From assembly GCA_002269645.1 (NCBI GenBank), contig NIVC01001679.1, positions 1 to 64,000 of the forward strand: 64,000 nucleotides of DNA, in the 5' to 3' direction. Numbering within the stretch: position 1 is the first letter of the stretch; every line of letters starts with the position of its first letter. Under the pieces are notes generated by a model that worked only from the letters and a program-made list of their open reading frames with translations, searched no databases and was not told where the DNA came from. The position numbers were made by a program, and so were the translations under genes. Origin of the DNA: Macrostomum lignano (Eukaryota). Below are positions 1 to 64,000 of this stretch, in pieces.

Positions 1-1850
1 GACCGCTTTGCTTGTCTGGCTTCGCAATTTAAAGTCAACCCAACTCGGCGACAAGGCGGTGAACAACTTTGTCAGCGTCGCTTGTTGAAAATTACCGCCC
101 TACTGTGGCACTGCCGTATGGGCGACACTCAATGCGTTCGCTGCCTGTTAAAAAACAGTCGCTATTGTCGACAGTATCTAGTGCTGAGCGATGTCAAGAG
201 CCTGCCTTCTATAAAGTTGGCAGTCGGATCCGCCGAAGACGACTATCTGCGACAGTCGCCACCGTTGCATCTGGCGTTATTGTCGGGTGAACAGGATCTA
301 TTAAGACTGCTGGTGATGTCTAAGTACCGCGGGGCTATTGAGGCTGTTGATCAGCCTCTGTGTAGAGCGCCTCTGCATTTAGCTGCTGGAATGGCCGATT
401 CCAAGGCCTGCTCTACTCTAGTAAGTATAGTTTTACTGATGCGACTTCGAATTTATATGTCTGTTAACACGTTTTTTATGTTTCTGTATTAAAGCCGGTT
501 TGGCTATAGCGTATTTGGATTTAGTGTAGTTAGACCAGCACATTCAGCGCCCCCCTTAGGGGTGTGCTTGCCAATCCAAAACATTAAGTTAGTTTGCTTT
601 GGTTTTCGACTATCGAAGACAGTGGGCATGCACACTTGTAGACAGTAGCTGGGCATTAGAAAGCACGACGTGCATCTTAATGACGTAACAATTTTATATT
701 TTTATAAATCGGTTTCCTGTTTATAGATAAGCCTCGGCGCCAGTCCGTCAATCGTCGACGCCAATAATCGCACTCCGCTTCACATTTTGGCGCTTAGCTC
801 CGCTGCTGTACCTAACAAACTTTCAACAACCGAAGTCTGCGCCACCGCTCGGGTTTTAATTACTGGCCAAACACCATCTGGAAGCAATCAATCAATGAGC
901 GCTAAACTTTTTGTGGATCTTCCAGATGAGTTTGGTTTAACTGCGCTTCATTTAGCAATAATTGGCAGCTTGTCAGATTTGGCCAACTGTCTAATATCAG
1001 AGTTTGGCGCTTCAATCCTAACCCGAGATAAACGAGGTCAAACTCCGTTGCACTGGGCCGCTGTTGCTACGGACAGTAAAAACAAATCAGTGGTTGAAAA
1101 TCTGTTGGAAAATTTTCTTCCACCGTCGGACGATGTGAAATGCAATGATTTATTGACTGCACTCTCTGCTAAGGAGCACACCTGCGGCGCTACACCATTG
1201 CACCTAGCGGCCGGGGCTAATCAGGTCGCTGCGGTTCGCTGTCTTGTTGCTAGGGAGCCAAAATTGACGCCGTTGATAATCGAGGCTTAACGCCGTTTCA
1301 TTGGGCCGTTACTAGGCGCGCTAACGACGTAGTCAAAACTTGGCTGTTGGAAAATTCTTGGCCTGTACCGTTTGATGCAGTTTTAGCTGTAGCCGCTTGT
1401 AATAATATTCCAGCATTAGAACTCTTGATTAAAAATCTCCATGGTCTGCATGAAAGCGAGGCTACCAACTGTTCAACGTTGCTGCAGCCTTCGATGACGC
1501 CAGCTCACGTGGCCGCTGCAGCCGGTTCCGTCAATTCTCTCGCCTGGGCGTTGAGAGCCCGTCCGGATTGGCTGACTATGCCAGACTCCGAACGTGGTTG
1601 GACGCCGCTGCACTGGGCAGCCGCATGCGGTCACGTGACATGTGCCAGTCTGCTTGTAGATCTTGGCGCTCCACACACCGTATTTAACGCTGCTATGAAA
1701 GACGGCTGGACGCCGCTAGACTGCGCATTATTTGCCAAGCAGCAGCGGGCCGTCGATTGGCTGCGAGGTCGCGGGGCGGTCACCTTGGAGGAGCTCCGGC
1801 TTCGCGCTGCGAACCGAATTCAACGCTGGTGGAGACGGTTGCGGACTTAG
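1..1850 (+). CDS. Inversin-like ankyrin-repeat protein with C-terminal IQ motif; 5'-partial; join(<1..420,727..~1255, frameshift, ~1257..1850)
   Basis: Frame open from base 1; donor GTAAGT at 421 and acceptor TTATAG|727 (phase 0). Many ankyrin motifs (PLHLA, TPLHWAA, GWTPLHWAAACGH). The end, TPLDCAL...RGAVTLEELRLRAANRIQRWWRR, matches the last-ankyrin-to-IQ spacing of inversin. One frame change at the GGG run 1253-1255. Confidence 0.75.
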
Positions 1851-1852
1851 TA

Positions 1853-2605
1853 ATCATAGATACGAGAGTCGGGCTTGCGAGACTGAAAATTTTCTGTCTA
1901 TGGTCGACACTCGTTGGCATGGCGGAGTTCAATTTAATCCTGGGGGCATCAATTTGATCATTCTAATCATATAACGTTAGATATCCAGTGCTATAACACA
2001 AGTCGTTTACTTATCATTGAGAAAATCTAAAACAGTACAGTACAATAAACAAATAAAAGCTTTAGCGTCGGATGTCATCAAGTCAGGCTGGAATAAACCT
2101 CAGCATCTGCCGGTATCAGCCTCGCATTTTGCAACTGACCATCAGGCGGAGTGTCCAGCTCTTCTTGCAGTTGTGGTTGAGCCAGCTGGCGTTTGATAGC
2201 TGCCTTCAGGCAGGCGTGCGCGTTTTCCACACGGTTGAGGAATTGCGAGTATGGAGGCAATGTCACCAGGCGCCAAGCGGGCTGAAATTGATCTGGGATT
2301 GTCACTCCATGATGAAAACGGGCGTCATCCATGATCACACAGAGTCCTTGTCATCGGGTACATCACGACTCTTCACGCTTTGCACCAGATCATTGATTAA
2401 CGTCAGGTACCTGACTGTCTCTCCGAAGATCATATGATGAAAAAAACAAGTTAAAAACAGGTTTCGCTAACAGTAAAAATGTGCATTGAAAACATAGAAG
2501 AATCATATTGATGCTCTCAGGATTAGATTGAAATCCGCTATGCCAGCGAGTGTCGACCATCGACAGAGTTTTCAGTCTCGCAGGCCTGATTTCCGTATCT
2601 ATGAT
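1853..2605 (-). mobile_element. Internally deleted Tc1/IS630-like DNA transposon
   Basis: ~115-bp imperfect TIRs (ATCATAGATACG... at 1853 and ...CGTATCTATGAT ending 2605) flanked by TA (1851-52, 2606-07). Minus-strand 2078..2338 encodes IMDDARFH...LPPYSQFLNRVE, the DDE_3 catalytic motifs; it is frameshifted upstream. Confidence 0.85.
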
Positions 2606-3434
2606 TAAATTGAAAGCTTGCAGTACCAACTAGGCCGCAAAAAGGAATAGTTGCTGACAAAGATATTCGCTTGGCTGTTATTCAACCACTAATGACATTT
2701 CTTTGTCAGTGACATCGACTAAATTTAAACCTGTCAGTGACTTTTGTCTGTCTTTAAAATTCGGCTCTCAGTGACCTCAGAGGTATAAACATTAAATTAC
2801 CGAGAGGTAAACATTATGAATGTACTTAAAAAGGCTCAGTCCAGATCGGTGTTACTTCGTATGTTGTCTACATATCTATAGCATTTAACGGAAAGCTTGC
2901 TTATGTGTGCTAAAACAATTCTCTAACTTCCTAAACTTTTATGCTGCGTGTACACAATATCTAAAACATTGCTATAAATTTACATTTAGATAGCTTTATT
3001 TACGAGATCAACTGTTGTCAAAATATAAAAATTTGCCATTGATGTTGATTCACATTTTCATAGAGCTATATTTTCTATTAAGATTGTTATGATGTTTGTC
3101 CTTATTTTGTTCCACTATCCACTTAATTAGGTCCAGATTTGAAGTTAGTATATATAGGTAGATATTCCAAAACAGTGCATTGCTTAGTCTTTATCTCAAG
3201 TGTTCATTAAAGAAGGCACTGCACTGCCCATATACCAGAATCGCAACTGAACCGCTTTAGAAAATGTCACCTAAAGTACTTTGGGAATGGCCTTTCAGGA
3301 ACTTTGAGAAACTTAAGGCACTTAAGGCACCTGAGACTATTATCATAACGTGTATTTCTCTGTTTCATAAATATAATTACTATAATCATTGCATTAATCA
3401 TTTATGATCAATCTCAAGTAACTAATTAAAGAAT

Positions 3435-6400
3435 ATGGTTCCGATTGAAAGGAGGTTTCTTCACGTTCTGCATATTTGGCTGGAAAAGCCTCACGTAGTT
3501 TGTCAGTCGATTTTTGGCGCAAAATATCTCGAGTTGCAATCGTCTCAGACTCAGGAGCCGTTGGTGTATCGCAGACAACTGCTGCACAATTGTCTAGATG
3601 TTGAACCGTTGAATGAACGAATCTGCGTATCCTCAGGCGACCTCTGCGCTGAGTTTTTCAGCAGCGATTCGGAAGAGAGCAAAGAGTCACTTTATCGAAT
3701 CCATGTGAATCAATTGCAATCGGGTTCTTCTGAGCTTCAATAGTAAGGATTTAATTCAGTTTTAAGAATCACCCCAGACAACACACTTCAAGAATCGCCC
3801 GAAAATGTACTTTAGAATTGCCCAGAAAACATTATTTAATTAAGAATCTCCCCAGAAAATGCACTTTAGAAATCGCCCCAGAAAACACGCTTTAAGAATC
3901 GCCCCAGACAACACACTTTAAGAATCGCTCAAAACACGCTTTAAGAATCGCTCCAGAAAACGGACTTTAGGATTCGCCCCCAGAAAATGCACTTTAGGAA
4001 TCGCTTCAGACCACACGCTTTAAAAATCGCTCCAGACAACATGCTTTAAGGAACGCCCCAGAAAACACATTTTAAGAAACACGCAAATCGCTCCTAAATC
4101 TCCTGTGGCTCAAATGTCTTCACAGACAATGCTACTGAGCTGTAGATTTTTATCCTCAAATGCGTTATTACCGTTATTAATTACGCTTTACTACTCACCA
4201 AAATCATTTTTAGTTGCATAACAGTATCGGTCACAAGGCAACCTACGACCCTTGAGCAGAGGTACTACAAACGGGATTGGCTGCAGAGCTGCCTTCAATC
4301 CAAGCTTAACCACTGGCTATCGCAGTGCCGCAATGAGCTAGATTTAGTCAAGACTCCGGCCTCTCTATCTTGCGTAGATTTGGCCGCCTACCAATCAATC
4401 TATTATCGAATGAAAGCTGTCTACGGGCCTAAACTAGTGGCTAACTGGTCGGAGAGGACTAACGCGGAAAAGTTTGTGTACGAAGATATTGGCATCGCCG
4501 CTTATTTGATGGTGAGTCTATCGGGTTTGATTAGTCAGTGCAAAAATTTTCGTAGTCGCAGCCAGATTTTTCAGTAATTATTTTAGTACTTGCTAAACTG
4601 CGCTCAAAAAGCGCTGCTAACTTGTCCGCAACAATCGGCTTATTAATAGCAATCAGCAGTCTGATGGTAAGCGCTGCTTAACGCAGCGACACCCTAATTT
4701 AAGGCTGATCTTTCGCGAAAGAGTCTATGGTTGACCACAAACCTCACAAACCTTGACCACAAAGCTTCAACGTGTTTTTTCGAGAAATTGTAGAAGTCGT
4801 TTTTTGCCCTTTGACTGAAATTCATTTGTTACAGTTCATTCCACAGAATATACACAGAATGGCGAATAGGCAGTTCTCTATGAAAGCGAAAATAAATGCG
4901 CTTGCACTACTAACGTTGTGTAGCTGATAAGTAGTTGCGTTTTTTGAACGCAAAGTTGAATGTAAAAGTTGAGCTCAAGACAGCCTTTGAAAGCCTTGAG
5001 TCGTCGTTTTGACGCTGCAGATGAATGCTGCATTATTCTTGTAATTAATTTGTTCATAACGGTGCGTGCGCAAAGTCATGAGCAGTATTAACAACTGTTG
5101 TAACCTCATTGCCATGTACATGTAAGCTAAAAGACAAACATATAACAGCAGGTTAAGTTTTAGCGCTGCATGCAAGGCAGGAAATGCCAGACGCAACAGA
5201 AATAGCAAATCTCATGCAATCACACTCATCCTCTTGAACTTCCTCGATTGCTCATTGCAAAATGCTCGCCCGCGCTTTCTCTCCTGAGCCGCAATCCTGT
5301 GCCCATTGCACCAATGGTGCAAGCGCAGCTTCGAGAACAGCCTCGCAATGCCCATCACGCATCTCTCTGAGTGCTCAGCGCAATGAGTCGCAATAATTGG
5401 CCTGATGCAATCGGTCAATAATTTGCTGATTCTGTGTGACACACCAGCATGCATGAACTTTGGCACTTCCAGCAATTTTAATTGGCGTTCCATCTCAGTG
5501 ACAGCTCTGATAACTGCTCTGCTTGGGGTGACTAAGCTGTGATCCCGCTTGCACTTCAGTCGCAGGAAGAGTGTCCGAATTGCTTTTCCTTCAGTTCCTG
5601 CTGGAACACCTTACACTTGCACTCGGTTTTAAAGAAGCGGAACAGCAACCAACCGCCGACATATGCGCACTTCTCGTGATCTAAGTCATCCGATGTAGCA
5701 AAGTGCTCATCACCTGCTTCCGTGAGATCTGAGTCACAAGTGTTGCCCTGCAGGTGGACTGGATCTCGAGCTTCTTGGCTCACTGCAACCTTGGATGCTC
5801 GCTGGCTGCTGGAAACCGGTGAAATCTAATGCCCGGCGGACACTTGCCGGCGTAGTTGGGGCATCCGTACGCAGCGCACTGAAGCCTTGAAGCAGACGCA
5901 GTCATGCAAAAACAGTATCACAATAAGCTGCGTATTCAAACTCTATGCCTTCGGTATTAGCACTTTTGAAGCCAGACCTAGCTTCAGGAGCACCAGCTTG
6001 GGCCATAGAGAATGCAACAATACAGCAAAGACAGGCTAGCGCGATCAATAATGCATTTGACCTGCATGCTTTCACGCCACGAGCTCGTGCTTGAACGCCC
6101 AAGGCATGCTGTCACTAACTTACATGTAGAGCGCAGAGGTAGCAGAAGGCAGGGCCAGCCTTAAGGTAGTTTCTAAAAATAGCACAGTTTAGAAGGGGGT
6201 GGGTTGGTTCATCAAGCCTTCCTATATTCTGTGGGACAAACCCGCAATAAATGGCAAAGAATAGGTAAAGTGCCATTCAGCCTACTTAGTTTCTCTTCAC
6301 AACAAGAGTAGCCAGTATAGAATATCATTCTTGTGCAAGAAATTTTCTCAAAATGCGGGATTCGCCATTCTGTGTATATTCTGTGGTTCATTCCACTATG

Positions 6401-9400
6401 GATAATTAAAGAGAGCAGATGGTAGCAGAGCTCGATAACAACCTTCTCAATGAAGGCAGGATGTCTCCTTGCAATTGTTTATCGAAACGGCGCTTCTCCT
6501 CTGGGGTTGAGTGAACACGGAAGTTGTACGCTTAGAAACTCTTTACAGTCTCCGGCATATCTTACCCAGCAACTACAGCTGGTTCGGGGCATCCAACTCA
6601 CTGGATTCGTCCTCTGACATGAAGGCCTCTTTTTCATTGGACGTCATTATGTGAGAAATCGATAGACTGTTTCTTCAAGTAATGATGCCATAGTTTTGAC
6701 TAGTAGATAATTTAATAATGATTTAATTTAGTCGCATAAATCTATATATGTTAGTTTACGAACGCTTTTTCTTTGGCTATGCGTTTTTTGCTGACTGGAA
6801 TAGTCATAGGCTGGGAAAGTCGTCCCTCTTACCATCCGGCCGGAACGGAGATGAACAAGGGTTCAGTTCGGAAGAGGCTTTAAACGAACTTCAGTGGCTG
6901 ACTCGTATATTACTCGCACATCTTGTACGAGTAAATTAAATATAAAACTTTTCTTTCGGAATCGTATTTTAAAAACATAATTTCTAGTTAATGACGCCAA
7001 CAGTTATTGGCACATAGCTACATATACAGCGAGTTATGCGCAAGTATGTGTATCTTAGACACATCGGACTTGACATATTTTTACACAAAACTACATTTTA
7101 CAGTTTACGGTATGGTTTCTCGATAGAAATTTTAGCTAAGTGAATAGAAAGTAAAAATTAGCTAAAATTCAATATGGCTACTGAGTGCAATCAGTAAATC
7201 AAATCGAATACCGTTCAAAAATACGTTCAATTCTCACGGCAAGTGAAAAAGGCGGGACTAGCACAGGAAATTACATAAAGCGGACAAAACTACATGGCAA
7301 CGGGAACAAAACTGGAAGCAGCGACTACATTCGGTGGAAAAAATTAAATGGCCATAAAAATTATTTTTTTAATTCAGTCGAAGGATCTCGACAAACAAAA
7401 AATTTTAAAATATTTTTTTTTAAAATGGTTAAAAATTGAACTAATAAACTAACTTTTTATACAGTTATATACTTTTTAGAGCTGACCTACTAGCTTTGTT
7501 AGTAGTAAAGAGGATGATAATCAGACAGAATTACCTTCACTTTGCTCCCAACTGCAGATATACGCCACAAAGAAGTAACGAGTAATAAAGTACGTAAATG
7601 TTAAAAACTTTTTGAGGCAAAAGATTCACACTATTGTATTCAACTGTATTTGAAAAGAAATAGCAACTTAGCAAAGCAAAGAAAGTAAGCAAATAAGCAA
7701 AAAGTAATACAGTACATAAATGTTTAAAACTTTTTAAGGCAAAATATTTACATAATTTTACTTAACTGTACTTAAAAAGACATAGCTGCTTAGCAAAGCA
7801 AAGAAAGTAAGCAAATAAGCAAAGAAAATAGCAAAGAAATAGCAATAGAGAGCAACAATAAGCCACAGAAAGCCACAATAACGGCATAAAATCTTACTAA
7901 TTCAAATAGTCTATTATTAAACATTCAAAAATTTGTCCAGTCGGTCGGCTAGCGTCATGCCTTTCGCGGAAACGAGCTGCTCGCCCGCAAATCTGTTGTC
8001 AGCAGTGACCTTGAAGCTGTTTTCTTTCATTGTGGCTAGCGATGTTCTGCGGCTCCGTTCTGCGGCTCCGATTCACTGTGGCTCCGTTAATAAGCGGAAC
8101 TTCTTAACCCATCCGCGACTAGCTGTTTTGCCGAAAAATTGAACGTGAAGCGAAGCTCCACGGCGGAAGGACTTTTCCTTTGGAGGAAGACATACCATGG
8201 CGGGCCACCACGAAATAGCGCTATTGCCTTCAGGCCAGAAAGCAAATAATAGCGTACCCGCCATAGTATTCTTACTTGTACTGGAGGCTTCCGGGGCGCG
8301 CCGTTTTGCCGTCGAAACGGCAGCCGGGGTCTTTTTTGTGGTTACTCGCCCGCTCTCTTCTAAGGCTGCAGCTGCGGCCCACCGGATGTCTTCCGCAGCC
8401 TCTTCCGTCGTCCACTGTTTGTCCTCGCCTCTTAATCCCCATTGACGCGTCAATTCACTGGGCCTGGAACGTCCTCAGCCACTGTCTCGTCGCCAGCGAC
8501 GGCCTCGTCGTCGGCAGAAGCAGCAGCAGCCTGCTTGTGCTTAGGCTTTTTTGAAGCCTAAAAATGAGAGTGCGATTACAATCTGTCATATTTGGACGGA
8601 TTTTGCATCCCGGCTTTGCATACACAATAATCACAATATACTAAACCTCTTCCAAGTGACTCTGTGTGACTACGTTAATTACCTATAATTTTCCGTTAGA
8701 CAAAACTACCTTCGATTCGGTCCACACTAAAGATCGAGATATTACACTCTACAATATTACGAGTAGTAAAAGTGACACATGTGACCTTTAACCTAAGCTT
8801 CATTTAACTACTTCAGCAGCGTCTAAGTCTAATCCCAGTGACCAGACTTACTTAAGTGACCAGACTTACTTAAGTGACCTGCCTTATTTAAGTGACCCGC
8901 CTTATATAAGTGACCCGCCTTATTGAAGTGACCAGCCTTATTTAAGTGACCCGCCTTATCTAAGTGACCCGCCTTATCTAAGTGACCAGCCTTATTTAAG
9001 TGACCAGCCTTATTTAAGTGACCAGCCTTACTACAATGAGCAGCTTTATTTAGGTGACCCGCACAATTTGCAACGGAGAATTAATTTAACTCACCCGCTT
9101 GACCGCGCCTTGAACAATAGACCTCACGATTGCGGCGCTGAGTTGGTAGTGGGTCATAGCAACATCTACGCTATGGTAGGGCCGACGACCAAGGGCTTTA
9201 GCCGTGGCGCCTGACATCTCCTTTTTAATAAACTTTATATTCACGGCTATGGGCGAATTTGTAATGCCGCAACATATATGTATTCTTCTCAAAATGGATT
9301 TATGAAAGCAGAACATAGGATCATAAGATATACGAGTAATTTATATGAATTATTTCTAATTGGTCGATCTGAATTGCGTCATTGGCATACATGCAATTGT

Positions 9401-12400
9401 ATTCTAGCATCTCATACAACCTTGACTACATAGATATGATTCGATTTGGCGTAAGTTTTAAAGGGATTTAAAGGGGTTTAAAGGTTTAAAGGGGTTTTAA
9501 AGGGGTAATAGAGTCAAGAAGCACGGAACCAACCATAATGACAAACAATGGATGAGTTGTCACTGAAAAAAGGGTGAGCCATATTTTAATCATTACATAG
9601 CGCCACGCGATCGATTGTTTATAAAATACCACAGTATAAAATCATATCGTCAACTTGCGAAAAATTAGAAGTTCGCACATTCACGTTCAGTGCAGTGCGA
9701 AAGCTTGGCACGGCAGTCTCACTATAGGAGCCCTAAATCATAGCCGAGAATTTCGTCTCTAAACTGAAAATCTCACTATGTATCAATAAATTAAAGTTTT
9801 TCAAACAGCACGGCATCTAGCTCCTTGCTAGAAAGTTTAGTCGGACAATGCGCTAATTATGAGCAATCATCAATCAACAGATTGCATCTATAAAATTAGT
9901 GAAGGAGTAAAAAGTAAAAAGGAAACCGCCAGAATTGCAAGAATTCCATTCCCTCAAATTCATAGCTGAATCCCATGACCCGCGAATCACATCTTCCGAA
10001 TCCTCTACAAATATTTTAAATTTGAACTCATTTTCAAACAAAAGCTGGTCAATAGTTAGGATAGAAGAATTAGAAGAATAGAAGGATAGGATTAAAAAAT
10101 TGTGGTCAATTCATCTAACTGATTCAGCCGCCTATGTTAATCTCGGCAGCTTAGACTCTCCTATACTTAGAACAGAGTCTGGCCTAAGCCTGCTTTTTCA
10201 ATTAAACATACAGGGAAGGTATTGGGGCCGTTATAATAATTTGTTTTGATTGTCCGAAGCACCATTCTTACTGCTTTTAGAGTAAGGAAATCTTCGATAT
10301 TACTTACTCTTGGTTCAACTAGTAGCCTGGAGAGATATTTCATTTGAAATCCTCGAAGCTGTTAGGAATCGGTTCGAGATTTTCGGTCCCTAATATAGGT
10401 AATTTTGTCCGCCGGGGCGACCAGTAATTTTGTCCGTGCCCAAGTAATTGCCTTCTCCTATCATCGGGTCGAGTCTCCCAAAGCACCAAGACGACTCAAA
10501 ACCAGCACTCCCCAGTGACCATGTGCCGTCCCCAATTAGTTTGCTGCCATGCCTGAGCCCTGGGACTCAGAGTCAGAGCCTCAGTTCTGCCGCGAACAAT
10601 GGCAGCGGCCAGCTGCAGCAGCAGCGAGTGGCCTGAGACACCGCAACGGCCTTCGGAAATTTCCGTGGCTAGAGTCTGCAATATTTTTTGCATTCGCTAT
10701 CTTATGCACCACCTGTGCATCTTTTCTTTCTTTTTGCCTTTCTCGTCTAAGAGGTTTCAAACAGCTTCGTTCTAACAGTTGTGATACTGTTTGTTAAGCC
10801 TCTGCAAAACGATTCGTCTTCCACCTAGGCTCTCATAGTGGCCAATCCGCTCTTTGCTTCTGGGTCAGAAAGATCAGGTTTCTCCATTGAAAGGTCTTCG
10901 TCTCAGATTTCGTGCGTTGTTTGCGGTTTACGGTTATAAAAGTTAAAGTTTACAATATCAAAAAGCAGAATTTTCCAAGTGGCAAATGTAGTTCAAGTAA
11001 CTAATAGATCAATAATTAACTAGCTACCTGAGTGAATCGGCACAAAACTTTGAAACTCAAGCATACGAGGGTTTTACAAAAGGTTCTCTGTTGTATTACC
11101 TATTAACTTTAAAGCGATAATCAGCAAAAACACAAAACTTCATACTTTGGCATCTTTTTACTTGAAGTATGCATCCTCAGCCTCCACGCACTTTTGCCAA
11201 CACCACACGATCCCCTCTATGACACCCCTCATGCCAATGGTTGTCACAACCGCGATTCCTGCCTTGTACGTCTCTATTCACCTCCTCCTCCATACTGAAG
11301 TTCCGTCCTTGTATGGACTCCTTGACTCGGTGGAAGAGAAGGAAGTCGCATGGGCTGAGGTCCAAGGAGTCTGGCGGATGTGAAAGACTTTCCCACCCAC
11401 ATGACTTGATGGATGTGCTTTGAAAAAATGCCCTGCGCAACGAAGTCAGCCATAAGTGTTGCAGGAACGTAAAACTAAAGTTATGATGTAGCTTTTTGAA
11501 ACTAGCTTTAAAACCAAGTTGGAGCCTAGTGATTAGAGCGTCAGACTCGCGACTTGAAGGTCTAGGGTTCGATTCCTGATCATAATGGAACAATGTGTCC
11601 TTGAGCAAGACACTTAACTATGCATTGATTCAGTCCACCCAGCTGTAAAATGGGTGCCAGTGTTGTAATCGCGGGCTGCGATCTCGTCTAGCCCGGTCGT
11701 TTTGTTTTCCCCGGGTAGCGGGTTCGGTGCGGGACTGCCCCGGGTGCGCGGCGGAGAGATAGACAGAGGGTGAATGACTGGCGCTCCTCGAGGCGGATGG
11801 CCACTCCGAGGGGAAGAGGGAGAAATGCGACTCGGGAGCGCACAGACACTCCTCGTTCACGGAAGACTCGGGGTACTGTCGCGGTCAGCGGAGCGGATAG
11901 CCACTCAGAGCCGGCCCGGGAGTCACCGAGGTGAATGAGAAAGCGAGGTGAATGTAAGGGATTGGTCGGGGCGTACAGACACTCCGGACCAATCAAGAGC
12001 GTAGGTGAGTAAGGAGGTGAGCAGGTGAAGCGATGAGGCGGCGATAATGGGTAGGAGATTCGTGAAGAGGGTCCCAAAGAAACGCGAACGCAACCGGAAC
12101 ACACGCAAGTTTAGCTCACGGGGAGAGGTCGAATCGACTCATATAGCGCAGTTTATTTAGTCTTGATAACTGGAGTGGCAGCTCGGAGACGGCGGGTGGC
12201 ACGGATTAGCTTGTAATGCAGTGTTCGATGATTCACTGGGCTCGTGCAGTTTATTGTACTTTTACAGTAGTTTTACTACTCAGTAGCTGGTGTAGCCCAA
12301 CACCAACAACACGAGGAGTGGCACCGGCCGGCTCCAAACCGGTTAATAAATAGTATGCAGAAAAATGGGGGAGTGGGCCAAACCGGCCTGAGCGCAAATA

Positions 12401-15289
12401 CGCACAAAACAGAACCCCGCGAGCACCCCACCCCACCCCAGCCCAGCCAATCAAAACACGCGCTGGGTAAGGCTCCACGACGAGGGGGGGTAGAAAAGAG
12501 AGGGTCTGCCGGCACAGCTAGCCAATCTGCGCACACGCAGGCTGCAGACTGGGTGGCAGACTGAGCGGTTCGCGTGCACCAAAAAAGGTGAGGAGGTCAT
12601 TGCGGCGCAGGCCACAACACCAGCATTAACGGGGGGTAATTGAGGGTGTGTGTGTGGCGACTTCCCAGTCCTTGGACTGAACAGCCGAACGCAGCCTTCA
12701 GATGCACCGCGCAATAGCTGCGGCTGAGCTGTCGGTTGCACATCTGCCCGTTAGGACAGGTGTAATCGATGATTATTTTAATACTACTTGAACAATAAAC
12801 TCATATAGCAACAGGTTATCGCTAAAATGCTAACACTGATAAGCACTAGCAAGATGAAACTCTGAACTGTCATCAAAAATCGCCCCTGAATCATACATGC
12901 GCAACTGCTGGCCGACCTGGCCGATCTGGCCACCGTAAATTGTGGTGGACTAGGGGTAAGTCGCAAAAATGCCCAGCCTAAAGAATACAGACGTAGTACT
13001 AATTAGATGACGAAGCATTAGCCCTTATAAGACAGTCATAGTTACTCCTGCCGTTTACCCAAAATTGCGTTAAGGTTTCTTGTACAGGTAAGTCGCATTT
13101 TTGGTCAAAAAGTAAGTCGCATGGCCAGTGTAAATCAGGGGGGTTGCGCATGTATGCCCTGAATCAACTTGGGGTAAATCGCTCCTAAAAACCAATTCAG
13201 AGCAAATACATCGTTTTATTAACCCATCTCATTTACAGTGCATTTGGCAAGGCCAAACTGGAGTAAGATTCGTGGACATTGGGTGCGGCAATGGACTTTT
13301 GGTGTACCTACTCAACTCCGAAGGGGTAAGACTTTGTAGTGCTACGAGTTTTTTAAGCAAAATAACAAATCCATTAGTGCTTTATTTTTTATTCCAGCAC
13401 AATGGAATCGGATACGATATCAGGAAGCGCAAAATTTGGGAAACCTATCCTGATACTGTCAGGCGCGCTCTGATTGTAAGTTGCGATTCGAGCACAGCTT
13501 TTATCCACCTTGATATCCGCTATCGAAGTCACCTCAAGAATCGCCCTCTCCAATCTACCTCAAGAATCGCTCTCTCCAACCCACCTCAACAATCGCCCTC
13601 TCCAACCCACCCCAAGAACCGCCCGCTCCAACCCACCTCAAGAATCGCCCTCTCCAATCCACCTCAAGAATCGCCCTCTCCAATCCACCTCAAGAATCGC
13701 CCTCCAACCCACCTCAAGAATCGCCCTCCAACCCACCTCAAGAATCGCCCTCCAACCCACCTCAACAATCGCCCTCTCCAACCCACCTCAAGAATCACCC
13801 TCTCCAACCCACCTCAAGAATCACCCTCTCCAACCCACCTCAAGAATCACCCTCTCCAACCCACCTCAAGAATCGCCCTCTCCAACCCACCTCAAGAATC
13901 ACCCTCTCCAACCCACCTCAAGAATCGCCCTCTCCAACCCACCTTAAGAATCGCCCTCTCCAACTCGTATTACTTTACTTCTAACCCCCGCAGGAGCAGA
14001 CTATTATACCTACAGCTGAAGGTCTCGCTTTCCCCGAAGCAGACTGGTTGCTAGGCAACCATAGCGACGAGCTGACTCCGTGGCTACCCGTGCTGGGTAG
14101 TCGCAGTGGCTGCTGTGGCGTCTTCCTGCTACCTTGCTGTCCGTTTAACTTTGACGGCAGTCGATACGATCGTCGGGGAGGCGTCGCCGGTGGCGGGGGC
14201 AGCTGCAGTCGCTACCGAGACTACCTATCCTACATCGGCGACCTCTGCCATCGAGTTGGCTATAACTCGGTTAGTCGAGATTGTTTGAGAATACCATCAA
14301 CTAAACGAGTTTGTTTTGTTGCTACACAGTTAGATGCTGAACGGTCTAAGCTGGTAATAAGCGAGTTAGCTCTGCCCGAGTCTACTAGTTCGTTTCGACC
14401 GCGTTCTGTTGACGCAGAGATTACGCCTAGAAATTGCGCACGAGTGCCCGTAGATACCAGGCAACGCGTGGAATTGGCTTTGTTTCGAGCTTTGTTGGAG
14501 GACGGTGATCTGGAATTGATAGATTGCGCGAACAAAGACTGCAATCATGACGATTCTAGGGAGAGAGAAGACGCCAGAACTAACAGTATCACAAGCGACA
14601 AAGACTTCGATGCTGATTGCCACCAAGGCGACAAAGACTTCGATGCTGATTGCCACCAAGGCGACAATGACTTCGATGCGGATTGTCACCAAGGCGACAA
14701 AGACTTCGATGCGGATTGTCACCAAGGCGACAAAGACTTTAAAACGGAAGACATTCAAAGTGACAGTGACAACAAAGATCTCAAGGGTCACTTAAAAAGG
14801 ACCAATACGCAACGATACCGCAATGGCCAAGATCGCCAAACTAAAAAGCCAGCAAATTATACAACTAGCCGAACAACAAAAGCAAAAACAAAGACCTGGA
14901 ACACCGGTAGAAGCCTGCCGCTGTCTCAGCTAATTAGCCTACTATCTGAGTCGGATCGGGCTGCACTAAAAAACGAATGCGGCGGTCTGCAAACTTTGTT
15001 GCGCAATTGTCATCAAGCGTTTCGCGTTCAGTCTGGCGTGGTGTCCATTCGACGCCCAATTTCTATTAAGTCGGCTGAGGCGGCGGCGGCCGCTACCGAG
15101 AAGCAGCGACTGCGGCGCAAAACCAAACCGTGCTGGATGGACCAGCATCATCCCGATGGTTGCTGTCTGCCAGCGGCTGACTGCGCGTTCAAGCACGCCT
15201 GCGAGACAACATCGACTGATGTTGACTCAGTGGAGATGGCTACTGTCCAGTCTAGCACTTCTTCATTGTTGACAGACATATCAGTGTAG
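3435..15289 (+). CDS. TRMT44: tRNA (uracil-O(2)-)-methyltransferase; join(3435..3742,4214..4511,13239..13325,13398..13475,13994..15289)
   Basis: Motifs WLEKPHV, WSERTNAEKFVYEDIGIAAYL, FVDIGCGNGLLVYLLNSEG, DIRKRKIW, GNHSDELTPW, LPCC and a C-terminal KTKPCW..HHPDGC...C.F.H zinc finger. All four introns are GT-AG with consistent phases (2,0,0,0). Confidence 0.93.
3760..4080. repeat. Degenerate ~26-bp minisatellite (TTTAAGAATCGCCCCAGAAAACACAC) in TRMT44 intron 1
   Basis: About 11 imperfect tandem copies are visible. Confidence 0.85.
4842..6385 (-). mobile_element. P-superfamily (THAP9-like) transposon, internally deleted, non-autonomous
   Basis: Perfect 26-bp TIR CACAGAATATACACAGAATGGCGAAT (4842-4867 / 6360-6385) and 8-bp TSD GTTCATTC (4834-4841, 6386-6393). 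A THAP start MTASASRLQCAAYGCPN...FHRFP runs from 5905 on the minus strand. P-transposase C-terminal motifs CAYVGGW..CKC, LVTPS and C.EH...FSKLRLHH lie in 5212-5783. Confidence 0.92.
7590..7830. repeat. ~125-bp imperfect direct duplication (AT-rich)
   Basis: The block AGTACGTAAATGTTAAAAACTTTT...CTTAGCAAAGCAAAGAAAGTAAGCAAATAAGCAAA occurs twice in tandem. Confidence 0.75.
7917..9217 (-). pseudogene. Decayed PWWP-domain gene nested antisense in TRMT44 intron 2; putative exons 9217..9095 and 8557..7917
   Basis: PWWP motif GTLLFAFW...SWWPAMV...LHVQFFGKTASRGWV in 8073..8453. ATG 9217 leads to a GTGAGT donor (phase 0) that joins a TTTTTAG acceptor at 8557. In-frame stops and a frameshift precede the domain and a TGA at 8073-8075 interrupts its C-terminal part. 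Confidence 0.7.
8860..9060. repeat. 18-bp minisatellite (CCTTATTTAAGTGACCCG) in the intron of the PWWP pseudogene
   Basis: About 10 tandem copies. Confidence 0.85.
11150..11460 (-). mobile_element. Mariner (DD34D-type) transposase C-terminal remnant
   Basis: GWESLSHPPDSLDLSPCDFLLF..VKESIQGRNF..EEEV resembles mariner HPPYSPDLAPCDF. A shifted frame gives the terminal WQKCVEAEDAYFK*. Confidence 0.85.
11520..12770 (+). mobile_element. tRNA-derived CORE-like SINE (family A), split into 11520..11660 and 12620..~12770 by a solo LTR
   Basis: A-box/B-box head (GCCTAGTG...GGTTCGATTCC) and core GTGTCCTTGAGCAAGACACTTAAC...CAGCTGTAAAATGGG. The 3' half resumes exactly where the intact copy at 34110-34409 continues. 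Confidence 0.85.
11661..12619. mobile_element. Solo LTR (959 bp)
   Basis: Termini TGTTGT...ACAACA, 4-bp TSD CCAG (11657-11660, 12620-12623), internal AATAAA near 12345, no coding domains. Confidence 0.85.
12892..13156. mobile_element. MITE (P or hAT superfamily), 265 bp
   Basis: 14-bp TIR CATACATGCGCAAC and 8-bp TSD CCCTGAAT (12884-12891, 13157-13164). Confidence 0.88.
13505..13965. repeat. 26-bp minisatellite (AAGAATCGCCCTCTCCAACCCACCTC) filling TRMT44 intron 4
   Basis: About 17 tandem copies with 24-bp variants, lying between donor 13476 and acceptor 13993. Confidence 0.9.
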
Positions 15290-15448
15290 CATTGATTTTG
15301 TCGAAGGTTTCATCGGTGCTTACAGAGAATAATAATAGTACAGGCGGACAGAAAGGCACCTTTGGGTTTGCTTTTGAGGTTGAGTTGTGACCATTGTTTG
15401 GATGCCCAGCCCAAGTGCGATAACGTGGTCGGCTTACTGCTATCGCTA

Positions 15449-15783
15449 TGTAGTAAGTCGCGTAGGCATCACTCACAAAAAAAGTGGGCAGTGCGAGAAA
15501 AAGGGGCACAAGGCAATAAATAGCAATCCCAGGCCTGGAGCGACGAAAACAGAAAACACGCACTGGCCAGCCAATCAAAACCCCGCCTGGCGGGAGGGTG
15601 CAGCACCCGCACCAAAGCCGGCCCGGCCGCAGCCAATCAACGCAGAGCACGGGGCAGGGCGCACAGTTGGGGAGTGGCACGCATAAAGCCCAGCGGCCAG
15701 CCAGACCTTGCCACACCCCAACCCCCCAGCCAGCCCCAAAGTACATCGTGCCCTGCCAAATAGACAAGGGCAGATGTACTACA
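15449..15783. mobile_element. LTR-like segment downstream of TRMT44
   Basis: 7-bp inverted ends TGTAGTA...TACTACA. It shares motifs (AATAAATAG, CAGCCAATC, GAGTGGCAC) with the 11661-12619 LTR, but no TSD was found. Confidence 0.4.
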
Positions 15784-16259
15784 CAATTGTAAGAATCAAA
15801 AATGAAAGACAAAGTAAACAAAGTATATTTTACATCAATGATCAAAAGGCATATTATTTATTAATCATCACCGATAGAATATCGATTAGAATAAAATGGA
15901 CTCGATGGACAGAGGTTAAATCCGCAAGCAAGCACAACCCAACCTCACGCAAACCCTCGCATCATTCACAATACCAGGACTCCTAAGGCTCGTTCTCATC
16001 GCCAACAAATGCAGAAGCTATTTTTTACTTCTTTTCGTTGCTTTATATTCGTATCTAAATCTTGTAAAGCGTGAAAAGAAGACAAGCGGACACTTGAAAA
16101 CCTGCATTTGTTAATTTATTAAATATAGTGTAGTCTTATTAAGATAATGCTGATGGTGCTTGTGTTTCGGTGTATCTTCTGTGTTATATTCATTATGTTT
16201 GCTTCTTCTATAATCGAGTTTTGCATACTACTAGTATAAATAGCGTAGTTAGACTGTTT

Positions 16260-16558
16260 AAAGGCCAAGGGAACAGCGACATTGTCACACAACCGGCGAG
16301 AGGCATTACTGCCCATTCCGCCGACTCGGCGGGGATACGTGACGCAGTCACAGGAGTGTACAGCGGCCCTAACTGTATTATTTATCGTTAGGCATGTACA
16401 CTTAAGAGTGTTGGTCCTCAATAGCGTCAATTGTACAAGCAGACCCAAGCCGAGATTTTCCAATTTGGTCCCAAATTTATGTGACCGCACTGACTTGGAA
16501 TCGAGCCTGGGCCGCTGGCACATCAGAGCCTGCGCTAGACCACTAGGCTACGGCCCCA
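16260..16558 (-). mobile_element. tRNA-derived SINE (family B)
   Basis: The reverse complement begins GGGGCCGTAGCCTAGTGG...GGCTCGATTCC; the body matches the full-length copy at 43907-44289. Confidence 0.85.
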
Positions 16559-16654
16559 TCTCCCCAGTAGTGCAGTTAGAATTCAATTATATTAGCTCGT
16601 ATTTATAACCGAATTTCAGCTGGAACAACAACAAAAACAATAGCATAAGATCGA

Positions 16655-19557
16655 ATGGCTTCAACAACAGAAGCTGGGCCTGAGAATGAAGACAGCGACG
16701 ATCAAGATCTTGTCGGTGACACTTGCTGTTGCGCCTGCTGTCATACCTGCGCTCTGCTGTTTCCAATGCTACTAGTAGCAGCCTTCATATCTGGCTTATC
16801 GCTGGGCGCTCCCGGCCCAACTCTGCTGGCTATTGAGCACGCCACCCGATCCCGAGAGGACCAGGCTGTATTATTATTCTCTGGTCGAGCTGTCGGCGCG
16901 TTCTGCGGCGCGTTGCTAGGCAGATTCTTAGCCGATTTTGTGTCGCCTCGAACTCTGATTGGCTGCGGCTTGGCCACCGCTGCGGCGGGCAATGCCATGG
17001 TGCCTGCCTGCGTGCACATCTGGTCCTTGATGCCGGTATTCGCTGTACAGGGCTTCGGAGTCTATCTGTGTCTGAGTGCAGTGTGGGCCGCTGTGAGGCA
17101 TCGGTGCTGGAAGCAGCAGAGTAGCAGCGGCTATTTGAGCAGGCGAGCTCTGTTGGCCTGTCTGGCCGCTGGCATGCTGCTGGCTCCGCTGGTGGCGGCC
17201 CCGTTTGCTCAGCCGGGGCCTGGCGGTTTGGTGCCCGGTGAGAGTCAACCCGTTTTTGCTCTGTATAAGGGTTCTTTCGATACATATCGGCTCTTTTTTT
17301 AATTTTTCGCTTTACCAAGCTACAAGGCGTGATTTTCAGCAGTGACTGACTGACTAACTGACTGACTGACTGACTGACTGACTGACTGACTGACTGACTG
17401 ACTGACTGACTGACTGACTGACTGACTGACTGACTGACTGACTGACTGACTGACTGACTGACTGACTGACTGACTGACTGACTGACTGACTGACTGACTG
17501 ACTGACTGACTGACTGACTGACTGACTGACTGACTGACTGACTGACTGACTGACTGACTGACTGACTGACTGACTGACTGACTGACTGACTGACTGACTG
17601 ACTGACTGACTGACTGACTGACTGACTGACTGACTGACTGACTGACTGACTGACTGACTGACTGACTGACTGACTGACTGACTGACTGACTGACTGACTG
17701 ACAAACTGACAAACTGACAAACTGACAAACTGACAAACTGACAAACTGACAAACTGACAAACTGACAAACTGACAAACTGACAAACTGACAAACTGACAA
17801 ACTGACAAACTGACAAACTGACAAACTGACAAACTGACAAACTGACAAACTGACAAACTGACAAACTGACAAACTGACAAACTGACAAACTGACAAACTG
17901 ACAAACTGACAAACTGACAAACTGACAAACTGACAAACTGACAAACTGACAAACTGACAAACTGACAAACTGACAAACTGACAAACTGACAAACTGACAA
18001 ACTGACAAACTGACAAACTGACAAACTGACTGACAAACTGACTGACTGACTGACTCACTGACGATTAAAGATTCTACTCAAAGTAATATTTTTTCGATAC
18101 ATATCGTCAAACCGATTTTTCACCCGCTCGCTCCTTGCAGGCAATGCAACTGTACTTGACGAGCACCGGCCAATACATTTGATGGGCGTTCGAGTTCGAA
18201 GGGCAATAAATGCAAGCATAAATGCTACTACCGCATTGGTTGAATCTAACGTTACCATGACAACAATAGCTGAGGAGCAAAGTTCTAGTTTATTAAATGC
18301 TACAGTTTCGCCATTATTGTCGCTGACAACTCAAATTCCAAAGCCGCCCGTACAGCGGCAGCAGAAATTACAGCCGCCATTATCAAAGAAACCTGGACTG
18401 GCTGATGGCAAGCACTTGGATCAGTCTTCTTCTGTAGCGGATGGCAGCAGGCATGGACGGGTGTTGAAGCTTCACAAAGAGCAACAAAGACTAGGCAGTA
18501 TTAATCGGGTGTCGGCTGTTTCGCAGAAATCAATTATTAATAACAGACTTAATAATAATACGCCCATGGTAACGGCAGCCTTGCCAACCGTATCGAATAA
18601 CAACTCTAATAATAATGAGTCAGTAGCAACTAACGACACCTTAGTTATTAATGATCACTATAAAAGTAATAGTTCCAATAATACGATTAAGAAGTTGTCC
18701 ATAGCAGCCGTTGCCATGACTACACCAGCGGCAACTACTGCGTCCGAGTCAGACAATAAAGAATCAACAATCGATAGTAGAACGACTTTTGAATCAAGAC
18801 TATCGGTAACTACAAAGACTAGTTCAGCTCGTAAAGAGATTGCATCTACAATGGCAACTATTACAGATAATAAATCAATAAATAGCAGTTTAAACATGAA
18901 TGCAACCAGTGAGTCTACTACAAATACTGCTAAATTGATCACGGCGCTATCCACTCTGTTCACTCGATGGCGCCGGTTGGCGCCAGTCTACGGCATCTAC
19001 GGCGCATTGGCGTTCGTGTCTTTCATCGGCGCCGCACTGGCGGGCGTCTGTGCTCTGGTCTGCTGGCGCAGACCCTACGATCTGTTTCCTAGCGATCAGA
19101 ATTCTTGGTCAGGCGAATTCGAATCTGTAGAGGTGGAAGGCGGTTATTCGACGGAAATGCAACTTGATGGCTTAAGCGACGAATTCGATGAGTCGCTGGT
19201 GTCAGCGTTGCCTGAGCAGGCAGCGCTGCGACTCTGCCTGTTCATAGCGGCGTTCTGCCTGCACAGCTTAGAGGTGACCCTCGGCTGCTATCTGTTCAGC
19301 TATTCGATTAGATATTTGCACCTCACTGTGCTGTCGGGCCTCACGCTTGTCTGCCTGTTGTACGGCGGGATGCTGGCAGCGAGGCTAGCCGCCTTCGGCG
19401 CCGGCGTTTGTCTGCGCTGGTCCAGGTCCTACCGGCTGCAGCTAGGCGCTGGGGCTGCTCTGCTCTGCTGCGGAGTGGCCTGTCTGTGGCCTTGGGGCTC
19501 TCGGTGAGCGTTCTGGCTGTCTGTCTGGCTGTCTGTCTGGCTGACTCTCTGCCTGCC

Positions 19558-19640
<83 letters not shown>

Positions 19641-20450
19641 GTATCTGTCTGTCTGCCTGTAGGACTCTGTATGTCTGTAGTATGTAAACTTGTCTTTCCT
19701 TCCGAGACTTTTTGTCCGATTGTCTGGTGCTCTGAATTCCATCTGTCTGTCTTAGTGACTGTTTATAGCTGCTTGTCTCTGCTAAGTGTCTGCATCTTTC
19801 CCTTGTCATCGTGTTCCTCACTCCTGCATCTCAATTTTAGCTGGCTGTGTCTGGCAGCCCTACTGACCGGTTCTGGACTGGCCCTGCTGTTGCCAGCTCT
19901 GGAGGACGCCTGCGACATTTGGCTTCTCGTATCAGCTGAACTGGTCACACCTGATGCCAGTGCTGCTGCTGCTCCGCCTGGGTCTCTGTCGGCATCTCCT
20001 CCTGAGGAAACTGAAGCTCCTGGGACAGCGGCTGAGACAGCTGTAGTGTCTGCAGATGCAGCAGCTGCAGCGCCAGCCAACTCTGCCAATGACCCGTCAG
20101 ATCACAACAACAATGCCGACAATAAACCGGTCGAAGCTGGTGTCGCCTTGCTTTCGCTTTTGCAGCAGCGACGGCAGGGAATTGAAGCCAGGCGTTGCGC
20201 CGCCAGCTTCTTGGCCTGCGGTCAGCTGACTGGCGAGATGCTCGTGCCAGCGTTCACCGCCTACTTGCACCGGGTGACCTCCAGTCCGCTCGTGTTGGTC
20301 CACGTGTCCATCTTGTTGGCCTGTCTGTCTCTGCTGTCTGTTGGCGCCACCTGCTACATTGGCTGGTTCCACCTGGTCGGCAGTCAGGCAGAGGAGGAGC
20401 AGCAACCGGGATACAGGAGTCTGGCACAGGATGACACTAATGAGGACTGA
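16655..20450 (+). CDS. MFS transporter, MFSD4/NaGLT1-like; join(16655..17237,18141..19503,19841..20450), ~851 aa
   Basis: GPTLL motif after TM1, R.VG...G in TM2, and about 12 hydrophobic segments. Donors GTGAGA 17238 and GTGAGC 19504 and acceptors TTGCAG|18141 and TTTTAG|19841 keep the frame (phases 1, 2). Confidence 0.85.
17343..18057. repeat. Compound microsatellite (ACTG)n then (ACAAACTG)n then (ACTG)n in MFS intron 1
   Basis: The unit switches at ~17701 and switches back at ~18025. The long SVSQ/VCQF ORFs are repeat artefacts. Confidence 0.97.
19510..19660. repeat. (CTGT)n microsatellite in MFS intron 2
   Basis: Direct reading of the sequence. Confidence 0.95.
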
Positions 20451-20559
20451 TTGAGGACTGTTTGCTAATTCATTGCTCCTGTCTCTGTTTATCATCACAA
20501 AGCCTAAATGTCTAGCATCCAAATTTACAAATCTAATAATAATAATAATTATTATTAGA

Positions 20560-20812
20560 TGGGCAAGTGTGCAACCGACAGCTCAGCCGCAGCTATTGTG
20601 CGTCGCATCTGAAGGCTGCGTACGGCTGTTCAGTCCAAGGACTGGGGGGGGGGGGGGGTCACCACACACACCGTCAATTACCCCAGCTAATGCTTGGCAC
20701 CCATTTTACAGCTAAGTGAACTGCAGCAATGCAGAGTTTTGCAATGCAGAGTCTTGCTCAACAAGGGCACAAGTTTTTCCGATTGGGTCGAGAATCGAAC
20801 CCTCGACCTTCT
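20560..20812 (-). mobile_element. SINE family A copy
   Basis: Matches 34140-34400 (GTGCAACCGACAGCTCAGCCGCAGCTA...CACCCATTTTACAGCT...GAATCGAACCC); an (AAT)n tract lies at ~20535-20558. Confidence 0.85.
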
Positions 20813-22093
20813 TGTAAAATCGTAGCTTCACCCTTGCGAGCGTAGGCTTAAAAACGTCATTCTATTAGTACAATCTATATAATAATACGCTTATGAAAGT
20901 CTGCTTGAGTATACTTTTACACCTTATATACAGTTTGTTTTTGAAGTCACTTTCGGTTGGAGGCAAATTTTTTCCTTGCATAAGCGCCTCGTGTGATCCC
21001 ATGACTTCATGCCTTAATTATAGCCGTTATGTATAACTCTATAAATGGCGTTAAGCCGGGTGAATCACAGGCTAAAAATAGCATAGGAGTGCATGACGTC
21101 ATAGTTTGTAGATTATCGCCGAACAAGTAACGTACTTTGCCATTGTCCCTATAGTACTTAAAATTGAGCTTGATTTTAAATTTCTTAGCTTAACTTAATC
21201 TTAATCTTTATCTTAAACAGATCAGAAGTTGAGACCGTCTGCGTTATTTGAGAGTCCCAGTATGAGTCAAAACTTTATTCTATAAGCCTTGCCGTATTTT
21301 CTGCTCCTGATAGAACTTCCATTATTGTGCATTCATTTTCATGGACAAGTTTTTTTTGCTTCTTTCATAAATAAGATTTTACAGAATTATATGCTTTTGA
21401 TGCCCGTATATTTTCCTATTTTGGTATTTTGGCTTACTTTCACTTATCATTGCTTTTACACAGCCAGTTTATTTCATATGAATCATAGTTGATATTTTTG
21501 TGCTGATATGTTTTACTCAATGGTGGTGCCAATCTCTTATTGCTTCGTTTCATAGCCTACAAAGTCTCTTATTTTGATCTTATTACTTTGTGTTTTACAA
21601 TTAACTTAAGAAAATCTTCCTAGTAAATACACTAAATGGTGCGCGAAGTGCACAATGCAATTTGGCAGTTTTGCTTCTTCTGTTACTGCCTGGCAATTTG
21701 TTTCACTTGCTTGAGATGAATTATACATTAGCAGCTAGCTTGGTTTTTTGCTTTTTGTCAATTTTATCTCCAGTCACCAGTCTGGCTCGCTCGGCTCGCA
21801 CCGGGTGCTCTGGCCATAGACTATAAATTAAAAGCGCATCACCGAGCCGCTCTCGCCAGCCCAGCCACCCCAGTGCGTGTGGCTTCGTACAGTCAGGCTA
21901 TGCTGGGGTGAAGCCGGCTTTAGTGGACTAACAAGACAATTTATATTAGAGATCCTGAGAGAGAAAGAGAGCGAAATACGTTAAGATCGAGACGAGTAGA
22001 ATCTGGAGGACGGCCAGAGTAGCGACTGCTACGAGTAAACAAGATAATTTTTGAATCGGCCATATTGACAGGGACCTATAATAAATCAGCAGC

Positions 22094-24397
22094 ATGTCTG
22101 GCAAAGACTCCATCCAGCTAGGCAAGATGAAGGTGAACGCCAATCAGAGCGGCTGCTGCGGCGGTAAGGCCAACGAGAACAGCGCCGAAGTGCCCGAGAT
22201 CACGCCGCCGCACATGGTCAAACCGAAAAGTGGCGATAGCGGCATCGACGAGCGGACGAAGGTGCGCAAGGAGAACGAAGACAAGGAGGCCAGGAAGGCC
22301 CGGCTTGCCGGCGGCGCCCTGGCCAAGTCGCTGCTCGATGACTCCAAGGCGGAGCCGCTGCCGCCTAGGATTCGACGACCGGGCGAGACCATCCATCCAA
22401 CTTGGAAGCCGGCGCCGCCGCCACCAAAGATGGCGCCATTGCCACCGCGCGGCGCCAAGTACAACGAAGCATTGGAGCATCATCTTAACCATCTGCCCTT
22501 CTACAACCACAAGCGATACGACCGCGTCGGCATCTTAAAGCGCATCAAGCGAATCAAGCCGCTTCGTGGACTGCTGCAGAACGGTCGTTATTTCATCGAC
22601 AAAGATCGTCGGGCAGATTACGACCCTCGTATGGACCCGCAAGCGTTAGAAAAATACCTCAAGCAGCAAGAGAAAATGGGCCGTCGCTATCGCGCTGAAG
22701 GTCGCGTCAATCGCATCGTGGAGCTCTTTATGGACAAGGTGATGGGCTGGGGCACCTCCCGGGACCTGCTGCCGCCGAAGTCAATCGTCCGTGGCAGTCC
22801 CTACTGCTTTATGTGGCTGGGGCCGCACTTGGCCAGGAAGATGCTGCACCAGCTGTGCGCCCCTCGCGATCCGACTTTGCTGTTCGAGACGATCACCAAA
22901 GAGCCGGAGGACAAAGAGTTTTATATTATCAATCGACTGCCGGTTGACTCGTTTTTCAAGGACAAGGAGAACTTCTACGGAATGCTCTCGCAGTACGTTC
23001 TCAGCCCGAATTTGGTGTGTAAGGCCCGCTCAGTTGATGAGTGCCTCTACCTAGCCAGCTTAAAAGAAGACTGTCAAGACCTGGAGTCGAAGGGGCTTGT
23101 CACGCGCCGTACCTGCGTTCACCAGAATCTGTCGCTCTCGCTGAAGCCGTGCCTCGTGTCCAACTGTCCCAACTATGAGAAGCAAGTCTGCTCGCATCTG
23201 TACGCCTTCATACCGGAGACCATCACATTGAATTCGTACACATCGATGTTACATTTCTCCGAACGCTTCCAACGCGTCGAAGATTTAAAGGGCACCATCT
23301 TTATCACGAAGCCCGCCTACCTATGCAACGGTCGAGGTATCAAGTTCATCGTTGAGCTGGATCAATTTGAACACTTTTTTCACATGCTCGACGGCAAGTC
23401 GACCACTCGTCACGGCGTCGTACTCCAGCGCTACATTGAATGCCCGCGCCTGTTCGACCGTCAGAAGTTCACAATTCGGTTCTTTCTGCTGATCATCGTG
23501 CTGGAGAAGCGCCGAGTTCTTGGCTTCATCCACTACGGCATCGCCATTTTCGCCCGGCTGCCCTACGAGACTGTGGAGCGCGAGGACTTCCTACCCGAAG
23601 AGGAAGCCAAGGAGGGCAAAAAGCCGAACTTGGACATCCCCATCACCAAGCGCTCGATCGGTCGGGTTACTACGGATAAGTTTCCTAGCGAGTCGCACCT
23701 GACCAACTATATGAGCCCGGCTCGCAAGGCCCGCATTAGGCAGGACATTTTCACGGGCCGAGCAAAGATGATGCAGGCCGACAGGGACAATGCATTCTAT
23801 CTGGAGGAAATCCTGCCAAACAAATGCAACAACACCGCGTCAATCTACATCCAGATGCTGTTTGTGGGCCAGTGCATTTTAGACTACATGCAGCCTATTG
23901 TGCAAGACTTTGCCGGCACCTTCCAGACTATCTCCATTGATTCACTGGTCGATGCGCGCAACAAACTCTGGGTACTGGAGGCTGGCACTAACATCTTCTC
24001 GGGACTGCTGACAATCGCGCCCAGGCAGCGCCAGATGATGTCCGCCATCATCCAGGAGTCAGTTGGCATCACCCTGGAGTGCGTGTACAAAACTCGCAAC
24101 AATCTGCCTCTGTACTGGGACTACATGAACGACCGGGAGGACTACGATGCCATCTATTTCTCGCAGGACTTCAACTTGTTCTACGAGACCGAATGGTCCA
24201 GACAGTCTGGCGCGATCTTCGAGCGCCGGCCGCCACCCAAGCACCTGCTGCTGGAGGAGCGCTACGAACAGGTTGACAATCAACGAGCCGCCGCGGCGGA
24301 CAGGCGCGTGTTCAACTTTGAAAAGAAGAAGTCAATCGTTAGGAAGCGCGAGGAGTACATCGCCATGGTCAAAGCCAAGCACGAGGAAGAGTCTTGA
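22094..24397 (+). CDS. Tubulin-tyrosine ligase-like (TTL/TTLL) family protein, single exon, 767 aa
   Basis: ATP-grasp TTL motifs: FIPET, ITKP...GRGI, LQRYIE.P.L..RQKF.IR, SHLTN, FQ..SID.LVD, LWVLE. Several catalytic positions are substituted. Confidence 0.88.
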   Translation: MSGKDSIQLGKMKVNANQSGCCGGKANENSAEVPEITPPHMVKPKSGDSGIDERTKVRKENEDKEARKARLAGGALAKSLLDDSKAEPLPPRIRRPGETIHPTWKPAPPPPKMAPLPPRGAKYNEALEHHLNHLPFYNHKRYDRVGILKRIKRIKPLRGLLQNGRYFIDKDRRADYDPRMDPQALEKYLKQQEKMGRRYRAEGRVNRIVELFMDKVMGWGTSRDLLPPKSIVRGSPYCFMWLGPHLARKMLHQLCAPRDPTLLFETITKEPEDKEFYIINRLPVDSFFKDKENFYGMLSQYVLSPNLVCKARSVDECLYLASLKEDCQDLESKGLVTRRTCVHQNLSLSLKPCLVSNCPNYEKQVCSHLYAFIPETITLNSYTSMLHFSERFQRVEDLKGTIFITKPAYLCNGRGIKFIVELDQFEHFFHMLDGKSTTRHGVVLQRYIECPRLFDRQKFTIRFFLLIIVLEKRRVLGFIHYGIAIFARLPYETVEREDFLPEEEAKEGKKPNLDIPITKRSIGRVTTDKFPSESHLTNYMSPARKARIRQDIFTGRAKMMQADRDNAFYLEEILPNKCNNTASIYIQMLFVGQCILDYMQPIVQDFAGTFQTISIDSLVDARNKLWVLEAGTNIFSGLLTIAPRQRQMMSAIIQESVGITLECVYKTRNNLPLYWDYMNDREDYDAIYFSQDFNLFYETEWSRQSGAIFERRPPPKHLLLEERYEQVDNQRAAAADRRVFNFEKKKSIVRKREEYIAMVKAKHEEES

Positions 24398-26017
24398 AAG
24401 TATGCTTCTCTGTAATCAAACCAATCTGCGTCTTTTGCGTCTCTGACTCTCATCAGTTTTTGTTACGCCTCTCTTGTGTTGAATCGGAGCGCAAAAACTT
24501 TCACCTCTCGCCCACGCATTGACTGACGAGCAATTTCCTTTGAGCTTTTCTATTTTCACTGATATTATTATTCGCAGTCAAAAACGGCTTGGAGCAGACG
24601 TTTTCCAAGAATAGTCTGCTGGGCTGGTAAAAACGGCCGAGAGCCGGAAAAAATAAACGTGGCGAGAGGCGCGCAGAAGGGAAATATTTTGCATCAACTC
24701 CTTATTTCTTGACAAATTTTGTTTACGTTCATTCATTGTGTCTTCTCTGCTTTTTTGAGGTTTAATGGAGTAAGTTTTATGGAGAACAGCCAACAAATCA
24801 TGCTAAGTCTTCATGCATGAAACTCGTGTCAATTTCGTCGATCGTACCGTATTTAAAGTTGATTCCTTGTATATTTAGACTTAACGTGACTCAATAATCC
24901 TAGTGTAGCAAATTAAGGCCACTGGTACATTTATCAAGAGGAGAACAAAGACAACATGCATGATGCACCGCAATGTCACCATTGGGTGGGCGCCTCGGAC
25001 CCTCGGTGCCCGCCATCCTCAGCCAGCAGGCTTTCGACTGAGGGTGCCTGCATTGCCTGATTGGCACGTAGCTATTGAGCTCTTCAAGTCTTCTTGATTA
25101 AAAAAGTCCGACGCACTTCTCAACGGCAACTAGGCAAATCCACTGCTAGTTTGGTTTCGCTTTGGCGCAACACTTGTGATGGGCTTTAGACAGGAATATT
25201 ATGGTAATTAATCTTAAGACCTCATTCCACTTTAAAAGCTTCTGAAATGTCTGTCTAAAATAAGATATTCCAACCCGCAAGGCCAGCTGAGGACAGCAGG
25301 GCGAGTTCGTCGGCTTAGTCAAGCACGCTGAGCGACTTCTCTGGTTTTCGTCGACCCATGCATCGCCGCAGCAGAATAGAATCCTGGAGTCGTCCTACCG
25401 GGGTCGGCTGTCCACGCTCGGCTGTTCGCATCAGCGGGACTGCCTGTTCCGCGGCGGCGCGAACTGCTGTACATGTCGGCGCCCTTTGAGCGCGCGGTAG
25501 TAGCGCCGCGTTGGCCGCTTCAGCAGCTGACGGTGGATACGCGTTCTAAGATATATTTTTACTGTCAGTGAGCGATTTTTTGCGCAACACGTTGAAGAAA
25601 TTCGGTTAAAATTCTTTTCTTGCTACTCATTAGTAAGCGATCTCTTATGTTTTTCAAAGCACATTAGAATCATTGAGACTGTTGTAAGTTCAAGACTTGT
25701 TGAAGTCTTTTAACTAAATTTACTAATATGGTCTTACATGTAGGTCAACGCACTTCAACGGTTCAGCATTAAATAAAAACTTATTTGAACGTTATATCGC
25801 TTCATGATAACTTGGACTCCTATTTAGTTAAGTAAACCATTTTCTCTGAGACAATAATCAAACATTTATTAGAAACGAAAATCCATGAAACAAGCTGTCA
25901 CAACAGACAGTAGCAAACAAAAGCCATTCTATTTTTTCGAAAGTATGAAAATTAAGTAAACAGAAAATTTCGGGAAATGTTAAAAGTTCAGTTCCAAATT
26001 TTAGCGCCAATAATGAT

Positions 26018-29000
26018 TCACTTTTCTGCCTCAGCTAAAATTTTGACACTGTGCAGTTGCATTAGCAAATCCAGGTAGACAGCGGAATCGATCCCGGGAC
26101 CTAGTCGGTCGGTCAGCACGCTGATGCCGCATTGACGCATCAGTTCAATGAGTTGAGACGAGTAACTGGCCTGCCGTTCGCTGGTTTCCAAATCTGACAC
26201 CTTGCTGAAGAACTCTCTATTAAACGTTCGATTTTGCATCTTTTTGGCGGCCAAATTTGAGTTGGTAATTCTCGAACCGGCTGGCACAGCGCTGGCATTC
26301 TTCAGCTTGGCACCCTTCGACTTTGCGGCCGATTTGCTTTTAGCTGGCGATGCTTTAGCGGCGTCTTCGGCCTCTTCTTCCCCAATGGTCTCGCCGTTTT
26401 CAGCTGCGGCTTTGGCTCCTTTTGCTCCTTTTGCACCTTTGGCTCCTTTGGCTGCTTTTGCACCTTTCGCACCTTTGGCACTTTTTGCTGGCGCAGCTTC
26501 TGACGCCTCTTCGTCCTCAGCATCTGTCTCCGCATCTGCCACGGCTTTTGCTCCTTTTGCACCTTTCGCACCTTTGGCTCCTTTCGCGCCTTTTGCACCT
26601 TTTGCACCTTTGGCACCTTTTGCTGGTGCAGCTTCTGGTGTCTCCTCTTCCTCATCATCTATCTCTGCATCTTCAGCAGCTTTCCCTCCTTTTGCTCCTT
26701 TTGATCCTTTTGCACCTTTCGCACCCTTCGCACCTTTCACACCTTTGGCTCCTTTTGCACCTTTGGCTGGCGCAGCTTCTGGTGCCTCCTCGTCTTCGAC
26801 ATCTGTCTCCGCATCCTCCACGGCTTTCGCTCCTTTCGCACCTTTGGCTCCCTTGGCTCCTTTTGCACCTTTCGCACCTTTAGCTCCTTTCGCACCTTTT
26901 GCACCTTTGGCTGGCGCAGGTTCTGGTGCCTCCTCGTCTTCGACATCTGTCTCCGCATCCTCCACGGCTTTCGCTCCTTTTGCTCCTTTCGCTCCTTTTG
27001 CACCTTTGACACCTTTTGCGGCTTTCATTCCTTTGGCGCCTTTTGCTGGTGACTTCACTGCTGCAGCTTCTTCGTCCTCCAATTCGGCCTCTGCATCTTC
27101 TGCTTCCGGCGCCGCGCCTTTGGCACCCTTGGCGCTCTTGGCGCCTTTTGCACCTTTCTCGCCTTTAGCACCTTTCGCACCCTTTGCACCTTTGGCGCCT
27201 TTAACTGGCGAAGGCACTTCCACTTCAGCATCCGATTCGAGACCTTCATCTCCGCTCAAATCATCTGCACCGACCGTCTTAGCCGCTTTCATTCCTTTGG
27301 CACCTTTGGCACCTTTTGCACCTTTGGCACCTTTTGAACCCTTTGCACCCTTGGCGCCTTTACCTGGCGAAGGGACTTCCGCTTCAGCATCCGACTCGAG
27401 TCCTTCATCTTCAACCACACCGTCTGTAGTTACGGTTTTAGCCGCTTTCATTCCTTTGCTACCCTTAGCACCTTTGATACCTTTAGCACCTTTGGCACCT
27501 TTTGTTGTTGACATCTTTTCCGTCTGGTCTTCGTCTGCTGCGGCCGCCATCGCCTCCTCCAATACCTTTCCATCTTTGACACCCTTGGCTCCTTTTGCTC
27601 CTTTAGCAGCTTTGCCAGCCTTTGCACCTTTGGCACTTTTCGCCGATTTACCTGTGTCCGCTTCCTCGACTTCCTCAGCCGGCTCTTCTACCCCCTCTGC
27701 AGCTTTAGCACCTTTTGCACCTTTGGCATCTTTGACTGCAACTTTGGCCAGCTTCTTGCCCGCAACCGCTGATGAGTTGAACAGTGGCGCAGCGGCTGTC
27801 GAGCTAGTCTGTACCATCGGCGCCGGAATCGCGGCGCGCTTGGCAAGACCGGTTGACCCTAATTTGGCGGTGGTGGAGGCTGCGCCAAGACCGAACGAGG
27901 TTGATGTGGTCAGGCGACCTGACGCGACCAGAATTTGCTTGCTCAAATAGCCCAGAACGCTTGTGGTCCTCAGCGCCGGGTCCTGCCAGGTGAGGGGTTT
28001 TTAACAATGTTTTTTATTGATGGCAATAAATAGTTGATTACACCTGCCACAATGAGCAGATTTGCAACCGACAAACAGCGCATTTGAAGGCTGTGCAAAG
28101 GCTGTTCAGTCCCATGGACAGCTAATGCTGGCACCCATTTTACGGCTTGGGTGAACTGAAGCAATGCAGAGTTAAGTGTCTTGCTCAAGGACACAAATTG
28201 TTCCGAGTGGGATCGGGGATCGAACCCCCGACTTTCAAGTTGAGTCCGACGCTCTAACCATTAGGCTATCATCCCACTACAATGCTTTTTAGTTTAACTT
28301 AAAACATACGAGCGTAATGCGTACATGTTTTACAAAAATTAAAACTGAGAAACACTCGTTCTTAACCCTAGACTGCATCTTTACACGATTCGTGTGACTT
28401 CATGGCTTATCAATTGACGGCAGTGCAAACGAGCTTTGAGGGTAACTGTCAGTCATGAATCATCTTTGTATTTGTCTTTTACAAATTATAATTTAAATGC
28501 GGTGGAAAATGAAAGTCAAATAAAAAGCTCACTCACATCGATTCCAGTTAACTGCAAGCCGGTCCCATCTGAGCCGGCAGTCAGCAGCTGCTCATTTGCC
28601 CAGCCAATCACGGTAGCGGCTGCCTCGTCCAGCTCGCCGCAGTTCCCTGCCACGCGTCGGTACTGCCTCAGCGAGTGCAGCCGCATCATGCTAATCAGCA
28701 GGTGCAGAATAGCTCGCAAGCCTCCAGCGGCCAGTTGCTCAGCAATGGCCAAGTCCAGCGGTAAGCCGTGCTGCTTGGCGCACTCCACCACAAGCACGCA
28801 GTTGGCCAGATGTTGCTCATCGCTACTGTTTAGTTCTCCTTCATCTGTTCCGGGCGAAGCTGTTGCTGTCACGGCAACACTGGCCCAGTTGACACTGCCC
28901 GGGGAGAGAGCTTCCCAAGCCTAAGCAGAATGAAAGATCTGATTGGTGAAATCAAACTATGCAACCAAGGTAGAACAATATTAGGATAAAAAAGTCACCT

Positions 29001-29925
29001 GTAGCAGTACGAGGCCGTCGCGTAGGTCGTCTGCTAGACGCGACACGGGCGGCTCTACGCCTAACGAATTGATCCAGATTTTGATAGCGGCTGCTTCGTC
29101 AGTTTCCGGGTTGGCCTTGTCCAAGTTTTGTGTCAACTCAGTACCCGTAGGACTCTTAATGCTATTCTCATCTTCAGCAACTGACTTGCGCCACAAGCAT
29201 ACCAGGTAGAAACTGCGCAACAGTCGAGCCCGATGATCCCTAGCAGCTTCCTCGTTCTCTACGTTGTCGCAGTCGTAATTATCTTTTCCATCGAGATGCT
29301 CTGAACTCAACAGACCGTTCAAATCAAGCGACTTCATGATGTCTTCAGTGTCGGCCTCGGGATTCTCTGTAGCGCTGAGAGCAGTGAGACGATGACAGGC
29401 TGACGGCTCGTTGCCTACGTAGCTGTTGCCAAGGTGACCGCGAATCCAGCTGCGAAATTCCATTGCCGATCTCTTATCTGGCAGGTAGCAACGATGCAGC
29501 GCCTGCAACAGGATGGCAATGTAGACGCCACAGTCGGCCCGGTCCAGACATTCAACCGTTAGGCCGCCAACGCTGACGCCGACGGATTCCAACGAGCCGA
29601 TTGCTAAGTTCAGATTTTTGCGCCGCTTCCGAGCTGACAGCTTCGCTTCCGAATAGCTGGCTACCAAGCTCTCGTCCAGAGTCCCAGGCTTGATGACGTT
29701 AGCCAGAGCGCACAGAACCGCCCCGTCTTGTAGTCGGTCGAATAAATTCTTCTCGGACAGCGGCAGATAGTTGACGCCTAGCTTACTACTCTTGGATAGT
29801 AGTCGGTTGAGGTGAGCGCAGATGCAGGCAACGTCGGAGCCAAAACGGTTGCGTACCGACTCCGCGGTGTAGCTTTTCTGTGAAGCTTTCAGCTCCTGCT
29901 GGTAGACTGGGTCCGAAAGCAGATG
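26018..29925 (-). CDS. Divergent plastin/fimbrin-like CH-domain protein; complement(join(26018..27982,28537..28920,28999..29925)); possible first exon 31091..31180
   Basis: CH1 (LFDRLQDGAVLCALANVIKPGTLDE...NLNLAIGS), CH3 (IWINSLGVEPPV..L..DLRDGLVLLQ), CH4 start (VIGWANEQL...DPALRT) and a CH4-like end. All junctions are phase 0 GT-AG, with branch point CTAAC before acceptor 29925. The first exon is less certain. Confidence 0.82.
28033..28272 (-). mobile_element. SINE family A copy in the plastin-like intron
   Basis: Contains GTTAAGTGTCTTGCTCAAGGACAC and GATCGAACCCC (B-box, reverse strand). Confidence 0.85.
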
Positions 29926-30060
29926 CTGCAATGTTAGCGATGATTTGAGAAACGGTCAAGACTTCTTCACAGGTTTATTTGAGTGTTTAGTTTCCCTCGT
30001 GATCCAATCGGTGTTGGCTAGCTGACGGAAAACAAAGACAGGCAGTTCTAGCTGACAGGG

Positions 30061-30290
30061 GGTCGTAGCCTATAGCGGTCAGGCTCAATTCCAAATGCAG
30101 TCACATTGGAATCTCAACTATTAACGCCCTTGAAGGTCAAACCCCAAAAGCACAGGGAAGTGTACATGCCTAACGAGTGTGTGCCTGTGTGCGTATGACT
30201 GTGTACGTATCTGCTTGTGTGCCCGCTCAGGGGAGTCGGCGGAATGGGCAGAATAAAGCCTCTCGTCTTAGAGGTCACTTGAAGTTTTGC
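30061..30290 (+). mobile_element. SINE family B copy (internally deleted)
   Basis: GGGTCGTAGCCTA head followed by AAGTGTACATGCCTAACGA...GGAGTCGGCGGAATGGGCAG. Confidence 0.75.
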
Positions 30291-31399
30291 ATACAAAGTA
30301 CCAGCTGCACTGGACACCAACATGCACATCCCTGACAAAAATTCTTGAGCTTATATGCATGATTTTTACTCTGTTTTCTATCTGTACTGTGCGGTAAAAC
30401 TCATACTAAAGAGGCATTGTAATACAGTACAATCGACGAGAATCATTGATTAAAGAATCTGTTGCAACCCGTTATTTCGTAGTCCTCAGTGCTGGCCTCT
30501 AAGCTACATGAGAACGCGCTCCAAACTCCATTTTTGTGCAACAGAAGTATTGGACTTCTTGAACAAATTTAGCTTATACCAAAAGCCTTTTTGAAACCCA
30601 CACTTCAAGCGTCATTTTTATGGGCAAGAATTTATCTACCTAATCTAAAATGGGTCTGGATGCCTTGACGAATGCCTTGACGAAACCAATCCCCTTGACG
30701 AATCTCCCCACCAAAAACCCACAATTCCGCACGCCCCTGTGGTTGGCTCTAAATGTAAGCTACATATACCTTAAGGTAGTTGGGTTGAAGCTACATAAAA
30801 ATGAAGCTTAAATCTAAAATCAGCACCACAAAAAACCTCTATAGGGACATAATTATTTTCCTATAAAAACTGCAACTATGTACTAAAGTTCAAGAAGTCC
30901 GAAGTATTGGAACTATTTTAGCATGCCCCGGACATCTGATCGGTTGAAATCCGTACCTACCAACTCCTACTAATTCCGAGACATTATGTACTACCATTAC
31001 CAACCACACCAGCTTCACTACTCTTAGTCTTTCAAATTCTTAATCTTATACAACCCACAATCGCAATCCAGAAGACCATGCAGCGCTCACCCAAGCTCCT
31101 TGTCGAAAAGCTCCGTGTTCAGACATCAGTCGGCAGCCATTGTGCAGCTCATTGGGGAAGTTTGGTCGCCTTGCTTCCATGTTTGTTTGGTCAACCGCCA
31201 GGCTTCCAACAAACTGAGGGAGCTCTGCAGATTATTTGCTATGCTTCTTGGTTGTGAATTTCAAAGCCTACTAGCCCACTTCAGGGCCCACTTTCTGTGC
31301 CTTTGATTTGACTTAATCGCCATAGACAACAGTGGGGTTACTGATTTTGAGTTTTCAAATTTTGTTATTGAGATTTCAATTCCTATAGGCCAGTTGCCG

Positions 31400-32255
31400 A
31401 CATGCCAAGGCTCATGGGGATTGTTGAGATGCCAAGGCTCATGGGGGGGAGTTGCTGAGATGCCAAGGCTCATGGGGAGTTGCTGAGATGCCAAGGCTCA
31501 TGAGGGGAGTCTGCTGAGATGCCAAGGCTCATGGGGGTTGTTGAGATGCCAAGGCTCATGGGGGTTGTTGAGATGCCAAGGCTCATGGGAGTTGTTGAGA
31601 TGCCAAGGCTCATGGGGGTTGTTGAGATGCCAAGGCTCATGGGGGTTGTTGAGATGCCAAGGCTCATGGGGGTTGTTGAGATGTCAAGGCTCATGGGGGT
31701 TGTTGAGATGCCAAGGCTCATGGGGGTTGTTGAGATGCCAAAGCTCATGGGGGGAGTCTGCTGAGATGCCATGGCTCATGGGGGAGTTGCTGAGATGCCA
31801 TGGCTCATGGGGGGAGTTGCTGAGATGCCAAGGCTCATGGGGGGAGTCTGCTGAGATGCCATGGCTCATGGGGGGGAGTTGCTGAGATGCCATGGCTAAT
31901 GGGGGGAGTTGCTGAGATGCCAAGGCTCATGGGGGAGTCTGCTGAGATGCCATGGCTCATGGGGGGGGAGTTGCTGAGATGCCATGGCTAATGGGGGGGA
32001 GTTGCTGAGATGCCAAGGCTCATGGGGGAGTCTGCTGAGATGCCATGGCTCATGGGGGGAGTTGCTGAGATGCCAAGGCTCATGGGGGGAGTCTGCTGAG
32101 ATGCCATGGCTCATGGGGGGGAGTTGCTGAGATGCCATGGCTCATGGGGGGGGGAGTTGCTGAGATGCCAAGGCTCATGGGGGGTTACTGAGATGCCAAG
32201 GCTTACGGGGGAGTTTCTGGGTTCATGGGGGGTTACTGAGATGCCAAGGCTTAAA
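31400..32255. repeat. 27-31-bp minisatellite (GAGATGCCAAGGCTCATGGGGG-TTGTT/GAGTTGCT)
   Basis: About 29 tandem copies between the plastin-like and FN3 genes. Confidence 0.93.
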
Positions 32256-32920
32256 CCTAAGGGTTTAAATAGTTTCTGATCGTCTAATTGTCACTTTTGA
32301 CTCCCGGTTGTCTTGCAGAGGCATTTTTGGCTAGCCTTTTCCCCCTGTTCTGTATGATTTATGACCGCATCCGTCAAATTTCCATGGGTCTGGGAGGTCA
32401 CCCTGTGGAGAGGGCTTTGAGGTTCTAAAGCTCAGCCAATCAGAGTCGAGGTAGTCATCCCAGGCTCGTCCAATCAGGAAATTCGACGCTTGGTGAAACA
32501 ATTAGCCAGCTGGAAGACTATGAGAATAGGACTGCCGGCTCTCGAGTTATTGACAAATAACTCATCAAGAGGCGTTTTTTCGGTCACTGGAACCTTTTGG
32601 TCACCGTTAGCCTCCGCTCAATCACACTTTTGAAGGCTGAACCCAATTACAATGTTGGCAAGAGTCCCTAGATCAGACAGAAACTTACTGGCGGTCCAAA
32701 AAGAGAAGAATAAACGTATATATATAGGCATCCGTAAGGCAATATTTAGGTATCTATGCTTTTTCGCCACTTCTACCTTAATCTGCAAGACGCAAATTTA
32801 GCTGATTAAAAATTACGGCCATGGCCAGAAATATCTTTAGATAACATCCTCGAGGCAATGCTTACTATTTAATGGTTAACGTTTTTCAGTTTGTTCATTC
32901 AGTTTGTTTACATCAGCACA

Positions 32921-35900
32921 ATGTTTTCCAGGAAAGTCCGGTTTGAATTTCTCTTCAACTACTTCTGGCTGCTCCTGACTGCGGCTGCAATTGCTCAAGC
33001 GAACTCGTGTGGAAAATTGGCCTCGGGTCAGGTGGATCGATCCTGTTACAGTCCCCAAGGTGCACAGCTCGACAACTTCAAGTATAATAGTTGCTTGGCT
33101 GGCGCCAGACAGCGACATCAAAGGGTACCACTACATTGTAACCTGCCCCAGGTGCCCCTCTCCGAAAGTTAACACTACAGATGAGACATATACATTTCGG
33201 GGTCTCAGAGCGGCTACTGAGTACAGCTTCTCCATTCAGGCTGGACTTCCAAACTGTAGGCTGAGTTCTGCAATCAATCGTTCTGGAAGGACACGTGAGA
33301 AAGAGACTCGTTTTGCTTTGATATTGAATTTTACGTCTGTAGCTCGAAGTTTATATTCATTCAAATTCTAGGGGATGCCGTGACTAAATATATATATTGA
33401 TTACTAATTTACTACTTAATTTCCTATAGGTTTCGTGGTTTACTGTGTAGCATAAAGTATTGCTGAAGTTTTTAGTTGTAGCACAATATTTCAAAACCAT
33501 CTTGCATAAAAACTACCAGCTGTCACATATCTCAGCTGTCATTTTTTGGGGACACTTTTAGCAAGTTTCGAAAATCGCACTTCAGAAGAATTGTCCATTC
33601 GTCGAAGATGAATTGAAGATTACGCTTGTCAATGGACACTGTCGACATTGTTAATGTTACATTACTTTGTGGGCTCTTCTTAACCTATATGAGCCTTGAT
33701 TTCCGTGCCAATCTCTATTTTTTGTTTAAATGTATTCTTTAAGATATCCGTATGTCTAACCGGGTATTAGGGCATAAATTGCAGGGCTCTCTGGCATTGA
33801 CGCCAGCTCAGCTCAGTACAGCTCCAATGAGACCGCCATCTCTGTGACTTGGCAGCCATCCAGCACTTCTGGCGTCTCGTACCAGCTCACCTGCAAGCGA
33901 GTCGGCTCAGGTGAAGTCTCGACTGTGTCTTCACCCACTCCGAATGCCACCTGCGGCTCCCTGCAGTCTGGACAGGCCTATGAGCTGCGGGTGGCTGTGC
34001 AGAAGGCGGGATTTAATGACGTCATCACGCGTCTGTCCAACCAGCTGACCAGTGAGTTCTCAGTTGCTGCTGGCCGTAGATCTGCCTCCTACCGGCATGT
34101 AGTTTTTTTAATCATAACAATTGATTACACCTGCACCAATCGGCCAGATGTGCAACCGACAGCTCAGCCGCAGCTAGTGCGCGGCGCATCTGAAGGCTGC
34201 GTACGGCTGTTCAGTCCAAGGACTGGGGGGTCGCCACACACACCCTCAATTACCCCAGCTAATGCTGGCACCCATTTAACAGCTGGGTGAACTGAAGCAA
34301 TGCAGAGTTAAGTGTCTTGCTCAAGGACACAAATTGTTCCAGTGGGATCGGGAATCGAACCCCCGACCTTTCAGTCGTGAGTCCGTCAATCTAACCACCA
34401 CTAGGCTAGAGTTTTTAGAAAATATAGAAAACTTTATGTCACTTTTAGAATATAAAAATCTGAAATGGACACGAGTCATCCATATTCATTTTCAACTTGA
34501 ATTATTTTTCGAAGACAATTTGACCGCTACTTGAAGTACTATATTATAAAGATGTCGCTTACTCAAAAGTAGCAAGAAATGGGTTTGAAGTTAATTCCTC
34601 ACAATGCGTACAAACGTTTGCAATCTGATATTGCGTCCTCAGGTGAGGTTATAACTCAGCAGTGTGAAGACCCGTTGACAAAAATTAAGAGCTCAAAAAA
34701 ATAATTTTGACCTTTCGTAAATTCAAATTACTTTTAGGCCCACCAAAGAGCTTACAGATGTGGTATAAAGTTCTCTGTTGAAACGAACCAGAAACGATTA
34801 AAGAATTTGTTCGAATTTGCTTGTCGGTGTAAAGTAATTACTCAACAAAGATGACTGGTTTTATAATCAGGAAATTTCATCTCATTGGCTGAATCAGCTG
34901 CCCACCCACCTCGCAACCGCAGAGCTCTTTCCGATTGACGCCAGCTCAGTGAGTTTCACCATCACAGAGACTTCCATCCATCTGACTTGGGCGGCGTCCA
35001 TCACTGAAGGAGTTCTGTACCGGGTGACCTGCAGGCGAGTCGGCACAGGGAATTCAACATCTCTGCCTCCATCAAAGTATCTGAGTGCCACCTTCAGCAG
35101 TCTGCAGTCAGGAGAGGCCTACAACCTGAGTGTGGCTGTGACTAAGCAGGGCGGATTCCATGAAGTTGTCACCTGGCTGCCAATCCAGCTGACCAGTGAG
35201 TTGGAGCTCAGCAAATGATTGCAGCTGCTCTCATGAGGCACAGCTCGCTTCTATTGGGTCCGTTTCATTGCAGAGTTGTTCGGAATTGACGCCAGCTCAG
35301 CTCAGTACAGCTCCAATGAGACCGCCATCTCTGTGACTTGGCAGCCATCCAGCACTTCTGGCGTCTCGTACCAGCTCACCTGCAAGCGAGTCGGCTCAGG
35401 TGAAGTCTCGACCGCGTCTTCACCCACTCCGTCTGCCACCTGCGGCTCCCTGCAGTCTGGACAGGAATATGAGCTGCGGGTGGCTGTGCAGAAGGCGGGC
35501 GGCTTTGATGACGTCATCACGTGTCTGTCCAATCAGCTGACCAGTGAGTCTTGCTTTCGTCCTGCTTTTGTCACGGCTTGTTCTCAAATCAGTCCTGAAG
35601 GCGTTCACATTTTATAAGACATATTTTATGCAAGTGTTAGCCCAAAACCGATTTGTCTTTGTCATATTTATCCAACCGTATCTCATGTATCTTTTATTGC
35701 CTACATTATCTGTTTAATTTTCAACTGTAACTTGATGATGCTGTATGTTTTACTAATTGTCCCTTCATTGATTGATATAAGGGTAGATCCCTAGCATCCG
35801 TCTGACAAGGACCACTTGAAGTTGTCGTTGTACTGGAACTTAACTTTTAATTTTTTTACCTTTAGATTGTAAAGGTAATTAGATTGTAGGCCTTTTAGTT

Positions 35901-38900
35901 TCAATAGATGGAATGGCAGCGAAGATTCTGCACTGCGTTGCGCGTGTATTTATATGATTATAACAAACAGTGCGAGATTGAGGGGCCAAGGGAGGTGCGA
36001 AAAGGTGGCGTGGCGCGATTGGCTACGCCAACCCCCCGGCTTAGCGAGCCGGCTAGCTTGGCGCGCACCCACCCCACCTCAGCTAGACAGAGGCGGGTGG
36101 GGGTTTCCAGTGCGGCTGCACTGGTGCTGCCGGTCGCGTAGTCTGGCTGCCACAGCACCCTATTTTCACTGAATGATCTCTGCGAGATTTCTGATATGCA
36201 ACGCCAACTTCTAGTGGTCCTTGGCCCTAATGATGAGAAAGTCCATGTTCCTGTGCACCCTGTGCAAGCGTGTGGCTTTATGTCCGTGTCAGTGGAATGG
36301 GCTTGGCTTGCTTGCTTGCTTGACTGAAGGAACTCGCACCTCACCATTTCCCTCGCACCTGCCAACCGCCGCAGAGCTGTACTCAGTGAACCCCAGCTCG
36401 GTCAGCTACTCAGCCAACGAGTCGGCCATCATCGTGACAATTTAGTGTATGTAGATTAGTACTGCCCGACCCCCTCTGGTGGTAAGGGGCCTAATGAAGT
36501 CTCAAACAAATTATTTTTTACTCAGTCAGTTTTTCACGAGTAAAATGATAAAATTTTTGTGTAAAACGAAGAAAAGTTCTTCCTTAGGCATCTCAGGATG
36601 TGTCCATTGAGTCTCTGGCATCTCAGCATGTGTCCATTGAGTCTCTGGCATCTCAGCATGTGTCCATTGAGTCTCTGGCATCTCAGCATGTGTCCATTGA
36701 GTCTCTGGCATCTCAGCATGTGTCCATTGAGTCTCTGGCATCTCAGCATGTGTCCATTGAGTCTCTGGCATCTCAGCATGTGTCCATTGAGTCTCTGGCA
36801 TCTCAGCATGTGTCCATTGAGTCTCTGGAATCTCAGCATGTGTCCATTGAGTCTCTGGCATCTCAGCATGTGTCCATTGAGTCTCTGGCATCTCAGCATG
36901 TGTCCATTGAGTCTCTGGCATCTCAGCATGTGTCCATTGAGTCTCTGGCATCTCAGCATGTGTCCATTGAGTCTCTGGCATCTCAGCATGTGTCCATTGA
37001 ATCTCTGGCATCTCAGCATGAGTCCATTGAGTCTCTGGCATCTCAGCATGTGTCCATTGAATCTCTGGCATCTCAGCATGTGTCCATTGAGTCTCTGGCA
37101 TCTCAGCATGTGTCCATTGAGTCTCTGGCATCTCAGCATGTGTCCATTGAGTCTCTGGCATCTCAGCATGTGTCCATTGAGTCTCTGGCATCTCAGCATG
37201 TGTCCATTGAGTCTCTGGCATCTCAGCATGTGTCCATTGAGTCTCTGGCATCTCAGCATGTGTCCATTGAGTCTCTGGCATCTCAGCATGTGTCCATTGA
37301 ATCTCTGGCATCTCAGCATGAGTCCATTGAGTCTCTGGCATCTCAGCATGTGTCCATTGAATCTCTGGCATCTCAGCATGTGTCCATTGAGTCTCTGGCA
37401 TCTCAGCATGTGTCCATTGAGTCTCTGGCATCTCAGCATGTGTCCATTGAGTCTCTGGCATCTCAGCATGTGTCCATTGAATCTCTGGCATCTCAGCATG
37501 AGTCCATTGAGTCTCTGGCATCTCAGCATGTGTCCATTGAATCTCTGGCATCTCAGCATGTGTCCATTGAGTCTCTGGCATCTCAGCTGCATGTGTCCAT
37601 TGAGTCTCTGGCATCTCAGCTGCATGTGTCCATTGAATCTCTGGCATCTCAGCATGTGTCCATTGAGTCTCTGGCATCTCAGCATATGTCCATTGAGTCT
37701 CTGGGATCCCAGTATGTGTCCATTGAGTCTCTGGCATCTCAGCATGTGTCCATTGAGCCTCTGGGATCCCAGTATGTGTCCATTGAGTCTCTGGCATCTC
37801 AGCATTTTTTTAAGTTGTGAAAAAAAGCAATAATTAGCACATAGGAGAGAGAAAAAGATTTTTCAAAAACGAATTTCGTACCGTTGGTATCATTTAAACT
37901 TTTGTTTTTGTATTTATTGGTTTAAAGACACACAAAAAAGTGTTGGATATTGCTGCGATTGATGGGGCACTTTGGCGCGGAGTCCCCACCGTGGCTTTTT
38001 CGCGTTCTGTACGAGTATGTAAACTGGCCTGCACAATCTTGAAAATATGGAATATTCCAGCTTTATAGATTTTTTTATCATTTTTCCTGTGTAATAACCA
38101 AAGAAACAGTTGGTAACATAAGAAGCACAATGAAAGTTTGATAGTTGACAGTGTCACTCAGCTCAGTGTCACTCAGCTCACAGTGTCACTCAGCTCACAG
38201 TGTCACTCAGCTCACAGTGTCACTCAGCTCACAGTGTCACTCAGCTCACAGTGTCACTCAGCTCACAGTGTCACTCAGCTCACAGTGTCACTCAGCTCAC
38301 AGTGTCACTCAGCTCACAGTGTCACTCAGCTCACAGTGTCACTCAGCTCACGGTGTCACTCAGCTCACGGTGTCACTCAGCTCACAGTGTCACTCAGCTC
38401 ACAGTGTCACTCAGCTCACAGTGTCACTCAGCTCACAGTGTCACTCAGCTCAGTGTCACTCAGCTTAATCTCAATCCCCATCACCCCGCCCTTCTCAGGG
38501 CCGCTGCTCATCGCGGACCCCGCCAGCCGACCCTCAGCCGCTGCCGCGGTGTCGCAGCCGAGCGAGTCGCAGCCCGCCGAGGCGGTGCTGCTGCTCAACT
38601 GGACGTCCAGCGCTGCCGAGGGCGCCGACCTGCTGCAGTTCCGCGTGAGCAGCGCCTCGAAGCCCGACTTGCTGAGGGAGGCTGCGTTCAACTCGATGAG
38701 GCTGCTGCTGAGCCTGGCGGAGGCGGAGCTGCTCTCGCTGAAGCTGACGGTGGCGGTGGCTGCCGTGGCGAACAAATCCGGGCTGAGGCAGGAGGGCTCG
38801 GAGATCGTCATCGCTGAGCAGCTGCAGATGCGTGAGTTCAGCTCAGAGTCTTTGTTGTGAGTGGGTCTTGGTTCTGAGTGAGTCTTGGTTCTGAGTGAGT

Positions 38901-41868
38901 CTTTGTTGTGAGTGAGTCTTGGTTCTGAGTGAGTGTTGGTTCTGAGTGAGTCTTGGTTTTGAGTGAATGTTGGTTCTGAGCGAGTCTTGGTTCTGAGTGA
39001 GTCTTGGTTCTGAGTGAGTCTTGGTTCTGAGTGAGTCTTGGTTCTGAGTCAGTCTTGGTTCTGAGTGAGTCTTGGTTCTGAGTGAGTTTTGGTTCTGAGT
39101 GAGTCTTGGTTCTGAGTGAGTCTTGGTTCTGAGCCCGGTTTCCCCGCCGCCGTCCCGCAGCGCCCGGCCGCCCTTCGGTGTCGCTGCTGCCGGACAGGCG
39201 CGCCGTCGAGGTGTCGCTTACTGCCAGCTCCGGCTCCGAGCTGCTGACGGCGGCCGCCCACGCAGACAGCGGGGACTTCGCTGCTACCAACAGCTGCCGC
39301 CCGGACTCCGGCAGGTGCACCGTGGCTCTGCAGCCGCTGAGGCCGTTCACCAACTACTTGGTGGAGGCGGTCGCCGAGCTGTCTGGCCTGGCCTCGCTGC
39401 CCCAGAGGTCGGAGGTTCGAACGCTGGAGGACGCGCCGTCGCAGCCGCAGTCGGTGAGGCTGGACGATGCGTCATCGCAGTTGCTATGCGACTGGCGGGC
39501 TCCCAGCGAGCCGAACGGCGTCATCCGCAACTACTCGGTGGCCTGGGGCTCGCTGAGCTTCCCGGACGGCGCTGAGATTCGCGTCGGAGCCAAGGAGGCG
39601 GCGGCTGACACGACGCGCCTGCCGCTGGAGCCGCCGCCGCTGCCGGGACACGTCGGCTTCTGCCGCGTCAGCGCCTGCACGGGCGGCGGCTGCTGCCGCG
39701 GCAGCGACAGGGCGGAGCGGCGGCTGCCCGACGGCGAGGCGTCCGCGGTGTCCGGCGGCCTGCAGTCGCTGGCGGTCCCTGGCGGTCCCGTCCGCCTCAG
39801 CTGGAAGCCGCTCAGCCCCGAGCTCGGCCGGGGCGTCGTGTTCGAGTTCGAGCTGCGACTAAACGGTCCGGGCGGCTGCGCGGCGGCCCGGCGGCTGAAC
39901 TGCTCCGACTGCGGCCGCCACCGCCTCCAGCTGCAGTCGGAGGAGGCCCGGCAGCGGCTCGAGGCCCTGACGGCCGACTGCTCAGCGCCGGTGTTCGTGC
40001 GAGCCTTCGAGTTCGGCGACGCCTCGCTGTCCGCGGAGGTCGCCGTCAGCTCCGAGGGCGCCTCGCCGAACTCGCTGCTGCCCTGGACCGAGTACGGCGC
40101 CTCCCTGTGGCCGGTGAACCTAGCGGGGCCCGGCGCCGCCGCCTCCGCCTCCTTCCGCAGCCCGGAGACCCGCAGCTGCGCCGTCGGCAGCCTGCGGGCG
40201 ACGCCTTCGGAGGCGGAGGCGCTGGTGGAGTTCAAGGAGCCGCGGCTGCCAAACGGCCTGCTGCAGGCCTTCGCTGTGCAGGTGAGAGTCTTCTACCTGA
40301 GCTTTTGTCATCCTGAAGAAAAATTTCAATTCTCGCACCAGCCTCTACCTTTGGTTTAATTCCATTATTTTGGGTCTTGAGCACGAAAATTGGCTTGCAA
40401 TTTAAACCCATGATGGCCAAAAGCCAAGGCAAGGGCCGCTGTACACACTGTGTGTGCCTGTGCGTATCACTGCGTGCACATCCGCGCCCTTGTGTGCCTG
40501 CTCAGTGTGGGTGGAAACGGCGGATTGGGCAGTAATGCCTCTCGCCGGTTGTGTGACAATGCCACTTAAAGTGCGGCAGTTGCACAGAGCCCTTTTAAAA
40601 AATAATAAATAACAAACCAGAGCAGTTTTAGATTGTGCGGAAGTGCATTTTTGTGTACACATGCACTTATGTCTATTTACTGTCATGCGTGCAACTAGCT
40701 AACGCATTCCGCGCTATACCGCAGGTGTTCAGGATGTCTTCCGATGCCTGCTCTCAGCTTCTGGTTCTGAACTCCACAACTGCCGGCTGTCAGCTGCCTC
40801 TGTGCTCCACCTCCGGTCTTCTGTTTGGACTCTCGCAGGGTTGCGCCAGCACTCAGTACGTCAGCAACATTGCAGGAAACGGTTCGGCTAACAAGTACGC
40901 CGTCAGAGTGTGGCGGCTGCAGCCGGGCACCGAGTACTCGGTGAAGGTAACGCCAATCAGTCAGACTTTGGCCGGAGCTGCAGCTCAGCTCAAATTCGTC
41001 ACTGCCGGCGGTGGTAACCTAGCGACCATCGTGGTAGCGTCCGTGGTCACGACCTTAGCCGTTTTGATCATCGCGGCTATCGTTGCGCTCGTAGTTTTCA
41101 GACATAAAAAACGGACTGACAGGTGAGGCGTAGTGAGTAGTTGATTGTTTTGTTTTCTGCTTAACAATCACTATTGACAGAATAATTTGATCCTATGAAG
41201 ATACGATCGAGCTAAATCATACTGGAAGGGCCAACTGCACTTCATGGGATCACTTCTTGTTCTAGGCTTTTCACTTGAACTTCTGTCTTCATTAATTCGA
41301 TTGCCTGCCCTCTCTTTATTTTCTATCCTTATCTCGCTTTTGATAGGCTCTTAGAGTTCTTATCACTGTCGCAGTCGCGCTCACTCTGTCTCTCTTGCCC
41401 CCTGTACATTCGTTTTATTTTACCCAACCCTGAAGTGTACAGTAAAATTAATTCAGACTGCTTTCTAAGAATGGCAAAAAAGAACTCCTGGCCACTTTGT
41501 CCAATCACGCACACGTCACGCACACGTCTACAAAAAATCCCTATTTCATCTCATTATTCCTCTGATTATAACATTTAATTTAGTTGCTTTATATTGTGCA
41601 GTACGTTTAATTTAGGCCGCACACTGTGACACTACTATAAACACTTGTGTGCAAACGCCATAACTTTGCCTATAGCAACGAGACTTCTGAGCCAACAATA
41701 TCATCTAACAGCGCCTCAGTAAGCAACCGAAGCAGCGTCAATGACTACGCCACTGTGTCAGAAACTGCATGCGCTATGACGACGGCTCAAGCCTCTGACG
41801 ACTACGTGCAGATCGGTGCTTCAGGTGGTCTGAGGATGCAGTTCAGCAATCAGGGCTACTTGCTATAA
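32921..41868 (+). CDS. Type-I membrane protein with ~9 FN3 repeats and a short Tyr-containing tail; exons 32921..33294 (frame break ~33030), 33785..34051, 34923..35195, 35274..35543, [36375..36445 truncated], 38499..38831, 39161..40281, 40725..41122, 41676..41868
   Basis: Signal peptide (FWLLLTAAAIAQA). FN3 motifs (VAW...L.AATEY.F; VTW...LQSGQAYEL; W.APSEPNGVIRNYSV; LQPGTEYSVKV). TM segment IVVASVVTTLAVLIIAAIVALVVF followed by RHKKR. The single-FN3 exons are phase 1. No PTP domain is present. Confidence 0.82.
34110..34409 (-). mobile_element. Near-intact SINE family A copy in FN3 gene intron 2
   Basis: The reverse complement starts TAGCCTAGTGGTGGTTAG...GGTTCGATTCCCG, then the core, then the 3' tail region. 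Confidence 0.88.
36590..37805. repeat. 30-bp minisatellite (CATGTGTCCATTGAGTCTCTGGCATCTCAG), ~40 copies
   Basis: Highly homogeneous array. The ~420-aa ORFs in four frames are artefacts of a stop-free 30-bp unit. Confidence 0.97.
38150..38463. repeat. 17-bp minisatellite (GTGTCACTCAGCTCACA) just upstream of acceptor 38498
   Basis: About 18 copies. Confidence 0.93.
38850..39132. repeat. 18-bp minisatellite (TTGGTTCTGAGTGAGTCT) filling intron 38832..39160
   Basis: About 15 copies, most containing GTGAGT. Confidence 0.93.
40432..40590 (+). mobile_element. SINE family B 3' fragment
   Basis: AGGGCCGCTGTACAC...GGGCAGTAATGCCTCTCGCCGGTTGTGTG...CTTAAAGTGC matches 44097-44240. Confidence 0.8.
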
Positions 41869-43906
41869 CGCATATATAATTGATTTTCATAACTAGTTTT
41901 CAAAACTGACTCTGATCGTATTATTAACTTATTCCAGAAAGTCGATGAACACTGAAGCCTATATTTACATGTACTTTAAAAAATGTGTGGGCTGTTGTAT
42001 GATTCACACGCCTGAGGACTAGCCTCAAAGGCACAGAAAGTGTACATGTCTATAACGATTAGAAAGTATGGACTGCTATACACTGTATGAGCGTGTTGAA
42101 AGGGCATTTTGTCCGTGTCTGCAACTCTCCCAGCGAATAATATGACTATATTTATCAGACTTTAAAACTATGACTTTGATCATGCAAACTTGTACTCATG
42201 ACTGGATGATGCGAGTCAGTAAGTTAATGTACATGTATTAACTCTCGTACTTATATTGCATAAGGAAATAAATATGCTACAATAATATTATGCAATAACA
42301 AAAATTACCCGATTTCTTACAAAAGGCGAGCGTACTTTACTATAATTAACGACATGTAGCTTATGTAGTACGTACGTACCTGCAACATTAATTTAAACCA
42401 TCCTTTTGGCGCGCCGCAATCACAAAACTAGTGAAGAAGAAATGGTACTTTAAAGTAGAGCGATAAAAAGCCCTATAGCATGCGTCTCATAACAATAAGT
42501 ACTAACAAATGGGTAAAAGTCTACATGTCTGCATCAAGTCTGCATAAATTTAAAGTTACTTGAGTTGTTCTTGGTCTGCATTAAAAATACCCCGGGTTTT
42601 AACTACATGTAGAAGGTGTAAAACAAAAGAAAAAACTTCGTTTAGAAAACTGCTTTTAAGAAAAATTTGCCTTGAAAATGCAGTTGAAAAAAGCAGTTTA
42701 TGTCATCTTTACGTTTTTATTCTGATATACATGGGGTTCGAAAATGGTACCACAACAATTTTTGGTATAGTAAAATTATTGGAAATTGCAAATACTCGAG
42801 TTCATCATCTTTGATAAGCTGATAAGCGGCGTAAGTGAGCCTAGAAAAACATAGGTGATTGTAGCTGTAAGAAAAAATTTATAATGTAATAATAATTTCT
42901 ATTTAAATTACGTTACTTTACAGTATTAGTTTCTTGGTTTAACTAATAGTAAAATGAGGCTTTGTTTATACTTTTATACTTTTAACATGTAACTGATGTA
43001 CAGATACTCTACACACTAACAGTAACACAGTAATTGTACTGTTAATTAATTGTTGTTTTTTATTTTCCAGTTAGAATTCTTTCAAACTGCAGATTTTTTT
43101 GATATAGTATATTTTTGCCTATTTTATGAAAGCTTCAGCAATAAAAGTTTTTTCTCATTGTAATAATATTAATTAGGTCATCGTTTTATTAGCTGGTATT
43201 CATTGTAATTATTTGTTAATTCATTTTTAAGTTTAAAATTATATTGCTGCAGCTGATTGGCATTATTCCATTAATATTTATTAATTGGCTAACTCATTTC
43301 TTGAATTAAATATTGAAAATATCAATATTATAGTAATATATAGATTATATTGTAAATGTTAGAAAAGTAAGCCCTGAATCTTTCATTAAATTATAGGCCT
43401 ATAGCAACATTTACATATCTTTCAGTTTGCTTAAAAGTATAAATATAATGTAATAATAAAATCTAAATTATACTTTTAATCTACCAAGAAAAATCTATCT
43501 ATCTAGAGTTTCATAAAAAGAAAATTATGATAGATAAAGCCTACTAAGTTAGGCCTAGTTTGATATAATTTTCATATTGATATAATCATTAACCTTATTA
43601 AAACAAGTTTCCAAAACATATTGATAGGGCCTATATAGCTATATACCATTTGTATAGAAAAATTGTTCTAAAACTATAAGGATATTGGCCTAGCCAGAGT
43701 TAAATGTATAATTTATAAATTATAAATACTACTAGACCTAGTAATTTGCTCAAATTCAAAAGGTATCACTATGCACTATTTATGAAATTGTTAGAATATA
43801 GACTTTAATTTAAAGAAGACCATTTTACTTTAAATTCAAAATTATATGTTGAAAATACTGGCTATATTTTAGAAGGCCTAATATACAATCAGTATTTAGC
43901 CTATTC

Positions 43907-44289
43907 GGGGGGCTGTAGCCCAGCGGTAGCGCAGCTGCTCTGGTGTGCCAGCAACCCAGGCTTGATTCCAAGTGCAGTCACATTAATTTGGGGCTGAATT
44001 GGAATCTTGGCTTGGCTCTGCTCGTGCAATTAATGGCCTTGAGAGCCAACCCCCCAAGGCGCAGTGAAGTGTATATGCCTAACGATAAAATAAAGTTAGG
44101 GCCGCTGTACACTCCTGTGTGAGTGTGTGCCTGTGCGTATGACTGCGTACGTATCCGCGCACTTGTATGCCTGCTCAGGGGAGTTGGCGGAATGGGCAGT
44201 AATGCCTCTCGCCGGTTGTGTGCCTATGTCGCTTAAAGTGCACCAGGGTGCACACAACCCCCCTGCCTCTAATAAAAAAAATAAAATAA
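43907..44289 (+). mobile_element. Full-length SINE family B
   Basis: tRNA-like head GGGGGGCTGTAGCCCAGCGGTAGCGC...GGCTTGATTCC, A-rich tail, and 13-bp TSD ATTTAGCCTATTC (43894-43906, 44290-44302). Confidence 0.92.
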
Positions 44290-44691
44290 ATTTAGCCTAT
44301 TCTTTTTGACAAATTTCAGTGGTTAGTTGGTAAGAATTAAAATTGTAAGGTCTAACTTTTAGTCAACAAGAGTATTGATGAAGTCCTATAAAGTTTGGCT
44401 TTTATAACTAGAGATTATCATTTTTATTATATTGGATTTAGTTCATTAAAATGTTTTGTTGGTTGTGTAAATATATTTTAGAGTTATTATCAATATTATT
44501 ACTCGAACATTGCAGATTCAGTCCAATCTGAACAGAACTATTTCGTTGTGAAATCAGTGCATGCTTTTGTGTCATGTTGCCAATCTAAGCAGGCAAGGAG
44601 CAAGCATCTGAAGCACAAACTTTCACCAACGTATTGACTACTAATAGTAGTTTTTTTTCGATTTTTCAAATTCAAATATCTAACAATTTCG

Positions 44692-47600
44692 ATGGAAAAA
44701 GAGTTGACAGGCGAGTCGGAGTTTGAGTCGCAACAGAGCCATGGCGAGTCGAGCTTGGCTCAACCGTCTATTGAGGATCCTGCTGACAATGGCAAAGTTG
44801 GTGCCGCTGACAATGGCGACGATGACATCTGTGACGATGCAATTGCAGTTGCTGCTGCCGCGGCCTCTTCAGCTGATGGTGTTGGATCCCAGGAGTTGGG
44901 CAACTATTTGCAGAGCTACATGGGCCGGCGGGCAGCTGCGGCTGAGGCTACCGAGCCAGGTGGGTTTTTGCCCTCTCGTTACTCTCATCTATGACCTCAT
45001 TGTGTAGCTCATCTATGACATTTTGTAGCTCATCTATGACCGCATTATCTAGATCATCTATGAACGCATTATCTAGACTAACTATGATCTCATTTTATAG
45101 CTCATCTATGACCGCATTATCTAGATCAAACTATGACATCATTTTGTAGCTCATCTATGACCTTATTGTGTAGCTCATCTATGACCGCATTATCTAGATC
45201 AACTATGACCGCATTATCTAGATCATCTATGACCGCATTATCTAGACTAACTATGACCTCATTTTATAGCTCATCTATCACCACATGATCTAGATCAAAC
45301 TATGACATCATTTTGTTGCTCATCCATGACCTCATTTTTTAGCTCATCTATGACATAATTATCTAGCTCAATTGTGACTTCACTTTGTATCTCATCTATG
45401 AAGACATTTTGTAGCTCAACTATGACCTCACTTTGTAGCTCATCTTTGACCTCATTATGTATTTCATCTTTGACCTCATTGTGTAATTCATCTTTGAGCT
45501 CATTGTATACCTCATCTATGAATTCCCTGTGTAGCTTATATAACTCACTTTTTAGTTCATATATAACCTCGTTATGTATCTCATTGATGACCTCATTTCA
45601 GGCAGCCTCAACGTCTACGAAGAGCTGCGCCAGAAAGAGCAGGATCTGCTTCTAGCAGCAGAGCTTGGCCGGGCGCTTCTATGCAGCAACGCCCAGCTCA
45701 AAGAGGAGGCCGAGCTGCTGCGAGCCGAGTTCGAAGCTCGCCTGGCCGCTTCGGAAAGGGAGAAGGCCGACCTGCGAGGCAAGATGGACGCCGCTGAGCA
45801 GGACTGGGACGCTCAGCTAAGGGACTTGCAAGTGAGTTGTTTGAGTAGGTGTACCAGCTACTCCACTGTAGCTATTAAAATCCCACTATAAAGATCTGTG
45901 CTTTGTGTGAAGCTTTCCCCTTATTGGGTGTGTCCATGGCATGTGTGAGATTCTCAATAGCATGTGTGAGATTCTCAATGAGACCTGTAAAACCCTCAAT
46001 GAGATATGTGAGATTCTCAATGAGATATGTGAGATTCTCAATGAGATATGTGAGATTCTCAATGAGATATGTGAAAGTCTCAATGAGATGTGTGAGATTC
46101 TCAATAGCATGTCTGAGATTCTCAATGAGATCTGTGAAATCCTCAATGAGATATATGAGATTCTCAGTAAGATTTGTGAGATTCTCAATAGGATCTGTTA
46201 GATTTTGGTTGAGCTCTGTGAGATTCTCAATGAGATCTGTGAGATTATCAGTGAGATTTGTGAGATTCTCAATGGGATTTGTGACATTCTTGATGCGATT
46301 TGTGAGATTGTCAATGATATTTGTGAGATTCTCAAAAAGATATGTGAGATTCTCAATGAGACCTGTGAGATTCTCAATTAAATCTGTTGAAAATATAACG
46401 GCCTATTTATTCTTCCATTCTTTACAAAATATCCCCACCAAAAATGCCCGATCCCAATTTTTTTCTCCGTCTTTCTCAGGCTGAAACTCGCGCCCTACGC
46501 GAGGAGCTGCGCCGGCAGCAGGTGGCCAGATCCGAGCTGCTGGCCGCCAACGAGCGACTTCTTGAAGACTGCCGTCAGAGCGCCGCTCGGGTTGAGAGCC
46601 TTCAGGTAGGAATATTTGCTAATCCATCTTTTATCCGATATTATTAACCACTCTTAATAGCGTTTTTCTCTAAATAGAATCGGCTTATATAAGTTTGGCC
46701 AGTTCGACATCCTTAATCTGCTGTGTATCCACTATCCAGTCTATTTAACCTTGAGGTGGTCTCTCATTACCATCCGTACAGCACCCTTATCTACTCTTTA
46801 TGATTCGTTCCATAATCAGCGCCCCTGTTCCACCCTCTAATCCACCCTCTAATCCGCCCCTGATCTGCCCTCTAATCCGCCCCTGATCTGCCCTCTAATC
46901 CGCCCCTGATCTGCCCTCTAATCCGCCCCTGATCTTCCCTCTAATCTGCCCTCTAATCCGCCCTCTAATTCGCCCCTGATCTGCCCTCTAATCCGCCCTC
47001 TAATCCGCCCCTAATCTGCCCTCTAATCTGCCCTCTAATCTGCCCTCTAATCCGCCCCTAATCCACCCTCTAATCCGCCCCTAATCTGCCCTCTAATCCG
47101 CCCTCTAATCCGCCTCTGATCTGCCCTCTAATCCGCCCCTGATCTGCCCTCTAATCCGCCCCTAATCTGCTCTCTAATCCGCCCCTGATCTGCCCTCTAA
47201 TCCGCCCCTGATCTGCCCTCTAATCTGCCCTCTAATCCACCTCTGATCTGCCCTCTAATCCGCCCTCTAATCCGCCCCTAATCTGCCCTCTAATCCGCCC
47301 CTGATCTGCCCTCTAATCCGCCCCTGATCTGCCCTCTAATCTGCCCTCTAATCCACCTCTGATCTGCCCTCTAATCCGCCATCTAATCCGCCCTCTAATC
47401 CGCCCCTAATCTGCCCTCTAATCCGCCCCTGATCTGCCCTCTAATCCGCCCCTGATCTGCCCTCTAATCCGCCCCTGATCTGCCCTCTAATCTGCCCTCT
47501 AATCCACCTCTGATCTGCCCTCTAATCCGCCCTCTAATCCGCCCCTAATCTGCCCTCTAATCCGCCCCTGATCTGCCCTCTAATCCGCCCCTGATCTGCC

Positions 47601-50600
47601 CTCTAATCTGCCCTCTAATCCACCTCTGATCTGCCCTCTAATCCGCCCTCTAATCCGCCCTCTAATCCGCCCCTAATCTACCCTCTAATCCGCCCCTGAT
47701 CTGCCCTCTAATCCGCCCCTGATCTGCCCTCTAATTCGCCCCTAATCTGCCCTCTAATCTGCACTCTAATCTGCCCTCTAATCCGCCCATAATCTGCCCT
47801 CTAATCCGCCCTCTAATCCGCCCCTGATCTGCCCTCTAATCTGCCCTCTAATCCGCCCTCTAATCGGCCCCTAATCTGCCCTCTAATCCGCCCCTGATCT
47901 GCCCTCTAATCTGCCCTCTAATCTGCCCTCTAATTCGTTCCTGATCTGCCCTCTAATCCGCCCCTGATCTGCCCTCTAATCCGCCCTCTAATCCGCCCCT
48001 AATCTGCCCTCTAATCTGCCCTCTAATCCGCCCTCTAATCCGCCCTCTAATCCGCCCCTAATCTGCCCTCTAATCCGCCCTCTAATCCGCCTCTGATCTG
48101 CCCTCTAATCCGCCCCTGATCTGCCCTCTAATCCGCCCCTGATCTGCTCTCTAATTCGCCCCTAATCTGCCCTCTAATCCGCCTCTGATCTGCCCTCTAA
48201 TCCGCCCCTGATCTGTCCTCTAATCTGCCCTCTAATCTGCCCTCTAATTCGTTCCTGATCTGCCCTCTAATTCGTTCCTGATCTGCCCTCTAATTCGTTC
48301 CTGATCTGCCCTCTAATTCGCCCCTGATCTGCCCTCTTATCCGCCCTCTAATCCGCCCCTAATCTGCCCTCTAATCCGCCCCTAATCCGCCCCTAATCCG
48401 CCCTCTAATCCGCCCCTAATCTGCCCTCTAATCCGCCCTCTAATCCGCCCCTGATCTGCCCTCTAATCCGCCCCTGATCTGCCCTCTAATTCGCCCCTAA
48501 TCTGCCCTCTAATCCGCCTCTGATCTGCCCTCTAATCCGCCCCTGATCTGCTCTCTAATCTGCCCTCTAATCTGCCCTCTAATTCGTTCCTGATCTGCCC
48601 TCTAATTCGTTCCTGATCTGCCCTCTAATTCGCCCCTGATCTGCCCTCTAATTCGCCCCTAATCTGCCCTCTAACTCGTTCCTGATCTGCCCTCTAATTC
48701 GCCCCTGATCTGCCCTCTAATCCGCCCTCTAATCCGCCCCTAATCTGCCCTCTAATCCGCCTCTGATCTGCTCTCTAATCCGCCCCTGATCTGCCCTCTA
48801 ATCCGCCCCTGATCTGCCCTCTAATCCGCCCCTGATCTGCCCTCTAATCCGCCCCTGATCTTCCCTCTAATCTGCCCTCTAATCCACCTCTGATCTGCCC
48901 TCTAATCCGCCCCTGATCTGCCCTCTAATCCGCCCCTGATCTGCCCTCTAATCCGCCCCTGATCTGCCCTCTAATCTGCCCTCTAATCCACCTCTGATCT
49001 GCCCTCTAATCCGCCCTCTAATCCGCCCCTAATCTGCCCTCTAATCCGCCCCTGATCTGCCCTCTAATCCGCCCCTGATCTGCCCTCTAATCTGCCCTCT
49101 AATCCACCTCTGATCTGCCCTCTAATCCGCCCTCTAATCCGCCCTCTAATCCGCCCCTAATCTACCCTCTAATCCGCCCCTGATCTGCCCTCTAATCCGC
49201 CCCTGATCTGCCCTCTAATTCGCCCCTAATCTGCCCTCTAATCTGCACTCTAATCTGCCCTCTAATCCGCCCATAATCTGCCCTCTAATCCGCCCTCTAA
49301 TCCGCCCCTGATCTGCCCTCTAATCTGCCCTCTAATCCACCCTCTAATCGGCCCCTAATCTGCCCTCTAATCCGCCCTCTAATCCGCCCCTAATCTGCCC
49401 TCTAATCCGCCCTCTAATCCGCCTCTGATCTGCCCTCTAATCTGCCCTCTAATCTGCCCTCTAATTCGTTCCTGATCTGCCCTCTAATCCGCCCCTGATC
49501 TGCCCTCTAATCCGCCCTCTAATCCGCCCCTAATCTGCCCTCTAATCTGCCCTCTAATCCGCCCTCTAATCCGCCCTCTAATCCGCCCCTAATCTGCCCT
49601 CTAATCCGCCCTCTAATCCGCCCCTGATCTGCCCTCTAATCTGCCCTCTAATCTGCCCTCTAATTCGTTCCTGATCTGCCCTCTAATCCGCCCCTGATCT
49701 GCCCTCTAATCCGCCCTCTAATCCGCCCCTAATCTGCCCTCTAATCTGCCCTCTAATCCGCCCTCTAATCCGCCCTCTAATCCGCCCCTAATCTGCCCTC
49801 TAATCCGCCCTCTAATCCGCCTCTGATCTGCCCTCTAATCCGCCCCTGATCTGCCCTCTAATCCGCCCCTGATCTGCTCTCTAATTCGCCCCTAATCTGC
49901 CCTCTAATCCGCCTCTGATCTGCCCTCTAATCCGCCCCTGATCTGTCCTCTAATCTGCCCTCTAATCTGCCCTCTAATTCGTTCCTGATCTGCCCTCTAA
50001 TTCGTTCCTGATCTGCCCTCTAATTCGCCCCTGATCTGCCCTCTAATCCGCCCTCTAATCCGCCCCTAATCTGCCCTCTAATCCGCCCCTAATCCGCCCT
50101 CTAATCCGCCCCTAATCTGCCCTCTAATCCGCCCTCTAATCCGCCCCTGATCTGCCCTCTAATTCGTTCCTGATCTGCCCTCTAATCCGCCCCTAATCTG
50201 CCCTCTAATCCGCCTCTGATCTGCCCTCTAATCCGCCCCTGATCTGCCCTCTAATCTGCCCTCTAATCTGCCCTCTAATTCGTTCCTGATCTGCCCTCTA
50301 ATTCGTTCCTGATCTGCCCTCTAATTCGCCTCTGATCTGCCCTCTAATTCGCCCCTAATCTGCCCTCTAACTCGTTCCTGATCTGCCCTCTAATTCGCCC
50401 CTGATCTGCCCTCTAATCCGCCCTTTAATCCGCCCCTAATCTGCCCTCTAATCCGCCCCTAATCTGCCCTCTAATCCGCCTCTGATCTGCCCTCTAATCC
50501 GCCCCTAATCTGCCCTCTAATCCGCCTCTGATCTGCTCTCTAATCCGCCCCTGATTTGCCCTTTAAGCCGCCCTCTAGTCCGCCCATGTTCCACCCTATA

Positions 50601-52543
50601 TTCCTTCCCTGTTCCGCTCTTATATTCTGCCTGATATGTCCTCTAATCCGCCCCCAATCCGCCCTATATTCCGCCCAACCCGCCACCGAATCCGCCCCTC
50701 TACAGACCTGTCTCTCACCCAACCGCTCCCAAATCCGCCCCTCTACAAACCTGTCTCTCACCCAACCGCTCCCAAATCCGCCCCTCTACAAACCTGTCTC
50801 TCACCCAACCGCTCCCAAATCCGCCCCTCTACAAACCTGTCTCTCACCCAACCGCTCCCAAATCCGCCCCTCTACAAACCTGTCTCTCACCCAACCGCTC
50901 CCAAATCCGCCCCTCTACAAACCTGTCTCTCACCCAACCGCTCCCAAATCCGCCCCGCCCCGTGTCGGCCAATCCCGCAGTCCGAGTTGCGCGCCAGACG
51001 CGCCGAAGCGCAGGACCGCCTGGCCGCCGTCAGCGCCGAGGTTGACGAGCTCCGCGCCGAGCGCGCCGACATGGAGCGGCGCCTCGGCCGAGCCGGGGCC
51101 GAGTTGGACGCCCTGGCCGCCGTGGGCGAAGAGCAGCGGGCGCGGCTGGAGGCCCGGCTGGCCGAGCTCACCGACACGGCGGCCGACTTGCGCGAGCGCC
51201 TCGCCGCCAGCCTGGCCAGCCAGCGGCGACAGCAGATGGAGCTGGTGAGGGAGTTGATGCTCGGGTGTTTGGATAATTTTAATCTTTAATTCCTCTGTGG
51301 TACTTGGCTTCACTGATTCCACATCCTGATCCCAGATTCTGAATTCCCACATCCTCAGTTGCTTGGGTCATTATCCTCAAATCCCAGATCCCACATCCTC
51401 AAATCCTAGATCCCACATTCTCAAATCCCAGATCCCATATCCTCAAATCCCAGATCCCACATCCTCAAATCCCAGATCCCATATCCTCAAATCCTAGATC
51501 CCACATCCTCAAATGCCAGATCCCATATCCTCAAATCCCAGATCCCATATCCTCAAATCCCAGATCCCACATCCTCAAATCCCAGATCCCACATCCTCAA
51601 ATTCCAGATCCCGCATCCGCAAATCCTAGATCCCACATCCTCAAATTCCAGATCCCGCATCCGCAAATCCTAGATCCCACATCCTCAAATTCCAGATCCC
51701 ACATCCTCAAATGCCAGATCCCACATCCTCAAATGCCAGATCCCACAACCTCAAATTCCAGATCCCATATCCTCAAATCCTAGATCCCACATCCTCAAAT
51801 CCCAGATCCCACATCCTCAAATCCCAGATCCCACATCCTCAAATTCCAGATCCCGCATCCGCAAATCCTAGATCCCACATCCTCAAATTCCAGATCCCAC
51901 ATCCTCAAATCCCAGATCCCACATCCTCAAATGCCAGATCCCATATCCTCAAATACCAGATCCCACTTCCTCAAATCCCAGATCCCACATCCTCAAATCC
52001 CAGATCCCACATCCTCAAATCCCAGATCCCATATCCTCAAATACCAGATCCCACTTTCTCAAATACCAGATCCCACTTCCTCAAATCCCAGATCCCACAT
52101 CCTCAAATCCCAGATCCCACATCCTCAAATTCCAGATCCCACATCCTCAAATGCCAGATCCCACTTCCTCAAATACCAGATCCCACTTCCTCAAATCCCA
52201 GATCCCACATCCTCAAATTCCAGATCCCACATCCTCAAATGCCAGATCCCATATCCTCAAATCCCAGATCCCACATCCTCAAATGCCAGATCCCGCATCC
52301 GCAAATCCTAGATTTCACATCCTCAAATCCCAATTTTCATATCCTCAAATCCCAGATCCCACATCCTCAAATGCCAGATCCCATATCCGCAAAACCCAAA
52401 TCTTCAAATCCCAAATACTCAAATCCCAGGTCCCACATCCTTAAATCCCAAATCCCAAGTCCTCAAAACCCAAATCTTTAAATCCCAGATCCCATATCCT
52501 CAAATGCCAGATCTCACATTCTCATAGGCCGAGGAGCAGCTGT

Positions 52544-52574
<31 letters not shown>

Positions 52575-55500
52575 AAGCATGATAACTTCGCCATCGACTC
52601 CCTCATCTTCTTCTCACCTGCTATTCCTGTCCGCCTCTGGCGGAGCCGCAATCTCATCTTTCGCCACCGCGGGCACCCCGACCGGAGCAGCTGGCAGGTT
52701 CGGTTTCGACTCCGGCCTCGCCGGCGACTGTCTGGGCGAGTCGCTGTTTAGCGAGCTTGCCGGGTTCGGCGCCTCCGCCGCTCGCATGGACGGCCTTTAT
52801 GACGAGGACATCGAAGAGGACGAGGCCGATGCGCCAGTTGCTGCGTCGGCGGCGGCGCCAGCGGCTTCTGGCGAAGCGGAGACTCGGTCGGAGGAGTTCT
52901 TTGAAGAGGACGGCGTCGGGCGGCGGTGGGACAGACAGGGTGTTGAATCGCTGGTAAGCATACTAGGCTAGTGGTTGTGGGCATGTTGATGCGATACTCC
53001 CATTCAAGCAAGTCGGGGTTTCTTTGGGATTCTTTTTTTGAGTGATTTGGAATTCCATGGATTGCCTTATTTAAGCGATTCTTGATTCTCTAGAGATTCT
53101 CTTGTTTTTGCGATTCGGAATTCCATGGAATTGCCTTATTTAAGCGATTCGGAATTCCCTGAGGATTCCCTTGTTTGCGCGGTTCGGAATTCCTTATTTA
53201 TTTATGCGATTCGGAACTCCCCTGGGGTTCCCTAGTCTGTGCGATTCTGAATTCCATGGAATTCCCTTATTTAGCTATTTGGGTCTCCCTTAGGATTCAT
53301 TCCCTTGTTTGTGCGATTCGGGATTTACTATGTTAATTCCCTTATTTTCAAACAAGTTGGAACTTCCGCATTGGGTAAGTCGGGATTCCCCAATTGAAGC
53401 ACGTGGGGATATCCTATTACGTCGGAGATTCTCTCATTAAGAAATTATTTATTCCATCATGAGAAAACTATTCGAGACTCCCTTATATAACAAGTTATGG
53501 CTCCTCTAAAACAACTTTGAAACAAACCAACAGTTCTAAAACAAACGAAATATTTTTATTTAAGAAATTCGGGATTCTTCCTTTTTGGCAATCAAGAATT
53601 ACTTTGTTTTTGCAATTTGGAATTCCAATATATATTTTTCAATAGGGAATTCCCCTATTAAGGCAATTGGGAATTCCCCTATTTCAGCAATTGGAAATTT
53701 CTCTATAAAAGCAATTGGGATTTCCCTATTTGAGCAATGGGGATTCTCCTATTTGAGCAGTCGGGATTCTCGTATTTGAGCAGTCGGGATTCTCGTATTT
53801 GAGCAGTCGGGATTCTCGTATTTGAGCAGTCGGGATTCTCCTATTTGAGCAGTCGGGATTCTCCTATTTGAGCAGTCGGGATTCTCCTATTTGAGCAGTC
53901 GGGATTCTCGTATTTGAGCAGTCATGATTCTCCTATTTGAGCAGTCGGGATTCTCCTATTTGAGCAGTTGAGGATTCTCCTATTTGAGCAGTCGGGATTC
54001 TCGTATTTGAGCAGTTGAGGATTCTCCTATTTGAGCAGTCGGGATTCTCGTATTTGAGCAGTTGAGGATTCTCCTATTTGAGCAGTCGGGATTCTCCTAT
54101 TTGAGCAGTCGGGATTCTCCTATTTGAGCAGTCGGGATTCTCCTATTTGAGCAGTTGAGGATTCTCCTATTTGAGCAGTTGAGGATTCTCCTATTTGAGC
54201 AGTCGGGATTCTCCTATTTGAGCAGTCGGGATTCTCCTATTTGAGCAGTCGGGATTCTCCTATTTGAGCAGTTGAGGATTCTCCTATTTGAGCAGTTGAG
54301 GATTCTCCTATTTGAGCAGTCGGGATTTTCCTATTTGAGCAGTCGGGATTCTCCTATTTGAGCAGTCGGGATTCTCCTATTTGAGCAGTCGGGATTCTCC
54401 TATTTGAGCAGTTGAGGATTCTCCTATTTGAGCAGTCGGGATTCTCCTATTTGAGCAGTCGGGATTCTCCTATTTGAGCAGTCGGGATTCTCCTATTTGA
54501 GCAGTTGAGGATTCTCCTATTTGAGCAGTCGGGATTCTCGTATTTGAGCAGTTGAGGATTCTCCTATTTGAGCAGTCGGGATTCTCGTATTTGAGCAGTT
54601 GAGGATTCTCCTATTTGAGCAGTCGGGATTCTCCTATTTGAGCAGTCGGGATTCTCCTATTTGAGCAGTCGGGATTCTCCTATTTGAGCAGTTGAGGATT
54701 CTCCTATTTGAGCAGTTGAGGATTCTCCTATTTGAGCAGTCGGGATTCTCCTATTTGAGCAGTCGGGATTCTCCTATTTGAGCAGTCGGGATTCTCCTAT
54801 TTGAGCAGTTGAGGATTCTCCTATTTGAGCAGTTGAGGATTCTCCTATTTGAGCAGTCGGGATTCTCCTATTTGAGCAGTCGGGATTCTCCTATTTGAGC
54901 AGTCGGGATTCTCCTATTTGAGCAGTCGGGATTCTCCTATTTGAGCAGTTGAGGATTCTCCTATTTGAGCAGTCGGGATTCTCCTATTTGAGCAGTCGGG
55001 ATTCTCCTATTTGAGCAGTCGGGATTCTCCTATTTGAGCAGTCGGGATTCTCCTATTTGAGCAGTCGGGATTCTCCTATTTGAGCAGTCGGGATTCTCCT
55101 ATTTGAGCAGTTGAGGATTCTCCTATTTGAGCAGTTGAGGATTCTCCTATTTGAGCAGTTGAGGATTCTCCTATTTGAGCAGTCGGGATTCTCCTATTTG
55201 AGCAGTCGGGATTCTCCTATTTGAGCAGTCGGGATTCTCCTATTTGAGCAGTTGAGGATTCTCCTATTTGAGCAGTTGAGGATTCTCCTATTTGAGCAGT
55301 CGGGATTCTCCTATTTGAGCAGTCGGGATTCTCCTATTTGAGCAGTCGGGATTCTCCTATTTGAGCAGTCGGGATTCTCCTATTTGAGCAGTTGAGGATT
55401 CTCCTATTTGAGCAGTCGGGATTCTCCTATTTGAGCAGTCGGGATTCTCCTATTTGAGCAGTCGGGATTCTCCTATTTGAGCAGTCGGGATTCTCCTATT

Positions 55501-57562
55501 TGAGCAGTCGGGATTCTCCTATTTGAGCAGTCGGGATTCTCCTATTTGAGCAGTTGAGGATTCTCCTATTTGAGCAGTTGAGGATTCTCCTATTTGAGCA
55601 GTCGGGATTCTCCTATTTGAGCAGTTAAGGATTTTCCTATTTGAGCAGTCGGGATTCTCCTATTTGAGCAGTCGGGATTCTCCTATTTGAGCAGTTGAGG
55701 ATTCTCCTATTTGAGCAGTTGAGGATTCTCCTATTTGAGCAGTCGGGATTCTCCTATTTGAGCAGTCGGGATTTTCCTATTTGAGCAGTCGGGATTCTCC
55801 TATTTGAGCAGTCGGGATTCTCCTATTTGAGCAGTCGGGATTCTCCTATTTGAGCAGTCGGGATTCTCCTATTTGAGCAGTTGAGGATTCTCCTATTTGA
55901 GCAGTTGAGGATTCTCCTATTTGAGCAGTCGGATTCTCCTATTTGAGCAGTTAAGGATTTTCCTATTTGAGCAGTCGGGATTCTCCTATTTGAGCAGTTA
56001 AGGATTTTCCTATTTGAGCAGTCTGGATTCCCCTATTTAAGCAGGCGGGGAACTCTCCAGTGAAATCTTTGCGCTAGAAATCCAAGCATCTAAAGAAATT
56101 CTAACAATAATTCAACAATTGTATTTCAGAATCGCCTGATAGAAAATCTGCAAACCGAATTGCAATTAAAAAATCAACAACTGGAGGAGCAGAGCTGCGA
56201 GTTGCGGCAGACAAAGAGCGAGGTAATTCAGTTTTTTTAATTTTTAGAAAAGTTATTTTAAAATATTTTTATTTATGACCCTCATACATGGCTCTTGTGT
56301 CACGATCTTTCAGCTGCAAACACTTCAGGTATACCATATATGTATATGTGCTGTCTTCCATGTTGTTATAGTTTTAGTGTTTTAAAATATTTCATAATCA
56401 ATGTTGTACTTTAATTCAAATTTGTTTTATGCTTGTTGTATTTTTTATTTCTAAGCATGAATGTTTAAACTGTTAAAATAAGCCATAGTTCAAGGAGTTC
56501 TTAACGAAACATCTGGTGTGGAGACTCCGAGTATGCAATTCAAATTTTCACTTCGTGCTGCAGTCCGAATGCTATTTTTAGAATCCTCCCTTTTTCAGTT
56601 GAGCTTCCAGCAACGCCAGACGGAAGCGCTATTGGCTAATGAGTCCGCTATGAAACGAGATCAAAAGGACGCTGCTGAGAAGTAAGAGCCAGCTGCTGTA
56701 GATTTCCTTTGTGGGGGATTCCCCGTAGCTATTTTAGCTATTTTTGCATTGGTTTCCCCATTGGTTCTGTAGTTTTCTTGGAAGGGATTCCCGTGTCTGC
56801 TCTTCTAAAAGGGGTTCCCCCATATCTACTGTAGTTTACTAATAAGGGGATTCCCCATTGCTACTGTAGTTTACTAAGAAGGGGATTCCTCATTGCTACT
56901 GTAGTTTACTAAAAAGGGGATTCCTCATTGCTACTGTAGTTTACTAAGAAGGGGATTCCTCATTGCTACTGTAGTTTACTAAAAAGGGGATTCCTCATTG
57001 CTACTGTAGTTTACTAAGAAGGGGATTCCTCATTGCTACTGTAGTTTACTAAGAAGGGGATTTCCATTGCTACTGTAGTTTACTAAGAAGGGGATTCCTC
57101 ATTGCTACTGTAGTTTACTAAAAAGGGGATTCCTCATTGCTACTGTAGTTTACTAAGAAGGGGATTTCCATTGCTACTGTAGTTTACTAAGAAGGGGATT
57201 TCCATTGCTACTGTAGTTTACTAAGAAGGGGATTCCCCATTGCTACTGTAGTTTACTAAGAAGGGGATTCCCCATTGCTACTGTAGTTAAGTAAAAGGGG
57301 ATTCCCCAGTTACTAAGAATAGTATTCCCCATTGCTAATGTAGTTTACTAAGAAGAGGATTCTCCATTTTATTAACTATTTTTATGGGAAGAGGATTCCC
57401 TGTTCTTATCAATTGAGATACTGTACTGGGTTTTAAAAAATGTGCACTACTATTTTCACCTACAGGCGAATCTGCTTGGAGTCGCAGCTGTCAAGGATGA
57501 AAGCCGAAGTTGAACGGCTCAATAGCGAGCTAAACATCGGCGGATGCTCTCGTGAAAACTGA
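44692..57562 (+). CDS. BICD-related (BICDL1/BICDR-like) coiled-coil dynein cargo adaptor; join(44692..44959,45602..45831,46480..46605,50981..51244,52528..52953,56130..56222,56599..56681,57466..57562), ~528 aa
   Basis: CC1 box QKEQDLLLAAELGRALL, coiled coils, SLFSEL motif, polyQ tract, and a C-terminal RDQKDAAEKRICLESQLSRMK...LNSEL. All seven introns are GT-AG with compatible phases. Confidence 0.85.
44990..45595. repeat. Degenerate ~22-24-bp minisatellite (TAGCTCATCTATGACC...) in BICDL intron 1
   Basis: Tandem imperfect copies. Confidence 0.85.
45945..46380. repeat. 21-bp minisatellite (GTGAGATTCTCAATGAGATAT) in BICDL intron 2
   Basis: About 20 copies; explains the ORFs 45886..46484. Confidence 0.9.
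46840..50560. repeat. ~3.7-kb compound 11-13-bp satellite (CCCTCTAATCCG / CCCCTGATCTG) in BICDL intron 3
   Basis: Hundreds of units; rare variants recur 1484 bp apart. Confidence 0.97.
50690..50955. repeat. 43-bp minisatellite (AAATCCGCCCCTCTACAAACCTGTCTCTCACCCAACCGCTCCC) x6
   Basis: Lies immediately upstream of acceptor 50980. Confidence 0.93.
51365..52515. repeat. 22-bp minisatellite (CCTCAAATCCCAGATCCCACAT) in BICDL intron 4
   Basis: About 50 copies. Confidence 0.95.
53745..56030. repeat. 23/24-bp two-variant minisatellite (GAGCAG-TCGGG/TTGAGG-ATTCTCCTATTT) in BICDL intron 5
   Basis: Roughly 100 copies, preceded by ~700 bp of degenerate GGATTC(C/T)C repeats. Confidence 0.97.
56790..57370. 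repeat. 35-bp minisatellite (GGGGATTCCTCATTGCTACTGTAGTTTACTAAGAA) in BICDL intron 7
   Basis: About 14 copies. Confidence 0.93.
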
Positions 57563-57729
57563 GAACTTTATCAGTGTTCTGCTGGTTGGCTATTAATGTG
57601 GATGATTATTTTTCGATTTTATTGTTTATCAGCTACGAGCGTCGTATTAAATTTGCGTCACAATTTCGTTTGCGTAATCAGCGTTTCTTTATGAAATTTG
57701 TTGTTCCATTTCGCTTACATTCCGTCTAG

Positions 57730-57990
57730 GATTCCCGCATGTACATAAAGGGTATTCTCCATTGATGCATGTACATGAAGGGGATTCCCCATTGATGCAT
57801 GACATGAAGGGTATTCCCCATTGATGCATGTACATAAAGGGGATTCCCCATTGATGCATGTACATGAAGGGGATTCCCCACTGATGCATGTACATTTAGG
57901 GGATTCCCCATTGATGCATGTACACAAAGGGTATTCCCCATTGATGCATGTACATGAAGGGGATTCCCAATCGATGCTTGTACATGTAGG
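57730..57990. repeat. 30-bp minisatellite (GGGGATTCCCCATTGATGCATGTACATGAA) 3' of BICDL
   Basis: About 8 copies. Confidence 0.92.
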
Positions 57991-58599
57991 GGGTTTCTTT
58001 ATAGAGTTTTTTACGTGAATTAAAAGGATTCGATCAATCTGTATATACGAAGGAATTCCCCATCGATATATGTACTTAGATGACATTCAACATCAATGTG
58101 CAAGAACAGGGATTCCCCCACAACGCGTACATCGGTGTGTGTACTTTTTTAGGATTTCCCTTTGCTCTGTAAGAAATTTCTTATCTTTGCTGCTGAAAAA
58201 TTTCGCATGCCAATTTCCCCTGACATTCCATTTTGGGTTTATACGTGTTTGGATCTTCTTTTCTAATAAATTAACTCCATCTTCTTGCATAAGCTAGCAT
58301 ATTTATTTGTTTACTATAAGCAAAATAAGAGTCTTGTTAAGTAGCAGAGAGTTACTCAATGCAAAACAGCTATAGATCAGCTATTGTTTACATTTTAAAA
58401 TATTTTATTTCAATTTTTAATTTTAGAGTTTTACGCACCGACAATCCTTTATTCTGTGCTGTCAATGCTGTTTTTTTGAGAACGTACACAACTTCACGAT
58501 GTACTTTTAAGTCGCCATTATCTTGCTGGGATTTATTTTTGTGTTAAATAATTTTCCTGCATTCCAAAACTAAACTACGAGAGTAGAGTGGTAAAAACT

Positions 58600-59340
58600 A
58601 CAGGTAGAATCCTAAAAACTACAGATAGTTGTAGTTTTCTATTCTACTATAGATAATTTAGTAGATAATGTAGTTTCTCAGAAACTACAGGTAGAATCTC
58701 AGAGACTACAGGTAGAATCTCAGAGACTACAGGTAGAATCTCAGAAAATACAGGTAGAATCTCAGAAACTACAGGTAGAATCTCAGAGACTACAGGTAGA
58801 ATCTCAGAAAATACAGGTAGAATCTCAGAGACTACAGGTAGAATCCCAGTAACTACAGGTAGAATCTCAGAAACTATAGGTAGAATCTCAGAAACTACAG
58901 ACAGAATCTCAGAAACTACAGACAGAATCCCAGAAACTACAGGTAGAATCCCAGAAACTACAGGTAGAATCTCAGAAACTACAGGTAGAATCGCAGAAAC
59001 TACAGGTAGAATCTCAGAAACTACAGGTAGAATCGCAGAAACTACAGGTAGAATCTCAAAAACTACAGGTAGAATCTCAGAAACTACAGATAGAATCCCA
59101 GAAACTACAGGTAGAATCGCAGAAACTACAGTTAGAATCTCAGAAACTACAGGTAGAATCTCAGAAACTACAGGTAGAATCCCAGAAACTACAGGTAGAA
59201 TCGCAGAAACTACAGTTAGAATCTCAGAAACTATAGGTAGAATCTCAGAAACTACAGTTAGAATCTCAGAAACTACAGGTAGAATCTCAGAAACTACAGG
59301 TAGAATCTCAGAAACTACAGGTAGAATCCTAGAAACTACA
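58600..59340. repeat. 21-bp minisatellite (AGAAACTACAGGTAGAATCTC)
   Basis: About 32 copies; explains ORF 58647..59357. Confidence 0.95.
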
Positions 59341-60134
59341 GTTATAACTTTGCACAAACTAATTTATCTGAGCTAAGGCTTGAATTTGGGTTGCAGTTAA
59401 ACAAATTTTAGTGAATTTTTCCTCGCACCTAATGTTATGTAAACTAGGTAAAGAATGTTAAACTATAAGAGCAAAAATTTAATTATCTTCTATGGCTTTA
59501 TTTATAGCAATATTTATGCAGAGTTTTTGTGTGTTCGAATTTTCTTTTACATTGCCATTTTCCCGACAAAAATCGCCAGATTTAATTAAATTCTTTTTCG
59601 TTGTTTCTTTGTGTTGGGTGTCCGATATTGATTTTGCTTAACCGACTTTTTCCCAATGCTACTACTGTGTGCAGTTAATAACATTTTTTGTAAGCATTTT
59701 TAAATTTAAACAAAAACACTCCGTTCGTACTACTGTAACTACAGCAGCATATATAAATGCGGATGCAAGTGTGAGCATTTTTAACCAATTGTTGCAATGC
59801 AAATATTCTTCTAGAATTCATAATTTGCAATATCTGATATACACTTCGTTTATACACAGCTAGAACTCTGTTTAAACTGCTTTTTGTAAAAAGGGCACAT
59901 CAGTTGAAAACGTTTCAAATTATTCATATGACTCGACATTCCGACATTTTATAAATATATGGTTGCGAGTCTTCGTTACTGAAATTTGGCATGTGCAAAT
60001 GCTGCCCTTGCTAGACTTTTGGAACATTTAAACTTTTCCTGTTAATTTAATTCCTAAATCTGATTCTTTTTAGTGAACTCAAAGTTAGAACATTGCTGAT
60101 TGAGCGGTTCGTTGTTTTGATGCTCTTAGTGTGC

Positions 60135-60368
60135 TAATCTGTCTGTCCATCTATCTGTCTGTCCATCTATCTGTCTGTCCATCTATCTGTCTGTCCATCT
60201 ATCTGTCTGTCCATCTATCTGTCTGTCCATCTATCTGTCTGTCCATCTATCTGTCTGTCCATCTATCTGTCTGTCCATCTATCTGTCTGTCCACCTATCT
60301 GTCTGTCCATCTATCTGTCTGTCCATCTATCTGTCTGTCTATCTATCTACCTATCTATCTATCTATGC

Positions 60369-60399
<31 letters not shown>

Positions 60400-60409
60400 C
60401 ATCTATCTT

Positions 60410-60476
<67 letters not shown>

Positions 60477-60501
60477 GTCTGTCTGTCTGTCCATCTATCT
60501 G

Positions 60502-60565
<64 letters not shown>

Positions 60566-60566
60566 C

Positions 60567-60644
<78 letters not shown>

Positions 60645-60777
60645 GTCTGTCCATCTATCTGTGTATCTATCTATCTATCTATCTATCTATCCTTATATCT
60701 GTGTATCTATCTATCTATCTATCTTTCTATCTATCTATCTTTCTTTCTATTTATTTATCTATCTATCTATCTATCTT

Positions 60778-60809
<32 letters not shown>

Positions 60810-60828
60810 CCTATCTATCTATCTATGC

Positions 60829-60900
<72 letters not shown>

Positions 60901-60921
60901 GTCTGTCTGTCCATCTATCTG

Positions 60922-61006
<85 letters not shown>

Positions 61007-61022
61007 TCATCTTTCTATCTGT
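60135..61022. repeat. Compound (TCTA)n/(TGTC/TCCA) microsatellite ending ~130 bp upstream of GNPAT
   Basis: Direct reading of the sequence; the LSIY ORFs are artefacts. Confidence 0.97.
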
Positions 61023-61154
61023 CAGAAAAATACAGCAAAAGTACACAATATTTAAAACAAATGCATGACTGCATACGTAAAAACCGAATGCTACAGAAAG
61101 TTACCCGTATCTTATTAAAAAAAACAAAAACCGTCTTACTGAGGCGCCTCGGCC

Positions 61155-63188
61155 ATGTTTAACGGCAGTTTCTCGGACACTTGGCAGGCCAACGAAAAAA
61201 CTGGCCGACCTCGCAAAGGAGTCTTCGAGGATCTGGTGGACGAAAGGCGGCAGCGAGGCGACCTGGGCTGGGTGCTCAGGACTCGGCGGTCGGTGCCGAG
61301 CCCGGCATTCTGCGCCGCCGGGACGTCGGCAGCGTCGGCAGCGATAAAGTCATCGAAATCGCCTGCAGACATCAATCGAGACGTTCTATCGAGCGACCGG
61401 TTGACTTACGGACTGCGCGAGATCAGCTTGGAGACTGGGCGGCCCATGCCCGAGTTGATGTCGGAGGCTGGGGCTATACTAGACGAGATGTCGCACTGTT
61501 TGAGCATGTTTGCTATTCGCAGTTTCGGCTATGCCGTTGCCAAGGTGATGAAACGAATCTATCGAGGCGTGTTCGTTAATACGGAGGGGATAACGCAAGT
61601 GAGAGTTCCATGAAGTCTGTTTTCTAACCTGGGTCAGTTGGAGTGCTCGCTCTCTCACTCTAGCTGTCACTCTCGCTCTCACTCTAGCCTTCACTCTCCC
61701 TCTGTCACTCTACATGGCCGTCACTCTCCCTCTCTTACTCTAGCTGTCATTGTCGCTCTCTCACTCTAGCTGTCACTCTCCCTCTGTCACTCTACATGGC
61801 CGTCACTCTCCCTCTCTCACTCTAGCTGTCACTCTCCCTCTCTCACTCTAGCTTTGCTCTATTAATTTTTAACTTGGTTCTGTCAAACGCGCTGCCCGCC
61901 TACTATAAGTAGTCAAAAATCTACCCCTCTTTCATTCAGCTGCGCAAAGCCTGCTCAGAGTATCCTGTGGTGCTCATGCCCATGCACCGCAGCTACGCTG
62001 ACTTCCTGCTGCTCTCGCTGGTCTGCTACGACTATGACCTGCCCCTGCCGGCCATCGCCTCCGCCATGGGTGAGCCTGGGGTGGGCCGAGTTTAGAGGCG
62101 TTCTGAGAATCCACTGAGGCTTTTAGAGATATCGAGAGAAGCGTTTGACCTGTTTTGTGATGCAACTGGCGTCTTTACTTTAGCCTTGCATGATACCCCA
62201 GTACTCCAGCCAACTCTCCCGCTCTCCCTCTCAGCCCTCCACTCTTCCCTCTCACCCTCACACTCTCCTCTCTAACCCTCCCACTCTCCTCTCTCACCCC
62301 CAACTCACTCTATCACCCTCCCACTCTCCCCTCTCACCCTCCCACTCTCCCTCTCACCCTCCCACTCTCCCCGCTCTCCCCTCTCACTCTCCCACTCTCC
62401 CCGCTCTCCATCTCACCCCCGCTCTCCCCTCTCACCCCCGCTCTCCCCTCTCACCCCCGCTCTCCCCTCTCACCCCCGCTCCCTCCTCTCACCCCCGCTC
62501 TCCCCTCTCACCCCCGCTCTCCCCTCTCACCCCCGCTCTCCCCTCTCACCCCCGCTCTCCCCTCTCACCCCCGCTCCCTCCTCTCACCCCCGCTCTCCCC
62601 TCTCACCCCGCTCTCCCTCACTCTCCTACTCACCCTATCACCTTCCCACCCTCCCACTCTCCCCTCTCACCCTCCCACTCTCCCCTCTCACCCTCCCACT
62701 CTCCCCTCTCACCCTCCCACTCTCCCCTCTTAGCCCTCCGATCTCCCCTTCTCACCCCCACTTTCTCCCTCTCAATTTTCCGGGATGCTTTGACAAACTC
62801 TAAACTTCAAAGGCCTTAAGATTACATTTATTACACACTTTCACAAAGCCAAAATGAAATTTGTATGGGAAGTATATTTTGCCTGTGTGATTGAAATGCT
62901 TTTAGGAGCAGCTTAAAACAACTCACCTTCCCCCCCCCATTCTCTTGCTCTAATAAAGTCCCGTGTCCCTCGCTTTTATACTAGACTTCATGGGCATGCA
63001 GCTCATTGGCAGCATCCTGCGCAACTGCGGCGCCTTCTTCATCAGGCGCAGCTTCGCTACAGATAGAGTCTATTGGCTCACCTTTGTTGAATACGTCAAA
63101 ACCCACGTGCGCGACGGCCTGCATCCTGTGGAATTCTTTATCGAAGGCACCCGCAGTCGGACTGGGAAGTCGCTGTACCCCAAGACAG
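61155..63188 (+). CDS. GNPAT: Dihydroxyacetone phosphate acyltransferase (GPAT/DAPAT family), 3'-partial; join(61155..61598,61940..62069,62985..63188,...)
   Basis: ILDEMSH.L...[17 protein letters not shown] (HX4D motif I), GAFFIRR (motif II) and FFIEGTRSR (motif III). Splice phases 0 and 1 are consistent; donor GTAAGT at 63189. Confidence 0.88.
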
Positions 63189-63855
63189 GTAAGTTCCGTG
63201 CTCCTGACCCCGTGACCTCAGTTGACCCCTTGACCTCTCTTGACCTCATAACTCCACTTTACCCAATAAGTTCGGTTGATCCGACGACCTCACCTGACCC
63301 CATGACCTCAGTTGATCTATTGACCTCCCATGACCGCACTTTCCTAATGACCTTTGTTGATCCAATGACCCCACTTTACCTCGGACCTGACGAGGCCTTT
63401 CTTGCTTTGACTCGTTGCCTCACCGGATTTCACTGACACCTTTCTCCGCCTCCCACTTTCCTTCTCCCCACCTCACTCTCCTCTACCCCTCTCACTCTCC
63501 CTCTCCCCCTCTCACTCTCCCTCTCCCCCTCCCGCTCTCCCTCTCCCCCTCCCGCTTTCCCTCTTCCCCTCCCACTCTCCCTCTCCCCCTCTCACCCTCC
63601 CTCCCCCTCCCGCTCTCCCTCTCCCCCTCTCACTCTCCCTCTCCCCTCCCACCCTCCCTCTCCCCCTCCCACTCTCCCTCTCCCCTCCCACTCTCCCTCT
63701 CCCCCTCTCACTCTTCCTCGCCCTCTCCCACTCTCCCTCTCCCCTTCCACTCTCCCCATCCCACTCTTCCTCTTCATCTCTCCCTCTCCCTCTCACTCTC
63801 CCTCTCTCTCTCTCACTCTCCCTCTCCCCCTCTCACCCTCCCTCTCCCCCTCTAA
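61645..63855. repeat. Pyrimidine-rich intronic repeats of GNPAT (61645..61855, 62205..62760, 63200..63380, 63440..63855)
   Basis: CTCTCACTCTAGCTGTCACT, CTCCCCTCTCACCCCCG, TGACC-based and CTCTCCCTCTCCCC units. Confidence 0.88.
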
Positions 63856-64000
63856 CACGGTGGCCTGGTAGTGACCTCATTAACATGTTAAAGTATATTT
63901 TTTAAAACTAATTACTTGGTTCTGCTAGTCTTTTATTGATGCGCAAATTCTTAGCTTAATTTCTATAGGTACTACTGGTCGTTTGTAGTAGCATAGCAGG

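What the first reader, a model, noticed from the sequence alone, without database searches (positions are those of the whole stretch)
26400..27730. Plastin/fimbrin-like protein with a ~440-aa (Gly-Ala-Lys)n / acidic polyampholyte inserted inside CH4
The CH4-like domain starts (GWANEQL...DPALRT..LGYL), is interrupted by ~550 aa, and finishes at the C-terminus (ERQ...LIELMRQCGISV...LLMQL). The insert alternates runs of up to ~9 GAK triplets with acidic spacers (AVEDAETDVEDEEAPEAAPA). Synonymous positions vary widely between triplets, which suggests constraint on the peptide rather than pure DNA slippage. Gly-X-Y periodicity could permit short collagen-like trimers, while the charge blocks suggest a neurofilament-like spacer brush or condensate former. 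I recognise no plastin with this architecture. It may define a specialised cytoskeletal bundler, for example for sperm bristles or an adhesive organ (inference).
Basis: partly seen in the sequence, partly recalled or inferred. Interest (0 to 1): 0.75.

Follow-up and report, generated by a model that had tools for sequence, protein, structure and literature searches.

The report
Plastin-like gene with giant charged loop
A flatworm (Macrostomum lignano) gene encodes a divergent actin-bundler-like protein whose last folded domain is split by a roughly 590-residue disordered loop made of ten alternating lysine-rich (Gly-Ala-Lys)n and acidic blocks; this is an unusual variant of a well-known protein family, and its function is untested.

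Summary
The window is Macrostomum lignano contig NIVC01001679.1. On the minus strand, a 4-exon gene (31180..26018) encodes a fimbrin/plastin-like core.

- **Repeat:** its last exon carries ten modules of [(X-X-K)8-10 basic tract plus an acidic spacer of 16-23 aa]. There are 56 exact GAK triplets, and the block is about 476 aa with a net charge near zero.
- **Coding evidence:** the frame is kept throughout. Third codon positions vary far more than first and second. Module-to-module pN/pS is 0.13-0.44 in this frame. The RNA-seq-based GenBank model (1073 aa) cannot be reached without most of the insert.
- **Host fold:** with the insert removed, AlphaFold2 gives pLDDT 84, and the model matches the four-CH fimbrin core (PDB 1pxy). 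The C-terminal ~65 aa are modelled with high confidence as part of that core. With the insert included, it is predicted to be disordered.
- **Family context:** the protein is not unique in kind. M. lignano paralogs (Mlig006537) and one transcript of unknown species share the EF-hand-less core and carry 74-116-aa charged inserts at the same CH4 loop. Canonical plastins have 9-14 aa there.
- **Interpretation:** a collagen-like reading is disfavoured. Function (an electrostatic sidearm or crosslinker on actin) is inferred only.

This is a new variant of a known kind, of moderate interest.

The parts
31091..31180 (-). Exon 1. ATG at 31180; encodes MEARRPNFPNELHNGCRLMSEHGAFRQGAW, followed by a GTGAGC donor. 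There is no EF-hand.
   Evidence: The annotated gene starts at 31180, and the sequence was read. The NFPxELxNG motif matches the N-termini of relatives P0005 and P0006. Pfam finds no EF-hand.
28999..29925 (-). Exon 2 (309 aa). Contains CH1, a shortened and divergent CH2 region, the CH2-CH3 linker and the start of CH3 (AAAIKIWINSLGVEPP...LVLLQ).
   Evidence: Pfam CH and PDB fimbrin hits are. The deletions in CH2 relative to paralogs are seen in the alignment.
28537..28920 (-). Exon 3 (128 aa). Contains the rest of CH3 and the first CH4 helix (VIGWANEQLL...LQLTGID), ending at a GTGAGT donor in phase 0.
   Evidence: aligned to fimbrin 1pxy residues 278-428.
26018..27982 (-). Exon 4 (654 aa plus stop). 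Contains the CH4 N-half remainder, the disordered loop and the CH4 C-half.
   Evidence: The AG acceptor at 27984/27983 is in phase with exon 3. The intron position is the same in the paralogs of L003.
27911..27982 (-). CH4 segment DPALRTTSVLGYLSKQILVASGRL (second CH4 helix region), immediately before the loop.
   Evidence: It aligns with DPxLKxT..LGYFGERILV of the paralogs and with FRDPSL...L of plastins. pLDDT is 83-92.
27734..27910 (-). Ala/Ser/Thr-rich proximal linker of the loop (TTSTSFGLGAASTTAKLG...KKLAKVAV).
   Evidence: pLDDT is below 50 in the full-length model.
26306..27733 (-). Block polyampholyte of 476 aa. It has ten basic (X-X-K)8-10 tracts (+8 to +10 each) alternating with acidic spacers (-5 to -10). 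Modules are 45, 48 or 53 aa. Four modules begin with S-P-x-K.
   Evidence: AlphaFold2 gives pLDDT 30-46 and no secondary structure.
26222..26305 (-). Distal linker of the loop (LKNASAVPAGSRITNSNLAAKKMQNRTF).
   Evidence: pLDDT is below 50.
26018..26221 (-). C-terminal 67 aa plus stop (NREFFSKVSDLETSERQASYSSQLIELMRQCGISVLTDRLGPGIDSAVYLDLLMQLHSVKILAEAEK). This is the C-terminal half of CH4.
   Evidence: The segment is conserved in the subfamily: 40% identity to P0005, and 45% between P0005 and P0006. hhalign places it on the CH4 helix 'NAKYAISIARKLGA' with E 0.0075 but low probability. pLDDT is 88-96 without the insert and 86-91 with it.

Best explanation
The locus is a transcribed, protein-coding gene of Macrostomum lignano. 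It encodes a divergent, EF-hand-less member of the fimbrin/plastin superfamily.

**Subfamily trait.** It belongs to a small subfamily seen so far only in M. lignano and in one transcript of unknown species. In this subfamily, the surface loop of CH4 between the second major helix and the 'AKYAIS'-type helix carries a charged, disordered insert.

**Amplification.** In this paralog, one basic-plus-acidic module has been amplified by tandem duplication. There are two generations of units, of 159 nt and 144 nt. The result is ten modules, about 476 aa of near-neutral, strongly blocky polyampholyte, inside a 586-aa loop. The loop is translated and kept under purifying selection on the peptide.

**Mechanism (inferred, not shown).** The folded core docks on F-actin mainly through CH3, as in plastins. 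CH4, which in T-plastin does not touch actin, presents the loop outward as a long flexible sidearm. I commit to the following as the most likely mechanism:
- The lysine tracts bind polyanionic surfaces (F-actin itself, or the acidic spacers of neighbouring molecules).
- The acidic spacers keep the chain soluble and self-neutralised.
- This gives multivalent, salt-sensitive electrostatic crosslinking that supplements a weakened ABD1, whose CH2 is eroded.

Because the loop emerges next to the CH4 helix that in T-plastin contacts CH1 for auto-inhibition, it may also tune release of ABD1. The four S-P-x-K sites could make this phospho-regulated.
For: **Shown by tool results**
- Organism and annotated gene: 26018..31180, 1073 aa. 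The GenBank annotation is RNA-seq/StringTie-based (PMC5730564).
- The exons outside the insert sum to only about 645 aa, so most of the insert must lie in the annotated CDS.
- The frame is continuous from CH4 through the loop to the conserved C-terminus.
- Third codon positions dominate the variation.
- Module-to-module pN/pS is 0.13-0.44 in the gene frame. It is above 1 in four other frames.
- Fimbrin/plastin similarity is supported by sequence and by predicted fold: pLDDT 84, pTM 0.85, Foldseek 1pxy E 2e-12 over about 540 columns.
- In the full-length model the loop is disordered while the core and the C-terminal helices stay confident.
- Relatives have 74-116-aa charged inserts at the same site and the same C-terminal motif. 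The intron position is conserved.
- Of 157 plastin-like proteins tested with a canonical CH4 HMM, 125 have a contiguous CH4 and none of these has more than 30 extra residues. One distant protein (P0153) has a 62-aa loop there, so the site is permissive.
- Kappa is 0.40 against 0.16 in shuffles, and modules are individually near neutral.

**From the literature**
[quoted passage not shown] CH4 contacts CH1 in the auto-inhibited state, and CH4 R594A increases bundling (PMC9478642).

**Inference only**
- Actin binding by this protein.
- The electrostatic crosslinking role.
- Phospho-regulation.
Against: - No RNA reads, cDNA, peptide or expression data for this gene could be inspected.
- The annotated product is 48 aa (one 144-nt unit) shorter than my model, and I could not reproduce it.
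- By sequence alone, the C-terminal CH4 half is only weakly similar to canonical CH4. hhalign probability is 5%, and neither the Pfam CH model nor a canonical CH4 HMM detects it.
- The AlphaFold2 alignment was dominated by canonical plastins, which biases the model towards that fold.
- CH2 is 30-55 aa shorter than in relatives and the EF-hands are absent. The protein may therefore not bundle actin at all.
- The low pN/pS could reflect only selection to keep the loop soluble and stop-free, rather than a specific function.
- The antisense frame that shares wobble positions also shows pN/pS below 1 (0.28-0.54).
Confidence: 0.6

Rival explanations
1. Entropic spacer or brush. The loop does not bind anything specific. 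Like neurofilament M/H sidearms, it acts as a long-range repulsive or space-filling bristle that sets the spacing between actin bundles or keeps other structures away.
For: The loop is long (586 aa) and predicted to be disordered. It has a high fraction of charged residues (0.38) and S-P-x-K / K-S-P-like sites. CH4 points away from actin in T-plastin.
Against: The modules are individually near neutral and strongly charge-segregated (kappa 0.40). From general polyampholyte physics (my own knowledge), this favours collapse or self-association rather than an extended repulsive brush. Neurofilament tails carry a large net negative charge after phosphorylation, whereas this loop has a net charge of about +12.
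Confidence: 0.2
2. Tolerated runaway expansion. A minisatellite-prone genome amplified a module in a permissive surface loop. Selection only keeps the loop open-reading, hydrophilic and non-toxic, and the loop adds no function of its own.
For: - The genome is very rich in tandem repeats: 15% of the genome (PMC5730564), with many arrays in this window.
- The loop length at this site varies widely among relatives, from 74 to 116 aa.
- There is a possible one-unit (144-nt) length difference between the annotation and my exon model built from the assembly sequence.
Against: Modules are old (pS 0.48-0.73, near saturation) yet keep both the X-X-K periodicity and the acidic spacers, with pN/pS as low as 0.13. 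The charge balance per module is preserved across two module generations.
Confidence: 0.13
3. The repeat is not translated. It would be intronic or UTR satellite DNA that happens to be open in frame, and the real protein would end before it or skip it.
For: Many non-coding repeats in this window give ORFs of more than 400 aa in several frames. The opposite strand of this repeat is also open for 582 aa. No transcript data could be examined directly.
Against: - The frame links two conserved halves of one domain.
- All module lengths are multiples of 3, including the non-repetitive spacers.
- The codon-position pattern and pN/pS favour this frame.
- The 1073-aa RNA-seq-based annotation cannot be reached without at least about 330 aa of the insert.
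- Paralog protein PAA62695.1 and the uninterrupted P0005 contig (no intron in its 2019-nt CDS, so probably a transcript) carry their inserts in the CDS.
Confidence: 0.05
4. Collagen-like triple helices. The Gly-X-Y tracts trimerise, making the protein a trimeric crosslinker.
For: The Pfam Collagen model scores 61 bits (cut-off 27.2) in 8 stretches. The tracts have a strict three-residue periodicity.
Against: - Tracts are only 8-10 triplets long and are interrupted by non-Gly-X-Y spacers.
- There are no prolines within the tracts, and glycine is replaced in about 15-20% of triplets.
- Each chain segment carries +8 to +10 charge.
- By eye, the 30-aa N-terminus is not hydrophobic and does not look like a signal peptide (no predictor was run), so prolyl hydroxylation is unlikely.
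- No trimerisation domain was found.
- AlphaFold2 assigns no structure.
- The Pfam hit is explained by periodicity and composition.
Confidence: 0.02

Closest known systems
Plastins/fimbrins (human PLS1-3/LCP1, yeast Sac6/Fim1, Arabidopsis FIM1; PDB 1pxy, 1rt8, 7r94, 7sx8)
   Same: The order of tandem CH domains is the same. These are the best sequence hits in the PDB (E 3e-22 to 2e-14). The predicted fold superposes on the four-CH crosslinking core (TM 0.59/0.65). CH3 motifs such as WxNSLG and DGxxLLQ are conserved.
   Different: - No EF-hand headpiece.
- CH2 is shortened and not detected by Pfam.
- Identity is only about 20-25%. Only 318 of 1.84 billion representative proteins reach E<=1e-3.
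- The CH4 loop is 586 aa instead of 9-14 aa.
- The CH4 C-terminal motif is SRLGPxxDxAVY instead of LPEDIVEVxPKM.
M. lignano paralogs Mlig006537 (PAA62695.1 / PAA72374.1, 693 aa), a tandem 640-aa neighbour on NIVC01001909.1, UniRef A0A1I8ITM3/ITX9, and Logan transcript P0005 (SRR30276804, species unknown)
   Same: They share the EF-hand-less architecture, the N-terminal NF(P)xxL/INGxT motif, the same intron immediately before 'DPxL', a charged disordered insert at the same CH4 loop, and the same C-terminal motif.
   Different: They are only 28-35% identical to the window protein. Their inserts are 74-116 aa, essentially one K/P/A-rich stretch followed by one D/E-rich stretch, with no GAK periodicity and no tandem modules. 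Their CH2 is intact.
Alternating basic/acidic disordered regions: neurofilament M/H tails, Nopp140 and nucleolin N-terminal regions, MAP1B KKEE repeats (comparison from my own knowledge)
   Same: They are long, low-complexity, lysine-rich stretches alternating with acidic stretches. They carry K-S-P / S-P-x-K type sites and act as sidearms or multivalent electrostatic binders.
   Different: There is no sequence homology. The repeat query found no hit at E<=1e-3. The acidic blocks here are Asp/Glu/Ala-rich rather than phosphoserine-rich. Here the region is a loop inside a folded domain rather than a terminal tail.
Histone H1 C-terminal domain / SPKK-type sperm basic proteins (from my own knowledge)
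   Same: Ala/Lys-rich basic tracts introduced by S/T-P-x-K.
   Different: Here there is a glycine in every third position, regular acidic interruptions, a net charge near zero, and a cytoskeletal host protein.
Collagen triple-helix repeat (PF01391)
   Same: Gly-X-Y periodicity, and the Pfam model is formally exceeded.
   Different: The tracts are short, have no Pro/Hyp, show no apparent signal peptide by eye and no trimerisation domain, and are predicted to be disordered.

Membership tests
Plastin/fimbrin | Four tandem CH domains forming two actin-binding domains (CH1-CH2 and CH3-CH4) | tested here: inconclusive
   CH1 and CH3 pass Pfam. The whole-core AlphaFold2 model matches 1pxy/1rt8 over about 540 columns. 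CH2 is 30-55 aa short, is missed by Pfam, and has pLDDT 45-84. CH4 is recognised only through the family alignment, a weak hhalign hit and the model.
Plastin/fimbrin | N-terminal EF-hand (calmodulin-like) headpiece | tested here: not met
   Pfam gives no EF-hand hit in the window protein, P0005 or P0006. The control plastin P0004 gives five EF-hand families. The N-terminus before CH1 is only about 50 aa. EF-hands are degenerate or absent in some accepted fimbrins (my own knowledge), so this feature is not strictly disqualifying.
Plastin/fimbrin | Closest relatives by sequence are plastins/fimbrins | tested here: met
   All six PDB phmmer hits are fimbrins or plastins. The HMMER search of 1.84e9 representatives returns plastin-like proteins.
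Plastin/fimbrin | Binds and bundles F-actin | not testable with these tools
   This needs co-sedimentation or TIRF assays.
Macrostomum EF-hand-less, split-CH4 plastin-like subfamily (defined here) | A charged insert of at least 70 aa in the CH4 loop, the C-terminal motif S/DRLGPxxDxAVYxxLLxxL, and an intron just before 'DPxL' | tested here: met
Collagen / collagen-like proteins | Long uninterrupted Gly-X-Y runs rich in Pro/Hyp | tested here: not met
   The longest run is 9-10 triplets. There is no Pro inside the tracts, and the first triplet position is non-Gly in about 15-20% of triplets.
Collagen / collagen-like proteins | Secretory signal and a trimerisation domain | tested here: not met
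   By eye, the N-terminus MEARRPNFPNELHNGCRLMSEHGAFRQGAW is not hydrophobic; no signal-peptide predictor was run. The only Pfam domains found are CH.
Neurofilament-type sidearm (works-like comparison only) | An intermediate-filament rod domain with a C-terminal KSP-repeat tail | tested here: not met
   There is no IF rod (Pfam). The region is an internal loop, and only four S-P-x-K sites are present. The resemblance is functional at most.

The most novel reading that the evidence does not exclude
The CH4 loop is a self-complementary block polyampholyte that turns a plastin-like core into a one-component, coacervating actin crosslinker. Intermolecular zippering of (GAK)n tracts with acidic spacers, and with the acidic F-actin surface, would replace the eroded ABD1 as the second valence. 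This would give a salt- and phosphorylation-tunable mode of actin gelation or bundling not described for any CH-domain protein.
Probability: 0.15. Interest if true: 0.7.

Novelty: new variant of a known kind. Interest (0 to 1): 0.42.

Why it matters
Plastins/fimbrins are among the most architecturally conservative actin crosslinkers (EF-hands plus four CH domains). Two things are new here:
- A lineage-specific subfamily has dropped the calcium-sensing headpiece and opened a CH4 surface loop to charged disordered inserts.
- One paralog has amplified that insert to about 590 residues.

This shows that the CH fold tolerates a domain-sized disordered loop at a defined site. It also offers a natural experiment on how charge-patterned disordered regions modify a cytoskeletal crosslinker. 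The loop emerges beside the CH4 helix implicated in plastin auto-inhibition, so it could also bear on how ABD1 release is regulated.

The practical value is modest until expression site and activity are known. M. lignano has RNAi, in situ hybridisation and transgenesis, so the question is directly testable.

Tried and rejected
- **The search for homologous proteins** with the core, with a 4-sequence family profile and with the repeat modules. It returned only a few distant plant or protist CH proteins, or nothing. It did not even return P0006. I did not rely on it.
- **Recovering the annotated 1073-aa protein.**
  - Exact look-ups of an alternative-acceptor model (29781) and of my 1121-aa model were both absent.
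  - Thirteen possible 144-nt GT-AG 'introns' inside the repeat and five in exon 2 were enumerated but not tested.
- **RNA genes.** ARAGORN and Rfam at gathering threshold found no RNA genes. One sub-threshold tRNA-like element lies in intron 3.
- **Literature** on M. lignano plastin or CH proteins, Mlig006537 and SRR30276804: nothing relevant. The species of the P0005 transcript is therefore unknown.
- **Detecting the C-terminal CH4 half.** The canonical CH4 HMM and Pfam CH both failed on the window protein. Support rests on the subfamily alignment, a weak hhalign match and the AlphaFold2 models.
- **Rejected readings:** a collagen-like reading and coding on the opposite strand, for the reasons given under the rival explanations.
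Full report
**Source and gene model.**
The neighbouring single-exon TTLL gene (22094..24397) is found verbatim on contig NIVC01001679.1 of assembly GCA_002269645.1, at the same coordinates as in the window. I recognise that assembly as Macrostomum lignano, and the paralog on another contig of the same assembly is named M. lignano in GenBank. The same record annotates a minus-strand gene at 26018..31180 with a 1073-aa product. According to the genome paper, this annotation derives from genome-guided RNA-seq assembly (StringTie/TACO plus a mapped de novo transcriptome) with TransDecoder ORFs (PMC5730564).

Reading the minus strand, I obtain four exons with GT/AG borders, all in phase 0:
- 31180..31091 (ATG; 30 aa)
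- 29925..28999 (309 aa)
- 28920..28537 (128 aa)
- 27982..26018 (654 aa plus stop)

My model gives 1121 aa. The annotation is exactly 48 aa (144 nt, one repeat period) shorter, and I could not reproduce it.

**The observation.**
The last exon contains ten (X-X-K)n tracts of 8-10 triplets between 27739 and 26411. They hold 89 triplets, 56 of them exact GAK, and the longest perfect run is nine. The tracts alternate with acidic spacers of 16-23 aa. Tandem Repeats Finder sees the 9-nt unit and two higher-order periods: 144 nt (4.3 copies) and 159 nt (2.3 copies). These correspond to 48-aa and 53-aa protein modules. The block is 476 aa (A129, K97, G82, E58, D27, no Arg; net +12). Each basic tract carries +8 to +10 and each spacer -5 to -10. 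The charge-patterning parameter kappa is 0.40, against 0.16 +/- 0.02 for shuffles. The strand is minus.

**Is it coding?**
This genome is full of minisatellites that give long spurious ORFs in several frames, and the opposite strand of this repeat is itself open for 582 aa. An open frame alone therefore proves nothing. The positive evidence is as follows.
- The frame runs without interruption from the conserved N-terminal part of CH4, through every module and non-repetitive spacer, into the conserved C-terminal segment.
- The 56 GAK triplets use 16 different 9-mers. Third-position entropy is 1.5 and 1.9 bits for Gly and Ala codons, against 0.5-0.9 bits at positions 1 and 2.
- Between modules, pS is 0.48-0.73 while pN is 0.07-0.30 (Nei-Gojobori dN/dS 0.08-0.21). 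pN/pS is lowest in the gene frame (0.13-0.44), above 1 in four frames, and 0.28-0.54 in the antisense frame that shares wobble positions.
- Exons outside the insert sum to about 645 aa, and intron 1 has no minus-strand ORF above 74 aa. A 1073-aa RNA-seq-based product must therefore include at least about 330 aa of the insert.
- Relatives carry their inserts within annotated or transcript CDS (see the subfamily section below).

**The host protein.**
Pfam finds CH domains (E 8e-21) at CH1 and CH3 only. All PDB sequence hits are fimbrins or plastins: 1pxy 2.9e-22, 1rt8, plastin-3 7r94, and ABD2 entries. The alignment runs through CH3 into the first part of CH4, up to '...DDPALR'.

An exhaustive HMMER search of 1.84 billion representatives gives only 318 hits at E<=1e-3, so the protein is very divergent. 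With the loop deleted (533 aa) and an 86-sequence alignment, AlphaFold2 gives mean pLDDT 84.2 and pTM 0.85. The last ~65 residues score pLDDT 88-96. Foldseek puts the fimbrin actin-crosslinking cores first: 1pxy E 2e-12, TM 0.59/0.65 over 547 columns, then 1rt8 and T-plastin 7sx8.

In the full-length model (1121 aa), residues 498-1045 have pLDDT 30-49 and essentially no secondary structure. The core and the C-terminal helices stay at 86-95.

By sequence alone, the C-terminal half of CH4 is weak. A profile of the C-terminal fragment aligns to the correct CH4 helix (NAKYAISIARKLGA) with E 0.0075 but only 5% probability. A canonical CH4 HMM does not detect it. The AlphaFold2 alignment is dominated by canonical plastins, which is a bias to bear in mind.

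The protein has no EF-hands. Its CH2 lacks about 30-55 residues relative to paralogs and canonical plastins.

**A subfamily, not a singleton.**
The two best hits are P0005 and P0006.
- P0005 (672 aa) comes from a 2155-nt contig with an uninterrupted CDS, from Logan run SRR30276804. The species is unknown.
- P0006 (693 aa) is M. lignano PAA62695.1, Mlig006537.
- The Mlig006537 locus holds two tandem copies, of 640 and 693 aa.

All share the following features:
- an EF-hand-less N-terminus with an NF(P)xxL/INGxT motif, which matches my exon 1;
- a conserved intron immediately before 'DPxL';
- a C-terminal motif S/DRLGPxxDxAVYxxLLxxL;
- a non-alignable charged insert at the same point of CH4.

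Measured between the same anchors, the loop lengths are:

| Protein | CH4 loop (aa) |
|---|---|
| Canonical plastins | 9-14 |
| Distant protein P0153 | 62 |
| Subfamily members | 74-116 |
| Window protein | 586 |

In the M. lignano paralogs, most clearly P0006, the insert is one K/P/A-rich basic stretch followed by one D/E-rich stretch; the P0005 insert is mainly basic. The simplest history is tenfold tandem amplification of such a module in this gene. Among 157 plastin-like proteins tested, 125 have a contiguous canonical CH4, and none of these has more than 30 extra residues.

**What the loop is not.**
The Pfam Collagen hit (61 bits) reflects periodicity. The tracts are at most 10 triplets long, contain no proline, and have non-Gly in about 15-20% of first positions. 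Each carries +8 to +10 per chain. By eye, the N-terminus is not hydrophobic and does not look like a signal peptide (no predictor was run). AlphaFold2 gives no structure. From general knowledge of triple-helix stability, short imino-acid-free polycationic tracts in a cytosolic protein should not trimerise. A search with three and a half modules found no similar protein at E<=1e-3, although that tool performed poorly for this locus throughout.

**How it most likely works (inference).**
[quoted passage not shown] CH4 packs on CH1 in the auto-inhibited state, and mutating R594 in CH4 increases bundling (PMC9478642). From my own reading of the T-plastin sequence, I place R594 on the CH4 'AKYAIS...R' helix. 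On that placement, the loop here emerges about 10-20 residues before the equivalent helix (LIELMRQCG).

I therefore expect the core to sit on F-actin through CH3, with the 586-aa loop projecting outward. Given its blocky, self-neutralising charge pattern, the most likely role is multivalent electrostatic association: lysine tracts with F-actin's acidic surface, or with acidic spacers of neighbouring molecules. This would add crosslinking valence to a protein whose ABD1 looks weakened, and could modulate the CH4-CH1 contact. Four S-P-x-K sites are candidate regulatory phosphosites.

My estimates are about 0.9 for the architecture, 0.85 for translation of the insert, and 0.3 for this specific mechanism. 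The rivals are a neurofilament-like entropic spacer, a merely tolerated expansion, non-translation, and collagen-like trimers. They are listed with their tests.

**Novelty.**
The gene is annotated only as a hypothetical or CH-domain protein, and I found no literature on it or its paralogs. The kind of protein (fimbrin/plastin-like, CH-domain) is known. The EF-hand-less split-CH4 subfamily, and especially the amplified (GAK)n/acidic loop, are, as far as these searches show, undescribed. I rate it a new variant of a known kind, of moderate interest.

**Limits.**
- No expression data, transcript reads or peptides were available.
- The window's own protein is hidden from the databases.
- The species of P0005 is unknown.
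- No model coordinates were available to measure loop geometry.
- The 48-aa discrepancy with the annotation is unresolved.

Noticed in passing
window 28208-28275 (-), inside intron 3 of the gene: A tRNA-like element. The Rfam tRNA model scores 21.7 bits (gathering cut-off 29), and ARAGORN finds nothing. It is probably a tRNA-derived SINE or pseudogene.
   Followed up: partly
window 26018-31180 (-): The GenBank product (1073 aa) is exactly 48 aa (144 nt, one repeat period) shorter than my 4-exon model. Possible causes are a spurious or real 144-nt 'intron' in the repeat, a copy-number difference between transcripts and the assembly, or an alternative acceptor at 29781. The alternative-acceptor version is not in the protein collection.
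   Followed up: partly
window 29400-29560 (-), CH2 region of exon 2: The CH2 domain is eroded. It is about 30-55 aa shorter than in paralogs and canonical plastins, is missed by Pfam, and has pLDDT 45-84. ABD1 may not be functional.
   Followed up: partly
L003 (NIVC01001909.1:71008-87539), 2443-5227 and 6001-10532 (+): Two tandem paralogs (640 and 693 aa) of the EF-hand-less plastin-like gene are followed by an MFS_1 transporter gene. The window also has an MFS gene upstream (about 16.6-20.4 kb). The last intron of the 693-aa paralog is itself filled with a tandem repeat that is open in several frames.
   Followed up: no
window 13.5-13.9, 17.3-18.1, 31.26-32.14, 36.5-37.8, 38.1-38.5, 45.9-46.5, 50.5-52.5, 58.6-59.4, 60.1-61.2 and 62.2-62.8 kb: There are numerous minisatellite arrays, e.g. 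a 30-nt unit at 36.5-37.8 kb that is open for more than 400 aa in four frames. They produce long spurious ORFs and strong GC/AT skews. This is a general caution for ORF-based reading of this genome.
   Followed up: no
window 22094-24397 (+): A single-exon 767-aa tubulin-tyrosine-ligase-like gene (PF03133) lies tail-to-tail with the plastin-like gene, about 1.6 kb apart.
   Followed up: no
window 32990-40360 (+): A string of short plus-strand ORFs has repeated, fibronectin-III-like-looking segments (e.g. 'SVTWQPSSTSGVSYQLTCKRVGSGEV...'). They suggest a multi-exon gene for a large repeat-domain surface protein. This is an impression by eye and was not tested.
   Followed up: no
window 26306-27733 (-): Four of the ten modules begin with S-P-x-K (SPGK, SPVK, SPAK, SPAK), a CDK/SPKK-type motif. 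The others have A-P-A-K at the same place.
   Followed up: no
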